A stretch of 62,680 bases of DNA, filler included. It is 4 parts of 4 records of this genome, joined end to end, with 100 filler letters (N's around TTAATTAATTAA, not from the genome) between each part and the next. Parts side by side here need not be neighbours in the genome. Positions count along the whole stretch, not along the records: positions 1 to 30,010 come from SRR20825006_719; 3 more parts are not named here. The stretch is one strand, 5' to 3'. The notes under the pieces are model-generated. The model saw only the letters and a program-made list of their open reading frames with translations, searched no databases and had not been told where the DNA came from. Of the stretch, positions 1 through 62,680 are shown piece by piece. Position 1 is the first letter of the stretch. Each line of letters begins with the position of its first letter. The position numbers were made by a program, and so were the translations under genes.

Positions 1-420
1 AACCTGTTTGTATTTATACACATCTTTATCGAGGTGCATTTCTTTAATAACTGCGCGAATTACACTTTGTGAATCTTGCGTATCATAAATTGTGAAGTTG
101 GAAGGATACCCAAGTTTATCAGCTTCAAACCGAAGTATTTTCGCAAAAATACTATGAAAAGTTCCCATCCAGAGATTCTTGGCTTCACTCGTACCCACAA
201 TTTGTGAGATACGTTTTTTCATTTCCCTTGCAGCCTTGTTGGTAAAGGTTAGCGATAAAATATTGAAAGGATCTACCCCTTGCGACATCAAATACGCAAT
301 TCGAAAAGTTAGCACGCGTGTTTTCCCAGAACCTGCGCCAGCAATAACGATCATTGCCCCGTCTTTTTGCAGTACGGGTGCGCGTTGGGCTTCATTAAGT
401 TGTTCTAAATAATTTTCCAA
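1..420 (-). CDS. pcrA: ATP-dependent DNA helicase PcrA/UvrD, N-terminal part (runs off window start)
   Basis: Manual minus-strand translation from TTG at 420: MENYLEQLNEAQRAPV...IAGAGSGKTRVLT (Walker A)...LTFTNKAAREMK...GTFHS. Not in the ORF track. Confidence 0.93.
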   Translation of the reverse strand, partial: MENYLEQLNEAQRAPVLQKDGAMIVIAGAGSGKTRVLTFRIAYLMSQGVDPFNILSLTFTNKAAREMKKRISQIVGTSEAKNLWMGTFHSIFAKILRFEADKLGYPSNFTIYDTQDSQSVIRAVIKEMHLDKDVYKYKQV

Positions 421-567
421 AACTTCATTTTCTTCAAGCTGTGAAAATAGCCATAATGATAGAAACAAGGAAAGAGATTTCTATGAAAATTATAAACAAT
501 GATTTACTTCGGCTATATTCTTTTAAAAACAGTTTTATTTTAAATACCTTTATAAAAATTTGATTAA

Positions 568-2184
568 ATGAACGAAATTTTATCTTTCTTAGGACAGGTT
601 CCATGGTGGGTCTGGGTACTTTTAGTGCTATTTCTTGTTGCCATTCGCGACGTTTTTTTCAATAAACATCATACTATAAGTCATAACTTCCCAATAATCG
701 GTCATATTAGGTATATGCTTGAAGGTATTGGGCCAGAAATTCGGCAATATATAGTTGCTAATAATCGCGAAGAGCTTCCTTTTAACCGAATAGAACGCGG
801 CTGGATTTATGCTTCTGCAAAGAATGAAAATAATTATGAAGGTTTTGGTACAGACCGTGATATTTATGAGCCTAATTATATATTTATAAACAACTCATTA
901 CTTCCATTTAAGGTAGAAAAAGAAAATCCAAATTATAAAAATCCTTATTTTTTGCCCTGCGCAAAGTTAATGGGTGAATTTCATAAACGTCGCCGTCCAT
1001 ATCGTCCTACGTCGGTAATCAATGTATCTGCAATGAGTTTTGGATCGCTTTCTGCTAGAGCGGTAGAATCTTTAAACAAAGGTTGCGGACTTGCTTATTG
1101 CTATCATAACACAGGGGAAGGCGGACTTTCGCCATATCACAAAACAGGTGCAGATGTTGTTTTTCACTTTGGAACAGGCTACTTCGGTGTTCGGGATGAA
1201 TATGGAAACTTTTCAATGGAAAAAATGATAAAGCTTGTAAATGAAAATCCACAAGTAAGAGCTATTGAAGTAAAACTTTCTCAAGGCGCAAAACCAGGTA
1301 AAGGTGGTGTGCTTCCAGGGGCAAAAATAACCCAAGAGATTGCTGAAATAAGGCATGTACCATTAGGAAAAGATGTGCTTTCTCCACCAACCCATTCTGC
1401 ATTTCAGGGGGTTCAAGGTTTAGTTGAATTTGTAGAAAGTATTGCTGAAGCAACTGGGCTACCCGTTGGAATTAAATCTGCTGTTGGCCGTTTAAATGAA
1501 TGGGAACATTTGGCAAAAATAATGAAAGAAACCGGTAAAGGCCCTGACTTTATAACCATTGACGGAGGTGAAGGTGGAACGGGTGCATCACCACCAAGTT
1601 TTGCAGATCATGTTTCTTTACCATGGCTTTTTGGATTTGCTGAAGTATATAAAATATTCAAAAAACACGATATCTGCGAGCAAATTGTTTTTATTGGAAG
1701 TGGAAAATTAGGCTTCCCAGCAAGAGCAGCAATGGCATTCTCCATGGGTGCAGATTTGGTAAATGTTGCTCGGGAGGCAATGATGAGCATTGGGTGTATA
1801 CAGGCACAACAATGTCATACTAACAAATGTCCAAGCGGCGTAGCAACTCAAAATAAATGGTTGCAACGCGGTATTAATATTGAAGACAAATCTGTACGGG
1901 CGCATTTCTATTTCAAAAACTTTAGAAAAGAGCTTTTAGAAATGACACATGCATGTGGATATGAACACCCATGTCAATTTACCATGGAAGATGTAGATTT
2001 AACTGTTGGGGATAAAAACCTAATTAGCACACTTTCTCAAACTTTTATGTATCACAAATGTGATGTCCCTTTTAAAAGTATGAAGCAATTATCTGAATGC
2101 GAACATTTAGGTGGAAATTTTCATCAAAAAGAAGCTAAAAAAGAAGTAAAAGCAATGAAGAAAGAAAATATGGTGCGGTATTAA
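568..2184 (+). CDS. FMN-binding glutamate synthase family protein
   Basis: SAMSFGSLS, NTGEGG, KLSQGAKPGKGGVLP, DGGEGGTGA and CIQAQQCHTNKCPSG Fe-S motif; N-terminal TM helix. Confidence 0.92.
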   Translation: MNEILSFLGQVPWWVWVLLVLFLVAIRDVFFNKHHTISHNFPIIGHIRYMLEGIGPEIRQYIVANNREELPFNRIERGWIYASAKNENNYEGFGTDRDIYEPNYIFINNSLLPFKVEKENPNYKNPYFLPCAKLMGEFHKRRRPYRPTSVINVSAMSFGSLSARAVESLNKGCGLAYCYHNTGEGGLSPYHKTGADVVFHFGTGYFGVRDEYGNFSMEKMIKLVNENPQVRAIEVKLSQGAKPGKGGVLPGAKITQEIAEIRHVPLGKDVLSPPTHSAFQGVQGLVEFVESIAEATGLPVGIKSAVGRLNEWEHLAKIMKETGKGPDFITIDGGEGGTGASPPSFADHVSLPWLFGFAEVYKIFKKHDICEQIVFIGSGKLGFPARAAMAFSMGADLVNVAREAMMSIGCIQAQQCHTNKCPSGVATQNKWLQRGINIEDKSVRAHFYFKNFRKELLEMTHACGYEHPCQFTMEDVDLTVGDKNLISTLSQTFMYHKCDVPFKSMKQLSECEHLGGNFHQKEAKKEVKAMKKENMVRY

Positions 2185-2253
2185 TTTTCATATTAAACAT
2201 CCTTGCTCATATTTCAAAAACACATTAAATTTGTTAGCTTTTAAAAAAAATAC

Positions 2254-2778
2254 ATGGAAGAAACAACACTCGTTATAAGTTATGTAGCCTATTTATTACC
2301 TGCAATTGTTGTTGGTTTAGTTGCCTATTTTTTCTTTAAGGGGCATACTGCAAATGAAGAAGGCCGACGTAGGTATCTAGTTCAAAAAGAGGCGCAAAAA
2401 CAAGTATTACCGCTTCGACTGCAAGCTTATGAACGCATTACACTTTTATTGGAACGGATAGACCCAAACAAATTATTGGTGCGCGTAAAACCTTTTTCAG
2501 ATTCTAAAGATGATTATGAAAACTTATTAGTGAAAAATATTGAGCAAGAATTTGAACACAATCTTACGCAACAAATTTATGTTACCCCTGAATGCTGGAA
2601 CGTAGTTAATGCTGCGAAAAATGCTACAATTCACGTTATCCGTCAAGGGGCTATGCATGAAAAGGAGGGAAATGTAGATAAAATGCGAGAATGGCTATTA
2701 CAAAACTTTATTGAAGAAGTTACGCCTTCCCAAAAAGCGATGGGGTATATAAAAAAGGAAGTTAGTGAGCTTTTTTAA
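2254..2778 (+). CDS. conserved hypothetical membrane-anchored protein (Bacteroidota)
   Basis: N-terminal TM, LRLQAYER and EFEHNLTQQIYV motifs; TAAATTTG promoter-like box upstream. Confidence 0.75.
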   Translation: MEETTLVISYVAYLLPAIVVGLVAYFFFKGHTANEEGRRRYLVQKEAQKQVLPLRLQAYERITLLLERIDPNKLLVRVKPFSDSKDDYENLLVKNIEQEFEHNLTQQIYVTPECWNVVNAAKNATIHVIRQGAMHEKEGNVDKMREWLLQNFIEEVTPSQKAMGYIKKEVSELF

Positions 2779-2793
2779 AAGCAAAATGTTTCA

Positions 2794-3426
2794 TTAGGGC
2801 GTAAAAAGGTTATGGTGAATTGCAAATAACACAAGACCAATTCTGTTTCTTATACCGAGTTTTCTATATAAGGAGTCCCTATATCCTTCTACAGTTTTAT
2901 AACTACAATGCATAGCTACAGCAATTTCTTTATAATGCATATCCGAACAAGCTAGCTTAATAAACTCATACTCTTTGGGCTTAATATCAGTATCAATATC
3001 TTTATCTAAGGACTCCACAAGTATTTGTGATACTGTATTAGTATAATACTGCCCGTTTTTAACAACACTTATTAAAGCTTCTTCAAGTATATCTTTTTTA
3101 GTGTCTTTTAACAAATATCCTTTGGCCCCAGCACGAAGCATTTTTAATATGGTGTATTCATCTTCTTCAATGGAGAGCGCAAGTACTTTTATATTAGGAA
3201 ATTTATTTTTTAGTATTTCTGTAGTTTCTATTCCGTTAAGAATTGGCATTTTAATATCCATTAAAACTAAATCTGGAATATTGTCAGAATCTTTAAGTTT
3301 TTCCAACAACTCACTGCCGTTGCTGCATAAATAAAGCACTTTAAAATTATTAAAATCCTGCACTAGCCCCCCAATTGCTTGAGAAAGTAAAAAATGATCA
3401 TCAACAACGACTACAGAATATTTCAT
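2794..3426 (-). CDS. NarL/LuxR-family response regulator
   Basis: REC domain (VVDDH, LMDIKMP, GYLLK) plus C-terminal LuxR HTH (YKEIA...KTVEGYRDSLYRKL). Confidence 0.95.
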   Translation of the reverse strand: MKYSVVVVDDHFLLSQAIGGLVQDFNNFKVLYLCSNGSELLEKLKDSDNIPDLVLMDIKMPILNGIETTEILKNKFPNIKVLALSIEEDEYTILKMLRAGAKGYLLKDTKKDILEEALISVVKNGQYYTNTVSQILVESLDKDIDTDIKPKEYEFIKLACSDMHYKEIAVAMHCSYKTVEGYRDSLYRKLGIRNRIGLVLFAIHHNLFTP

Positions 3427-3462
3427 TTTATGATTTAATTAAAAATATTAATTTCAAATATA

Positions 3463-4215
3463 TTAAGTAAAATTATAATCTAGATAAAGCGCAGTTCCTT
3501 TATCCTTTATAGAATCTATTTTTAATGTTGAGTGAATAAGTTTTGCTCGGGTTTCCATATTTTTTAATCCAATACCCATAAAGTTATCAATTTTTTCAAA
3601 TCCAATGCCATCATCTTTGGCTGTAATTTTCAATTCATTATTAGAATAATTAAGTATTACCTTTAAGGATGATGCTTTTGAATGTTTTATTGTATTTGAA
3701 AAAAACTCTTGTAATATTCTAAAGATTATAACTTGTATATTACTTTCTACCGGTATTACATCTCCTTCAATTATTAATTCTGCTTTAATAAATTTCAATC
3801 TATTGAAACGTTCTATTTCTAAAGAAACGGCTTCTTTCAAGCTAAGGCTTTTAAGAGCTTCCGGGTTAATTAGTTTTGAAAGCGCTCTTAATTCATTAAT
3901 CCCAGAACCTATTGTTTTTGATACTTCGGTCATTAATTCGGGTTTTTCAAGCGCCATTTGGGATTGTATTTTGGCCAAGGTCATTATTTGACCAATATTA
4001 TCGTGTAATTCCCAACTAATATTTCGAAGTGTCTCTTCGCGTATCTCTATTTGTGATTCAGCTAGTTCACGATCAAAAACCTTTTTGGCTTCAGCCTGTT
4101 CTCGAAGCAATCGATTTTTTCTACTAGAAAAAACACTAAACAAAACGATAACAATAATAACCAATGATACTGGAATGGCTATTGCTGCTATTATTATAAT
4201 CTCTTTTTCATCCAT
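3463..4215 (-). CDS. sensor histidine kinase (HisKA_3 type) with a single TM helix and no sensor domain
   Basis: H-box ELHDNIGQ, N-box QEFFSNTIKHS, DDGIGF, GIGLKNM; one hydrophobic N-terminal helix. Confidence 0.93.
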   Translation of the reverse strand: MDEKEIIIIAAIAIPVSLVIIVIVLFSVFSSRKNRLLREQAEAKKVFDRELAESQIEIREETLRNISWELHDNIGQIMTLAKIQSQMALEKPELMTEVSKTIGSGINELRALSKLINPEALKSLSLKEAVSLEIERFNRLKFIKAELIIEGDVIPVESNIQVIIFRILQEFFSNTIKHSKASSLKVILNYSNNELKITAKDDGIGFEKIDNFMGIGLKNMETRAKLIHSTLKIDSIKDKGTALYLDYNFT

Positions 4216-4844
4216 AAAAACCCTGTCAGGAAAAATAAATACATCAATATAATTAAGGAAAACTGAATGATCAGTAAAATTTCAAAAAAACTATCTGGTT
4301 TGTAAAACCAAGTTTTTATAATTTTAATTGGAATATACCCAATGTAAAATAGAAAAAGACCAACACTAATCCAAAACAAAAGATCATTTTTCACTACTAA
4401 AACCAAGGATGATTGCAGGATACTTATATAATACAAAATGATGCATATTATAAGCATTCCTGCTCCCACAATATATGTTATTATAAAAGACTCATTAAGA
4501 ATATTTGAAAAAATAACATCTCCTAAAAAAACAAGCCAAAATAGCCCAAGGCTTATTTTTATACATTTTTTAAAAGCCAGAACATCAATTACTTTCATAA
4601 AAACATAAAAGAAAAATGAAAAGTAAGTTAAGTAATAAAAATTATAAACTATAAAAATAATATCACGATGACCAAATTTAAGTATCTGTCCTGCAAACTC
4701 AGTAGCAAGTGTAATAAATAGTATAATTGGCAAATGTTTTAAAGGCGTGTTTTTATACAACCGAAATCTAATTAACGCTATAACAAACACTATGACGTAA
4801 AGCGCCATAAAGGTATTTTCAAGTATGTTTAATGTTGTTTCCAA
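4194..4844 (-). CDS. hypothetical polytopic membrane protein (about 7 TM), putative receptor subunit
   Basis: 216 aa, almost entirely hydrophobic helices; overlaps the kinase start by 22 bp. Confidence 0.75.
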   Translation of the reverse strand: METTLNILENTFMALYVIVFVIALIRFRLYKNTPLKHLPIILFITLATEFAGQILKFGHRDIIFIVYNFYYLTYFSFFFYVFMKVIDVLAFKKCIKISLGLFWLVFLGDVIFSNILNESFIITYIVGAGMLIICIILYYISILQSSLVLVVKNDLLFWISVGLFLFYIGYIPIKIIKTWFYKPDSFFEILLIIQFSLIILMYLFFLTGFLWMKKRL

Positions 4845-4859
4845 GTAAAAATTTATAAC

Positions 4860-5537
4860 TTAATTATTCCCAAAGTCATCGTCACCTGGAGGTGGAATTA
4901 GTTGGCCGTCATTTATAATTAAACTTGTAGATTTTTGTACTGTACTGCTACTTGAAGTAAAAAAACCTGCTTCATTCATTTGATTTGATGAATCATCCGA
5001 TTCAGCATTTATGCTGTTAGCCTTTCCAGAATTTTTATTGATAGGTACAGCTACACTTTTCCCGTCCATATTTTCAATTGAAAACCCTACATTATTTCCT
5101 TCATAAGCCATTGTTGGAACTATGAAAAAACTATTTCGCCTTGGATATTTTACTATTTTTCCATCTGGAAATTTTTCGCTCGCTGGGTAAGTAGACATAT
5201 AAAAACGAAGCGTTTTTATATTAACTTTAGCGCCTTTTGCTTCATGTTCAATATATGCGATATATTGTTTTATTGTTTCTAAATCATATTCCGCGTAACG
5301 TGTAGGTAAGAATTTTTCAGCCTGCTTATCAATACTATCTTCAAATTTCTGAATAATAGGCACACGTCTTTCAGAATATGTTTCATACATGCTTTGTGCT
5401 TGTGCAACAGATATTATTTTGCCTTTTGGCGGACCGTCATACTGAGGTTCCACATGTGTATTTGTTTCTTGACAGCTAATGAATATTAAGTTGGCAAAAA
5501 TTAATACTAAAAATCGTTGGATCATTTTTGTTTTCAT
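4860..5537 (-). CDS. hypothetical lipoprotein with C-terminal NDGQLIPPP motif
   Basis: Start moved to ATG 5537 (MKTKMIQRFLVLIFANLIFISC): lipoprotein signal ending in lipobox Cys; 225 aa. Confidence 0.75.
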   Translation of the reverse strand: MKTKMIQRFLVLIFANLIFISCQETNTHVEPQYDGPPKGKIISVAQAQSMYETYSERRVPIIQKFEDSIDKQAEKFLPTRYAEYDLETIKQYIAYIEHEAKGAKVNIKTLRFYMSTYPASEKFPDGKIVKYPRRNSFFIVPTMAYEGNNVGFSIENMDGKSVAVPINKNSGKANSINAESDDSSNQMNEAGFFTSSSSTVQKSTSLIINDGQLIPPPGDDDFGNN

Positions 5538-5686
5538 AATATAGAGGTTTATGGTTAAGGTATAAATGTAACTACAAAAGCATTCACTTAAATGCAGGCA
5601 ATTTAGCCTTTGAAATGAATTCAAATCAAAGTTACTGATAATTAATAGATTAACTTTAAGGTCTATGTAAAATACAGGCAAAACAC

Positions 5687-5716
5687 TTAAAAAATGGGGG
5701 ATTCCCCCCTTTTTAA
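5687..5716. promoter_or_regulatory. palindrome TTAAAAAATGGGGG-ATT-CCCCCCTTTTTAA: patatin terminator and/or regulator-binding site
   Basis: Inverted repeat 12 bp downstream of the patatin stop and about 150 bp upstream of the lipoprotein start. Confidence 0.5.
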
Positions 5717-5728
5717 ATACATAAAGAT

Positions 5729-6643
5729 TTAGGCATCTTTTGTACGAACTTCGCTAAAATCTTCATTTTTTTGATGGGCATATATATAGCCACTTTCCCA
5801 CCATTTGCTCATCATTTCCTTATCAAAAATCAATGAATTTGTAGTTAAAACTGTAGGGGTATAATAAAGATTTATAATTGTGTTTTTATTTGCAGCTGCA
5901 AATTTACCAATTCGAATATTCTGTTTTTCAATGCGATCTGCCATATAATTGTGCATATTCGTAAGCAATGAAAAAACATTTTTTGAAGGTAGCCGATTGT
6001 AATACGTTACTTCAGTTTCCAGTACAATTACATCAACCGTTGTGGCGCCTCGGTTTATAGCCTCTTCAATAGGAACCATACTTCCAAAACCGCCATCGGC
6101 ATATTCACAACCTTCTTTTTTTACAAGACTCATAAAAGGCGTAAAGTTTGAAGAAATCCAAATCCAATCTAAAAAATCGTTGTACTCAAAATCATTGATA
6201 GATTTATATTCCACTTGACTCAATGAAAGGTTTGAAACCGTTACAACTACTTCCTTTTCTGAAGTTTTTAAGGCATTAAACTCATTTTCAGTAAACGTAT
6301 TTCCTATAAGTTTGCGCAAGTTTAGGCTTTCGCCAAAAGTTTTCTTCCCTTTAATAAAATTTTTAAGCACTGTTAAATGGTCAATCCCAATTTGTTTTCC
6401 ACCAAATTTATCTTCTTTTATTGTAAAGGGACAACTGCTAAAAATGCTCTTTTGGTTTACAGATGTAAAAATGTCTTTTATTTTTTCAACCTTATTAAGT
6501 GCCAAATGCGAAATAAGCAAACTCCCGGTGGAAGTTCCAACAAAAAGATCGTAATCATGGTGTAGCTGCTCCATTAAATACTGCGCCACACCTCCAGCAA
6601 ATGCGCCTTTACTTCCCCCGCCAGAAATTACCAACGCCCTCAT
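5729..6643 (-). CDS. patatin-like phospholipase
   Basis: GGGSKG, GTSTG nucleophile motif, DGG. Confidence 0.93.
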   Translation of the reverse strand: MRALVISGGGSKGAFAGGVAQYLMEQLHHDYDLFVGTSTGSLLISHLALNKVEKIKDIFTSVNQKSIFSSCPFTIKEDKFGGKQIGIDHLTVLKNFIKGKKTFGESLNLRKLIGNTFTENEFNALKTSEKEVVVTVSNLSLSQVEYKSINDFEYNDFLDWIWISSNFTPFMSLVKKEGCEYADGGFGSMVPIEEAINRGATTVDVIVLETEVTYYNRLPSKNVFSLLTNMHNYMADRIEKQNIRIGKFAAANKNTIINLYYTPTVLTTNSLIFDKEMMSKWWESGYIYAHQKNEDFSEVRTKDA

Positions 6644-8694
6644 TCTTTAACAATTAAATTTAAATAATTCGACGCTTTTTCTGAAAGTTGCCTCCCTAAA
6701 ACCTTCACTTGCTCGTAGTATTTTTGATTGCTAATTAAAGAATTTAAAAGTTCTTTTGAAGTCTTTGCAAATCGCCAAGTAGGATGAACACAGGCTTCCA
6801 CCAAATTTTTCATCGTTTCTAAATCCCATAATTGAAGCTCGTTTACATACTCAAACGCTTTTTCACGAATTTCAAAACTGTAATCTGTTGAAGTATAATT
6901 TTTTAATTCTTCCAAATACTTTTCCTTTTCAGTGGTTTTATAATTTTCAGTAATTAAAGCCAAAGCGAGCCATAGTTGACGAATATTTTTGTTCTGAAAA
7001 CCTTCAATTCCCTGAGTTTTGTTTAAATATTCACTTCTTTTTTCAGGAAATTGCATCCATAATTGATACAACGCAGCCTCTATTGTTACATAGGAATCGT
7101 CATTTAACAGACTTTCATATTCTGCTTGAAGTTCCTTCGGAATAGCTTGAAGCGAAAGTGCTACTGCCTGCCGAACATATAGATTATTACTTTCAAAAGC
7201 TTTTTTATATAGCGGAAGTACTTCTGAAATCGGTTCGTTTGCAAGTTGATAAACAGCTTCCTGCCCAATAAAATCGTTAGGAAAAGTTAATGCCGTTTTT
7301 AATTGATTTTTTTTGTCCTGCAACGCAGTGGCACGAAGTGCTGAAATTTCAAAATAGGTAGTAATGAAGGAAGATTTTAGCAAGGATTTATAGGCTTCTT
7401 CGGCTTTAAAAGCTGTTTGCAGCAACCAATCTTTTTCAAAGGTTTCAATATCAGCTTCTGAAACTGCTTTAACTTCATTCAAAAAATCATCTGTTGATAC
7501 ATTTTTAAATTTATATTTTTCCAAATAATTTTTGATGGCTGTTTTAAATGCTTCGTCCCCTATTCGTTCTCTTAAAATGTGAAGTGCCCAAGCTCCTTTT
7601 TGGTAAAAAGTGAGCGAACTCGCCTTCGGATTTAATAAGGATTCACCTTTTCCTTCATCGCTCATTGCTTTAAGTTGCTCTGCAGTTTGGTACAATTGCC
7701 AGTAATAATATTCTTCCCCAAAAATTTCTTTTTCGGCCAACAATGCGTAATAAGTTGCAAAACCTTCCTGTAGCCAATGGTCCTTATTTGCTGTTTCCGT
7801 AACCAAGTTGCCAAACCATTGGTGCGCAAGCTCGTGAGCGTTTACATTTACATAATTTCTATCTGCAAAACCTATAGAATCTACCATAAACGCTTCTGAA
7901 AAAAATGTAGCGGTTGTATTTTCCATTCCTGCATACAGAAAATCGCGAACTGGAACTTGCTTGTAATTTTGCCACGGATACGGTACGCCAATTTCACTTT
8001 CTAAAAAGTCGAAAATTTGTTTGCTATAGCGATAGGTAGGCTCAACTTTTAGTGAATCTTTTGGTTTATAATACAATTCTAATGGAATTCCAGAATTTGA
8101 AACGAGTTCTTTTCTATCAAAATCACCAATTGCGAAGGCTACCAAATAGCTAGGCATAGGTTGCTTCATATCAAAACGCCATGCATTAACTTCATGTACA
8201 TTCTGTATATCGATTAATTTTCCATTTGCAATTACAGCTTTATTTTTTGGAGATAGTATTAATAAATCAAACTCAATTTTATCGTTTACATCATCAATAC
8301 TTGGTAGCCAATGCGAAGTATATTTTCCCTGTCCTTGCGTCCAAATTTCATCTTTAAAGAAATAAAGGGTTTGTTTTGGTTTTATTTCGTACCAAAAATC
8401 AGCTTTATATGTCATTCCTTTTTCAAAACTTCCCACAAACCACAACTTTTTTTCATCTGAAGTTATCTTGAAATTTTTAGTTTCAACATTATTAATCTGA
8501 ATGTTTATTGCATCCATAAAAATAGAATCTGTGGCTTTTAAAACTTTAAAAGTGGTTAAAAATCGTCCTTCAACTTTTTCTTCAATTATATCTGTTCCAA
8601 CAGTTGCTTCAATCTTTAAAAAATCTACAACATCCGTCTGCTGTGCAAAAACAGTAAAACCCGAAAAAAGAAATGCAATGAGAAACTTGTGCAT
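6640..8694 (-). CDS. M1 family zinc aminopeptidase, secreted
   Basis: AGMEN, HELAHQW...E; start moved to MHKFLIAFLF (signal peptide), which avoids overlap with recG. Confidence 0.93.
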   Translation of the reverse strand: MHKFLIAFLFSGFTVFAQQTDVVDFLKIEATVGTDIIEEKVEGRFLTTFKVLKATDSIFMDAINIQINNVETKNFKITSDEKKLWFVGSFEKGMTYKADFWYEIKPKQTLYFFKDEIWTQGQGKYTSHWLPSIDDVNDKIEFDLLILSPKNKAVIANGKLIDIQNVHEVNAWRFDMKQPMPSYLVAFAIGDFDRKELVSNSGIPLELYYKPKDSLKVEPTYRYSKQIFDFLESEIGVPYPWQNYKQVPVRDFLYAGMENTTATFFSEAFMVDSIGFADRNYVNVNAHELAHQWFGNLVTETANKDHWLQEGFATYYALLAEKEIFGEEYYYWQLYQTAEQLKAMSDEGKGESLLNPKASSLTFYQKGAWALHILRERIGDEAFKTAIKNYLEKYKFKNVSTDDFLNEVKAVSEADIETFEKDWLLQTAFKAEEAYKSLLKSSFITTYFEISALRATALQDKKNQLKTALTFPNDFIGQEAVYQLANEPISEVLPLYKKAFESNNLYVRQAVALSLQAIPKELQAEYESLLNDDSYVTIEAALYQLWMQFPEKRSEYLNKTQGIEGFQNKNIRQLWLALALITENYKTTEKEKYLEELKNYTSTDYSFEIREKAFEYVNELQLWDLETMKNLVEACVHPTWRFAKTSKELLNSLISNQKYYEQVKVLGRQLSEKASNYLNLIVKE

Positions 8695-8783
8695 TAGTAT
8701 AAATGGCGATTTAATTAATGAAAGCAAATTACAAATTTTCAACCAATGCTTCCTGCTCGCAACCAAATTTGTATTTTCGTTTT

Positions 8784-10901
8784 ATGAATGCCAATTTTTT
8801 ACAAACTCCAATAGATTATCTTAAAGGCGTCGGTCCAAACAGGGCGGATTTGCTGAAAAAAGAACTCGGCATTCACACGTTTCAAGATTTGTTGAATCTT
8901 TTTCCGAACAGATATTTGGATCGCACCAAATATTATAAAATTGCACAATTGCAACAAACCAATGCAGAAGTGCAACTTATTGGTAAAATAACCCACATTA
9001 AAACCGTGGAACAAAAACGCGGAAAACGATTGGTTGCCACTTTTATTGATGAAACGGGAACGATGGAATTAGTTTGGTTTCGCGGGCAAAAATGGATTCG
9101 GGAAAATTTAAAACTCAACCTTCCCTATGTAATTTTTGGAAAAACAAATTATTTCAACGGAAGTTATTCTATGCCACATCCTGAAATGGAAGTACTAGAT
9201 GCGCATGAAAAAAGTATTCGTTCTGCAATGCAACCCGTTTATCCTTCCACCGAAAAATTAGGAAATAGCGGTATTACAAATCGGGTGATAAATGGACTGA
9301 TGCAACAACTGTTTATAGAAACCAAAAATGGCTTCTCAGAAACCCTTTCAAAGCCACTTTTAGAACAGCTAAAATTGGTCTCAAAAAAGGAGGCCCTTTT
9401 CAATATCCATTTTCCGAAAAGTCAAGCGCATTTGGCACGTGCACAATACCGATTAAAATTTGAAGAATTATTTTACATTCAACTGCAATTAATTCAGAAA
9501 AACCGCATTCATAAATCGAAAATCAAAGGCTATCCTTTTGATAAAATTGGAACTAATTTCAACACCTTTTTTTCAGAACATTTACCCTTTGAATTAACCG
9601 AAGCTCAGAAACGAGTTATTAAAGAAATTCGAAACGATTTAGGAAGCAATGCCCAAATGAATCGACTGCTGCAAGGCGATGTAGGTTCTGGAAAAACAAT
9701 TGTAGCGTTAATGTCTATGTTAATCGCACTTGACAATGGTTTTCAAGCTTGCTTGATGGCGCCAACTGAAATTTTGTCAGTTCAACACTACAATAGCTTA
9801 ATAGAAATGTGTAAAAAACTGAATCCCAGTATAGCATTACTAACTGGTTCAACCAAAACTTCAAAAAGAAGAGAGATTCATGAAAAATTAGAAAATGGTG
9901 AATTAGATATTTTAATTGGCACACACGCTCTTCTTGAAGATAAGGTGAAATTTAAAAATTTGGGGCTTGCAATTGTAGATGAACAACACCGTTTTGGAGT
10001 GGAACAGCGCAGTAAATTATGGCATAAAAACACCTACCCGCCACACGTACTTGTTATGACTGCCACCCCCATTCCCCGCACACTCGCTATGAGTATATAT
10101 GGCGACCTCGATATTAGTGTTATAGACGAGCTTCCGCCAGGGCGAAAAGACATTAAAACCGTGCACCGTTTTGACGCCAATAGACTGAAGGTTTTTCGAT
10201 TTATAAAAGACGAAATTTCGAAGGGCAGACAAATCTATATTGTGTACCCTTTAATACAGGAAAGTGAGACCATGGATTACAAGGATTTGATGGATGGTTA
10301 TGAAAGTATTGTACGTGAATTTCCACCAGACGGGTCAGGACCAACTTATCAAGTTTCAATTGTTCATGGGCAGATGAAACCAGCCGATAAGGAATATGAA
10401 ATGAACCGTTTTATAAAAGGAGAAACACAAATTATGGTTGCCACAACGGTTATTGAAGTTGGCGTAAACGTACCCAATGCCAGTGTAATGATTATTGAAA
10501 GCGCTGAACGCTTCGGACTTTCACAATTGCATCAATTACGTGGACGTGTAGGGCGTGGAGCAGAACAAAGTTATTGTATTTTAATGACGAGCCATAAACT
10601 TTCTGCAGATGCAAAAACTCGATTAGAAACCATGGTGCGCACCAGCGATGGTTTTGAAATTGCTGAAGTTGACTTAAAGCTTCGTGGTCCAGGCGATATG
10701 ATGGGGACGCAACAAAGTGGCGTTTTAAATCTTCGCATTGCAGATATTATAAAAGATTCTGAAATACTAAAAATTGCCCGAAGCTATGCAATGCAAACGC
10801 TAAAAGCTGATCCAAATCTAGCTTCAGAAGAAAACAGAGCTATCAAGAATACCTACGCTCAACTGGTGAAATACAGAAATATTTGGAATTATATTTCATA
10901 A
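8784..10901 (+). CDS. recG: ATP-dependent DNA helicase RecG
   Basis: LKGVGP, GDVGSGKT, DEQH, TATPIPRT, HQLRGRVGRG; start moved to ATG 8784. Confidence 0.97.
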   Translation: MNANFLQTPIDYLKGVGPNRADLLKKELGIHTFQDLLNLFPNRYLDRTKYYKIAQLQQTNAEVQLIGKITHIKTVEQKRGKRLVATFIDETGTMELVWFRGQKWIRENLKLNLPYVIFGKTNYFNGSYSMPHPEMEVLDAHEKSIRSAMQPVYPSTEKLGNSGITNRVINGLMQQLFIETKNGFSETLSKPLLEQLKLVSKKEALFNIHFPKSQAHLARAQYRLKFEELFYIQLQLIQKNRIHKSKIKGYPFDKIGTNFNTFFSEHLPFELTEAQKRVIKEIRNDLGSNAQMNRLLQGDVGSGKTIVALMSMLIALDNGFQACLMAPTEILSVQHYNSLIEMCKKLNPSIALLTGSTKTSKRREIHEKLENGELDILIGTHALLEDKVKFKNLGLAIVDEQHRFGVEQRSKLWHKNTYPPHVLVMTATPIPRTLAMSIYGDLDISVIDELPPGRKDIKTVHRFDANRLKVFRFIKDEISKGRQIYIVYPLIQESETMDYKDLMDGYESIVREFPPDGSGPTYQVSIVHGQMKPADKEYEMNRFIKGETQIMVATTVIEVGVNVPNASVMIIESAERFGLSQLHQLRGRVGRGAEQSYCILMTSHKLSADAKTRLETMVRTSDGFEIAEVDLKLRGPGDMMGTQQSGVLNLRIADIIKDSEILKIARSYAMQTLKADPNLASEENRAIKNTYAQLVKYRNIWNYIS

Positions 10902-11022
10902 ATATTGGTTCACGAACCGAATGATTTAAATGAAAGAATTAGACGCTTCGCAGACATTTATTGTTGCATTTTTACGTTATCACAAATAAATAATATATAT
11001 TTAATTCTTAAACGTATTCATC

Positions 11023-11856
11023 ATGAAAAAAACACTACTTTATTTTCTTTTTATTATTGGTTCTGTTGGAACTGTAAACTCACAAACGGTCGTTACCTTT
11101 TATACAACGCTGGGCGATTTTGAAGTGGAATTGTATGATGAATTATCACCAATTACTGCTGGTAATTTTTTAAGTTTAGTGGAACAAGAATTTTATGATG
11201 GTATTATTTTTCATCGTGTAATTTCAAATTTTGTAGTACAAGGAGGAGACCCAACTGGAACCGGAAGCGGTGGTCCTGGATATACTATTCAAGATGAATT
11301 TATTCCTGGTTTATCAAATGTAGAAAGAACACTTTCAATGGCAAATACTGGGCAACCAAATTCTGGTGGAAGTCAATTTTTCATCAACCTTAAAGACAAT
11401 ACTTTTTTAGATTTTGATAAGCCTCCGCTAACATCTGCACACCCTGTATTTGGCAAAGTAATTACAGGTTGGGAGGTTGTTGAGTTAATTGAAAATGTAC
11501 CAGTTGATGGGAACGACAGACCTATAACTCCTGTTGTAATGAATATGATTCGTGTTACAAAACCCCTAGGAACCAATGATTTTAACTCAAATGATTCTTC
11601 ATTTGCTATTTATCCAAACCCAATAACAAAGCAAAGTATTATAGAACTAAATAGTAATACAACTGCAATGACGTCGTTTTCTATATTGAATATAAATGGT
11701 GCGGTTCTCGCTAGCCAAAATATTCAAATAAATCAAGGGCTAAATAAAATTAATTTAGCAGCATTTGAAATTGAAAAACTTCCAGTTGGAATGTATTTTA
11801 TGTCTATAAACAATAACAATATGGTTACTCAGAAACGCTTTTTAGTTTCTGAATAA
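11023..11856 (+). CDS. cyclophilin-type peptidyl-prolyl isomerase with T9SS C-terminal sorting domain
   Basis: Signal peptide; FHRVISNFVVQGGDPTGTGSGG, SMAN, GSQFFI; CTD IYPNP...G.YF...KRFLV. Confidence 0.9.
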   Translation: MKKTLLYFLFIIGSVGTVNSQTVVTFYTTLGDFEVELYDELSPITAGNFLSLVEQEFYDGIIFHRVISNFVVQGGDPTGTGSGGPGYTIQDEFIPGLSNVERTLSMANTGQPNSGGSQFFINLKDNTFLDFDKPPLTSAHPVFGKVITGWEVVELIENVPVDGNDRPITPVVMNMIRVTKPLGTNDFNSNDSSFAIYPNPITKQSIIELNSNTTAMTSFSILNINGAVLASQNIQINQGLNKINLAAFEIEKLPVGMYFMSINNNNMVTQKRFLVSE

Positions 11857-11891
11857 TTAGGTTTCTCTTCCTAACAAATTTAAAAACTCAA

Positions 11892-11940
11892 AAAAACACT
11901 GTAATTTCTTTTTGATCTACAAAAAAATTACAGTGTTTTT
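11892..11940 (+). terminator. long hairpin, probable intrinsic terminator
   Basis: AAAAACACTGTAATTT...AAATTACAGTGTTTTT inverted repeat. Confidence 0.7.
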
Positions 11941-12066
11941 ATAAAATACGCCACGCCAACTAACATTGAATCAAGCATAAACACACAGAATTCTTTCACA
12001 ACAAGTTTTTATTATGACTTGAATGAAAGTATCTGAAAATGCAATACTTTTACAAAAAAATTACAG

Positions 12067-13230
12067 ATGAAATCATTCACATTCTTTACTTTCACCTTGT
12101 GTCTTTTAACTTTTTCAACTTCAAATGCACAGGTTTTTAACACTTATTACGATGAAATAGTTCAAGATGTTTCTACAGCAAATCTTTTAAACGATTTAAC
12201 TACATTGGTAGGTTTTGGGGTAAAAGAACCAGGAACTAATGCTATTGAAAACGCAAAAGATTGGATTGTAGACAGATACCAAACCTTAGGATATACAGAC
12301 ATAGAAACCCAAGATTTTAGTGTTTCTGGAGAAATAACTTCAAATATTATTATCACCAAAACAGGAAGTGTTTACCCTAATACTTTTTTAATAATTGATG
12401 GTCATTATGACACATTGAATGGCCCTGGCGCCAATGATAATGGCAGCGGAACTGTACTTATACTTGAACTTGCACGATTATTAAAAGACGTAGAAACAGA
12501 GTACTCGATCAAGTTTATTCATTTCAGTGGAGAAGAGCAAGGCTTAATTGGAAGTAAATTTTATGTAAACAACACCGTAATTCCTGAAAATCTAGATATT
12601 AAATTGGTTTTCAATATTGATGAAGTGGGCGGGGTTGCAGGTATGGAAAACGACACCATTGTATGTGAGCGAGATGAAGACACGCCAAATTCAAACAATG
12701 CTGCTTCTGCGCAAGCAACTCAAGAAATGGCAAACTGTTTCGGCCTGTATTCAAATTTATTGACAGAGATTTCATATGCATACTCTTCAGATTATATGCC
12801 TTTTGAAGACAATGGCGAAGTAATTACAGGCCTGTATGAAAAAAACGAGTCGCCTTACACACATTCTCCTAACGATATTATTGATAATATGGACCCCGAT
12901 TATGTTTTTGAAGTAACAAAAGGGAGCATAGGCACCGCCCTTCATTTTGCAGTTGGCGTTGAACCACTAAGCATTTCTGAAAATAGTTTTGCTGAAAATA
13001 TTATTTGCTACCCAAACCCTTCAAAAGGAAAAATAACAATAAATGTAAACACTTCTTTTTCTAAAAACATTGAACTAACTGTTTTTGATATGTTAGGAAA
13101 CATAGTTTATAGCACTAAGTTAGACAGCAAAATCAATACGTTAGATTTAGCTTTTTTACAAAGCGGAATGTACCACGCTATATTTAAAAGTGACACAAAC
13201 TTAGCTTTCAAAAAAATTATTATTGACTGA
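12067..13230 (+). CDS. M28 family metallopeptidase with T9SS C-terminal sorting domain
   Basis: GHYDT, GANDNGSG, GEEQGLIGS, SDYMPF; CTD YPNPSKG...KKIIID. Confidence 0.92.
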   Translation: MKSFTFFTFTLCLLTFSTSNAQVFNTYYDEIVQDVSTANLLNDLTTLVGFGVKEPGTNAIENAKDWIVDRYQTLGYTDIETQDFSVSGEITSNIIITKTGSVYPNTFLIIDGHYDTLNGPGANDNGSGTVLILELARLLKDVETEYSIKFIHFSGEEQGLIGSKFYVNNTVIPENLDIKLVFNIDEVGGVAGMENDTIVCERDEDTPNSNNAASAQATQEMANCFGLYSNLLTEISYAYSSDYMPFEDNGEVITGLYEKNESPYTHSPNDIIDNMDPDYVFEVTKGSIGTALHFAVGVEPLSISENSFAENIICYPNPSKGKITINVNTSFSKNIELTVFDMLGNIVYSTKLDSKINTLDLAFLQSGMYHAIFKSDTNLAFKKIIID

Positions 13231-13329
13231 TAATCAGTAGCTAACTTTTTGTTGTTTTTTCTTATTATAATTAGCGTACTTCTCATTATTTTCCTTGCCA
13301 ATTAAATTACTTATCAGTATTTTTAGTTT

Positions 13330-15534
13330 ATGACAGAAGCCGCATTAGAAGAAGAAAAAAAAGAGCTCGCAAAGCAGTATAAGCAGTTGCTTAAAATTAG
13401 TTATCGAACACTTTCTACGGAAGACAAAAAACTAATTCGTAGCGCGTTCGATCTTGCTGTTGATGCACATAAAGAACAACGACGAAAAAGTGGCGAAGCC
13501 TACATATTTCACCCCATTGCTGTTGCAAAAATTGTAGCTTCAGAAATTGGTCTCGATGCAACTTCCATAGCCGCCGCGCTTTTACACGATGTTGTTGAAG
13601 ATACAAACTACACCTTAGAAGACATTGAAAAAATGTTCGGGTCTATGGTGTCGCGTATTGTGGACGGCCTTACAAAAATTGCACATATTTCCATGTCTGA
13701 AGATGTTTCCATGCAAGCGGAAAATTTTCGAAAAATGCTGCTTACCCTAAATGAAGACATTCGGGTAATAATCATAAAAATTGCGGATAGGTTGCACAAT
13801 ATGCAAACCATGGATTCCATGCCTCCGCATAAACAACGAAAAATCGCTTCAGAAACACTTTATATTTATGCTCCCCTTGCCCACCGCATTGGACTTTACA
13901 ACATAAAAACCGAACTGGAAGACTTAGGGTTAAAATTTACAGAACCTGAAGTATATGCCGAAATATTAAGTAGAATAAAGGAAAGCAAGGAAGAACAAGA
14001 TGCTTATATAGAAGCTTTTAATAAGGTGATAAAAGATTCTTTGGATGAAGAAGAATTGGAATATGAAATAAAAGGTAGACCAAAATCTATCTTTTCCATT
14101 CGAAGGAAAATGCTTGCGCAAAATGTTACTTTCGATGAAGTATACGATAAATTTGCAGTGCGAATAATTTATAAAGGGAAGCCTGAAAATGAAAAGTTCT
14201 TTGCTTGGAAAATATATTCAATCGTTACGGATCATTTTCGACCAAACCCAATTAGGCTACGCGATTGGATTTCTTCACCAAAATCTACAGGTTATGAAGC
14301 CTTGCACATTACCGTAATGGGGCCAAAAGGGCGTTGGGTAGAAGTGCAGATTCGTAGCGAACGAATGAATGAAATTGCTGAAAAAGGGTTTGCCGCTCAC
14401 TATAAATACAAAAACAAAGAGAAAGACGATGGCGGCCTCGAAAACTGGCTCGATAAACTTCAGGATACCCTAGAAAATTCTGAAATAAGCGCGGTTGATT
14501 TTGTAGAAGAATTCAAATTAAATCTATACGCAAAAGAGATTTTTGTTTTCACACCAAAAGGAGATTTGTATTCATTGCCCAAAAGTGCTACTGCTTTAGA
14601 TTTTGCCTTTCACATCCATACCGAAATTGGTATGCGAACTCGTGGAACAAAAGTAAACGGTAAGTTGGTACCGCTAAGCCATGAATTAAAAAGTGGTGAT
14701 CAAGTAGAAATTATAACTTCTGAAAACGCAAAACCCACTGCAAACTGGTTAAATTACGCTACAACAGGTCGAGCAAGATCTAAAATCAAATCTTCTTTAA
14801 AGGATGAAAAGAAAAAACTTGCAGAAGAAGGAAAAGTAGTTTTAGCCAGAAAATTAAAATCCTTAAAGCTAAGTCTAGACGAAAACACATTAAACCAATT
14901 AGTCGTGTTTTTCAAAGTAAAAACAAGCCTTGATTTATACTACCGCGTTGGTGCAGGAATAATTGATAATCAAAAACTAAAAGATTTCGCGGCTTCACGA
15001 AGCAATGCTTTTATAAGTTTCTTTAAAAATAGAATTCGAAAGCCTGAAAAGCCAGAAGATGTAAATAAAGAAGAAATAACAGAAAAATTTGACCAGCTTG
15101 TTTTCGGTAAAAATGAAGAAAAATTAGATTATAAAATGGCTAATTGTTGCAATCCAATCCCTGGTGATGATGTTTTTGGGTTTGTAACCGTAAATGAAGG
15201 TATTAAAGTTCATAAAACAAATTGCCCAAACGCCTTACAGCTTCAAAGCAATTATAGTTACCGAATTATGCCTGCAAAATGGATAGATTCCACACAACGG
15301 GAGTTTAAAGCAAACCTTACAATTAGTGGAATTGACACAATTGGATTGGTTAATGAAGTAACACGAATAATTTCAAACAACCTTCATATAGACATGAAGA
15401 GTGTTCATTTTGATAGTGATGATGGTGTTTTCACTGGAAAAATCATTGTGATTGTAAAAAATAAAACCATCTTAAATAATTTGGTTGAGAACATCAAAAA
15501 AATAAACGGAATTGATAAAGTAACTAGAGTGTAA
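13330..15534 (+). CDS. relA: bifunctional (p)ppGpp synthetase/hydrolase RelA/SpoT
   Basis: HDVVED hydrolase motif, ADRLHNM, EVQIRS synthetase region, TGS and ACT domains. Confidence 0.96.
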   Translation: MTEAALEEEKKELAKQYKQLLKISYRTLSTEDKKLIRSAFDLAVDAHKEQRRKSGEAYIFHPIAVAKIVASEIGLDATSIAAALLHDVVEDTNYTLEDIEKMFGSMVSRIVDGLTKIAHISMSEDVSMQAENFRKMLLTLNEDIRVIIIKIADRLHNMQTMDSMPPHKQRKIASETLYIYAPLAHRIGLYNIKTELEDLGLKFTEPEVYAEILSRIKESKEEQDAYIEAFNKVIKDSLDEEELEYEIKGRPKSIFSIRRKMLAQNVTFDEVYDKFAVRIIYKGKPENEKFFAWKIYSIVTDHFRPNPIRLRDWISSPKSTGYEALHITVMGPKGRWVEVQIRSERMNEIAEKGFAAHYKYKNKEKDDGGLENWLDKLQDTLENSEISAVDFVEEFKLNLYAKEIFVFTPKGDLYSLPKSATALDFAFHIHTEIGMRTRGTKVNGKLVPLSHELKSGDQVEIITSENAKPTANWLNYATTGRARSKIKSSLKDEKKKLAEEGKVVLARKLKSLKLSLDENTLNQLVVFFKVKTSLDLYYRVGAGIIDNQKLKDFAASRSNAFISFFKNRIRKPEKPEDVNKEEITEKFDQLVFGKNEEKLDYKMANCCNPIPGDDVFGFVTVNEGIKVHKTNCPNALQLQSNYSYRIMPAKWIDSTQREFKANLTISGIDTIGLVNEVTRIISNNLHIDMKSVHFDSDDGVFTGKIIVIVKNKTILNNLVENIKKINGIDKVTRV

Positions 15535-15542
15535 ATTTTAAG

Positions 15543-15550
15543 TAACTTTG
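15543..15550 (+). promoter_or_regulatory. Bacteroidota -7 promoter element (TAnnTTTG) upstream of fur-purA
   Basis: TAACTTTG 11 bp before the ATG. Confidence 0.6.
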
Positions 15551-15561
15551 CAAACTTAATT

Positions 15562-16035
15562 ATGAGTTCAAAAACAGATATAAATAACCAAGCAATTGTA
15601 AAGAATGTTTTTACAGGTTTTCTTGAAGAAAAAGGACACCGTAAAACGCCGGAACGCTATGCGATTCTTCAAGAAATTTATGACCACGACGACCATTTTG
15701 ATATAGAATCGTTGTACATAAATATGAAGAATAAAAATTATCGCGTAAGTCGTGCCACACTTTACAATACCATTGAATTGCTTTTGGAATGTGGGTTGGT
15801 GCGCAAACACCAGTTTGGGCAAAACCAATCGCATTACGAAAAATCATATTTTGATCGCAACCACGATCACGTAATTCTTTCAAACGGAGAAGTGATTGAA
15901 TTCTGCGATCCAAGAATACAAAGCATTAAAAAAACCATAGAAGAGGTTTTTGATATTGAAATAACCAACCATTCACTTTATTTCTACGGAAATAAAAAAT
16001 CTACCGCTACTATTGAAGCGGACAATTCTAAATAA
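15562..16035 (+). CDS. fur: Fur family transcriptional regulator
   Basis: RKTPER...[17 protein letters not shown]...IEFCD. Confidence 0.92.
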
Positions 16036-16038
16036 ATT

Positions 16039-17310
16039 ATGGCAGTAGACTTACTACTTGGACTACAATGGGGCGACGAAGGCAAAGGTAAAATTGTTGA
16101 TGTGCTCACAAAAAACTATAATATAATTGCACGTTTTCAAGGTGGGCCAAACGCTGGTCATACGTTGGAATTTGACGGAATAAAGCATGTTTTGCGCACA
16201 ATTCCTTCAGGGATATTCCACAAAGATTCCGTAAATGTAATCGGAAACGGTGTTGTAATTGACCCTGTGGTTTTTGTAAAAGAATTAGAAGCTTTAGATA
16301 AATACAATATCGATTATAAAAAGAATCTAATTCTTTCTAGAAAAGCACACGTAATTTTACCAACACATCGTTTACTTGATGCAGCTTCAGAAGCATCAAA
16401 AGGGAAAGCTAAAATTGGCTCAACTTTAAAAGGAATTGGACCAACGTACATGGATAAAACCGGTAGAAACGGAATACGTGTTGGTGATTTGGAGCTAGAA
16501 AACTGGCAGGAAAAATACAGAGCTTTGGCAGATAAGCATGAAGCAATGATAGATTTCTATAATGTAGATGTTCAGTATGATTTAGCAGACCTTGAAGCTG
16601 AATTTTTCGCTGCTGTTGAAACACTTAAAACGCTAACTTTTATAGATAGTGAAGAATATTTACACCAAGCTCAAAAAGAAGGAAAAACCATTTTGGCGGA
16701 AGGCGCACAAGGCTCTTTACTTGATATTGATTTTGGAACCTACCCTTTTGTAACCTCTTCAAACACAACAGCAGCAGGTGCTTGTACAGGTTTGGGTGTA
16801 CCTCCAAACAAGGTAAAGGATGTTTTCGGAATTTTTAAAGCATACACTACCCGAGTGGGTAGCGGCCCCTTCCCTACTGAACTTTTTGATGAAGTAGGAG
16901 AAAAAATGGCAAAAATTGGTAATGAATTTGGCGCAGTAACTGGTCGTGCAAGACGTTGCGGTTGGTTAGATTTAGTTGCTTTACGTTATGCCGTTCAAGT
17001 AAATGGAGTAACACAATTAATAATGATGAAAGCCGATGTTTTAAGTGGCTTTGAAACATTAAAAATTTGTACCGCATACAATTATAAAGGAGAAACTATT
17101 CACCATTTGCCTTATAATATTGAAGCTGAAAATGTAACACCAATCTTCACAGAAATGAAAGGTTGGAAAGCAGACCTAACTAAAATGGATGCGGCTTCAC
17201 AATTGCCACAAGCTTTAAATGATTATATCGACTACCTTGAAAAAGAACTGGAAGTGCCTATCAAAATTGTTTCGGTTGGGCCGGATAGAAAACAGACTAT
17301 TCACAGGTAA
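16039..17310 (+). CDS. purA: adenylosuccinate synthetase
   Basis: QWGDEGKGK, GGPNAGHT, EGAQG, TTRVGSGPFPTE. Confidence 0.98.
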   Translation: MAVDLLLGLQWGDEGKGKIVDVLTKNYNIIARFQGGPNAGHTLEFDGIKHVLRTIPSGIFHKDSVNVIGNGVVIDPVVFVKELEALDKYNIDYKKNLILSRKAHVILPTHRLLDAASEASKGKAKIGSTLKGIGPTYMDKTGRNGIRVGDLELENWQEKYRALADKHEAMIDFYNVDVQYDLADLEAEFFAAVETLKTLTFIDSEEYLHQAQKEGKTILAEGAQGSLLDIDFGTYPFVTSSNTTAAGACTGLGVPPNKVKDVFGIFKAYTTRVGSGPFPTELFDEVGEKMAKIGNEFGAVTGRARRCGWLDLVALRYAVQVNGVTQLIMMKADVLSGFETLKICTAYNYKGETIHHLPYNIEAENVTPIFTEMKGWKADLTKMDAASQLPQALNDYIDYLEKELEVPIKIVSVGPDRKQTIHR

Positions 17311-17339
17311 CCAATTTTTTGCTGATATTTTCGTTCATA

Positions 17340-19112
17340 ATGACAAATAAATTTTTTTTGAAAATATCACAATTCATAGTTGTTATTGCTTTGCTTTTCT
17401 TCGGAAGTACACTTTTCTCACAGGAAAAACAAAAAGTAGATATCCAATCTGGATACCTTGAATTACGCCCTGAATTTCCTGATGCTGCCATCTACACAAA
17501 AGATGAAACTGGACAGGTTTATATTGTTCATGAAGGTGTGGAAATGTGGTGCGATCAAGCATTTGTTTATCTAAAAAACAATTTTGTAAAAGCCTATGGC
17601 TCGGTGCGTATTTCTCAAGGCGATACCATTTCTATGAGCAGTAAATACGGTGAATATAATGGGAATACGCAGTTTGCTTTTGCCAGTGGCGATGTTGTGC
17701 TTACCGAACCAAAAACTACTTTAAAAACAGACACACTTTATTTTGATAGAATAAAACAGCAGGCTTATTACAGAACTGGCGGAACAGTACGTGATACTGC
17801 TAGTGTTTTAACAAGTCGCTCTGGTAGGTATTTTGCTGAAAGTAAAAAGTATCAATTTCTTTCAAACGTAAAAATTATTAACCCAAAATACACCGTAAAC
17901 AGCAACCAACTTGATTTTTATTCCGAAACTGGTGCTGCCTATCTTTACGGTCCTTCCACGATTGTTAGTGAAACAAGCACGGTTTATTGTGAACGTGGGT
18001 ATTATGATACACGAGGTGATACGGGTTATTTTGTAAAAAACTCTAAAGTAGATTATGAAAACCGAACGCTTTATGGCGATAGTATTTATTTTAATCGAAA
18101 TAAAAGTTTTGCCTCCGCCACAAATAACATTCGGGTTTTAGACACGGTAAATAAAAGTGTAATCCGTGGTCATTATGCGGAAGTTTTCCGAGAAAAAGAT
18201 TCTGTTTTTATTACAAAAAGAGCCGTTGCTATTACAGTTCGTGATGGAGATTCCATATACGTTCACGCAGACACACTACAAGTAACGGGCAAGCCAGAAA
18301 ATAGAATTGTTAAAGGTTTTTACCGCGCCAGATTATTCAAACCTGGAAAAGAAGGAGACGAACCAACAAGTGGAAAATGCGACTCTATTTATTTAAATCA
18401 AAAAAAGGGAATCACAAAATTACTTCGGAATCCCGTATTATGGAGTGGCGAAAACCAAATGATTGGTGATACGATACATATTTTATCTGACACAATTACA
18501 GGTAAGCTTGATACGCTAAAGGTTTTTAATAATGCATTTTTAGTCCAAAAGGATACTTTGGGTTTCAATCAAGTGAAAGGGGAACGGCTTATTGGTCTTT
18601 TCACAAATAATGAATTAGATACTGTAAATATTGATCGAAATGCTCAGGTAATTTACTATTCGCGAAATGATAAAGGTGACTTGGTTGGTATAAACAATAC
18701 GGTTTCCAGCTCTATTCAAATGTATTTGGAAGAACAACAAATTTCAGGAATTCGATTTATTAAAAAAGCTACGGGAAAAGTATACCCACCTTCAATGCTA
18801 CCAGAAAACGCACGGATTCTTCCTGGTTTTCAATGGCGTGGGGAAGAAAGGCTTTATTCCGTAGAAGATTTATTTAAAGGAAAAATGGCACCTGTTCTAC
18901 CTAAAATAACGGGAATACCCTTGCCGAAAGATGAAGGTCAATTTTTCGAAGATGTTCCCGAAGCTGAAATTCAACTTCCAGAAGAATCTAAACTGAGCCC
19001 GAAAGATTTGCAAGAAAGACCAGACGACCCCAAGCCTGAAACACAAGAAAGTGAAGCAAAACGGGATTCTATTCAGCAAGTAAATTACACAACTCCAAAA
19101 GAAGATAAATAA
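17340..19112 (+). CDS. OstA/LptA-like beta-jellyroll envelope protein
   Basis: Signal peptide; repeated DTL/DSI-Y beta-strand pattern typical of Bacteroidota OstA-like proteins. Confidence 0.8.
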   Translation: MTNKFFLKISQFIVVIALLFFGSTLFSQEKQKVDIQSGYLELRPEFPDAAIYTKDETGQVYIVHEGVEMWCDQAFVYLKNNFVKAYGSVRISQGDTISMSSKYGEYNGNTQFAFASGDVVLTEPKTTLKTDTLYFDRIKQQAYYRTGGTVRDTASVLTSRSGRYFAESKKYQFLSNVKIINPKYTVNSNQLDFYSETGAAYLYGPSTIVSETSTVYCERGYYDTRGDTGYFVKNSKVDYENRTLYGDSIYFNRNKSFASATNNIRVLDTVNKSVIRGHYAEVFREKDSVFITKRAVAITVRDGDSIYVHADTLQVTGKPENRIVKGFYRARLFKPGKEGDEPTSGKCDSIYLNQKKGITKLLRNPVLWSGENQMIGDTIHILSDTITGKLDTLKVFNNAFLVQKDTLGFNQVKGERLIGLFTNNELDTVNIDRNAQVIYYSRNDKGDLVGINNTVSSSIQMYLEEQQISGIRFIKKATGKVYPPSMLPENARILPGFQWRGEERLYSVEDLFKGKMAPVLPKITGIPLPKDEGQFFEDVPEAEIQLPEESKLSPKDLQERPDDPKPETQESEAKRDSIQQVNYTTPKEDK

Positions 19113-19178
19113 TTTTGAGTGGCAATTAAAAACGTCATTTTTTATCAATTTACCCTGCACAAATGGTTACTTAATTAA

Positions 19179-20360
19179 ATGAAAAACGATTTCTTAAAAT
19201 ACCAAGCTCAGACAACACCACATCCTTTGGCATTAGAAATTTCGCATGCAAAAGGGAGTTATATTTACGACACTTCTGGTAAGAAACATTTAGATTTTGT
19301 TGCGGGAGTTTCTGCTTGCACTTTGGGGCATTGTCATCCACGTGTGATTTCAGCAATTAAAAATCAAGCTGAAAAATATTTACATGTTATGGTATATGGG
19401 GAATATATTCAAGAACCCGCTGTGGAACTTGCAAAACTACTTTCTAAAAACCTTCCGCAGAATTTGAACACCACCTATTTGGTAAATAGTGGTACTGAAG
19501 CAATTGAAGGCGCCTTAAAACTAGCGCGACGTGCAACTGGTAGAAGTCAAATTTTATATGCAAACAACGCGTATCACGGAAATACTATGGGCGCAATGAG
19601 TGTGATGGGTTTTGAGGAACGTAAAAATGCTTTTAAACCATTACTTCCGGATTGTTTTCCTATTAATTTCAATAATGAGGAAGATTTGCAGAAAATAAAT
19701 TCAGTAACTGCAGCTCTAATTTTAGAAACCATACAAGGTGGCGCTGGATTTATTCAACCTGAAAATGAGTATTTAAAAAAAGCGCGTCAACGTTGTGATG
19801 AAACGGGTACATTGTTAATACTTGATGAAATTCAACCTGGATTTGGACGAACAGGAAAACTTTTCGCTTTTGAACATTTTGGGATTGTTCCAGACATTTT
19901 GGCTGTAGGAAAAGGAATGGGAGGCGGCTTGCCTATTGGTGCATTTTCTGCATCGCACGACCTAATGGCATTACTTCAAGACAATCCAAAACTTGGCCAT
20001 ATAACCACTTTTGGAGGAAATCCTGTAATTGCGGCTGCTGCTTTGGCAACACTTCAGGAGTTGACAGAAACTGACTTAATTCAGCAAACACTTGAAAAAG
20101 AAAAGCTTTTTAGAAAACTCTTAAAACATCCGTTAATAAAAGAAGTTCGCGGTAAAGGCCTGATGTTAGCAGCAATGTTGGAATCTCCAGAAATTGCTTC
20201 CGAGGTAATTCTAGCTTGCAAAGAACAAGGATTGATACTTTTTTGGCTACTGTTTGAAGGTCGTGCGCTACGTATCACACCACCATTAACAATAACCAAT
20301 AACGAAATTGAAGCTGGTTGCAAAATACTGACAAGCGTTTTAAACAGCATTCAATCGTAA
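19179..20360 (+). CDS. class III PLP-dependent aminotransferase (ArgD-like)
   Basis: NSGTEAIEGALK, YHG, DEIQPGFGRTG, GKGMGGG, TTFGGNP. Confidence 0.93.
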   Translation: MKNDFLKYQAQTTPHPLALEISHAKGSYIYDTSGKKHLDFVAGVSACTLGHCHPRVISAIKNQAEKYLHVMVYGEYIQEPAVELAKLLSKNLPQNLNTTYLVNSGTEAIEGALKLARRATGRSQILYANNAYHGNTMGAMSVMGFEERKNAFKPLLPDCFPINFNNEEDLQKINSVTAALILETIQGGAGFIQPENEYLKKARQRCDETGTLLILDEIQPGFGRTGKLFAFEHFGIVPDILAVGKGMGGGLPIGAFSASHDLMALLQDNPKLGHITTFGGNPVIAAAALATLQELTETDLIQQTLEKEKLFRKLLKHPLIKEVRGKGLMLAAMLESPEIASEVILACKEQGLILFWLLFEGRALRITPPLTITNNEIEAGCKILTSVLNSIQS

Positions 20361-20504
20361 TAAAAAACATATAAATAATTGATTTTCAATTGATTAACAA
20401 ATGGCCGCTTGTTGATAAGTCCGTTAACAATAAAGACGGCATAACTATTGAACTTGATTATACATTAGTATCTTTAAAATAGAAGAAACCGTTAAACCGT
20501 GTGT

Positions 20505-21905
20505 ATGCAATTAAGTTCAAACGAACATAACAACTTCTCACTTGCCAGATTCGAATCTATGCTGAAAACCAACAGCGTTCTTTTTTTCGATTCAGAGGAA
20601 TTTGAAGAAATAGTGCACCACTATCTTGAAAACGGAAAAATTGCATTGGCTAAAAAAGCGACTAAGCTTGGCTTAGAACAACATCCTTCTTCAACAAATC
20701 TGAAGCTTTTTCAAATAGAAATGTACATTTTTGAAAACCAATTAGACATCGCCGATGAACTTTTGGATGAATTGTACCAATTAGAACAAAGCAATGAGGA
20801 AATATACATTCAAAAAGCAAATATTTTTTCACGACGTGATAAGCACAAAGAAGCAATTGTGCTTCTTGAGCAAGCATTAGAAATAACTGATGACGAAGCA
20901 GATGTACTGTCGTTATTAGGCATGGAATATCTTTTTATGGAAGATTACCAGAATGCCAAACATTATTTTATGAAGTGTTTAGAAGAAGATGAAGAGGATT
21001 ATTCAGCGCTCTACAATGTTATTTATTGCTTTGAATATCTTGATGAATATGAAGCTGCAATAGATTATTTGAATGATTTTCTAAACAAAAACCCTTATTG
21101 TGAAGTTGCTTGGCATCAAGTAGGAAAACAATATTACGAGCTAAAAGATTACAAAAAAGCACTTGCAGCTTTTGATTTTGCTATAATTAGTGATGACCGT
21201 TTTATTGGCGCCTACCTTGAAAAAGGAAAAGTGTTAGAAAAACTAAAACAATATGAAGAAGCTATTGAAAGCTACTCCATCACTTTAGGCTTAGACGACC
21301 CAACTTCATATGCATTATTACGTATTGGAAAATGCTATGAAAAACTTGGAAATGCTGAGATGGCACTTCAATTTTACACAAAATGTGTAGAAGAAGATTC
21401 CTTATTAGACAAGGGCTGGATTGCTATTACAGATTTTTACACTAAAAGTAAGCAATTTCAAAAAGCACTTTATTTCATTGAAAAAGCCATCAATATTGAC
21501 AGTGAAAATATACTTTACTGGAAACGATATGCTAAAATAAACAACCGTTTAAATCTTTTTGAAGAAGCTGAAGTAGGCTATAGAAAAGCCTTAGAACTTG
21601 GCAATTATGAACTTGAATCGTGGTTAACACGAGGTGATATTCTTACCAATTTAGGCGAATATGAAGCTGCAGTAAATAATTTTAATCAAGCTTTGGAATT
21701 TTATCCTCAGCATGCAGAAATAGAATACCGACTATCTGGGCTTTATTTTACGCTAAGCGAAAGTGATAAAGGAGCATTTCATTTAAAAAATGCCCTTAAA
21801 ACGGAATCTGATTATGTGATGATAATTGAAGAACTATTTCCGCTGGTTTATGAAATGAAAACAGTTAAAGAAATAATCAAACAACACAAAAATCCTTCTC
21901 TTTAA
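20505..21905 (+). CDS. tetratricopeptide repeat protein
   Basis: Multiple TPR-pattern helices. Confidence 0.88.
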   Translation: MQLSSNEHNNFSLARFESMLKTNSVLFFDSEEFEEIVHHYLENGKIALAKKATKLGLEQHPSSTNLKLFQIEMYIFENQLDIADELLDELYQLEQSNEEIYIQKANIFSRRDKHKEAIVLLEQALEITDDEADVLSLLGMEYLFMEDYQNAKHYFMKCLEEDEEDYSALYNVIYCFEYLDEYEAAIDYLNDFLNKNPYCEVAWHQVGKQYYELKDYKKALAAFDFAIISDDRFIGAYLEKGKVLEKLKQYEEAIESYSITLGLDDPTSYALLRIGKCYEKLGNAEMALQFYTKCVEEDSLLDKGWIAITDFYTKSKQFQKALYFIEKAINIDSENILYWKRYAKINNRLNLFEEAEVGYRKALELGNYELESWLTRGDILTNLGEYEAAVNNFNQALEFYPQHAEIEYRLSGLYFTLSESDKGAFHLKNALKTESDYVMIIEELFPLVYEMKTVKEIIKQHKNPSL

Positions 21906-21939
21906 TTTGTGTATTTTTGAAGCATAGCAAAAGAAAATT

Positions 21940-22920
21940 ATGCCTCAAAGAAATTTCCTTCAATACTTAATAATCACTGCAAAAGGCCTTGCAATGGGTG
22001 CTGCAGACGTAGTTCCAGGTGTGTCAGGCGGTACAATCGCCTTCATTTCTGGCATCTATGAAGAACTAATTCAAACCATCCATAATTTAGATTTAGGCTT
22101 TTTTAAAATCTGGAAAAAGGAAGGTGTTTGGAAGGCTTGGAAACATTATAATCTATCATTTTTAGTTGCTCTTTTTTCGGGTGTTTTCATTAGTATTATT
22201 TCTCTTGCAAAATTAATAACTTGGCTTTTAGACACCTATCCAATAATGATATGGGCGTTTTTCTTCGGGTTGGTCATTGCAAGCATTATATATGTAGGAA
22301 AGCAAGTAACAAATTGGAAAACACCAATAATAGTTGCTTTAGTGATAGCTTCAATACTATCATACTTAATTACAATTGCAGATCCTGTAGGTTCTCCTGA
22401 AAGTACATGGTTTTTATTTTTCGCTGGTTTTATTGCCATTATTGCAATGATACTACCGGGTATTTCAGGGTCATTTATACTTTTACTTTTAGGTGCTTAC
22501 ACTACTGTTATAGGGATTATAACACAGTTTGGTGAAGGAATAACAACTTTAAACAGCACACTTTTTTTTGGTGCACTCGGTAAACTTTCAGTTTTTGGAG
22601 TTGGTGCTATTTTGGGTTTAAAAATGTTTTCTCGAGTATTAAATTGGATGTTTAAACATCATAAAAATTTAATTTTGGCAGTGTTAACAGGGTTTATGAT
22701 AGGAGCACTCAATAAAATATGGCCATGGAAAGAAGTACTGCAATATAGAATGAGTCATGCAGGAGAAAAAGTACCTTTTATTGAAAAAAGCATCCTTCCA
22801 CAGCATTATGATGGTGAATCACAAATTGTGTACGCCATTATTTTTGCGACAATTGGATTCTTAACAATTTTCTTATTAGAAAGAATTGCTGGAAAAAAAG
22901 TTTCAATCGAAAGTGAATAG
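21940..22920 (+). CDS. DUF368 membrane protein (PopT-like undecaprenyl-phosphate translocase family)
   Basis: KGLAMGAADVVPGVSGGT and MILPGISGS motifs; polytopic. Confidence 0.9.
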   Translation: MPQRNFLQYLIITAKGLAMGAADVVPGVSGGTIAFISGIYEELIQTIHNLDLGFFKIWKKEGVWKAWKHYNLSFLVALFSGVFISIISLAKLITWLLDTYPIMIWAFFFGLVIASIIYVGKQVTNWKTPIIVALVIASILSYLITIADPVGSPESTWFLFFAGFIAIIAMILPGISGSFILLLLGAYTTVIGIITQFGEGITTLNSTLFFGALGKLSVFGVGAILGLKMFSRVLNWMFKHHKNLILAVLTGFMIGALNKIWPWKEVLQYRMSHAGEKVPFIEKSILPQHYDGESQIVYAIIFATIGFLTIFLLERIAGKKVSIESE

Positions 22921-22955
22921 CAAACAAGTAGAACCCTAAGCTCAGAAACAAACAA

Positions 22956-23978
22956 ATGCATCAAAACCGATCTTTTTCTGACAAAGTTTGGCTGGTCCTA
23001 AAAGGGCTCGGAATGGGTGCGGCAAATAAAGTTCCAGGGGTTTCGGGTGGCGTTGTGGCCTTTGTAGCTGGTTTTTATGAGGAGTTTATTTACTCTCTTC
23101 AAAAAGTGAATAAAAAAGCTTTCAAACTATTTTTTAACGGACGTTTTAAAAGCTTTTATAAATATACCAACGGGCAGTTTTTAAGCCTTCTTATATTGGG
23201 AATGGTAATCAGCTATTTTAGCGTTTCCAAACTTCTAGATTACTTAATTGTACATTATGAATTATATGTTTGGAGTGCTTTCTTCGGAATGATTATAGGC
23301 TCTATATATTTCATTGCAAAAGATTTTGGCGACTGGAATAGGAAGTATGTAATTTACCTGCTTTGTGGGGTTATTGCTGGAGTAGCCATAAGTTTTCTCG
23401 AGCCTGCAAAGGAAAATAGCAACCTCTTTTTTGTTTTCTTCTGCGGAATTATAAGCGTCTCTGGAATGACCTTACCTGGGCTTTCTGGCTCTTTTATTTT
23501 GATGCTTTTTGGAAATTATGTATTGCTTTTAGTAGATTCTGTTAACGCTCTTTTTGATACGTTTGCCAATATTATTCAATTAGATTTCAGTTGGATTTAT
23601 AATACAGAAAGAATTGAGCTCTTAAAGGTTTTAGCCGTATTCTCATTAGGTTCATTAGTAGGTTTAGTTTCTCTTTCACATCTTTTAGCGTATGTTTTAA
23701 AGCGCTTTAAAAAAGCTACCTATGCAGTTATTATTGGGTTTATAGCTGGTTCCCTAGGTGTTGTTTGGCCTTGGAAAGAAAAAAAATATGCGCTTGATAG
23801 TTTAGGTGAAATTCAATTTGACGCTAATGGAAGAGAAATAATAAATGGCTATAATCGTTTTTTTCCTTCAGAAATTAATACGGAAACAATCCTTGCTGTT
23901 TTTTTTATAATCATCGGAGTTTTAATTGTGCTAAGTCTAGATTGGTATGATACTCATAAAAATAAACAACATGTCTAA
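22956..23978 (+). CDS. DUF368 membrane protein, second paralog
   Basis: GMGAANKVPGVSGG and MTLPGLSGS motifs. Confidence 0.88.
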   Translation: MHQNRSFSDKVWLVLKGLGMGAANKVPGVSGGVVAFVAGFYEEFIYSLQKVNKKAFKLFFNGRFKSFYKYTNGQFLSLLILGMVISYFSVSKLLDYLIVHYELYVWSAFFGMIIGSIYFIAKDFGDWNRKYVIYLLCGVIAGVAISFLEPAKENSNLFFVFFCGIISVSGMTLPGLSGSFILMLFGNYVLLLVDSVNALFDTFANIIQLDFSWIYNTERIELLKVLAVFSLGSLVGLVSLSHLLAYVLKRFKKATYAVIIGFIAGSLGVVWPWKEKKYALDSLGEIQFDANGREIINGYNRFFPSEINTETILAVFFIIIGVLIVLSLDWYDTHKNKQHV

Positions 23979-24702
23979 TTTTGGATTGGTAGGCAAAAAC
24001 ATTGATTATTCTTTTTCAAAAAATTTCTTTTCTAAAAAATTTGAAAAGGAAAACCTTCCTCATTCTTATAACAATTTTGACCTTTCTTCAATAGATTTAT
24101 TTCCGAAGCTAATTTCAGAAACTACAAATTTAAAAGGATTAAATGTTACAATTCCCTATAAAGAGTTAGTAATTCCTTATCTAGATGAAATAGACATTGA
24201 AGCCAAAAAAATAGGTGCGGTAAACACGATTAAAATTTCAAAAGAAAATAAACTTATAGGATTTAATACGGACTGTTTTGGGTTTCAGAAATCCCTTGAA
24301 AATTTTTTACCACTTCAAAAAAAAACAGCACTAATTTTAGGAACGGGAGGTGCTTCAAAAGCAGTGGCTTATGTGTTAAAAAAGCTAGAGTTTGATTTTA
24401 AATTTGTGAGTAGAACGGAAAACTCATTAAATATAAATTACACTACTTTAAACAAAGAGCTAATTGAAAACCACCTGTTAATTATTAACTGTACTCCATT
24501 GGGAACATTTCCGAATGTTTTGGATTGTCCACCAATTCCGTATCAATTTTTAACAAAAGAACATTTGCTTTTCGATTTAATTTACAATCCTACTGAAACT
24601 GAATTTTTAAAGCGCGGAAGGCTTCAAAACACTAAAACAACTAATGGTTTGATAATGTTAGAACTCCAAGCTGAAAAAGCTTGGGAGATTTGGAATTCAT
24701 GA
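23971..24702 (+). CDS. aroE: shikimate dehydrogenase
   Basis: SFS, NVTIPYK, GAVNT, NTD, GTGGASKA, DLIYNP. Confidence 0.94.
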   Translation: MSNFGLVGKNIDYSFSKNFFSKKFEKENLPHSYNNFDLSSIDLFPKLISETTNLKGLNVTIPYKELVIPYLDEIDIEAKKIGAVNTIKISKENKLIGFNTDCFGFQKSLENFLPLQKKTALILGTGGASKAVAYVLKKLEFDFKFVSRTENSLNINYTTLNKELIENHLLIINCTPLGTFPNVLDCPPIPYQFLTKEHLLFDLIYNPTETEFLKRGRLQNTKTTNGLIMLELQAEKAWEIWNS

Positions 24703-24804
24703 ATTTCAGATAAAAACATTCAAAAAAACGCCGTGTGCTTTGCCAAGTGCACAGTTGTTAGTATCTTGAGCATCCAATAAAAACGAACCTAAACATTGAA
24801 ACAA

Positions 24805-26799
24805 ATGTCTGACGAAAAATTATCTCAGGAAGAAAACGAAAAAGAAATACCAACTACAAATTCGGTTGATGAAACACAAACTACTTCTGAAAAGGTAGAA
24901 AACTCAACAACTGAAACACCTGAAACAGCTTCAGAAGAAAAAACAAAAGACACTTCAAAAACTACTGAAAATATTTCTGAAAAGGAAATAATACCTGTTA
25001 TAGAAGCTACTGAAATTGAAGAAGATGAAGAAGAAATAAAATCTTCTGAAGATGATGATGAGGAACATGATGAAGAAGTGCAAAAAGATTATAGCACGCT
25101 TTCTAAAAAAGAATTGGTTTCTGAACTTGAGAATTTGCTAAATAGCAAAAAAATTCAAGACTTAAAGCACGATGTTGAGGAAATCCGCTCAGAGTTCAAC
25201 AGTCAATTTAATGACGAATTAGAGCAGAAAAAAGAAGAATTTCTTGCTGAGGGCGGAAATATTATTGATTTTCAATACACTACTCCGCTAAAAAAAGAAT
25301 TCAACTCGCTTTACTTTGATTATAAAGAGAAGCGAAATACGCATTACAAAACCTTAAAAAATAATCTTCAAGCCAATCTAGACAAACGTTGGGAGCTTAT
25401 TGAAGAACTTAAAGGTCTTTTAAGTGCAGAGGAAAATATAAATACAACTTACAAGCATTTTAAAGATATTCAAGAAAAATGGCATGTTGCTGGTGCAATT
25501 CCGCGTGATAAGTACAACACTGTTTGGAATACATATCATCATCACGTTGAAAATTTTTATGATTTCCTTCACCTAAACAGAGAGTTTAGAGATCTTGATT
25601 TTAAGCACAATCTAGACAGTAAGTTAAAATTGATAACACGTGCTGAGGAATTAGGCCAAGAAGAAGATGTAAATAAAGCATTCCGTGAGCTTCAAATGCT
25701 TCACAAAATGTGGAAAGAAGATATTGGCCCTGTAGCCAAAGAATATCGTGATGAAGTTTGGGACAAATTTAGCGAAGCAACGAAAGTTATCCATGATAAG
25801 CGCCAAGAGCAATTGGCAACTTTGGAGAAGGATTTTGTAGCAAATTACGAGAAGAAAAAACAACTTGTTGAAGAAATAAAAAAAGCTACAGAAGAAGCTA
25901 AACCGAGTCACCAAGGTTGGCAAAATGCTATTAAAAAAGTACAAGAACTACGTGATGCATTTTTCAATACTGGCCGTGTACCAAGAGCAAATAATAAAGA
26001 AATCTGGAAAATATTTAAGGAGGCTACGGGCAACTTTAATCACCAGAAAAACAGTTTCTACAAAAACCAAAAAAAGGAACAATACACCAACCTTGAAAAG
26101 AAACTTGAGCTTATAAAGATTGCTGAAGACAATAAGGATAGTGAGGATTTTGATGTGACAACAGCATTAATGAAAAAAATCCAAAACGACTGGAAGAATA
26201 TTGGTCACGTACCAAGAAAGGAAAGTGATAAAATTTGGAAACAATTTAAAAAAGCATGTAACGATTATTTTGATCGTCTTCACGCCCAAAAGAATGATGC
26301 CAATAAAGAAGAGGTTGTTCATTTTGAGGCGAAGCAACAAATGCTAGATAAACTAGCTGGATTTGAATTAAGCGGAGACCATAAAGCTGATATAAAAGCA
26401 ATAAAAGAACAAATTACGGCTTGGAAAGAAATTGGCCGGGTACCATACAACAAACGTAATATTGAGCAAAAATTCAATAAAACACTCGACGGACTTTTTT
26501 CTAAATTAGATTTAGGTAAAAAAGAAACGGAGCTTATTAAATTTGACAACAAGCTAAATACACTCGTAAACCGTGAAGATGAAAGAAAACTTCAAAACGA
26601 GCATTTCTTTATTTCTAAAAAGATTGACGAAACTAAAGATGAAATTCGTCAGTTAGAAAATAACTTAGGTTTTTTCCATCATGTAGATGAAAATAATCCG
26701 TTAGTAAAAGAAGTACATAAAAATATTGCTAGACACAAAGAACAACTTGATGTTTGGAAAGCTAAACTTTCAAAAATTAAGGAAGTAAGAGAAGATTAA
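24805..26799 (+). CDS. DUF349 domain-containing protein
   Basis: Acidic low-complexity N-terminus; repeated WK.IG.VP...W..F helical units. Confidence 0.88.
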   Translation: MSDEKLSQEENEKEIPTTNSVDETQTTSEKVENSTTETPETASEEKTKDTSKTTENISEKEIIPVIEATEIEEDEEEIKSSEDDDEEHDEEVQKDYSTLSKKELVSELENLLNSKKIQDLKHDVEEIRSEFNSQFNDELEQKKEEFLAEGGNIIDFQYTTPLKKEFNSLYFDYKEKRNTHYKTLKNNLQANLDKRWELIEELKGLLSAEENINTTYKHFKDIQEKWHVAGAIPRDKYNTVWNTYHHHVENFYDFLHLNREFRDLDFKHNLDSKLKLITRAEELGQEEDVNKAFRELQMLHKMWKEDIGPVAKEYRDEVWDKFSEATKVIHDKRQEQLATLEKDFVANYEKKKQLVEEIKKATEEAKPSHQGWQNAIKKVQELRDAFFNTGRVPRANNKEIWKIFKEATGNFNHQKNSFYKNQKKEQYTNLEKKLELIKIAEDNKDSEDFDVTTALMKKIQNDWKNIGHVPRKESDKIWKQFKKACNDYFDRLHAQKNDANKEEVVHFEAKQQMLDKLAGFELSGDHKADIKAIKEQITAWKEIGRVPYNKRNIEQKFNKTLDGLFSKLDLGKKETELIKFDNKLNTLVNREDERKLQNEHFFISKKIDETKDEIRQLENNLGFFHHVDENNPLVKEVHKNIARHKEQLDVWKAKLSKIKEVRED

Positions 26800-26801
26800 A
26801 C

Positions 26802-26836
26802 AAAAAGTGCCGGGTTTAAATCCGGCACTTTTTTTT
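26802..26836. terminator. bidirectional intrinsic terminator
   Basis: AAAAAGTGCCGG-GTTTAAAT-CCGGCACTTTTTTTT between convergent genes. Confidence 0.85.
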
Positions 26837-26854
26837 AACTATTTTATTTATTAC

Positions 26855-27628
26855 TTACTGTTTTTTCGCTTCTTCCCAAAAAACATCCATTTCTGCAAGT
26901 GTCATATCTTTTAGGGATTTATTCATTCCCTTTGCTTTACTTTCTAGATATTGAAAACGTTTAATAAATTTTTTATTGGTACGTTCCAGTGCGTTTTCAG
27001 GGTTTACTTTTAAAAACCTTGCGTAGTTAATCATAGAAAAAAGAACATCGCCAAATTCGGCTTCTATTTTTTCTTGATTGTTTTCATTGATTTCATGTTG
27101 CAACTCACCCAATTCTTCCTGTAGTTTTTCAAAAACTTGCTGGGGTTCTTCCCAATCAAAGCCAACACCCGCTACTTTATCTTGAATTCTACTTGCTTTC
27201 ACTAATGCAGGCAATGATTTTGGAACACCTTCCAAAACACTGCTTTTACCCTCTTTGAGTTTTAAGTTTTCCCAATTTTTTTTCACCTCTTCTTCATCAG
27301 CAACTTTAACATCGCCATAAATATGTGGATGTCGTGAAATTAATTTCTCACAAATACTATTACAAACATCTGCTATGTCAAAATCATTCGTTTCGCTTCC
27401 TATTTTAGCATAAAAAACAAGATGTAATAGCACATCGCCCAATTCTTTTTTAACTTCATCCAAATCATTATCTAGAATTGCATCGCCTAGTTCGTAGGTT
27501 TCCTCAATTGTTAGGTGGCGAAGACTTTCCATGGTTTGTTTTTTATCCCAAGGGCATTGCTCTCGCAACTCATCCATAATAGTTAAAAGTCTATCAAAAG
27601 CTTTTAATTGATCTTCTCTTGAATTCAT
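26855..27628 (-). CDS. mazG: nucleoside triphosphate pyrophosphohydrolase MazG
   Basis: CPWDKKQT, EETYE, ELGDVLL, RHPH; tandem MazG domains. Confidence 0.96.
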   Translation of the reverse strand: MNSREDQLKAFDRLLTIMDELREQCPWDKKQTMESLRHLTIEETYELGDAILDNDLDEVKKELGDVLLHLVFYAKIGSETNDFDIADVCNSICEKLISRHPHIYGDVKVADEEEVKKNWENLKLKEGKSSVLEGVPKSLPALVKASRIQDKVAGVGFDWEEPQQVFEKLQEELGELQHEINENNQEKIEAEFGDVLFSMINYARFLKVNPENALERTNKKFIKRFQYLESKAKGMNKSLKDMTLAEMDVFWEEAKKQ

Positions 27629-27664
27629 ATTTGAAATATTCAGTAGTTTTGAATGTAATTAAAG

Positions 27665-27698
27665 AAAAAAATCCCGAAAGTAATTACTAACGGGATTT
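27665..27698 (-). terminator. intrinsic terminator after DUF5606 gene
   Basis: AAATCCCG...CGGGATTT stem; plus-strand A-run reads as a U-tract on the minus strand. Confidence 0.65.
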
Positions 27699-27724
27699 AA
27701 ATTAATGAAAATTACTTTTCAATT

Positions 27725-28270
27725 TTAGGTTTTACGTGAAGCTGCACTTTTAGTAGCTCCTCCTTTTTTTGCAGAAGATGCCTTTGCTGAAGCTGATTTT
27801 GGTGTTGTTGCCTTTGGAGCGGCACCTTTTTTAGTTGCAGCAGCTTTTACTTCTTTTTCCGTTTCAGTAGGTTCTTCTTTTGGCTCAGAAAAATCTGTAA
27901 TTCCATTTTTCACTAGCATATTGTACCACTGTACAACTTTCTTTATATCACTTGCATATACACGATCTTCATCATAATCTGGCATAACACTAAAGAAGTA
28001 CTCCTCCAATTCTTCTTTTGAAGCCTTGTGGTTTATCGCTTCTTTACCCTCTTCTTTTTCAGAAATCTTTTTGAAGACTTCACGAAGTGGAACTTCTTCT
28101 GAAAGTGTATATATCGCAATTTCAGAAAGCAAGCTCACATTGTGGCGGCCACTTACATTTATGGTTTTTCCATCCAAAAGCGATTCTGCAAGAAATCCTG
28201 CACGGGTTTGGGTTTTCAATTTATATAGACCGGGTTTACCGGCTATGGATAGCACTTTTTCTAAGCTCAT
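27725..28270 (-). CDS. DUF5606 family protein with Lys/Ala-rich C-terminal tail
   Basis: ISIAGKPGLYK-type start, YDEDRVYASDIKKVVQWYN; conserved position next to def. Confidence 0.82.
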   Translation of the reverse strand: MSLEKVLSIAGKPGLYKLKTQTRAGFLAESLLDGKTINVSGRHNVSLLSEIAIYTLSEEVPLREVFKKISEKEEGKEAINHKASKEELEEYFFSVMPDYDEDRVYASDIKKVVQWYNMLVKNGITDFSEPKEEPTETEKEVKAAATKKGAAPKATTPKSASAKASSAKKGGATKSAASRKT

Positions 28271-28335
28271 AAAATCCTTTTAAAATGTTATAATGGATGC
28301 AAATATCTTTGGTTTGGTTTATATTTCCAAAAGAG

Positions 28336-28926
28336 TTAACGTTTCTTTTTTGCATTTGGGAATTTCATCCGATAATCAACCCCTACTTTTCCTCTAGAAA
28401 TATTTGTCAATTTACTTTTTATCAACCTTTTCTTTAAAGGTGAAAGCTTGTCAGTGAACAAAATACCTTCAATATGGTCGTATTCATGCTGAATAATTCG
28501 GGCTACAATTCCACTAAAATTTTCTGTATGTTTTTTAAAATTTTCATCTTCATATTCCATAACGATGTTTGGCTGTCTAAAAACATCTTCACGCACATCG
28601 GGAATACTCAAACAACCTTCATTAAATGCCCATTCATCACCAGATTCTTCAATTATTTTTGGATTAATAAAAACTTTTTTGAAGGTTGAAACAAATTTTT
28701 GTTCTTCTTCAGAAAGCTCATCATCATCCTCAAACGGAGTTGCATCTACTATAAAAAGACGGACAGCGACACCAATTTGTGGTGCAGCTAAACCAATTCC
28801 GCGAGCTTCATACATGGTTTCAAACATGTTTTCTAAAAGCACGTCAAGTTTTGGGTAATCCTTAGTAATTTCTTCAGTTTCTTTTCTTAAAACTGGATCG
28901 CCGTAGGCTACAATCGGTACTATCAT
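28336..28926 (-). CDS. def: peptide deformylase
   Basis: GIGLAAPQIG, EGCLS, QHEYDH. Confidence 0.97.
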   Translation of the reverse strand: MIVPIVAYGDPVLRKETEEITKDYPKLDVLLENMFETMYEARGIGLAAPQIGVAVRLFIVDATPFEDDDELSEEEQKFVSTFKKVFINPKIIEESGDEWAFNEGCLSIPDVREDVFRQPNIVMEYEDENFKKHTENFSGIVARIIQHEYDHIEGILFTDKLSPLKKRLIKSKLTNISRGKVGVDYRMKFPNAKKKR

Positions 28927-28996
28927 TTTTATTTTCTATTATTATTTATTGAAGCAGTTGCTCACTGAAAATTGGTGTTGCAAACTTCTTTAAAAT

Positions 28997-29407
28997 CTAT
29001 TTATTATAAAGGTATTCTTGTAGAATAATGGTTGCGCTAATCTCGTCAACCAATGCTTTATTCTGGCGCTGTTTCTTTTTTAAACCGCTATCAATCATTG
29101 TTTGAAAAGCCATTTTACTAGTATAACGCTCATCTACACGTTTTACCTCTAGATTGGAAAATACATTTGAAAATTTCTTTAAAAACTTCTGAATTTCTGC
29201 TTCAATATTGGAGTGTGTTCCATCCTTTTGTTTAGGTTCTCCCACTAAAACAAGTTCCACTTTTTCTGAAGCAATATATTCCTTCAAAAAATTCATTAAA
29301 TCGGCAGTAGGTACTGTTTTTAAACCTGAAGCAATTAACTGTAACTCGTCTGTAATGGCGATTCCTGTGCGTTTACTTCCATAATCTAATGCTAAAATCC
29401 TTCCCAT
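28997..29407 (-). CDS. ruvX: Holliday junction resolvase-like protein RuvX/YqgF
   Basis: ILALDYGSKRTGIA, VDERYTS, VDEISA. Confidence 0.95.
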   Translation of the reverse strand: MGRILALDYGSKRTGIAITDELQLIASGLKTVPTADLMNFLKEYIASEKVELVLVGEPKQKDGTHSNIEAEIQKFLKKFSNVFSNLEVKRVDERYTSKMAFQTMIDSGLKKKQRQNKALVDEISATIILQEYLYNK

Positions 29408-29572
29408 ATAGACTGCAAAAATAAGGGTTTCGGAAATAGTATGCTAAAAATGAACCATTAATTGAGATTGAGGTTTTATATTTGTATGAAAATAGATATT
29501 TATTAAAATAGGAGTGTTTCGTAAAAAATGAAGTTCTCATCAATAAAATATAATTTATAGTATCAAAAGAAT

Positions 29573-30010
29573 ATGACCGAACTACAGCAAACCATAGAAA
29601 AAGCTTGGGATGACCGCTCGCTACTTTCCGAAACAGAAACAATAAACGCAATCCGCGAAGTAGTAAACCTTTGTGATGAAGGAACCTTGCGTTGTGCTGA
29701 ACCAACAGAAAACGGTTGGCAAGTAAATGAATGGGTAAAAAAGGCGATAGTTCTTTATTTTCCAATCCAAAAAATGGAAACATTAGAAGCTGGAATATTT
29801 GAATATCATGATAAAATTCCTTTAAAAAGAGGTTACGAAGCTAAAGGCATTCGCGTGGTGCCACATGCTGTTGCGCGTCATGGCGCCTATATTTCTAAAG
29901 GTGTTATTTTAATGCCAAGTTATGTAAATATTGGTGCTTATGTAGATGAAGGTACAATGGTTGATACGTGGGCTACTGTGGGTAGTTGTGCACAAATTGG
30001 TAAAAATGTA
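29573..30010 (+). CDS. dapD: tetrahydrodipicolinate N-succinyltransferase (truncated by contig end)
   Basis: WQVNEWVKKA, DKIPLK, LMPSYVNIGAYVDEGTMVDTWATVGSCAQIG. Confidence 0.95.
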
Positions 30011-30110
30011 NNNNNNNNNNNNNNNNNNNNNNNNNNNNNNNNNNNNNNNNNNNNTTAATTAATTAANNNNNNNNNNNNNNNNNNNNNNNNNNNNNNNNNN
30101 NNNNNNNNNN
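30011..30110. other. artificial contig spacer
   Basis: 44 N + TTAATTAATTAA (stops in six frames) + 44 N; abrupt GC shift. Confidence 0.99.
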
Positions 30111-30126
30111 TCTGTGCCCTTGGGTA

Positions 30127-30138
30127 AATTCGACCTAC
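30127..30138 (-). repeat. partial GTAG-type REP element at contig start
   Basis: AATTCGACCTAC (rc GTAGGTCGAATT); shares AATTCGACC with the palindrome at 41963-41992. Confidence 0.5.
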
Positions 30139-30162
30139 TTGGCAGCTTAAACTGGATGCGAT

Positions 30163-30378
30163 TCATTCGGAGAAGGTATCGATGAATAACGCTTCCACCT
30201 TGTCTCTCGCCCAGGGTGTTTTGCGCAGAAACTTCAAGCTGGACTTCACTGACGGATCGCTGATAAAGCAATTGATGCGAATGCGATCGCCCAGCTCGTC
30301 CCAGCCATAGTATTCAACCAGGCGCGTCACCACGGTTTCCAGGGTGATGCCATGCAACGGATTGTTCGGTTGGCTCAT
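30163..30378 (-). CDS. VF530 family (DUF2132) small DNA-binding protein
   Basis: [10 protein letters not shown]...YGW...[24 protein letters not shown]. Confidence 0.92.
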
Positions 30379-30390
30379 CTGCGTGGCCCT

Positions 30391-31311
30391 TCAGTCTGCT
30401 TTTGAAAGGACAAAACCGTCGCGGGGAAAATGCACTTGAATCTGCCCCACCACGGGATCATCGCGACGAACCACCAGCGTGCGGTCATCGCAATAACACA
30501 GCTCACCGAACACCGGCTCACGGCCATAATCTGACGGTGCCACTCGCACTGCCTTACCCAGCAAAGATGTCTGCTCCACCTGTTCGGGCAGGGCCCGCGG
30601 CGTAGCCTGGCGAGCGATCTCCAAAGCCTCATCCGCACTGATATCCTTGCGCGTGCCCTGCCCGAAGGCTTGCATACGGTTCATCCAGGCCTCCACTTTC
30701 GGATGGCTGCCCGCAATATTTCGCCCGGCCAGATCACGGCGAAACCAGAGGCTGTGATAGGCGGAAAAGTCACCGGCATTGGGCGCATCACCAAACAGGA
30801 AATGCCCGGTCAGCAGGGTTTCCATATGATCCAGATGCACGGCCACCTTGCGACGCATTTCGCGGGGGCTGTCGGCTTTCACTTTCGACTTGCTGCCCAT
30901 CTTGATCCGGTCCAGTAACAGGCGCCCCAGATCCAGCAGTGACGACTCTTTCAGTACCCGGCGCAACAGGGTGAAATTCCCGGCCGTGACAATGGAGGCC
31001 AGAAATATCTCCAGGTCCACCTCACGGACAAAGGCCTGCACCTCTTCACTGCAATTCTCCACCACCAGCTCGGGCTTGTTGCTCAGCCGGGCAATTTCGC
31101 GGCTGAGGGTGCGGGTATCACAAAAAACATCAGCGCCAATCTGCGCCACCGGAATTTTCCGGTAGCCGCTGGCCAGCGGCGCCAACTTGGGGCGCGGTGG
31201 CATTTCCGCCACAGTGACCGACTGCCATTGCAAGCCGGCATAACCCAACATGGCGCGGGCTTTCTCGGAAAACGGGGACAGCGTGTAGTGGTGCAGAATC
31301 AGTTCTGACAT
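30391..31311 (-). CDS. glutathione S-transferase family protein
   Basis: LHHYTLSPFSEK, GYRKIPVAQIGADVFCDT; start moved to ATG 31311. Confidence 0.9.
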   Translation of the reverse strand: MSELILHHYTLSPFSEKARAMLGYAGLQWQSVTVAEMPPRPKLAPLASGYRKIPVAQIGADVFCDTRTLSREIARLSNKPELVVENCSEEVQAFVREVDLEIFLASIVTAGNFTLLRRVLKESSLLDLGRLLLDRIKMGSKSKVKADSPREMRRKVAVHLDHMETLLTGHFLFGDAPNAGDFSAYHSLWFRRDLAGRNIAGSHPKVEAWMNRMQAFGQGTRKDISADEALEIARQATPRALPEQVEQTSLLGKAVRVAPSDYGREPVFGELCYCDDRTLVVRRDDPVVGQIQVHFPRDGFVLSKAD

Positions 31312-31467
31312 GAAAGCATCCTGAATTAAGTGATCCGTATGGCGGCAAGCCTCATATCCCCGCGCGACAAGGTCAAGCATCCATTGCCCTACCGCTGCGT
31401 TGGCAACCCTGTAATATACGCAACTCTTTGCTCTTTGCGCCCCTCACTGCCGACGGACCTGCAGATA

Positions 31468-32490
31468 ATGAAATGGATTTACCGTTTATTGATTGCCGCC
31501 TTTATTGCTCTGGTTGTGGGGGGCGCCGTTTCCACCGCCCAGGACCACTGGCGCATGCATCAGGACGCCATGATCCGCATGCAGGAAAACCTGCTCAAGC
31601 AACAACAAAAGCAGCAGGAGCTCAGCAACCGTATTGCGCAGACCCGGGCCAAACCCACCCTCAGTGACCACGACCGCTGGTTGATTGCCCACCTGGAAAA
31701 GGCCCGCGCCGGCCTAGACAAGATACTGGTTACCCAGCAGTCGGGCATCTCCCGGCTGCAACGCAGCTTCCTGCGTACCTGGGTCGGCAACCTGGTGCTG
31801 TTCATCGCGCTGGCCGGGCTGGGGCTCGGCATAGTGACGCGTTCCGGTAATGCCCTGAACAAGGAAGAGCAGCGCTGGCTGGCCAGCCGCCCGGAGGACA
31901 TTCCCTCACTCAGGCTGGATCCCGGCGCGCACCGCAACGCGACGGCCCCTACCCGTAACGCCAGTAACTTTGTGACCGGGCGCATCCGGGCCGTGAAGGC
32001 TGACCGGCTACAGGTAAAGCGCAGCGGCATACTCAGCGCCATGGGCTTGAGCTTTATCATCGCCCCGCAAGGCGGGCTGATCGTGGAACTGTATTTCCTC
32101 TACGACGCGCTGATGGTTGCCCATACTCCGTTTCAACAACTGGAATGGGGCGGCATGATGCAAAGCCTGATGTTATCGATCCCATTCACCCTGGTGGGCC
32201 TGTACCTGCTGGCATCCAGCACCAGCCAGGCCAGCATCGATCGTCGCGAACAAATCATCACCCTGCCCGATGGCCCCCGTACCATTGTGTTCAGGGACGT
32301 GGAATCCATTCAGCTCAACCAGATACTGAGCACCGGCGAACGCAGCTACCTGAACAGCCAGATTCAGTTAAACCTGAATAACGGCGAGGTCCTGTCATTG
32401 CTCAGCCATGGCGGCAAGGAGCAGATCTATGTGGACCTGATCCGCACGGCCCTGTTTATGGACAAACCCGCAGTGCTGCTGCACCACTAG
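31468..32490 (+). CDS. hypothetical membrane protein (TM, coiled coil, further TMs)
   Basis: Start MKWIYRLL at 31468; Gln-rich helix; 3-4 hydrophobic segments. Confidence 0.7.
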   Translation: MKWIYRLLIAAFIALVVGGAVSTAQDHWRMHQDAMIRMQENLLKQQQKQQELSNRIAQTRAKPTLSDHDRWLIAHLEKARAGLDKILVTQQSGISRLQRSFLRTWVGNLVLFIALAGLGLGIVTRSGNALNKEEQRWLASRPEDIPSLRLDPGAHRNATAPTRNASNFVTGRIRAVKADRLQVKRSGILSAMGLSFIIAPQGGLIVELYFLYDALMVAHTPFQQLEWGGMMQSLMLSIPFTLVGLYLLASSTSQASIDRREQIITLPDGPRTIVFRDVESIQLNQILSTGERSYLNSQIQLNLNNGEVLSLLSHGGKEQIYVDLIRTALFMDKPAVLLHH

Positions 32491-32505
32491 ACGACCGGTC
32501 TAATT
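32487..32505. promoter_or_regulatory. NemR-type TetR operator, copy 1
   Basis: CTAGACGACCGGTCTAATT (TAGAC-N5-GTCTA palindrome) upstream of the tetR gene; exact copy at 33190. Confidence 0.85.
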
Positions 32506-32524
32506 AGGTGGTAAAGTGCCGCCC

Positions 32525-33133
32525 ATGAATACGCAAACCGCTATCCGTCAGCCCGGCAAACACCGTGACACCCGCCAGCACCTGCTGGATACGGGCCGTG
32601 ACATTCTGGCTGCCCGCGGTTTCAGTTCCGTCGGCTTGAGTGCCATCCTGCAAGCCGCCGGCGTGCCAAAAGGCTCGTTCTACCACTATTTCCAGTCCAA
32701 AGAACAATTTGGCCAGGCATTGCTGGAAGATTATTTTGCCAGCTACATTCAAGACCTGGATGCCCGCTTCGCCGATGACGGCACACCGGCCATCAGCCGA
32801 CTGATGAGTTACTGGCAGGGCTGGCAGGAAAACTACTGCGGCCCGGCCGGCCTGCGCGACTGCCTGGTGGTCAAGCTGAGCGCGGAAGTCGCCGATCTGT
32901 CTGAAGCCATGCGCATCACTCTGCGCGACGGCACTGACCAGGTCATGGCGCGAATCGCCAACTGCATAGAGGCCGCCATCGCCGATGGCTCTCTGCCCCC
33001 GCAGCCGGCACACCAAACGGCAGGCAACCTGTACCAGCTGTGGCTGGGCGCCAGCTTGCTCACCAAACTGCATCGCAATGCCGCCCCCATGAACAACGCC
33101 ATGATGCTGACCCATAGCCTGCTGGCGCGCTGA
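32525..33133 (+). CDS. nemR: TetR family regulator, NemR-like
   Basis: GVPKGSFYHYFQSKEQFG HTH; CLVVKLSAEVADLSEAMR, the NemR-type Cys motif; alternative GTG start at 32516. Confidence 0.85.
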   Translation: MNTQTAIRQPGKHRDTRQHLLDTGRDILAARGFSSVGLSAILQAAGVPKGSFYHYFQSKEQFGQALLEDYFASYIQDLDARFADDGTPAISRLMSYWQGWQENYCGPAGLRDCLVVKLSAEVADLSEAMRITLRDGTDQVMARIANCIEAAIADGSLPPQPAHQTAGNLYQLWLGASLLTKLHRNAAPMNNAMMLTHSLLAR

Positions 33134-33154
33134 CACCCACAGAACATGAATGCG

Positions 33155-33178
33155 GCCTGCTTTCGAGCAGGCTTTTTT
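33155..33178 (+). terminator. intrinsic terminator
   Basis: GCCTGCT-TTCG-AGCAGGC-TTTTTT. Confidence 0.85.
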
Positions 33179-33189
33179 ACCACTCGACT

Positions 33190-33208
33190 CTAGACGACCG
33201 GTCTAATT
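33190..33208. promoter_or_regulatory. NemR-type TetR operator, copy 2
   Basis: CTAGACGACCGGTCTAATT, 31 bp upstream of yqhD. Confidence 0.85.
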
Positions 33209-33239
33209 TAAATACTTTACCGACCAAGGATACCGCAGC

Positions 33240-34397
33240 ATGAATAACTTCGATTTCTACAACCCCACCCGCATCGCCTTTGGCGAAGGAAAGATAGCCG
33301 CCCTCGACACCCTGGTACCTAAAGACGCCAAGATCCTGGTTCTGTTTGGCGGCGAAAGCGCTCGCCGCACTGGCACCCTGGATGAAGTGGAAGCCGCATT
33401 GGACGGCCGCCAAGTGCAACTGTTTGGTGGCATTGAACCCAATCCGAGTTTTGAAACCTTGATGGAAGCCGTCAGCGTGGTGCAGCGCGACGGCATCGAT
33501 TACCTGCTGGCGGTGGGTGGCGGATCCGTCATCGACGGCACCAAGTTTGTCGCCGCGGCCTCCGTATTCGAGGGCAATGCCTGGGACATCCTGCTAAAGG
33601 GCGGCACCAATATTCATCGCGCATTGCCGTTCGGTTCAGTGCTGACCTTGCCTGCCACCGGTTCGGAAATGAACAAGGGCGCCGTGGTGACACGCAAATC
33701 GCTGCAAGCCAAATTGCCGTTTCACAGCGAGCAGGTGTTCCCGCAATTTTCCGTGCTGGATCCCACCAAGAGCTTCACCCTGCCCCCTCGGCAGGTGGCA
33801 AATGGTGTGGTTGATGCCTTTGTGCATATCGTCGAGCAATATCTCACCTACCCGGCCAATGCACCGGTACAGGACCGATTCGCCGAAGGCTTGCTGCAAA
33901 CCCTGATCGAGATTGGCCCACAGGCCCTGGCGGATCCGGAAAATTATGATGTGCGCGCCAACCTGATGTGGGTCGCCACCCTGGCACTCAATGGCCTGAT
34001 CGGCTCCGGCGTTCCCCAGGACTGGGCCACCCATATGCTGGGCCATGAACTCACTGCCCTGCATGGCCTGGACCATGCGCAGACCCTGGCCATTGTGCTG
34101 CCGGCCATGCTCGCCGAACGCAAAGACGCCAAGCACGACAAACTGGTGCAGTACGCACAACGGGTCTGGTCCATCCATGAAGGCAGCGAGTCAGAGCAGG
34201 CCGAGGCAGCGATTGAAAAAACCCGCGCCTTCTTCGAAAGCCTGGGCGTAAAGACCCGCCTCGGGGATTACCAATTGGCAGAGGAACATATCGAACCGCT
34301 GGTCAACAGCCTTGAAGCCCACGGCATGACCGCGCTGGGTGAACATAATGATGTCACCCCCGACGTGTGTCGCCGCGTGCTGCACGCCAGCCTCTAA
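33240..34397 (+). CDS. yqhD: iron-containing NADPH-dependent aldehyde reductase, YqhD-like
   Basis: FYNPTRIAFGEG, GGGSVIDGTK, TLPATGSE, DWATHMLGHELTALHGLDHA. Confidence 0.9.
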   Translation: MNNFDFYNPTRIAFGEGKIAALDTLVPKDAKILVLFGGESARRTGTLDEVEAALDGRQVQLFGGIEPNPSFETLMEAVSVVQRDGIDYLLAVGGGSVIDGTKFVAAASVFEGNAWDILLKGGTNIHRALPFGSVLTLPATGSEMNKGAVVTRKSLQAKLPFHSEQVFPQFSVLDPTKSFTLPPRQVANGVVDAFVHIVEQYLTYPANAPVQDRFAEGLLQTLIEIGPQALADPENYDVRANLMWVATLALNGLIGSGVPQDWATHMLGHELTALHGLDHAQTLAIVLPAMLAERKDAKHDKLVQYAQRVWSIHEGSESEQAEAAIEKTRAFFESLGVKTRLGDYQLAEEHIEPLVNSLEAHGMTALGEHNDVTPDVCRRVLHASL

Positions 34398-34467
34398 CCA
34401 CCCCACTCTTGCGCAACCCCACCCCGGCTTCGAGGTGGCACTGAGATGAAATTGACGGAGAGCAACC

Positions 34468-35142
34468 ATGAATATTCTGATGATTCTCACCTCCCACGAC
34501 CAACTGGGCGACACGGGCAACAAGACCGGTTTCTGGCTGGAAGAATTTGCCGCGCCTTACTATGTTTTCAAGGATGCAGGCGCCACCATCACACTGGCCT
34601 CCCCCAAAGGCGGCCAACCGCCGCTTGACCCAAAGAGCGATAGCCCCGACGCGCAAACCGCCGCCACCGATCGCTTCAACCAGGATACCGACGCCAAATC
34701 TGCACTGGCCAATACCAGGCCCTTGTCCGAACTGGATCCCCAGGCATTTGATGCCGTTTTCTATCCCGGCGGCCATGGTCCCCTCTGGGATCTGGCTGAA
34801 GATGCCACCTCCATTGCCTTGATTGAAGCCTTCAACAACAGCGGCAAACCCATCGGCGCGGTGTGTCACGCTCCCGCTGTCTTTCGCCACACCCGCCATA
34901 ACGGCGAACCGCTGGTCAAAGGTCGCGCCGTCACCGGCTTCACCAATGGCGAGGAAGACGGTGTGCAACTCACCGACATCGTTCCCTTTCTGGTGGAAGA
35001 CATGCTCAAGGCCAACGGCGGCGTTTATGAAAAAGGCGACGACTGGGCCAACCATGTAGTCACCGACGGCAACCTGGTGACCGGGCAGAACCCCGCCTCA
35101 TCAGAAGCAGGAGCAAAAGCCTTGCTGGCATTGCTTTCGTAG
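34468..35142 (+). CDS. DJ-1/PfpI family protein (class I glutamine amidotransferase-like, glyoxalase III-like)
   Basis: TGFWLEEFAAPY, PGGHGPLWDL, AVCHAP, TGQNPAS. Confidence 0.92.
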   Translation: MNILMILTSHDQLGDTGNKTGFWLEEFAAPYYVFKDAGATITLASPKGGQPPLDPKSDSPDAQTAATDRFNQDTDAKSALANTRPLSELDPQAFDAVFYPGGHGPLWDLAEDATSIALIEAFNNSGKPIGAVCHAPAVFRHTRHNGEPLVKGRAVTGFTNGEEDGVQLTDIVPFLVEDMLKANGGVYEKGDDWANHVVTDGNLVTGQNPASSEAGAKALLALLS

Positions 35143-35151
35143 CAGGAAAAT

Positions 35152-35181
35152 AAAAAAGGGCGCCAACAGGCGCCCTTTTTT
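35152..35181. terminator. bidirectional intrinsic terminator
   Basis: AAAAAAGGGCGCC-AACA-GGCGCCCTTTTTT. Confidence 0.9.
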
Positions 35182-35298
35182 ATGGCGGTTTACGCCAGGC
35201 ATCCGGCGTCAAGCGTTTGGCAAAGCGCCGGGTATGCGGGATAAACCAGGCCGATGGCGAGAAGCATGTTATTTACTCTAATCCGCGAAGCACCTTTT

Positions 35299-36300
35299 CT
35301 ATTCGTAGCTCAGGTCTGTGGCCTTGCCGCGAAAGACCCGGTAGATAAAAAACGTATAACAAAGAATCATTGGTAGCGTAATCACCGTTCCCCAGAACGT
35401 GAACAACAACGATTCCGTCGCCGATGCGGCTTCCCAGATCGACAACCGCCCCAGCACAATATCCGGAAACAGGCTGTAAGCCAGCCCGATACTCGCCAGC
35501 ACACACATCACAATCAACGACAGAAACGCCAACCAGCCATACCCGTTGTGTAGAATCCGGTTGCTGTTAAACACCCAGATCAATCCGGCATACGCCAGCC
35601 CTGTGGCAATCGGAATGGGCATCAGACCAATGGCGTTGGGCAGGGTGAACCATTTCTCTGCAATCGTGGCACTGACCAGCGGCGTGGCAATGGAGATCAG
35701 CAATAAAAATGCCCCCATTGGCAACACCGCTAGCCGCCCCCAATGCACCGCCTTTTTAAATAGCGCCCCTTCAGTCTTGATCAGTAACCAGGAGGCCCCC
35801 AGCATGATGTAGAGTGCCGGCAGAGCCAGCGCAATTAAAAAGGCGAACAAGGTGTTGGTGGCATCCCCGGTGAGACCGGTCACAAAAGCGCCCAGCATCC
35901 AGCCCTGGGACACCGAGGCTATCAGGGACCCCACGGCAAAAAGCATGTTCCATTTGGCCTTGTGCTTGTCCCCTGCCTTGACCCGGAAATCAAACGACAC
36001 ACCGCGCAGTATCAGCCCCATAAGCATCAGCGTCACGGGCAGATAGAGCGAGGTCAGCACCAATCCATGAGCTTGGGGAAAAGCGATCAGCAAGATACCC
36101 ACGCCCAGCACGATCCAGGTTTCGTTGGCATCCCAGAACGGGCCGATGGCGGCCACCATGACATCCTTCTCGTCCTCATCGGCAAAGGGCAACAGCAAGC
36201 CGATGCCCAGATCATACCCATCAAGCACCACATAAATCAGCAGCGCCAACCCCATGGCGCCGGCAAAGAACAGCGGAAGCCAGTATCCCAGATCCATCAC
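35299..36300 (-). CDS. cydB: cytochrome bd (CioB-type) ubiquinol oxidase subunit II
   Basis: YVVLDGYDLGIG, PFWDANETW, LILRGVSFDFR. Confidence 0.95.
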   Translation of the reverse strand: MMDLGYWLPLFFAGAMGLALLIYVVLDGYDLGIGLLLPFADEDEKDVMVAAIGPFWDANETWIVLGVGILLIAFPQAHGLVLTSLYLPVTLMLMGLILRGVSFDFRVKAGDKHKAKWNMLFAVGSLIASVSQGWMLGAFVTGLTGDATNTLFAFLIALALPALYIMLGASWLLIKTEGALFKKAVHWGRLAVLPMGAFLLLISIATPLVSATIAEKWFTLPNAIGLMPIPIATGLAYAGLIWVFNSNRILHNGYGWLAFLSLIVMCVLASIGLAYSLFPDIVLGRLSIWEAASATESLLFTFWGTVITLPMILCYTFFIYRVFRGKATDLSYE

Positions 36301-37685
36301 GCCTCTCCTTGTGCTGATTCATCGTCGATCCTTTCCGCCTTCATGGCCCGCTGCTGAGGCGTCAGTGTCAGCGAACGCGCCGGTTTGGTCGCCATGTACC
36401 GCAACGCGGCTATGTAGGACACCAGCAAAAAGGCATAGAGCAGCACATAACCAAACAGGGTTCCCATCACCGTGGCACTACTGTGATCGGCCACCACCTC
36501 GGACGTGCGCAAAAGCCCGCTGACAATCCACGGCTGACGGCCGATCTCGGTCACGTACCAGCCCGCCAATACCGCAACCCAGCCCGAGAAGGTCATCACT
36601 GACAAGGCTCGCAGCAACCAGATCTGGTTGTCCCGGTTTTCATCACGCCGCCGGAACAGGCGCCATGCTGCCCACCAGCCGACCAATACCATCAGCATGC
36701 CCACGCCCACCATGACCCGGAACGACCAGAACACCGGCGCCACCGGCGGAATATCGTCGCCGAATTCATTCAGGCCCTGGATTTCCCCGTTCCAGTCATG
36801 GGTCAGAATCAGGCTGGCTCCATGGGGAATGGTAATGGCCATGTGGTTGGTTTTTGCCTCTTCATCCGGGAAGCCAAACAGCGTCAGTGGAGCCCCTTTT
36901 TCGGTCTCCCATATGCCTTCCATGGCAGCAATCTTGGCGGGCTGATGCTCCAGCGTATTCAAACCATGCAAGTCACCAATCCAGACCTGAAGTGGCGCGA
37001 GCACCGCCGCCATCAATGCGCCGGTACGCATGACTTTCCAGGTCGCCGGGCCGTCCACCTGACGCCTGGCTCGCCAGGCACTCACCCCCATGATCAGAAA
37101 CGCCGCGGTTAACAGCGAAGCATTCAGCATGTGGGCCAGTCGATAGGGGAAAGACGGGTTGAAGATCGCCTCCCACCAGCTGTCCACAAAAAATACGCCG
37201 TCTTCAAGACGGAATCCGGTGGGGGTCTGCATCCAGGAATTCAGGCTGAGGATCCAGAATGCGGAGAAACTGGTCCCCACCGCCACCAGCGCACAGGACA
37301 CCAGGTGAAGGCGGTTGGACACCCGGTTTTTCCCGAACAGCATGATGCCAAGAAATGAGGCTTCCAGAAAAAAGGCCGTCAGCACTTCATACCCCAGCAA
37401 CGGGCCGGCGATATTCCCCGCCCGCTCCATGAACCCGGGCCAGTTAGTGCCGAACTGAAAACTCATGGTGATGCCCGACACCACCCCCAGGGCAAAACTG
37501 AGGGCAAAAATCTTCACCCAGAAAAAATAGGCATATTCCCAGGCCTTGTCACCGGAGAAGGTGTAGCGCAAACGAAAATAGAACAGCACCCAGCACAGGC
37601 CGATGGTGATAGTGGGAAACAGGATATGAAAGCTGATATTGGCGGCGAACTGCAGCCGGGCCAACAGGAACGGATCAAATTCCAC
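36297..37685 (-). CDS. cydA: cytochrome bd (CioA-type, short Q-loop) ubiquinol oxidase subunit I
   Basis: LARLQFA...FHILFP, FQFGTNW, QPAKIAAMEG, EIGRQPW; GTG start with AAGGAG RBS. Confidence 0.95.
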   Translation of the reverse strand: MEFDPFLLARLQFAANISFHILFPTITIGLCWVLFYFRLRYTFSGDKAWEYAYFFWVKIFALSFALGVVSGITMSFQFGTNWPGFMERAGNIAGPLLGYEVLTAFFLEASFLGIMLFGKNRVSNRLHLVSCALVAVGTSFSAFWILSLNSWMQTPTGFRLEDGVFFVDSWWEAIFNPSFPYRLAHMLNASLLTAAFLIMGVSAWRARRQVDGPATWKVMRTGALMAAVLAPLQVWIGDLHGLNTLEHQPAKIAAMEGIWETEKGAPLTLFGFPDEEAKTNHMAITIPHGASLILTHDWNGEIQGLNEFGDDIPPVAPVFWSFRVMVGVGMLMVLVGWWAAWRLFRRRDENRDNQIWLLRALSVMTFSGWVAVLAGWYVTEIGRQPWIVSGLLRTSEVVADHSSATVMGTLFGYVLLYAFLLVSYIAALRYMATKPARSLTLTPQQRAMKAERIDDESAQGEA

Positions 37686-37975
37686 CGGGGCGACTCCTTC
37701 CTTTCGTCCAGTGACGAAGTTTCATTCCTCCAGACAGTAGCACAGGGGGATGCAGGGTAAATGAGACAAAAGGTCCATGCAGGGCGCCACCGCACGTGAA
37801 GAAGACGACAAGAACCAACAGGTGTTAACACTTTGTATACACCCGCAACATTTCCCCGTCCTGTCCACAACACGTTATGCACAGCATCCACCGGGTTTAG
37901 CCAACAAAATGCACTTCATGAAACTGGCAATCCGTTTTGGTCATGCCAGCAAGTTCACTTTCTGGAGAGCACACC

Positions 37976-38989
37976 ATGAAAACAAGAATGGGGCTGGTAG
38001 CCCTGGCCACCGCAGCCATATTGTCCCTGAGCGGCAATGCCATGGCACTGACCAAGCGAACCTTTTGCGTCTTCGACATCATCGGCGCCAATGGTGACAC
38101 CTTTAACATCATGCGCGACTACAAGACTGCCGCTGTCGAGTGGGGCGTGGATGTAGAGCTGAAGCCCTACACCGATGAAAAAATTGCCTCTGAAGACCTG
38201 AAAGCCGGGCAATGTGATGCCGCCGTGCTAACCGGTATTCGTGGGCGTCAGTTCAACAGCTACACCGGCAGCATGGATTCCATTGGCGCCATCCCCAGCT
38301 ACGATGCCATGAGAACAGTGATTGCGGTGATTGCCAGCAACAGCCCCAGCGTCAACCAGCATCTGGTTTCCGGCCCCTATGAAGTGGGCGGGGTTGCCCC
38401 GCTCGGCGCGGCCTTCCTGTTCCTGAAAGACAAGGAAATCGACACCGTTGAAGAACTGGCGGGCAAATCCATCGCGGTACTGGAATATGACAGCGCCCAG
38501 GCCAGCATGGCGTCCCGGGTCGGCATGTCGCCGGTCATGTCCGATATCACCAACTTCTCCACTCGTTTCAACAACGGTTCCGTGGATATCTGCTTTGCTC
38601 CGGTAATGGGTTACTCCGCGCTGGAACTGTACAAGGGCATGGCTCCGGATGGCGGTATCCTTGACTACGTACTGGGCCAGCTGAGCGCTCAGGTCATTCT
38701 TAAAAAGGATAAATTCCCGGAAGACTATGGCCAGAAATCCCGAGCCTTCATGTTCAGCCAGTTTGATCGCGCCATGAAGCTGATTGATAACGCCAGCAAT
38801 GAGATTGCCGACCGCTGGTGGATTCGCATTCCCGAGAAAGACAAGCTGCGTTATGACGAAATGATGCGCGAAGCCCGCATCGAGCTGACCAAGAAAGGGG
38901 TCTACAGCAAAGACATGATGTCCCTGCTGCTCAAGGTTCGCTGCAAGCAGGATCCCTCACGGGCGGAGTGTGTTAACCCGGTGGAATAA
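37976..38989 (+). CDS. putative periplasmic solute-binding protein (DUF6091/AdeT-like)
   Basis: Signal peptide; CVFDIIGANGD, YTDEKIASEDLKAGQCDA, VRCKQDPSRAEC; family assignment from recall. Confidence 0.75.
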   Translation: MKTRMGLVALATAAILSLSGNAMALTKRTFCVFDIIGANGDTFNIMRDYKTAAVEWGVDVELKPYTDEKIASEDLKAGQCDAAVLTGIRGRQFNSYTGSMDSIGAIPSYDAMRTVIAVIASNSPSVNQHLVSGPYEVGGVAPLGAAFLFLKDKEIDTVEELAGKSIAVLEYDSAQASMASRVGMSPVMSDITNFSTRFNNGSVDICFAPVMGYSALELYKGMAPDGGILDYVLGQLSAQVILKKDKFPEDYGQKSRAFMFSQFDRAMKLIDNASNEIADRWWIRIPEKDKLRYDEMMREARIELTKKGVYSKDMMSLLLKVRCKQDPSRAECVNPVE

Positions 38990-39014
38990 CCGGCTTTAAA
39001 CAGACGACTCCGAT

Positions 39015-39045
39015 AAAACGCCGCCAGCATCCCTGGCGGCGTTTT
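39015..39045 (+). terminator. intrinsic terminator
   Basis: AAAACGCCGCCAG-CATCC-CTGGCGGCGTTTT. Confidence 0.85.
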
Positions 39046-39135
39046 CGTTTCACGCTGGTGCAAACGCCTCACCTTGAGGCCCCATTGCCCTGGCCGAACA
39101 GCAATTGAACGCCACCACAAAGCTGGGTAGGTTAT

Positions 39136-39189
39136 TTAAGGAACCTCTGTAAAACTCCTTACATGCTCAGTCTTTCAGAGGTTCCTTAA
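39136..39189. mobile_element. 46-bp MITE-like element with IS5-family-like ends, flanked by TTAA
   Basis: TTAA-GGAACCTCTGTAAAACT...AGTCTTTCAGAGGTTCC-TTAA; 17-bp terminal IRs match 15/17. Confidence 0.6.
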
Positions 39190-39237
39190 CGCACCGCCTG
39201 TGCGGCGCCCCACTTTCACTCTGAGCTGCAACGAGCC

Positions 39238-40440
39238 ATGGCCCTGACTTCCGCGGATGTTCGCAACGCCGAACCACTCCAGAAAGACTACAAACTCCAT
39301 GACGACAAAGGGCTCTACCTGTTGGTAGAAACCGATGGTAACCGTACCTGGAAACTCAGCTATCGATTCGACGGGCGCAGCAAAGTCATCACCCTGGGGC
39401 CCTGCCCGGAAGTCACTCTTGCTTTCGCCCGCCAGCTTCGCGATGAAGCCCGGGAACTGATCGCCGACGGCATCGACCCGATCAGCCGTTGTGTAAAGCG
39501 GGAAGTGTTCAGCCCTTCGGTGGAAACCTTTGAAGCGGTGGCACAGGACTGGTTGGAACGAGTCTACCGATTTGAAGTCTCCGAAGAGCAATTCCGGCGC
39601 ACCAAGCGGCAAATGGAAAACTACCTGATTGCCAGCATTGGCAAACGGGTCGTCAGTGAAGTGACTCCCGAAGACCTGAAATCCCTGGCGGCCGCTCTTG
39701 GCGCCGAGGGGCACCTGGACAGGGGCAAGCGTGTTCTGGGCATCGGCAAGCGAATCTACACCCATGCCCGTGATACCGGCGTGGCCGGCTACCAGCAAAC
39801 CGGCGCCCTGCGCCGCCGCCTCACCGGCTCCGGCACTGAACCGGAGTTTTTGCTCAGCACCCGTGAGCAGATTTTCAATCTGGCCAGCGGCGTTCTCGGC
39901 CAGTGGAGCCGCACCACCACTACCGCCGCCCTCAAACTCACTGTGTGGTTGCTGGCCCGCCCCAGCGAGATCGTCAACGCACGCTGGTCCGACATGGACC
40001 TGGACGCCGGCGAGTGGCGCATTCACCGCAAAAGCACTGAGAGCCCGACGGGTAGCAAGGTCCTCACCGTGCCTCTGCCGCGCCAGGCGGTAGAACTGTT
40101 GCGGGAAATCGAGCCCATCACTGGCCGCCAGGAGTACATCTTTCCCGGCACCGGCAATCGCAAAAAACACCTGGCCACCAGCACCCTTTCCGCGGCACTG
40201 AAAAAAGTCACACGGACCACGCCGGTTTCCACCGACAACCTGCGCACCCTGGCCGCCACCGCACTGGGCGAACTGGGCTATCAGGCAGAGCAGATTCAGT
40301 CCCAGCTGCTCAACCAGACCGGCGACGAACCGGCCGACCGGCAAGCCTACCTGGATAAACGCCGGGAGATGCTGCAGGCCTGGGCGGACTATCTGGACAA
40401 TACCGCCATCGGCAAGGTCACCCGCCCGCGCAGACTCTGA
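39238..40440 (+). CDS. P4-type tyrosine integrase homolog with arm-binding domain and degenerate active site
   Basis: N-terminal arm domain (KLHDDKGLYLLV...W...YRF...LG), LLARPSE box I, RREMLQAWADYLD tail; HxxR reads DNLR and no Tyr at the catalytic position. Confidence 0.85.
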   Translation: MALTSADVRNAEPLQKDYKLHDDKGLYLLVETDGNRTWKLSYRFDGRSKVITLGPCPEVTLAFARQLRDEARELIADGIDPISRCVKREVFSPSVETFEAVAQDWLERVYRFEVSEEQFRRTKRQMENYLIASIGKRVVSEVTPEDLKSLAAALGAEGHLDRGKRVLGIGKRIYTHARDTGVAGYQQTGALRRRLTGSGTEPEFLLSTREQIFNLASGVLGQWSRTTTTAALKLTVWLLARPSEIVNARWSDMDLDAGEWRIHRKSTESPTGSKVLTVPLPRQAVELLREIEPITGRQEYIFPGTGNRKKHLATSTLSAALKKVTRTTPVSTDNLRTLAATALGELGYQAEQIQSQLLNQTGDEPADRQAYLDKRREMLQAWADYLDNTAIGKVTRPRRL

Positions 40441-40485
40441 TACCCTGTAGGCAGTCACATTCACTGCCATCTTTCAGGATATTGC

Positions 40486-41940
40486 ATGCCAAGCCCGTTC
40501 GGCTTCCGTTTCGACAACACCTACCGCCGGCTTCCGCAGGCTCTGTTTTCAGAGTGCTCGCCACAGCCGGTCAGCACACCGGCCTTTGCCCTGTTTAACG
40601 ATGCGCTGGCCCGTGAGCTTGGGCTCGATAGCGAGGCTTTGTCGACGCACCCCGAATTTTTCAGTGGCAATGCATTACTGGAGGGCAGCGAGCCCATTGC
40701 CCAGGCGTATGCGGGCCACCAGTTTGGCAACCTGACCATGCTCGGCGATGGCCGCGCCGTACTGCTCGGTGAGCATGTGAGTGACAGCGGGCAACGCCGC
40801 GACATCCAGCTTAAAGGCGCCGGGCGCACCCCTTTTTCCCGGGGTGGCGACGGACGCGCGGCGCTGGGCCCCATGTTGCGCGAATACATAATCAGTGAAG
40901 CGCTACACGCCCTGAATATTCCGTCCACTCGCAGCCTGGCCGTCACCCTCACCGGTGACCGGGTGCACCGGGACACACTGCTTCCCGGCGCCATCCTGGC
41001 CCGGGTGGCAACATCCCATATTCGTGTGGGCACCTTCCAATACGCCGCCGGACAACAGGATCCCGCCCTGCTGGAACAACTGGTGGATTACACCATCGCG
41101 CGTCATTACCCGGAATTGCACGGAGCCGACAACAAGGCACTGGCCCTGTTCGACGCCGTGATGGATCGTCAGATAGATCTGGTGGTCAACTGGATGCGCG
41201 TGGGCTTTATTCACGGCGTACTCAACACCGATAACGTGACCCTGTCCGGCGAGAGTATCGATTTTGGCCCCTGTGCGTTTATGGACAATTTTGACCCGAA
41301 CACGGTGTTCAGCTCCATCGATCGCCAGGGGCGTTATGCCTATGGGAACCAGCCCAGCATCACCCAGTGGAACCTGGGCCGCTTTGCGGAAACCCTGCTC
41401 GGCTTGATCGACGAGGACACGGACACCGCCATCGAAAAAGCCACCGCCTCGCTGAAGTCATTCAGTCAGCGTTACGAAGAAAAATGGCGCGCCATGATGA
41501 ACAAGAAACTGGGATTGTTCGCAAGCGAAGCCGGGGACGACAAGCTGGTTGCCGATTTGCTCACCTGGATGCAGGCACAGAACGCGGACTACACCAATAC
41601 GTTCCGCGACCTGATCAACGACGGCCTGCCTGACGGGGAGCAATACCAGAATGAAACCTTCCAGCAGTGGCACCAACAGTGGCGGGCGAGACTGGCCCGC
41701 AACAGCAAACCCCTGGCGTCATCACTGTGCCTGATGCGTAATCACAACCCGGCGGTAATACCGCGCAATCATCTGGTGGAACAGGCATTGAATGCCGCCA
41801 GCGACGATAACGATCTGGCGCCAACCCGTGCCTTGTTAGAGGCGCTCGCCGAGCCTTATGCGGACCGGGACAGTGACGATCCTTATCGGCAACCAGCGGC
41901 ACCCGGCGAGCAAGTTTTTCAGACCTTTTGCGGCACCTGA
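40486..41940 (+). CDS. selO: protein adenylyltransferase SelO/YdiU
   Basis: AQAYAGHQFG, LGDGRA, QLKGAG.TPFSRGGDGRA, HGVLNTDN, IDFGP, C-terminal TFCGT. Confidence 0.95.
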   Translation: MPSPFGFRFDNTYRRLPQALFSECSPQPVSTPAFALFNDALARELGLDSEALSTHPEFFSGNALLEGSEPIAQAYAGHQFGNLTMLGDGRAVLLGEHVSDSGQRRDIQLKGAGRTPFSRGGDGRAALGPMLREYIISEALHALNIPSTRSLAVTLTGDRVHRDTLLPGAILARVATSHIRVGTFQYAAGQQDPALLEQLVDYTIARHYPELHGADNKALALFDAVMDRQIDLVVNWMRVGFIHGVLNTDNVTLSGESIDFGPCAFMDNFDPNTVFSSIDRQGRYAYGNQPSITQWNLGRFAETLLGLIDEDTDTAIEKATASLKSFSQRYEEKWRAMMNKKLGLFASEAGDDKLVADLLTWMQAQNADYTNTFRDLINDGLPDGEQYQNETFQQWHQQWRARLARNSKPLASSLCLMRNHNPAVIPRNHLVEQALNAASDDNDLAPTRALLEALAEPYADRDSDDPYRQPAAPGEQVFQTFCGT

Positions 41941-41962
41941 AAGAGACCGCGTTTTGGCATTC

Positions 41963-42036
41963 TGTCGGATTACGGCTGCGCCTAATTCGACCGATCTGAA
42001 GCTCAATGTCGGGTTACGCCGCTACGCGGCTAACAC
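41963..42036. repeat. two tandem REP-like palindromes at contig end
   Basis: TGTCGGATTACGGCTGCGCCTAATTCGACC and TGTCGGGTTACGCCGCTACGCGGCTAACAC (cut by gap). Confidence 0.7.
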
Positions 42037-42136
42037 NNNNNNNNNNNNNNNNNNNNNNNNNNNNNNNNNNNNNNNNNNNNTTAATTAATTAANNNNNNNN
42101 NNNNNNNNNNNNNNNNNNNNNNNNNNNNNNNNNNNN
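42037..42136. other. artificial contig spacer
   Basis: 44 N + TTAATTAATTAA + 44 N. Confidence 0.99.
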
Positions 42137-42997
42137 AAAAGGATACATGGCATAACGCTGATAATAGGGCCCCTCAGTGTAATACCCGTCTGGTGAAAAT
42201 GCTTCATTAATATTAGCTAAGAAGCCCGCATCTTGATTAGGTCCTTTTATAAGCCCACCATCATCATCTACCGCATTCTCACTGATAGTATCCTCAGGTA
42301 AACCATATAAGGCATAATTAATTAGTTGACTGTCACGCATTGCAAGTCCTATCATTCCAACCGCAGCATTACCCCAAGTGCTATGATTGTGTATACGATT
42401 AAAAAATTGAGGATTTTCTTCCGAAAGAAACAATGCAAATGGTTTGAACAAATTACTTTCTAATGTTTCCCGTTCCTGAGGAGACAACCAGTCATAAACA
42501 GAGTCATAGGCCTGGCTCATATGTACCAACCAATTTGCATCATTTAGGCACTGCCAAAATAATTTACCTCGTGAATAAGAGCGTGTTTCAGGGTGTAATT
42601 GTAACTTAGGGTAAATATGTGCATATTCCATTAAAACGGCTTTAATATAATCTGCATACTTCTCCTCTCTGCTAATCTGAAACAGCATACCTGCCTTTTG
42701 TAATATGATGTAATTCTGTTTGTGCTGCATATGGGTATAGCCCCCCGCCATGTCTTTGGGAATAGGCACAGCTATATCTTTTGAAATAAAATTATCTACC
42801 TCTTTTTTTGTTTGCTCATAAGTTGCATCTAACAATGGAAGACTACCTAAATTACGCTGTATCAGAGACAAGCCCTTTTTAGTCATTAACAAACCTTGAT
42901 GCCCTTTATCTTTAAAATTAAAGGTTTTATCACGTGTTTGACTATAAGTCACATTAATGGCAAAAAACACTAAAAAGCAAAAAAATATTTTATTCAT
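42137..42997 (-). CDS. oligoalginate lyase, PL17-like (truncated by contig end)
   Basis: GGYTH, GKLFWQCLNDANWLV, IHNHSTW, FSPDGYYTEGPYYQRYA. Confidence 0.88.
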
Positions 42998-43006
42998 AGT
43001 CCAAAA

Positions 43007-45253
43007 TTATGGGATCAAATCAATAGTAATAGATGCACCTACATCTAATGGTTCGACGTGAGAAATTTGCTCGCTATTGATATATTTTACAGATAGACGC
43101 AAGGGCTTATCACTTAGAGTTTGTAGCTCTAATTTGTCATTCATTTCTTCAATATAAATGTCTGCCGCTTCGGAAAAACTCAACTGCACATTCCTTACGG
43201 TTATGTTTATGACATTTATAAAATAATGCATATCCTCTTTGCTCAGGTATAAGCCTTTCTCTTCTGCTGTCTGATTATCTATAAAAGTAAAATCCCAATT
43301 TTTAATCTTAGGATTGGCGTTGGTCTCATCAATTCGATCTTCATACGATTTAAAAGGCACAAGTGCTGTCACAAAGCTATAATTCTCCCTCGCGTGCACT
43401 TTAGGTATACTCCACTCTTTACCTCTTTTTCCTGTTGTAGTTATTGTGTCTATAGGATAAAACTGATAGATATCGAGACCACTACCATTTCTAAACGAGC
43501 TTCTTAATAATTGTGGCGCTTCTTCTAAGGTATAATGACCTTGCCAAATTTGCTGATAATCGTGAGTTTCACTTGATCTAAAGTTATCCTTCACAATCCA
43601 AAACTTTTGATCAATAAAGAATACTTGACGCGAGTATTTGATTTCCTGTTCCTCAAAACCAGAGTGTTCTCCTATATAAACATCAAGAGAGTCTGAGGTA
43701 GAAAAAACAAGTGTTTTAGGTTGCGGTAAACTGCCAAATTTACCAAAACCACTACCCCCTTTGTTAGACCGGTATTGCTTACCTTGTAGTAAGTGGTCAG
43801 GTAGTGCTACATTTTTAACGTAAGAGTTTTTAAACAATTCTAAATCGTTGAGAGAATAACGCACCTGATAATTTGGCAACAAAATCTGTTCATTACCATA
43901 CATCTGTAAACCTAACATATCTCCATGCTGATGATCTGGCTTGTCAGGATCGAGACCGGCAGAGATCACTAGCATCAAATCATCCTTATCCCAACCTTCC
44001 CTCATTATATAGTAGCCAGTTTCTGGTAAACTCAATGACTTATATTTAGGTTTGGTTTTCTTTATAGAATTTAGTTGATCTAATTGCTCATTTTTTAAAA
44101 ACCAATAAAGCTTTGATGCAACTATATCCTTGGCAAAATAGCCCATATGAGGATCATCAAAAAGTAAATAACCTAAAGTGAGCGTTTCTGATATAGCATT
44201 ACTTTCTCCCCAAGGTGTATCTGTATCATCAGAAAATACGGGAGCAGATTTATCTGGATATGCTATTTTAACTAGCGTTGAAAAAAGGGTATTCAATTTG
44301 TTTTTAAAGCTGCTACTTACTTGCACTCCATTAATTTTTGCAAGTTGATATACGTAAAAATAATTTTCAATATCGCTAATATGATAATGTACAGAGCGTT
44401 CAAACTGAAAGCCATCTTTGTTAACCTCTTGATCTAAATGCTCTTCTAATGAGTGCATAGCTCTATCCTTCCATAACTTGGCATCTTTAAAATCATCAAA
44501 TAGTATTGCTAACAGTGCTAAAGCAGACATTCCTCTGGTTTGATGATTACCAGGATTAAAATGTTGATTTGTAACATATAGGTTTGATGCGTGCTGTACT
44601 AGCGTAGCAATAGTTGCTAGTTGATCTTCATCTGTATATGTTTCGGCACCAAGAAACAGATTGTGAACCTGTAGCCAATTGAGTATTCTATAACCTGACC
44701 TGAACGCTTCGTAAACTCCATTTCCACTTTCTAAGGTCTCAAATTGATTGGCTGCTAATGCTAAATTTAATGAGGCGAGTTGCTCTTTAAAATAGGCTAC
44801 TTTATTTGGGTCTTTATCGGTATAATAATCTAATGCGATGTCAACCATCTTATGTTGACGAGCTAAATGCCTTAACGCATATGCATCTACCGGCTTTTCA
44901 TCCTTATAGTTAAATGGCAATTGCCACATAGTATGCGCATAAAATTTACCTTGATGATCTAAAGCTCTTAAATGATGTTCTTCGTTTTTCTCGTAAAGCG
45001 CACTATAAGTTGCAAAGCGCTTTTCATTAAACTCCCAATTGTAAAAATAACTGTTAGAAAACTTTACGCGGAAATACTCTGCCAATCTTGACACAGATAC
45101 GTTTCCATCATTATCAGCAAGTTTGTTAATTACAGATGGCTTTAAATAGTGCACAAGCTCTGGTAACTTAAGCACACGATCTGGTGGAAGTTCTTGACCT
45201 AATAGATTTGGTAAAAAAGAGATCAATACTAGTATAAATAGCAAGCTGCGCAT
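43007..45253 (-). CDS. heparinase II/III-like polysaccharide lyase
   Basis: Signal peptide; GNHQTRG, DGFQFERSVHYH, GYYIMREGW, DHQHGDML. Confidence 0.85.
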   Translation of the reverse strand: MRSLLFILVLISFLPNLLGQELPPDRVLKLPELVHYLKPSVINKLADNDGNVSVSRLAEYFRVKFSNSYFYNWEFNEKRFATYSALYEKNEEHHLRALDHQGKFYAHTMWQLPFNYKDEKPVDAYALRHLARQHKMVDIALDYYTDKDPNKVAYFKEQLASLNLALAANQFETLESGNGVYEAFRSGYRILNWLQVHNLFLGAETYTDEDQLATIATLVQHASNLYVTNQHFNPGNHQTRGMSALALLAILFDDFKDAKLWKDRAMHSLEEHLDQEVNKDGFQFERSVHYHISDIENYFYVYQLAKINGVQVSSSFKNKLNTLFSTLVKIAYPDKSAPVFSDDTDTPWGESNAISETLTLGYLLFDDPHMGYFAKDIVASKLYWFLKNEQLDQLNSIKKTKPKYKSLSLPETGYYIMREGWDKDDLMLVISAGLDPDKPDHQHGDMLGLQMYGNEQILLPNYQVRYSLNDLELFKNSYVKNVALPDHLLQGKQYRSNKGGSGFGKFGSLPQPKTLVFSTSDSLDVYIGEHSGFEEQEIKYSRQVFFIDQKFWIVKDNFRSSETHDYQQIWQGHYTLEEAPQLLRSSFRNGSGLDIYQFYPIDTITTTGKRGKEWSIPKVHARENYSFVTALVPFKSYEDRIDETNANPKIKNWDFTFIDNQTAEEKGLYLSKEDMHYFINVINITVRNVQLSFSEAADIYIEEMNDKLELQTLSDKPLRLSVKYINSEQISHVEPLDVGASITIDLIP

Positions 45254-45259
45254 ATATTC

Positions 45260-47569
45260 TTAGTACATTAATTTTTGTTCCAAATTTTGAATTACTTGGA
45301 ATTCTCCTGAATTTACAACAGTATTGGCCACCGGCTTTTGCCCCTTCTCTCCCCACAGTATGGCTATAAACGCTACATCATTATTCTCAAAAGTATTTTG
45401 CTCGATTCTCAGATGAACAATACCTCTATTTTTAAAAAGTAATTTTTCTGAATCTGAAAACGCTGAATCTTTAAAGGTAGAGCCTGTAATAATAAGATTC
45501 CCCCCAATAGTTGACTCATCATACCCTCCTCTGTAATAATCGATTACAGATTCTTCTATTTGTTCAAATTTAGAATCTTCAATAATTACATATTCCGCAT
45601 TATACTCTCCTGTATCATCCGTTTCATTTGCCAATTGAATACCTTTTTTAAAATTCTTAAAAGATGACTTACTAATCTTTATCGTATCTGCAAAAGAAGA
45701 TTTAGAACTATTTAAAATAGATTTAAAATTCGCTAGCTTAGAATTAGTAATAATTACATTGTAAGCACTAGACATATTTGCTTCTAAAGTTTGTAGTGCG
45801 TCTTGGGTAGCTGTACCATTCACGATTAAACCATCTAACGTTAAAGTGCCCTGAGGGTACATTCTAAACGCAGGTTGCCCTTCTGAATCAAAATTTAGGA
45901 CTACCTTCTTATTTGGGCTTTTAGCCTTAAGGGTTATAGGTCTATCTATTATCAAAGATTCATTTAAAGTGTAAGTGCCTTCTTCTAAATCAATGTGTAC
46001 TCCAGAATCCACACTTCTCAATGCATGTACTAGTTCATTTGAATTAGAAACCGTAATAGATTTCAAAACATTGTTTCTTAAAGGAGGGGCATACCAAGCT
46101 GGACCATAAACTGAAAAATCGACTAAAGGTTTTTCTACTTTAGCTGAAGTTATAATAGCCCCTGCATTATTGTGATGCTCTCTTAAATTGCCAAACAAAT
46201 CACTTGTAATTTGCTCAAAATCAAAACCATTATATAATGTATGTAATCTTTCTGTAGGCATAAAAAGCAAAGGAGCTTTTTCCTCAATCGTTATCGAAGT
46301 AGTTTCAATACCAGGTCTGGGAGTTATGTCATTTGCATTACCACCAAAATAGTTATTCTTAAATCTCACACCATCGATAGAATCGTATAGTTTTAAAATG
46401 GGATAAGACTGCTCGCTATAAATAAAATTATTGGCCAGCACCATGCGTTCTGCACGTGCAGACCTAATTTCAGAAGGTGGTAAAACCTCACTTTGATCTA
46501 CGTTTGACCCAACCCCAAAACTCCAAGGAATGGCACAATCTACCCAAGTATTATAAGCTACTACTACATCGGTAACCTGATTATAACGATTGAGAGGTGA
46601 TTTTGGAATACCATTCATTACGGCAAGTGGAGCTCTAAATTCTTCCCCTTTTAGTTTATAGAAGTAATTATTAGTTATCCAATGCCCCGTATTGATTACA
46701 CGTATACCCCCAATATTAGAAGAATTATCATTACCTATAAAAACATTCGCATCAATAGTGGCATAGTTGCCATGGCGTAAGACAAGCGAACCTTCAGATT
46801 CATAAAAAACATTGTTTCTAAAAATGTTGAAATTAGATTTGCTTGATATAATTTCTACTTCACCATTACATCGGTCAAAGATATTATTAGACACATTGGT
46901 ATAAGATGGGGTCATAGAGGTGTAACTATCTCCTATTTGCAAAGTTTCACCGTGAGGCCCGCCCTTTCTGGGTCGTGGACCAAAATAATTATACACGATC
47001 TGATGGTTGTTCTTGATATGCTCATTACCCTTTAAAAAAACTCTTATGGTAGGTCCGGTATTTGACTTTCCTGATATATAGCAATGACGTAAACTATTAT
47101 TACGCCCCCAAAACTCAACCCAATGGTCTTTAGCATCTCTATCAATTTGTGTGTAATTTTCTATCACACAGTTAGTGACCGTTACATTATTTGCAATCAA
47201 ACTATCAGAAGCTTTAAATTGGATTACGCTAGTAGAAGGTGTATATCCCTCTTTAAAATACAGGCCATCTACAACGAGATAATTACCACCAAGAGTAAGG
47301 TTTGATTTTCCGCTTATAATAACTTCTCCTGCTTTCTCCGCTTTTAAAACAATAGGCAAATTAGCAGTACCCTCTCCTGTAAATTGAATTTGTATATCAC
47401 GCCAATATCCGTTTTTCATTATAATAGTTGTTCCCGGATTGGCAGCACTTATCGCCTCCTTAAGTTCTTGCTCAGTCTTCACAAACACGCTTTCCTGAAA
47501 AGAAGTGTTCGCTTCTGCTTTCAAAAAGCAAAGAATAAACAGAATAATAAAATAAAAATATTTACACAT
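45260..47569 (-). CDS. PL6 alginate lyase (chondroitinase B-like beta-helix, two domains)
   Basis: PGTTIIMKNG.W, GETLQIGDS, CNGEVEIISSKS, LVLRHGN; start moved to ATG 47569 (signal peptide). Confidence 0.9.
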   Translation of the reverse strand: MCKYFYFIILFILCFLKAEANTSFQESVFVKTEQELKEAISAANPGTTIIMKNGYWRDIQIQFTGEGTANLPIVLKAEKAGEVIISGKSNLTLGGNYLVVDGLYFKEGYTPSTSVIQFKASDSLIANNVTVTNCVIENYTQIDRDAKDHWVEFWGRNNSLRHCYISGKSNTGPTIRVFLKGNEHIKNNHQIVYNYFGPRPRKGGPHGETLQIGDSYTSMTPSYTNVSNNIFDRCNGEVEIISSKSNFNIFRNNVFYESEGSLVLRHGNYATIDANVFIGNDNSSNIGGIRVINTGHWITNNYFYKLKGEEFRAPLAVMNGIPKSPLNRYNQVTDVVVAYNTWVDCAIPWSFGVGSNVDQSEVLPPSEIRSARAERMVLANNFIYSEQSYPILKLYDSIDGVRFKNNYFGGNANDITPRPGIETTSITIEEKAPLLFMPTERLHTLYNGFDFEQITSDLFGNLREHHNNAGAIITSAKVEKPLVDFSVYGPAWYAPPLRNNVLKSITVSNSNELVHALRSVDSGVHIDLEEGTYTLNESLIIDRPITLKAKSPNKKVVLNFDSEGQPAFRMYPQGTLTLDGLIVNGTATQDALQTLEANMSSAYNVIITNSKLANFKSILNSSKSSFADTIKISKSSFKNFKKGIQLANETDDTGEYNAEYVIIEDSKFEQIEESVIDYYRGGYDESTIGGNLIITGSTFKDSAFSDSEKLLFKNRGIVHLRIEQNTFENNDVAFIAILWGEKGQKPVANTVVNSGEFQVIQNLEQKLMY

Positions 47570-47575
47570 TACATC

Positions 47576-47627
47576 TGGTTTACCAAATTGGTTTACCAAA
47601 TATATGTATATTTACGCATATCACAAA
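47576..47627 (-). promoter_or_regulatory. alginate-locus promoter with tandem GntR/FadR-type operators
   Basis: TGGTTTACCAAAT twice (47576-47601); -7 TATATTTG (47597-47604) and -33 TTTG (47624-47627) with a 19-bp spacer on the minus strand. Confidence 0.75.
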
Positions 47628-47670
47628 ATATTGCTAAGCAAACTCAGAATTCTTTTTTTATTTCCTTACT

Positions 47671-48399
47671 ATGAGTACTATTTCAAATAATTTTAAAAAA
47701 ACATTTGAAAGTATCAGTACGGCTACGCTAGCTACTGCGCTTTTTAAACGTGGTTTTAGAAATCAGTGTATTCAAGGTATATCACCACTGCACAGTTCTA
47801 ATAAAAAACTAATTGGTCAAGCATATACCCTGCGTTACATTCCCGCACGTGAAGATTTAAATAATATCCAAGTTTTTAAGAATGAAAACCACCCTCAGCG
47901 TGTGGCGATAGAATCCTGTCCTAAAAATGCCGTATTAGTAATCGATAGTCGAAAAGATGCACGTGCGGCTTCGGCAGGTTCTATTCTAGTTACACGCTTG
48001 TTTAAGCGTGGTTGCGCAGGCATTGTAACTGACGGTGGTTTTAGAGATAGTGCAGAAATTGCTTTGCTCGATTTCCCTTCCTATCATAAAAGACCATCAG
48101 CTCCTACCAATCTGACTTTACATCAAGCGATTGGCATCAACGAACCTATAAGCTGTGGAGATGTAGCTGTTTTTCCCGGAGATTTATTAGTAGGTGATGC
48201 AGATGGTGTAATAGTCATCCCATACCATCTTATAGAGGAGCTGGGTGCTGAATGCCAAGTTATGACTCGTTTTGAAGATTTTGTAATGGAAGAGGTTCAA
48301 AAAGGTTCTAGTATACGCGGTCTGTATCCTCTAACAGACCCTACTATAGCACAACGCTTTAAGAACTGGGAAAAATCTAATACATTAAAAGATGAATAG
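47671..48399 (+). CDS. RraA-like / HMG-CHA aldolase family protein
   Basis: [45 protein letters not shown]. Confidence 0.88.
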
Positions 48400-49390
48400 A
48401 CATGTTACCCTCGGAGAATTTATCATTGAAAATCAAAAAGACTTTCCATATGCAAAAGGAGAATTGAGTGCTTTACTCAGTTCTATACGCCTTGCAGGAA
48501 AAATGGTAAATCAAGCTATAAGTAAAGCTGGTCTCTCTGAAATCTTAGGAAAAATAGGGAATCAAAACATCCAAGGAGAAGAGCAGGCCAAATTAGATGT
48601 TATGGCTAATGATGTCTTTATAAGTACACTAAAAAATCGTGGGGAGATTTGTGGTATTGCGTCTGAAGAGCTAGATGATTTTCTAATTTTTGATGAACCC
48701 ATGCATCAAAATGCAAAATATGTCATACTTATAGATCCGCTTGACGGATCTTCAAATATTGATGTAGACATTACAATAGGAACAATTTTTAGTATATATA
48801 GACGCATTTCACCGGTAGGAACGCCTGTTACTTTAGAGGACTTTCTACAACCGGGAAATGCACAGGTAGCTGCAGGTTATCTTATTTATGGTACCTCAAC
48901 GATGTTAGTATATACTTCAGGAAATGGCGTAAATGGTTTCACCTTTGATCCGGGTATAGGCTCCTTTTTCTTGTCACATCCTTCCATTCAAATTCCGGAG
49001 GTTGGCAAAATATACTCTGTAAATGAAGGTAATTATATACACTTTCCAACAGGTGTAAAAAAATTTATTCGTTGGATGCAAGAAGAAGATCAAGCCCTTA
49101 GTCGTCCTTTTTCCTCGCGATACACAGGTTCACTGGTGGCAGATTTTCACCGTAATATGCTTTTAGGTGGTATCTATTTCTATCCGGAAGGCACGACTGC
49201 TCCTACAGGTAAATTACGTTTGTTATATGAATGTAACCCTATAGCTTTTATCACTGAACAAGCCGGTGGCCTATGTACCAATGGATCTAAAAGAATAATG
49301 GATATAATACCTAAAGAATTACACCAGCGTGTTCCGTTTTACTGTGGTAGTAAAAACTTGATGGACAAAGCCCACGAATTCTTAAATTGA
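48392..49390 (+). CDS. fbp: class I fructose-1,6-bisphosphatase
   Basis: [46 protein letters not shown]. Confidence 0.96.
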
Positions 49391-49423
49391 AAAATCCCTG
49401 ATTTTTCAATCAAGGATTTTCAA
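49387..49423. terminator. probable bidirectional terminator
   Basis: TTGAAAAATCCCTGATT...AATCAAGGATTTTCAA imperfect hairpin between convergent genes. Confidence 0.6.
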
Positions 49424-49478
49424 AGTAAATACCACAATGGTATTATACTATTTGGCTGTGCTTTTATGATCTGTATTA

Positions 49479-50051
49479 TTATTTAGACCAGCTAAATTTT
49501 TGAAAAGCATCATCTAAAGGCGTTTCAGCGATATGATTAGTATAATTACTAATAACCTTTTGAGACAAACCTAAAATGATATCTAAAAGATTGCGTTGCG
49601 TATAACCTTCTTCATAAAACGCATTCAATTCTTCTTCAGAAATATAGCCGCGATTCCGCGTAAGGGCTAACGTTGTGGTGTGCAATACCTGCAACTTTTT
49701 TGTTGGTAATTCTGATTGGTCTCTTAGCGCATTGATAATAGCATCGTCTACCTTCATAGCTTTAGCAATTCCTGTATGCGCCGGTACACAATAATGACAC
49801 TCGTGCTCCACATTTATCGTTTGCCATACTACCGTGAGTTCTTCTTTATTAAACGAGGAATTGGCAAATAATTCGTGCAGATTTTGATAGGCTTCTAAAA
49901 GATTAGGTGACCCGGCTAAAACACCGTGTAAATTAGGAATGTACCCGTAAGCATCTTTAGATTTTTGAAGCAATGTTTTGCTTTTTTCACTAGCAGTGTT
50001 GATATCAAAGATTTCTAAGCTAGCTGTGTTTTCTTTCTTATTCATAGTCAT
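49479..50051 (-). CDS. AhpD/carboxymuconolactone decarboxylase family protein
   Basis: IPNLHGVLAGSP, EHECHYCVPAH (CxxC), SNYTNH. Confidence 0.9.
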   Translation of the reverse strand: MTMNKKENTASLEIFDINTASEKSKTLLQKSKDAYGYIPNLHGVLAGSPNLLEAYQNLHELFANSSFNKEELTVVWQTINVEHECHYCVPAHTGIAKAMKVDDAIINALRDQSELPTKKLQVLHTTTLALTRNRGYISEEELNAFYEEGYTQRNLLDIILGLSQKVISNYTNHIAETPLDDAFQKFSWSK

Positions 50052-50065
50052 AAAAATTAAATTTC

Positions 50066-50089
50066 ATTTCTAAACGATCGTTTAGAAAT
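50066..50089. promoter_or_regulatory. TetR operator upstream of AhpD gene
   Basis: Perfect 24-bp palindrome ATTTCTAAACGATCGTTTAGAAAT. Confidence 0.85.
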
Positions 50090-50104
50090 AGGTTAAAAAA
50101 AGAG

Positions 50105-50668
50105 TTATATAGTTTTAAATGTATATTCGATAAAATTTTCCAATTGGCTTCTATTAAACATTTTACTCGCAGAAGAAAGCCCGAACATTGCCAATAATAA
50201 ATAATCTGCCTTTTTAGGAATATGCTCTGTCTTTATCTGCGCATCTCGGTTCAATACCTCAACAAAAACTTGTTTAACATCCATTGTAAACGAGTTGATA
50301 TAGTTCTTAATATCTAAGGCTGTATCCGCATTCATTTCATTCGCGGTATTCGTAATTAAGCAACCTCTGCCGAATTCATTCTCCTTTGAAAACTCAATAA
50401 AATCATAAAAGTAGTTTTTAATGGCTGAAGCTCCTACCCCATCAGCTGCTAGGGGCTTTAACAGCATAAACAGTTCTTTTTTATAACACTTTAAACTACT
50501 CAAAAAAAGTCCATTTTTGCTTCCAAAACTAGAATAGATCGAAAACTTATTAATACCCAGCTCAGATTCAAGCATCTTAACTGAAGTTGCCTCAAACCCA
50601 TTCTTCCAAAACAGATTCATTGCTTTAAAAAGCACATCTTCTTCGTTATATTGTTTAAGTCTAGCCAT
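50105..50668 (-). CDS. TetR/AcrR family regulator
   Basis: AMNLFWKNGFEATS...GINKFSIYSSFGSK HTH; GCLITNT. Confidence 0.93.
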   Translation of the reverse strand: MARLKQYNEEDVLFKAMNLFWKNGFEATSVKMLESELGINKFSIYSSFGSKNGLFLSSLKCYKKELFMLLKPLAADGVGASAIKNYFYDFIEFSKENEFGRGCLITNTANEMNADTALDIKNYINSFTMDVKQVFVEVLNRDAQIKTEHIPKKADYLLLAMFGLSSASKMFNRSQLENFIEYTFKTI

Positions 50669-50685
50669 TTTCTTTTACTACTGCA

Positions 50686-50711
50686 CAAAACTAACCAATC
50701 GTTTAGAAATA
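50686..50711. promoter_or_regulatory. second TetR operator overlapping the -7 promoter box of tetR
   Basis: CTAACCAATCGTTTAGAAATA (2 mismatches to copy 1); TAGTTTTG on the minus strand at 50686-50693. Confidence 0.75.
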
Positions 50712-50853
50712 AGAAAGGTTTTAACCCTGTATTAAGATTTATTCCGTATTTTTCAGCTTTCTAGCCGTAAAGGCAGGCCGCTATATATGCACGACTGAGG
50801 CTAATTCGGTAAGGTGAAATTAGCTTGCCAACTTCATAAACAGCTTTTTCCTA

Positions 50854-52218
50854 TCACTCCCCATACTCCTCCTTCATCCAATTATACGGATTTCTTGCAA
50901 CCCACTGCCCTCGTGTAAAATCAGGGAATTCTTGCGGTTCGCCATTATTGGCAATCGAGGCTTCAGAAAGTGGCGTGATCGCACTCCAGGCCGCTGCGTC
51001 GTAAGCATCAATAGGAGGAGCTACATTAGCGAGCGCCGACTCTACAAAAGCTTTCATCACAAAATAATCCATTCCGCCGTGACCGGCTCCGGTGGCTTCT
51101 GCTTCATACTTTTTCCAGACCGGATGGTCGTATTGGGTCAACCACTCTTGTGCATCATCCCAGCGGTGCGGCTCAGATTTGCCTTCGATGTAGATTCGGT
51201 CGCCATCCTTTTCCCATAATCCATTTGCCCCTTGTACCCTAAATCCTAACGAATAAGGTCTGGGCAAATTGGTGTCGTGGGTCACAATGATGGTTTCTCC
51301 GTTAGCACAAGCTATGGTAGACGTGATCACATCGCCTTGCTTAAATTTGACCTTAGCATTAGGATGCGATGCACCTGCTTGCGCTACAATATGATTGTGC
51401 AGGCCTACAGCTTTGGTAGCACTGGCAGTCATACTTACAAAACGATTACCCCGGTTGATGTCTGCCATTACTGCGATAGGTCCCACCCCGTGTGTGGGAT
51501 ACGTATCGCCATTGCGATACACCGAATGCTTGGTGCGCCATTTTGCTTCAGAGATTCCTTTTTCGCCAAACTCCACACCACCGCCATAAGGTTGTTTCCC
51601 ACTATTAAACTTCACTTCTCTAAGGTCGTGTTGATAGCCACAACGGTAGTGAATCATTTCACCAAAAACCTGTTGTTTTACCATATTGAGCACGGCCATC
51701 ACATCCCTGCGAAAATTCACATTCTCCAAAAACATCATATGCGTGCCGGTCGCTTCGTGCGTATTCACCAGATCCCAACACTCCTCGATAGTTTGTGATG
51801 CCGAAACTTCCAAACCGGCATATACTCCGGCTTTCATCGCCGCCACGGCCATCTTGGTATGCCACAACCACGGCGTAGCAATGATCACTGCATCTACTTC
51901 TTTTGAATCCAAAAGGTTTAAATAATCTTCTTCGTGCTTGCCAAAAACCAAGGGCTTCTTTCTCCCATCCTTTTGAATCAGGTCTAAAGCAATCTCAATG
52001 CGCTTAGGATCAATGTCGCAAATCGCAGTGATTTCCGTATCGGTTCGTCGCATTGCGTTGTTTAAGTGATTGATTCCTCTTAAACCAACCCCGATAAAAC
52101 CGAGTTTTAATTTTTCGGCCAAAGGCTTTGCATTTAGTGGAAAAACCAAATGCGGTGCAAGACTTATTCCGGCTCCAACCACCGCAGTTCCTTTGATAAA
52201 CGTTCTTCTGGAATTCAT
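50854..52218 (-). CDS. GH109-like NAD-dependent glycosidase (Gfo/Idh/MocA fold), Tat-exported
   Basis: SRRTFIK twin-arginine signal, GFIGVGLRG, ATPWLWH, YPTHG, TNLPRPYS, GHGGMDY. Confidence 0.88.
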   Translation of the reverse strand: MNSRRTFIKGTAVVGAGISLAPHLVFPLNAKPLAEKLKLGFIGVGLRGINHLNNAMRRTDTEITAICDIDPKRIEIALDLIQKDGRKKPLVFGKHEEDYLNLLDSKEVDAVIIATPWLWHTKMAVAAMKAGVYAGLEVSASQTIEECWDLVNTHEATGTHMMFLENVNFRRDVMAVLNMVKQQVFGEMIHYRCGYQHDLREVKFNSGKQPYGGGVEFGEKGISEAKWRTKHSVYRNGDTYPTHGVGPIAVMADINRGNRFVSMTASATKAVGLHNHIVAQAGASHPNAKVKFKQGDVITSTIACANGETIIVTHDTNLPRPYSLGFRVQGANGLWEKDGDRIYIEGKSEPHRWDDAQEWLTQYDHPVWKKYEAEATGAGHGGMDYFVMKAFVESALANVAPPIDAYDAAAWSAITPLSEASIANNGEPQEFPDFTRGQWVARNPYNWMKEEYGE

Positions 52219-52318
52219 AGATTTTAGTTTGACATTGGAGCATGCTTCATTGCTACTCGTATCTTTGTTAAATTAAAACATTCCTTCGGTCCTACAAAAC
52301 CCTGCTAAACCTAAACCT

Positions 52319-53323
52319 ATGTTACGCCCTTTTATCGACGCTCACGTTCATCTTAATACCAATACGCAGGCCAAGCTTCAACTGGCAGCGCAGTACGATG
52401 CGTATTTCGTTTCCATCAATACTGACATTCCTTTCTTTATTGACCTCCAAGCGCAACAAGAGATGATCACTACCCTAAACAAAAGTGCGCAGCGTTCGTT
52501 TTTTATCACCTCCTTTGATACTCAATATTGGAACACCCCCCGCTGGCTTCCCCACGCTATGGAACAAATTAAAGCGGGAATTGCAGCCGGTGCTAAAGGC
52601 GTTAAGATCTGGAAGAATATTGGGATGGACGAAAACCTGAAAGACGCGCAAGGGAATTTTGTTTTGCTTGATGATGCGCGTTTTGATCCTATCTTTCAAT
52701 ACTTGAGCGATGCCGGGATTTTATTGATCAACCATCAAGGCGAACCACGTAATTGCTGGTTATCACTGGAAGAAATGACTGTCGCTTCTGACCGGAACTA
52801 TTTTGCTGCACATCCGGAATACCATATGTTTAAAAACAAGCACTACCCGTCTTACGAAACGCATATGGCCGCACGGGACCGGGTGTTAGAACGCTATCCA
52901 AAGTTGAACTATGTAGGCTTGCATTTGTTTAGTATGGAATATGATCTCGACGAGGTCGCTAAGCGGCTCGACCGGTTTCCCAACACAAAAACAGATCTTG
53001 CCGAACGCATTTGCCACGTACAGTTGCAAGCAATGCAGGATTGGGAAAAAGTCCGGCAGTTTTTTATAGACTATCAGGATCGCATCATTTACGGCACTGA
53101 TGTTATTGATGACGGAAGTACCTCTGCGGAAGCTATTGCCGCCAAACTAGAACAACTTTGGCAGTATCACTGGGAGTTCTTTGCCACAGACCATATTATG
53201 GAAGCTCCTGAATTCACCGGAAGCTTTAAAGGTTTAAACCTGCCGCAACCCATCTTAAAAAAAATCTTTTACAGCAACGCCGTAGCCACCTACAAGCTAG
53301 ACCTTCCCCAAGCGAATTTTTAA
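52319..53323 (+). CDS. amidohydrolase family protein (TIM-barrel metal hydrolase)
   Basis: IDAHVH, GVKIWK, IIYGTD, KIFYSNA. Confidence 0.87.
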   Translation: MLRPFIDAHVHLNTNTQAKLQLAAQYDAYFVSINTDIPFFIDLQAQQEMITTLNKSAQRSFFITSFDTQYWNTPRWLPHAMEQIKAGIAAGAKGVKIWKNIGMDENLKDAQGNFVLLDDARFDPIFQYLSDAGILLINHQGEPRNCWLSLEEMTVASDRNYFAAHPEYHMFKNKHYPSYETHMAARDRVLERYPKLNYVGLHLFSMEYDLDEVAKRLDRFPNTKTDLAERICHVQLQAMQDWEKVRQFFIDYQDRIIYGTDVIDDGSTSAEAIAAKLEQLWQYHWEFFATDHIMEAPEFTGSFKGLNLPQPILKKIFYSNAVATYKLDLPQANF

Positions 53324-53341
53324 TAGAAGAAATACAAAATT

Positions 53342-53378
53342 CAGTGGGCAGTACCAGTAGGCAGTCTTAATGAGCAGT
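53342..53378. repeat. 13-bp-period degenerate tandem repeat (CAGTRGGCAGT)
   Basis: CAGTGGGCAGT / CAGTAGGCAGT / TAATGAGCAGT at 53342, 53355, 53368. Confidence 0.55.
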
Positions 53379-53427
53379 TTGCTATTGTTATAGTTTTTTA
53401 TTTCTGATTTATTATTCCGTATTAAAG

Positions 53428-53527
53428 NNNNNNNNNNNNNNNNNNNNNNNNNNNNNNNNNNNNNNNNNNNNTTAATTAATTAANNNNNNNNNNNNNNNNN
53501 NNNNNNNNNNNNNNNNNNNNNNNNNNN
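53428..53527. other. artificial contig spacer
   Basis: 44 N + TTAATTAATTAA + 44 N. Confidence 0.99.
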
Positions 53528-54903
53528 CGATCCTCGGCCGGGAGCAGGACATGGAAGGTTGTGCCCTTGCCCATTTCGGTTTCAAACCAGATGCGTCCGC
53601 CATGCTTGACCTGCACGATGTCGTGGGTGATGGCAAGGCCCTGACCGGTGCCCTTGCCGACTTCCTTGGTGGTGAAAAACGGGTTGAAGATTTTGGATCG
53701 GTTTTCCTTGGCGATGCCGGTGCCGTTATCGGAAATACTGATCAGGACACTGTCATCAAGGAAGGTGGTTTTGATCCTGATCTCGCCTTCTTCGGGCGTG
53801 CGTCCGGCGGCGTCAATCGCCTGGGCGGCATTCACGAGCAGGTTGAGGAAGACCTGATTGATTTCGTTGATGTGGCACGGGATATGCGGCAGTTCCGGTT
53901 CGTAATTTTCGACGAGCTGCGCGTAATGTTTCCATTCGTTACGCGAAATCACGGTGACGTTTGACAGGACGCGATTGATATCGGTCGCGGTTTTTTCCGC
54001 CCCGCCCGGATGGGAAAATTCCTTCATCGACAGCACAATGCGGGCCACCTGATTGATGCCGTCAAGGGATTGCTGGGTGGCGTGCGGGATTTCATCAAGC
54101 AGGAATTCCAGATCGGCATCGCGCATTTTGCGGGCAAAATTATTGAAGGTGTTTTCAGGCAACCGGTCGCGATTCTGCCACAGCGTTTGCAAGGCCAGCC
54201 CCAGAATGCGCGACAGCGCCCCATAGCCGTCATTGAGGAATTTCAGGTTGTCGCGGATATACTGGCTGGGCGTATTGATTTCATGGGCAATGCCCCCGGC
54301 AAGATGACCGATGGCTTCGAGTTTCAAGGCTTCGCGCAATTCACCTTCGAGCTTTTGATGCGATTCTTCGGCCTGTTTGCGGCGCGTGATATCGCGGAAA
54401 ATGTAAAGGTAGCTCATTTCGCCGGTGAAATTGGCGGGGCTTACGGTGATTTCCATCGGAAAGGTATCGCCATCAAGGCGCTGTCCCATGGTTTCGGTAT
54501 AATCATAGCGTAGTGTGCCGCTGCTGATATTGATGCAACGGTTGAGTAATTTGTGACGCACGGTCGATTTTCGATCGACAAACAATGCATCAACCGACCG
54601 GCCCAGCATATCGGACATTGTGCCCCGCATCAGATTGAGTGCGGACTCGTTGCAATCGCAAATCATCCCGGCACCATCAATGACCAGAATGCCTTCGACA
54701 ACGCTGTTGAGGATGGTTTTAAGCCGCTGATTTGACTCGGTTTCGCGTTTCTTCTGTTCGTTCAGAAGAGCATGAATCTGCTTCAGGGCTTCGGGGCTGA
54801 CATCAAGTTGATCAATCGCGTCGAGCAAGTCGTCGGTACCCGCCGAATCGCTGGTCGGGTGGATGACCTTGAGGTTTTCGTCATTGTGGTGTGTGTCGTT
54901 CAT
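53528..54903 (-). CDS. cytoplasmic PAS-domain sensor histidine kinase (3' end at contig gap)
   Basis: PAS region, H-box GIAHEINTP, NLLVNA, DNGTGI, FFTTKEVGKGTGQGL; no TM helix. Confidence 0.93.
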
Positions 54904-54919
54904 ACCGGCTTTCCGTGTT

Positions 54920-56119
54920 TCAACCGTTTTGCGAAGGTTTCATGCCGCCACGACGAATGCGGATCGGTTCATGGAATTTGTGGATCTGTTGAAACACGCG
55001 CAGGCGCTGCAACTGGACCTCGGAAACGTGGTTGCCGTGGGTCAGCAGCACATGACCATCGACGGTTTCGATATCGGTCATCAGGAAGTCGTGCACACGC
55101 AGCGATTTTAGCAAGATATCCTGTTCGCGGCCCTTGGGATGGATATCGACATCGTAAGAGTCGTCAACTATTGCCAGCAGGTCGGAAATCTGACCGAAAA
55201 GTTCCGGATCGTAGCGATGCGGGTGTTCTTTCAATTCATCGAAATTCTGGGCCAGTGGCATGTCGCTGGTGCTGATTTCGGCAAGGTCATTGAGGATACG
55301 CAGCACGCGCGCGCCAAGAGGAATATCCGTACCCTTCGGACTGTTGTCGGTGGGGAAGCCCGTCCCGTCAAAATTGCGGAACTGAAGATAGACGATTTCG
55401 CCGATATGGTTCAAACGCGGGATATTGGAAATCAGTCGTTTTCCGACCTCTGGCGTGCGTTTCAAAAGGTCGCGTTCAAGCGGTTGCAGAACCTTGCCCA
55501 TGGCCAGACGCGCCAGCGTTTCAGGTGGTAGCGAGACCAGGCCAATCGGCGCAAGAAGGGCGGCCAGACCAAGTTCCCACGGCTGGGGATAGCCAATATC
55601 GCGCGCAATCATGTCGCACCATGATTTCACCCGCATGGACCGGCCGAATATCAGGGGATTAAGCTGGGCCAGAACATCGGTCAGAACCTTGACGCTGCCT
55701 GCCAGTGTCTGTTCCAGAAGATCGCGTTCCGCCGTGATCAGATGATATTGGCGGATGGCATCGTTGATCCCCTGTTCAAGAATTTCATCATCGCAGGGTT
55801 TGCTGAAAAACCGGAAAATATGACCGCGATTGATGGCCTCGACAGCGGTGTGCTGGTCGGCATTGCCGGTCAGCATCATGCGAACCGTATCGGGACTGAC
55901 GCGCCCGATTTCGGTCAGAAGTTTCACACCGTCCATGCCTGGCATCCGCATATCGGCGATGCAGACGGCGAAGGGGCCGTCTTCCATCAGGATACGCAAG
56001 GCTTCCTGCCCGCCAATGGCGATTTCAAAATCGTATTTGTGACGCATCTTGCGTTGCAGGGCATGCAGCAGGTTTTTGTCGTCATCAACGAAAAGGACTT
56101 TGCTTTTTTCCATGGCCAC
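54920..56119 (-). CDS. response regulator with REC and degenerate HD-GYP-like domain
   Basis: FVDDD, ADMRMPGMDG, FSKP; ALLAPIG and FDGTGFP in place of LHDIG and GYP. Confidence 0.88.
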   Translation of the reverse strand: MAMEKSKVLFVDDDKNLLHALQRKMRHKYDFEIAIGGQEALRILMEDGPFAVCIADMRMPGMDGVKLLTEIGRVSPDTVRMMLTGNADQHTAVEAINRGHIFRFFSKPCDDEILEQGINDAIRQYHLITAERDLLEQTLAGSVKVLTDVLAQLNPLIFGRSMRVKSWCDMIARDIGYPQPWELGLAALLAPIGLVSLPPETLARLAMGKVLQPLERDLLKRTPEVGKRLISNIPRLNHIGEIVYLQFRNFDGTGFPTDNSPKGTDIPLGARVLRILNDLAEISTSDMPLAQNFDELKEHPHRYDPELFGQISDLLAIVDDSYDVDIHPKGREQDILLKSLRVHDFLMTDIETVDGHVLLTHGNHVSEVQLQRLRVFQQIHKFHEPIRIRRGGMKPSQNG

Positions 56120-56125
56120 GGATCT

Positions 56126-57364
56126 TTACTGGGTCAGGGTTTTGTATTTGTCGGCGACAACGCGCGCGATCATGCGCCATTCGTCAAGCTGGTCAGCTTT
56201 GCCGATGGTTTTCAGATATTCCATGTCGATATGGCTTTCGACCTGTTTGCCGGTTTCTTCGGCGGCAACCTGCCGGGTGAGGTCCTGTGCGACATAAATT
56301 GCGGTAAGGACGTTCATTTCGCGATGCGGGGTATCCATCGGGCGGTGGTGATAGGCAACGGCCTGTACCACCGGGGCGGGGAAGCCCCATAAACCCAGAA
56401 GATAGGCGCCTATTTCCGGATGACCGGCGCCGAACTGTTCGATTTCGGCCTGTTCGATGGGGATATGTTCCTGTTCGACCCGATCAATCACCTTGGCCAT
56501 TTCGGCATTGCGGTTGGCATAAAGGATCAGGCTGCCGACGTGGCTGAGCATGCCGGTCGAGGGAACAGCGTGGCAGATGGCGCGCGGCAGTTTTTCATAT
56601 TCGGCAATCAGGGCGGCGGTGACGCCGATCTGCTGGCTGCGATGGCAGAGGCGCAGCAATTTGTCGGCTTCGCTTTTGGGGCCATCAAATCCGCGGAAAA
56701 TGCCAACAAAAAGGGCCAGTGCTTTTAGCGTCTCGGTCCCGATCATGCGTACGGCATGGGAGACGGAACTGATTTTCTGGGCGATGGCGAAATAGGCGGA
56801 GTTGGTCAGTTTCAGGACTTCGGCGGTCAGGGCGATATCGGATGAAACGATCCGGGTGATCTGATCCTGGGATATTCTCGGGTCTTCGAGTGCCTTGACC
56901 AGCCGAAGGTAAGTATCGGGCGGGGAACTGAGTGTGTCGATGCTGGCAACGAGGGACCGCAATTCCGGCCTGGTCAGCAGACTGCGCAAATCAAGCGCGT
57001 TTTCGATGGTTTCGATCAGCACTAGGTCTTCGCACGGTTTGGCAAGATATTGATGGGCTGGCCCGACGGTACGCAGAACGGCCTCTTCCTCGGCGAAGCC
57101 CGAAAGGATGATGCGGGTGGCGTGTGGATGGGATTTTTGCAGGGTGCTCAGCAACGTTGCGCCGTCCATACCGGGCATCCGCATATCCGATACGACCACA
57201 TCGAATTCTTCGTGACTGGCAAGTTCAATGGCGGCAGCCGCACTGGTGGCAAAAACCATGTGCCAGTCCGGACGCATGCCGCGCAACCGCCGCCGCAGGC
57301 CGTTCAGGATGTTTTCGTCATCATCAACGAACAGGATATTATTCATAAAATAGGTCCATGCCAC
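56126..57364 (-). CDS. response regulator with REC and HDOD domain
   Basis: FVDDD, SDMRMPGMDG; DIALTAEVLKLTNSAYF, HPEIGAYLLGLWGFP, AVAYHH; start may be the second Met. Confidence 0.9.
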   Translation of the reverse strand: MAWTYFMNNILFVDDDENILNGLRRRLRGMRPDWHMVFATSAAAAIELASHEEFDVVVSDMRMPGMDGATLLSTLQKSHPHATRIILSGFAEEEAVLRTVGPAHQYLAKPCEDLVLIETIENALDLRSLLTRPELRSLVASIDTLSSPPDTYLRLVKALEDPRISQDQITRIVSSDIALTAEVLKLTNSAYFAIAQKISSVSHAVRMIGTETLKALALFVGIFRGFDGPKSEADKLLRLCHRSQQIGVTAALIAEYEKLPRAICHAVPSTGMLSHVGSLILYANRNAEMAKVIDRVEQEHIPIEQAEIEQFGAGHPEIGAYLLGLWGFPAPVVQAVAYHHRPMDTPHREMNVLTAIYVAQDLTRQVAAEETGKQVESHIDMEYLKTIGKADQLDEWRMIARVVADKYKTLTQ

Positions 57365-57714
57365 GAGAACTGACTATGAATTTGGTGATTTTGTCCGCCA
57401 GATCAAAGGTCTCGATCACATTTAAATAAAATTGCAGGAAAAGATATTCTGCACGTTCAGGATGTGATGGCGCATTTCGGCGGCGGGCCGCGAGTCGTGC
57501 ACAGGCGATACAGGGGCGATCAATGCCGCATCGAACAGGCCCCGGGCGAGCATAATTGTTTTACAATTTATGTTGGCTGGTTGTTGGAAAGCGCCCGGCA
57601 AATTCCAAGATGTCATATAGTGTCAGAAAATAACGGGCCCGGCCCGGCTATACTAATTTTGTAACGTTGCATTTTGCGGTTGGGGCAGGTTGCTGGGGGG
57701 ATTGATTCTATCAC

Positions 57715-58986
57715 ATGGTGTCACGACCGGAGCTGATCGAGGCGATCAAAAAGCATCAGCGATATGTTTTAAAGCAGCCCGGTGGCAAGCGCATGCAGCT
57801 TCGCAACGGGAACCTTTCGCGTATCAAAATGAGCAAGATCAGCCTTGAAGACGCCATCCTGCCCGGAGCAAACTTCATCCAGGCCGTGATCAAGGATGTC
57901 AGTTTCAATTTCTGTGACCTGTTTGGAACCAACTTTGTCGAAGCCGATCTTGAAGGATCAAGCTTTGAGCGGGCCGATTTGCGCGGGGCGAATATGGCGC
58001 GGGCCAAGTTGCGAAACGCCAGTCTCAAGGCGGCCGATCTCCGGTCCGGAGTGATGATCGTGATGGATGCCGGGCGGGAACGCCGGGTCAAACGGGCCAC
58101 TGATCTTGGCAATGCCGACATGGCAGGGTCGATGATGGCGGGGGTCAATCTTTCGGAAGCCAATATGTCGGGTTCCAGTCTGGTTGATGCCGACCTGAGT
58201 GATGCGAACATGTTTGCCGTCAATCTTGCCGGGGCGGATTTAACGGGCTGCAATCTTTCGGGGGCGAAGATGAAGAACGCCAACCTCAAGGGGGCGAAGC
58301 TTCATAATGCGGTTCTGGCCGGTACCGATTTAAGCGGAGCGAACCTTCGCAATGTCGATCTGAACGGTGTCGATCTTTCGCAGGCCAATACGGCCAACAG
58401 CCTTGGCAGCAAGGCAGTGGCCCCCTTGCCCGAAGATATTCGCGATCTGGTCAATGCACATAGCGAATGGCTTTCGACCGGTGGACGACAGGGCAAGCCG
58501 TTGAATGCGACCGGGCGTGACCTTTCGGGGATGGATTTTTCGGGCCTGGATCTTTCGGCGGCATGTTTTGAAAATTGCGTTTTACGCGGTGCGTTGTTCG
58601 TCGATACCATTCTTGCCATGGCATCACTGCGGCGGGCGGACCTTAAACTGGCGAAATTCAATAGTGCGATATTAAACGGTGTGCGGTTGAACGGGGCCAA
58701 CTGCCAGAAGGCGATATTCCAGGGCGCGCGGTTTGGTGCCGTTGAACAACGTGATGGCAATGGGCAAAAAACAGGTGTGATCTGGTATGCCGATCTGAGC
58801 GGTGCGGATTTTTCCAAGGCCGATATGCGCAATGCCAGTTTCAGCCAGCCAAAGATGGCGGAAGTCAAAATGGTGCGCGCCAATATTTCCGGCGTTGCAT
58901 TTGGTGAAACGGACCTGAGCAGTGTGGATTTTGCTGGGGCCAATGTGGCCGCGGCCCTGAATGGGCGTTTGCCCGATCACGCCTGA
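57715..58986 (+). CDS. pentapeptide repeat protein
   Basis: Extensive A(D/N)LxG-type repeats in two blocks. Confidence 0.93.
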   Translation: MVSRPELIEAIKKHQRYVLKQPGGKRMQLRNGNLSRIKMSKISLEDAILPGANFIQAVIKDVSFNFCDLFGTNFVEADLEGSSFERADLRGANMARAKLRNASLKAADLRSGVMIVMDAGRERRVKRATDLGNADMAGSMMAGVNLSEANMSGSSLVDADLSDANMFAVNLAGADLTGCNLSGAKMKNANLKGAKLHNAVLAGTDLSGANLRNVDLNGVDLSQANTANSLGSKAVAPLPEDIRDLVNAHSEWLSTGGRQGKPLNATGRDLSGMDFSGLDLSAACFENCVLRGALFVDTILAMASLRRADLKLAKFNSAILNGVRLNGANCQKAIFQGARFGAVEQRDGNGQKTGVIWYADLSGADFSKADMRNASFSQPKMAEVKMVRANISGVAFGETDLSSVDFAGANVAAALNGRLPDHA

Positions 58987-59009
58987 TTTTGAAGGTCGGG
59001 GGTATCTGT

Positions 59010-59043
59010 AAAAAAAACCGCCTTTCGGGTGAAAGGCGGATTT
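59010..59043. terminator. bidirectional intrinsic terminator
   Basis: AAAAAAAACCGCCTTTC-GGGT-GAAAGGCGGATTT between convergent genes. Confidence 0.85.
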
Positions 59044-59068
59044 GATCTTTTGGGGTCTGGCAAGCTGA

Positions 59069-60298
59069 TCAGCTACGGTAATCCGCATTGATCGAGATAT
59101 AGCCATGTGTCAGATCGCAGGTCCAGACGGTGGCCGTGCCATCGCCAAAGCCAAGATCGACATCGATATCGATATACTGGCCCTTGATGTGGGCTGCGAC
59201 CGGGGCTTCGTCATAATCGGCGACGCGTTCGCCGTTTTTCGCCAGAACAATGCCACCGATGGAAACGGTCAGTTTGTTCGGGTCGGCCTGCACACCGCAT
59301 TTGCCAACCGCCATGACGATGCGGCCCCAGTTGGCGTCTTCACCGGCAATCGCGGTTTTGACCAGCGGAGAGTTCGCAATCGCCTTGGCGGTGATTTTGG
59401 CTTCTGCTTCGCTGATGGCACCGGTGACATTGACGGTGATGAATTTCGACGCCCCTTCGCCGTCGCGCACGACCTGATGGGCAAGATCACGCATGACGTC
59501 TTCAAGCGCGGTTTTGAAACCGGCCAGTGCCGGATCATCAATACCGGTGACGGCAGCATTACCGGCCTTGCCGGTTGCCGCCAGAAGGACGGTATCAGAC
59601 GTCGAGGTATCGCTATCGACCGTGATCGCATTGAACGACCGGTTGGTGCAATCGGCCAGCAGGGATTGCAGCACGGCATGGGGCACGGCGGCGTCGGTAA
59701 AGATGAAGCCCAGCATGGTTGCCATGTTGGGTTCGATCATGCCTGAACCCTTGGCAAAACCGGCAATGCTGACCTTAGCACCGTGGATGGTGGCGGTGGC
59801 CGATGCGCCCTTGGGGAAGGTGTCGGTGGTCATGATCGCCTTGGCGGCATCAAGCCAGCCAGCGTCATTTGCCAGAAGATCGGGCAGGGCATCGGTGATG
59901 CGGTTTGCGGTGGTCGGCTCGCCGATGACACCGGTGGAGGCGGTGAAAATCTCGGTCTTGTCGCAGCCCAGCGCCTTTGCGGCGGCTTCGACCTTGTCTG
60001 CGACGAATTTTTCGCCCGCCTTGCCGGTGAAGGCAACCGAGTTGCCGGCATTGACAAAGAATGCCCGACCGGTGCCGCCTTTAAGCGCCTCGCGTCCCCA
60101 GCGAACAGCGGCCGACGCCGTGGTCGAGGTGGTGAAGACACCCGCAACCTGTGTGCCCGGTTCGAGTTCTGCCAGAAGGACATCGGGGCGGCCCTTGTAG
60201 CGGATGCCAAGGGTCACGGTATGCAGTTTGACACCGGGAATTGCCGGAAGATCGGGGAAGCCGGCCGGGGCCAGCGGAGAAAGCGACGTCGCAACCAT
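59069..60298 (-). CDS. argJ: bifunctional ornithine acetyltransferase / N-acetylglutamate synthase
   Basis: STGVIG, IMTTDT, AKGSGMIEPNMAT, DTSTSDT, DGEGASK, NWGRI, INADYRS; start moved to ATG 60298. Confidence 0.97.
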   Translation of the reverse strand: MVATSLSPLAPAGFPDLPAIPGVKLHTVTLGIRYKGRPDVLLAELEPGTQVAGVFTTSTTASAAVRWGREALKGGTGRAFFVNAGNSVAFTGKAGEKFVADKVEAAAKALGCDKTEIFTASTGVIGEPTTANRITDALPDLLANDAGWLDAAKAIMTTDTFPKGASATATIHGAKVSIAGFAKGSGMIEPNMATMLGFIFTDAAVPHAVLQSLLADCTNRSFNAITVDSDTSTSDTVLLAATGKAGNAAVTGIDDPALAGFKTALEDVMRDLAHQVVRDGEGASKFITVNVTGAISEAEAKITAKAIANSPLVKTAIAGEDANWGRIVMAVGKCGVQADPNKLTVSIGGIVLAKNGERVADYDEAPVAAHIKGQYIDIDVDLGFGDGTATVWTCDLTHGYISINADYRS

Positions 60299-60371
60299 CT
60301 GTTCAATTTCCTTCGTTGAACGTAACCCTGCCATTAATCCAAAGGTAGCGCATTTGGCACGGGTGGATGAC

Positions 60372-60409
60372 AAAAAAACGGGGCGATGCCGGACGGCTCA
60401 CCCCGTTTT
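60372..60409 (-). terminator. intrinsic terminator after PPIase gene
   Basis: AAAAAAACGGGG...CCCCGTTTT. Confidence 0.75.
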
Positions 60410-60444
60410 GGATCTCAGCTTTGAAACCGGTTAAGCCGTGGGGC

Positions 60445-61299
60445 TTAGTTTTTCGGGGTTTCTGCGCTGTCGTCTGTGGCCGGGGTTTCGGTGTTGTTCA
60501 CCACCTCGGCATCAGATCGAAGTTCTTCAATCAGGTCCTGAACGGCCTGCTGGGTGACTTCTGCTTCCATCTGCTGACGGATTTCTTCCAGGGTCGGCTG
60601 TACGCCGTCTTTTTTCTCTTCAACCAGGATCACGTGCCAGCCGAACTGGGTCTGTACCGGTTCTTTGCTGTAGCTGCCCGGTTCCATCGCGAAGGCGGCT
60701 TCGGCGAACGGTGCGACCATGTCGCCCTTGTTGAAGAAGCCAAGATCACCACCATTGGGACCGGACGGGCCGGTTGATTTTTCTTTGGCGAGTTCGACGA
60801 AATCGGCACCGTCATCGAGCTCGGCAATCACGGCTTTGGCGTCGTCTTCGTTTTCCAGAAGGATGTGACGCGCGTGAACCTGCGGCTCTGGCTCGTTGGT
60901 TTTGATGAATTCGTCGTAATGGGCTTTGATCGCGTCTTCGGTGACTTTCTCGGCGATTGCGCGCTCAAGATAGGTTTCGGCAACGAGGCGGCGCTCAAGG
61001 GCGGCGAGCTGATTCTTGACCTCTTCATCGTCGGCAAGACCCGCATCCTGACCGGCAAGCATCAGCAGGCGCTGATTGATTTCGCGGTCGACAAGCATCG
61101 GCTTGAGCATTTCAAACGGGAGCTGGCGATACTGTTGGGGCAGGCCCTCTTGTGTCGCGCGCACTTCGGATTCCAGGATTTCCTCGCCGTTGACGGTTGC
61201 AAGAACCTGGTCTTCGGCCGGTGCAGCGTCCTGTGCCATAACCGGGCTTGCAAACATGACGGTCGCAAGTGACGCAGCGAGTAGGGTTTTGCGCAGCAT
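60445..61299 (-). CDS. PpiC/parvulin-type peptidyl-prolyl isomerase, periplasmic
   Basis: Signal peptide; HARHILL, STGPS...GGDLGFF...MVAPF, TQFGWHVI; start moved to ATG 61299. Confidence 0.94.
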   Translation of the reverse strand: MLRKTLLAASLATVMFASPVMAQDAAPAEDQVLATVNGEEILESEVRATQEGLPQQYRQLPFEMLKPMLVDREINQRLLMLAGQDAGLADDEEVKNQLAALERRLVAETYLERAIAEKVTEDAIKAHYDEFIKTNEPEPQVHARHILLENEDDAKAVIAELDDGADFVELAKEKSTGPSGPNGGDLGFFNKGDMVAPFAEAAFAMEPGSYSKEPVQTQFGWHVILVEEKKDGVQPTLEEIRQQMEAEVTQQAVQDLIEELRSDAEVVNNTETPATDDSAETPKN

Positions 61300-61533
61300 A
61301 TTTTCTCCAGACTTTTCATTTAAGGGGGATTTTTCCCCATGCCTCACCCCACGGATAAATCACATCCGGTCGTGACACACAAGGGTTCCCCTCGGATGTC
61401 ACGGTTTTTTCAAAGCAATCTGGCTAAAATGTGAAATGCTGATGTAGTGCGGAAAATATAATGGCGCGGGCAAGGGTGATTTCGCGCCCTTGCCCACCGG
61501 TTTCTGCCAGAATCCAGAAATAAGTAATAGCTG

Positions 61534-62649
61534 TCAGGCGCGAACGTCAAAAAAGACTTCGCCGACGGTGCCGGTGGTGCCGTCATCGCGCTCAAATTGC
61601 GATTTGGCAACCAGATCACCACCGATCAGGCGCTGATCAAGCGGGGTGATCATTGTCAGCGAAATCGATTTGATGCCTTCGCTTTCAAGCGAGCTTTGGC
61701 TGCCATCAGCACGCAGCAGGACCAAAGAGGAAAAGACCTTGTCCTTGTTGTCGATCACGCCATCATTGTTATCGTCATATTTGGCGAGTTCGGCAAAGCC
61801 GTCCTTGGCACCGTTTTGATCGCCAAACAATTCGGTGCCATCATTTATGATGCCATCATCGTTGCGATCAAGCGCCAGAAGTGCGTCATTGCCGCCAACC
61901 CATGCGGTTTGATCAACAGTTCCATCGCCATCAATATCGAACTGTTTGTTATCATTGACGTGTGAGGTGGTGATGCCGTCCCCGTCAAGATCAAGGATGA
62001 GCGGATCTTTCTGATAGACTTGGGTGATTTCAATGCGGATCATTTCGATCTGGGCGCGGAATTCCGAGATCGAGATGTTCGCGCTGCCTTTGATCTTTGA
62101 GAAACGGCTTTCGAGCTGGGTCAGGTCAAGCTTGAAGCTTTGAGAAACGATCGACATCCCGCCAGCAGATATGACAGATATTTCGTTGGTGGCATTTAAA
62201 GACAGTTCTTGCACTGAGACCGAGGCGGCGGTGCCATCCAGATTTGAAACGGCGAGCCCTTCGGGGGTATTTCCCGTCATGGAATTGGCAATTTCGCGTG
62301 CCTTTTCCGGGGGGATTCCCATCATCGCAAGAACGATGAAAGCCTCGTTATTCATGCGCTTTTGCGCATCGCTAAGCGCAGGCTTCATCAGGTTCAGAAC
62401 GTCAAGTGCGCTGCTTTGAAATTCAAAAACCGGCTTGTCGAATTCTTCGACGGTCGATTTCAATTGTTCATTGGCTTCTTGGCTGATCTCGATATTGTCG
62501 ATGATGCTTCGCGTCCGGGCGATGTCTTCTTCCAGCTGCGCGGTGCTTTTGGCTTCGTCAACGACGTTCGTGGCGACATTAGGTGTCGCCGCGACATAGC
62601 GTTCTGTCGCGTCGGCAGGAGAATTGGAGATATTGATTTGTCCAAACAT
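61534..62649 (-). CDS. hypothetical protein with C-terminal Ca-binding DxDGDG (DPLILDLDGDG) domain
   Basis: DPLILDLDGDG, FDIDGDG, LALDRNDDGIINDGTELFG, YDDNNDGVID; GGAGG RBS upstream. Confidence 0.8.
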   Translation of the reverse strand: MFGQINISNSPADATERYVAATPNVATNVVDEAKSTAQLEEDIARTRSIIDNIEISQEANEQLKSTVEEFDKPVFEFQSSALDVLNLMKPALSDAQKRMNNEAFIVLAMMGIPPEKAREIANSMTGNTPEGLAVSNLDGTAASVSVQELSLNATNEISVISAGGMSIVSQSFKLDLTQLESRFSKIKGSANISISEFRAQIEMIRIEITQVYQKDPLILDLDGDGITTSHVNDNKQFDIDGDGTVDQTAWVGGNDALLALDRNDDGIINDGTELFGDQNGAKDGFAELAKYDDNNDGVIDNKDKVFSSLVLLRADGSQSSLESEGIKSISLTMITPLDQRLIGGDLVAKSQFERDDGTTGTVGEVFFDVRA

Positions 62650-62680
62650 TCAGCGCCTCCTTCCTGAAGGGCTGCGGGAT

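Follow-up and report, generated by a model that had tools for sequence, protein, structure and literature searches.

A four-gene unit in the DNA of a marine flavobacterium encodes, in order, a putative lipoprotein (here called protein X), a seven-transmembrane (7-TM) protein, a histidine kinase and a NarL-type response regulator. The four genes form a conserved unit in which X and the 7-TM gene are almost never found apart, and this unit is widespread, though apparently unstudied. We propose, with a probability of about 0.4, that the C-terminal tail of X serves as a protein-borne agonist, putatively binding to the 7-TM protein, which would signal through the membrane helix of the kinase. A literature search, which covered mostly abstracts, returned no description of the four-gene module, and subscription papers or supplements might hold one.

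The unit occupies 2794–5716 on the minus strand of the window, i.e., the whole stretch of DNA that was analysed (62,680 nucleotides, filler included). Protein X (4860–5537, minus strand) has 225 residues when read from the ATG that its homologues use; the first possible start, a TTG at 5681 which would give 273 residues, is probably wrong. The 7-TM gene (4194–4844, minus strand; 216 residues, TTG start) begins 15 bp downstream of X and overlaps the kinase gene (3463–4215, minus strand; 250 residues) by 22 bp at 4194–4215, and the regulator gene (2794–3426, minus strand; 210 residues) follows. A preliminary description had claimed four packed co-directional genes in this order, with a 22-bp overlap between an approximately 7-TM gene and the next gene, and the ORF coordinates and domain matches bear this out; X also ends in ...SLIINDGQLIPPPGDDDFGNN, as quoted there. 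The claim that these genes are more AT-rich than their neighbours is true but modest, with a GC content of 0.25–0.34 over 2751–5750 (500-bp windows) vs. mostly 0.33–0.41 in the surroundings. This AT-richness is no pointer to recent horizontal transfer, which was set aside as its cause, because the cassette sits between the same patatin and DUF7935 genes across the Aequorivita-type loci. The region 2200–6700 is spanned without differences by one contig of run X1, which is possibly the source itself, and pieces identical to it occur in run X4, from a second study.

The 7-TM gene lies directly next to X in all 80 X-anchored regions. Among 118 7-TM-anchored regions, X is found upstream in 83 (confirmed by profile), a HisKA_3 kinase downstream in 95 and the strict four-gene order in 57, where the denominator still includes two loci, L239 and L240, that were rejected as false positives (CHASE2-cyclase). 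When only X loci with at least 2.6 kb of downstream sequence are considered, all four genes are present in 22 of 23 metagenome loci and 37 of 42 genome loci. The neighbourhood check across Bacteroidota thus found X and the 7-TM protein together with the kinase and regulator, the co-occurrence on which the preliminary description had staked its claim. Departures from the standard order occur as well: a single kinase gene can follow an array of as many as four 7-TM genes (L311, L314 and L287), an X-like gene is missing upstream of some 7-TM/kinase pairs (e.g., L173, L197, L202 and L212), and the regulator is not within reach in 35 of the 80 X-anchored regions. The 7-TM protein was detected in 64 of 301 sampled Bacteroidota genomes and, in one family, in 31 of 41; of 151 genomes from the host's family, 103 gave a strong match to X, and a genome may carry several paralogous cassettes. 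No additional processing or export gene recurs in the maps of the 118 and 80 regions, in which flanking genes were placed by size and some of them identified, so that this negative result covers the locus neighbourhood.

The AlphaFold2 model of the 7-TM protein consists of seven long helices (pLDDT 96.6), consistent with the earlier estimate of about seven. All 50 rows returned by VIA for this model are GPCR- or rhodopsin-fold chains, the best being ADGRF1 (Z 12.3, rmsd 4.1, 193 aligned residues), and the top rows are adhesion GPCRs tied with other GPCRs; a Z of about 12 does not reach the 13 under which the tool advises caution with helical bundles, and the best Foldseek E value was 0.064. 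The model thus assigns the protein to the GPCR/rhodopsin-type bundles, a match of fold alone and neither of homology nor of function. Basic loops suggest an N-out/C-in topology, and the conserved polar residues E49, N68 and Y70 are located in the outer half; the protein would have a receptor-like pocket facing outwards. A microbial or sensory rhodopsin was rejected, since the mid-helix-7 lysine that would carry retinal is absent both from the helix at 185–211 and from the family consensus. No Pfam or NCBIfam family matched the 7-TM protein. Among 149 family members, 7TMR-DISM_7TM matched one weakly (E 0.0048) and HisKA_7TM none, 7TMR-DISM_7TM matched 0 of 125 in another scan, and the 7-TM protein of the window matches neither; in the gene maps it stands alone, unfused. 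Matches in the ESM Atlas were confined to unnamed Bacteroidota clusters, of which one bears the automatic label "putative Histidine kinase N-terminal 7TM region" that no Pfam match backs, and a cluster look-up for ten distant 7-TM proteins yielded no names.

The kinase comprises one N-terminal hydrophobic helix, a coiled coil, HisKA_3 (E 7.6e-6) and HATPase_c (E 1.1e-7), and the Pfam scan detected no sensor domain, in agreement with the previously claimed HisKA_3 kinase with one transmembrane helix and no sensor; the regulator carries Response_reg and GerE, as expected of the NarL type that had been named. Both proteins have Pfam matches above cut-off and the phosphorylatable residues of a two-component pair (H71 in the kinase, D57 in the regulator). 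The best partial NCBIfam matches of the kinase (UhpB, MctS and LiaS) all lie far below the family cut-offs. In regions with no HisKA_3 kinase, seven of the eight downstream ORFs scanned are one-helix PAS kinases, whose helix and basic juxtamembrane stretch are similar to those of the HisKA_3 partners; the kinase of the window itself was left out of the underlying alignment of kinase helices (A6), in which its row covered the wrong end of the protein. Because the 7-TM protein thus partners one-helix kinases of two classes, the helix would be the common coupling part, and the earlier idea of a receptor split from its kinase fits this GPCR-type protein and its partners. In Agr systems, signal and receptor diverge faster than the other parts. 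The Aequorivita-type loci show the same tendency, with identities of 55–61% for X and 60–68% for the 7-TM protein, compared with 78–81% for the kinase and 77–82% for the regulator, which suits the signal- and receptor-like roles proposed for the first two.

Protein X of this locus carries a lipobox-like sequence (FIS-C22, with Cys22 as the lipoprotein cysteine), followed by an alpha/beta core (approximately residues 37–165), a disordered linker (170–198) and a Pro-rich tail motif (approximately N209–P217). The model has a pLDDT of 83.2 overall and 86 over residues 201–210. Within the family, whose members range from about 100 to 310 residues, conservation is limited to the core, including R111, Y113, Y117 and T142, and to the tail motif, which reads N/D/E-x-G-x3-4-PP or CPxxC. 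The motif could be anchored in 287 of 324 sequences, with N/D/E at position 0 in 97% (E in 10%), G at +2 in 59%, and P at +6 and +7 in 71% and 83%, respectively; no residue is invariant anywhere in the family, and the distance from the anchor to the C-terminus varies from 9 to 25 residues (5th–95th percentile). The two motif types belong to one family (HHalign 95.3%, E 2.3e-8; reversed-sequence decoys gave no match), and a Cys pair that could cyclise the tail is present in 88 of 323 proteins. The C-terminus singled out in the preliminary description therefore does carry a conserved terminal motif, and residues 205–217 (4887–4925, minus strand) are the candidate ligand epitope.

Three other expectations about X fared less well. 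The tail is not a free propeptide; instead, according to the model and to covariation, in which core residue Y117 couples with tail residue N209 (z 6.1, mean-field DCA within X), it is docked on the core of X itself. X is probably not an exported lipoprotein family-wide, since a simple rule detects no signal peptide in 41 of 90 homologues and many members look cytoplasmic, and the gene maps contain no recurring dedicated peptidase or exporter. No Pfam or NCBIfam family matched X, and its model had no significant fold match in the PDB or among viral models (best Z 3.6), which is no proof of a new fold; neither a GAIN-like fold nor any enzyme fold or profile was matched. Relatives of X were absent from the viral contigs searched, a plasmid search gave no match, and PDB sequence searches returned nothing credible, a match to Na/K-ATPase being rejected as partial and hydrophobic only.

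Covariation was also used to examine contacts between the proteins. Mutual information between columns was dominated by shared ancestry. In mean-field DCA, the top coupling between X and the 7-TM protein (z 5.6) falls inside the range of the re-paired controls (5.2–6.5), and the covariation check suggested earlier thus gave an overall signal no higher than these controls. Column pairs between the tail and the 7-TM protein exceed z 3.5 at rates of 4.8 and 5.1 per 1000, compared with at most 4.0 and 3.4 per 1000 in the re-pairing controls (n = 14). Tail position +1 (D210), a position chosen post hoc, couples with Y71, Y124 and L72 of the 7-TM protein (z 4.8, 4.8 and 4.5; control maxima 3.9, 3.3 and 2.8), and these couplings show acid/base complementary trends. 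Tail couplings are no richer in the outer half of the 7-TM protein than in the inner half, and no clear contact emerged from covariation between the 7-TM protein and the kinase.

When the first 30 kb of the window are scored with a matrix derived from 45 other loci, the top hit (16.6 bits) is a palindromic, operator-like site upstream of X at 5694–5711; an end of the unit at 5716, as drawn earlier, includes it. A second, weaker site (5673–5690, 5.6 bits) lies 21 bp from the first, and its half-site is kept in Aequorivita. The palindrome was recovered de novo by EM, is conserved in Aequorivita upstream regions and reaches at least 12 bits in 13 of 45 upstream regions kept out of the training, compared with 4 of 170 controls, while 18 of 27 spacings across loci correspond to tandem palindromes 21–24 bp apart. 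The cassette's regulator is a candidate to bind this palindrome, whose enrichment upstream of the operons suggests autoregulation with positive feedback; in this genome, the palindrome may also terminate transcription of the upstream patatin gene. The strict pattern with one mismatch is not enriched genome-wide (19 vs. 22 and 21 vs. 14 in the controls, for two genomes). Among the genomic occurrences inspected, one consists of two perfect sites that precede a membrane-protein/winged-helix operon, another lies just after clpC and the third is inside a gene. Matches at 62261, 31147 and 30967 of the window were rejected, being in GC-rich DNA of another organism.

In the mechanism that we propose, X, the 7-TM protein and the one-helix kinase are inherited together, as seen from the genomics, and the core of X, as modelled and as covariation suggests, would bind the protein's Pro-rich tail, to which the disordered linker leads. 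The tail could become exposed by unfolding, by linker cleavage or by release of X via lysis or vesicles, and would then enter the outward-facing pocket of the 7-TM protein, like the tethered agonist of an adhesion GPCR (by analogy only). The 7-TM protein may pack on the single kinase helix and switch the activity of the kinase, as a sensory rhodopsin does with its transducer, and the phosphorylated regulator would, judging from the motif, bind the tandem palindromes and raise operon expression. This agonist role is favoured because of the linkage of the three genes, the conservation of tail and core, the GPCR-type fold with its conserved outer polar residues, the common kinase helix, the 7-TM arrays, the fast-diverging inputs, the tail/7-TM couplings and the palindrome. 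Against it stand the top X-to-7-TM coupling within the control range, the lack of outer-half bias and of a 7-TM/kinase contact in the couplings, the 7-TM/kinase pairs with no X, the fold Z under the caution level and the palindrome's lack of genome-wide enrichment at one mismatch; moreover, the X proteins with no signal peptide would need lysis or another route to reach an outer pocket. A broader reading, which we consider rather doubtful, is kin-specific cell–cell signalling throughout the phylum Bacteroidota, in which a retinal-free GPCR-fold receptor, a genetically encoded agonist (the tail, Pro-rich or with a disulfide ring, which its carrier domain would keep latent) and a two-component switch would operate with positive feedback, and the arrays would hear other lineages.

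The main rival to an agonist role for the tail is an accessory complex like SaePQ, in which X and the 7-TM protein, induced by the regulator, bind the kinase and tune it, e.g., by turning on its phosphatase, the tail being mainly structural; in a variant of the same reading, the two proteins jointly sense an outside or envelope cue. The gene logic is that of saePQRS as described in PMC5083920 (a lipoprotein and a membrane protein upstream, and a two-site autoinduced promoter), tandem palindrome sites are present here, and the tail packs on the core of X with no clear top coupling to the 7-TM protein. However, four helices are predicted for SaeQ, and SaeS is a sensor in its own right (PMC5083920), whereas the kinase here has no sensor and the 7-TM protein has a predicted receptor-like pocket. 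The fast divergence of X and the 7-TM protein and the tandem 7-TM arrays also suit specificity better than a generic brake, and we regard this complex, with its variant, as somewhat unlikely.

A quorum-sensing peptide released from X is possible, and an Agr/Com-type system, in which a short peptide cut from the C-terminus diffuses and activates the 7-TM protein of neighbouring cells according to density, would accommodate the conserved terminal motif with its occasional cyclisable Cys pair, the disordered linker before the tail, the operator-like palindrome, the fast-diverging inputs and the paralogous cassettes; yet the tail appears bound to a conserved core of 110 residues, many X proteins have no signal peptide, no peptidase or exporter gene recurs, and the variable length after the motif leaves no fixed mature end, which makes such a system improbable. 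That the core of X is an enzyme or autoprocessing domain, acting on the tail by modification or cleavage or else producing a small molecule that the 7-TM protein binds, is suggested by the four conserved core residues, by the Y117–N209 covariation and by the cytoplasmic appearance of many members, but it is very improbable given the missing enzyme match, the frequent E at position 0 and the lack of a family-wide invariant residue. Hardly to be expected is an X/7-TM pair that shares only its regulation with the kinase and regulator and otherwise acts independently of them: six loci of the Maribacter/Flagellimonas/Cellulophaga type do contain X and the 7-TM gene with no kinase nearby, and the regulator is often out of reach, but in most regions the 7-TM gene overlaps or abuts a gene for a one-helix kinase, of two classes in all, and the kinase lacks any further input domain.

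The module is common in Bacteroidota, and neither input protein belongs to a curated family. To our knowledge, signalling between the abundant marine and soil members of this phylum is poorly understood. If the agonist role of the tail holds, a receptor of GPCR fold that recognises a protein ligand in bacteria would bear on the origin of GPCRs, which a review discusses from prokaryotic rhodopsins (PMC13466386). The cassette itself offers a candidate ligand, receptor, kinase, regulator and reporter promoter, and is thus testable in culturable flavobacteria.

Among known systems, Agr/Com loci place a signal precursor gene beside those of a polytopic receptor-kinase and a regulator. Like them, the cassette puts a candidate signal gene beside those of a polytopic receptor, a kinase and a regulator, and it also has fast-diverging inputs, likely positive feedback and, in some X members, a five-residue Cys ring. 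In contrast to Agr/Com, the receptor gene here is split from, and overlaps, the kinase gene, leaving the sensor unfused; the "precursor" is the folded X rather than a short propeptide; no AgrB or peptidase-ABC-type gene recurs in the mapped loci; and the regulator is of the NarL type rather than LytTR. UhpABC and LiaFSR likewise pair a HisKA_3 kinase and a NarL regulator with a separate membrane protein that controls them, the role proposed here for the 7-TM protein. Seven-helix bacterial sensors are known from HisKA_7TM and 7TMR-DISM_7TM, where they are fused sensor domains, whereas the present 7-TM protein stands alone and matches neither at cut-off. Adhesion GPCRs share the 7-TM fold and hold an agonist strand in a folded domain, but there is no sequence relation, X is not GAIN-like, the putative ligand carrier is encoded by a separate gene, and a histidine kinase, not a G protein, would take up the signal. 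The SaePQRS operon of Staphylococcus aureus (PMC5083920) is likewise made up of four genes: those for a lipoprotein and a membrane protein precede those for a near-sensorless kinase and a regulator, and the first promoter, which has two regulator sites, is autoinduced; there, SaePQ are dispensable for activation and turn on phosphatase activity. The cassette differs from the system in that source (PMC5083920) in its seven-helix GPCR-type bundle, where SaeQ has four predicted helices, in its one-helix HisKA_3 kinase and in the tail motif of X, and no Sae family was among the Pfam and NCBIfam profile matches of the cassette proteins. A parallel for the proposed route of the signal is given by the sensory rhodopsins SRI/SRII with their transducers HtrI/HtrII, in which a stand-alone seven-helix receptor acts through a separate membrane partner on a histidine kinase (PMC13466386); here the helix-7 retinal lysine is absent, the partner would be the one-helix kinase itself, and the signal would end at a transcription factor instead of CheA/CheY.

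The cassette comprises four minus-strand genes, namely those of lipoprotein X (4860–5537; 225 aa, with a lipobox-like Cys22), of a stand-alone seven-helix membrane protein, 7-TM (4194–4844; 216 aa), of a kinase with Pfam HisKA_3 and HATPase_c domains (3463–4215) and of a regulator with Response_reg and GerE domains (2794–3426). The order and the 22-bp overlap between the 7-TM and kinase genes are as given in the preliminary description, which had also called the cassette more AT-rich than its neighbours, as its GC content bears out (~0.30 vs. mostly 0.33–0.41 in the surrounding DNA). X and 7-TM have no match in Pfam, and NCBIfam agrees. The cassette stretch is spanned by one public contig with zero differences, and the nearest named X homologue (88%, Aequorivita sp. 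Q41) lies in a locus with identical gene order and flanks. GC content varies by block along the window (~0.30–0.38 at 1–30000, 0.55–0.60 at 30001–42000, 0.34–0.44 at 42001–54000 and 0.54–0.58 at 54001–62000), which looks like joined DNA of different organisms. The genes of the last block are unlike those of the flavobacterial part; GC-rich DNA there encodes proteins labelled from sequence pattern as a 423-aa pentapeptide-repeat protein (57715–58986) and a 371-aa protein in which Asp-rich, calcium-binding-like motifs recur (61534–62649).

The expected co-occurrence of the four genes across Bacteroidota was borne out. An X-based search yielded 37 metagenome and 49 genome loci; where at least 2.6 kb lay downstream, all four genes stood in order at 22/23 and 37/42 of them, respectively, and the remaining six held X and one or two 7-TM genes with the kinase absent. 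These six (L014, L060, L061, L063, L065, L066), from Maribacter/Flagellimonas/Cellulophaga-type genomes, have no kinase or regulator nearby, and their kinase may sit elsewhere in the genome. In the reverse test, matches to an X profile turned up in 118 of the 151 genomes searched from the host's family; 103 were strong, and the 15 weak ones (E 7e-5 or worse) were set aside. The 7-TM gene adjoins X in 80/80 regions sampled (from 94, made from listed X matches outside the top 30); 40 hold all four genes, 35 hold X, 7-TM and kinase with no regulator within reach, and some contain as many as four 7-TM genes in an array. At five Flavobacteriaceae-level loci (L287, L291, L311, L314, L330), a single kinase is preceded by two to four diverged 7-TM genes in tandem and in some cases by two X genes, possibly as several input specificities feeding it.

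A 7-TM profile built from 125 sequences, drawn from the best 150 of 329 matches, found 129 places in 64/301 genomes of the host's phylum. They were retrieved as 118 regions, two false positives included, with a profile-confirmed X upstream in 83, a HisKA_3 kinase directly downstream in 95, a regulator nearby in 88 and the strict four-gene order in 57. Many of the 34 regions lacking an X-profile match have an upstream protein with a similar end motif, and several have none. Six 7-TM/kinase/regulator sets (L173, L197, L202, L210, L212, L233), some adjoining a divergent second regulator, have no X-like gene upstream and are possibly receiver-only cassettes. For the 22 regions without a HisKA_3 kinase, eight downstream ORFs were scanned, and seven proved to be one-helix PAS kinases; on visual inspection, their helix and basic juxtamembrane stretch line up with the counterparts in HisKA_3-type kinases. 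Such PAS kinases take the X/7-TM input at L162, L166, L184, L193, L209, L211 and L213, two being hybrids with a receiver domain. Other groups sampled contained 7-TM in 31/41, 14/41, 17/61 and 23/41 genomes, a single genome carrying as many as six full-length copies.

X with the window-type tail (N-x-G-x3-4-PP) and the CPxxC type form a single family, as HHalign gives 95.3% (E 2.3e-8) and a CPxxC-seeded profile picks up 86 window-type X and no reversed decoys. The 323 distinct X/7-TM pairs divide into PP (199), CPxxC (88), G...P (9) and other (27) tails, and an ungapped tail motif could be anchored in 287/324 X sequences. In the X model (pLDDT 83.2), an alpha/beta core is joined by a disordered linker (170–198) to a tail re-ordered at 201–214, which is modelled as docking on the core. 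Mean-field DCA, which draws on the same kind of information as the model, couples tail and core (Y117–N209, z 6.1; A82/Y84–G211, T88–I208, F138–I207). When 90 family members were sorted simply on lipobox and hydropathy, 16 came out as lipoproteins, 33 with a signal or anchor helix and 41 with neither. The C-terminus quoted in the preliminary description is therefore not a free propeptide, and not all members are exported. Inside the linker, a short motif ending Ala-Gly-Phe-Phe-like (186–193; window ~4950–4985), kept in several Flavobacteriaceae groups, is a candidate cleavage or docking site.

The AlphaFold2 model of 7-TM shows seven helices (pLDDT 96.6). Each of the 50 VIA-align rows is a chain of GPCR or rhodopsin fold (best Z 12.3, rmsd 4.1, 193 residues), and Foldseek lists the same chains, none of them significantly (best E 0.064), so that the likeness is a model-based fold resemblance slightly below the VIA-align caution level for helical bundles. 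The absence of a lysine from helix 7 rules out a rhodopsin. Basic residues following helix 1 and at the C-terminal end suggest an N-out/C-in topology, which would place the conserved polar E49, N68 and Y70 in the outer half, as would suit a periplasm-facing pocket. The kinase helix is probably N-out as well, which argues that the pair is not simply one fused sensor split in two; they are likely coupled by packing side by side.

The search for covariation between the X C-terminus and 7-TM gave no top signal above controls and two weaker hints. With 286 pairs (effective number 237) and neighbour-swapped controls, the strongest coupling (z 5.6) fell inside the control range (5.2–6.5), but the tail columns have more couplings above z 3.5 than any of 14 controls, spread equally over the outer and inner 7-TM halves. 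Tail position +1 (D210) couples to Y71, Y124 and L72 (z 4.8, 4.8, 4.5; control maxima 3.9, 3.3, 2.8), basic tails tending to face T/D and acidic tails Y/R/K; this is only a lead, because the position was selected after inspecting the data and the z values are uncorrected for that choice. X and 7-TM have diverged much more rapidly than their kinase and regulator partners.

De novo EM on 116 upstream regions gave as top motif a G-rich palindrome, which is kept with a second half-site in Aequorivita upstream regions. A matrix trained on 45 loci scored at least 12 bits in 13/45 held-out regions and 15/26 further loci vs. 4/170 upstream of other genes; sites cluster 80–140 bp before the start, frequently recurring at 21–24 bp. 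The window has a strong (5694–5711) and a weak (5673–5690) site upstream of X, and we infer an operator for the cassette's own regulator. The strong site could double as a terminator, since in this genome it lies between the patatin stop codon and a run of T. Searched genome-wide, the palindrome was not enriched and pointed to no clear regulon. In Aequorivita sp. Q41 (L460), perfect palindromes at 1501–1518 and 1662–1679 lie upstream of genes for a membrane protein (216 aa) and a winged-helix-like protein (99 aa), a possible target operon.

We tentatively favour, at a probability of about 0.40, a mechanism in which X carries a latent Pro-rich agonist that would bind 7-TM, 7-TM would switch the one-helix kinase through helix coupling, and the NarL regulator would be an autoregulated output. 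A SaePQ-like accessory or co-sensor complex is possible, if doubtful. Quorum sensing by a released peptide is unlikely; the modelled tail of X packs on its own core. It is improbable that X is enzymatic or self-processing, and the X fold search gave no match (best Z 3.6). An X/7-TM pair independent of kinase and regulator, as the kinase-less loci might be read, is very improbable; the genes of the cassette are linked.

The literature searched, which covers few subscription papers, held no description of the module. Membership tests for Agr/Com failed for the cassette, as did those for rhodopsins and fused bacterial 7-TM families for its 7-TM. The cassette is a real and widespread variant of accessory-protein two-component signalling that appears not to have been characterised, with two unclassified protein families, X and 7-TM. 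It is closest in gene logic to SaePQRS (PMC5083920) and in architecture to sensory rhodopsin with its transducer (PMC13466386).
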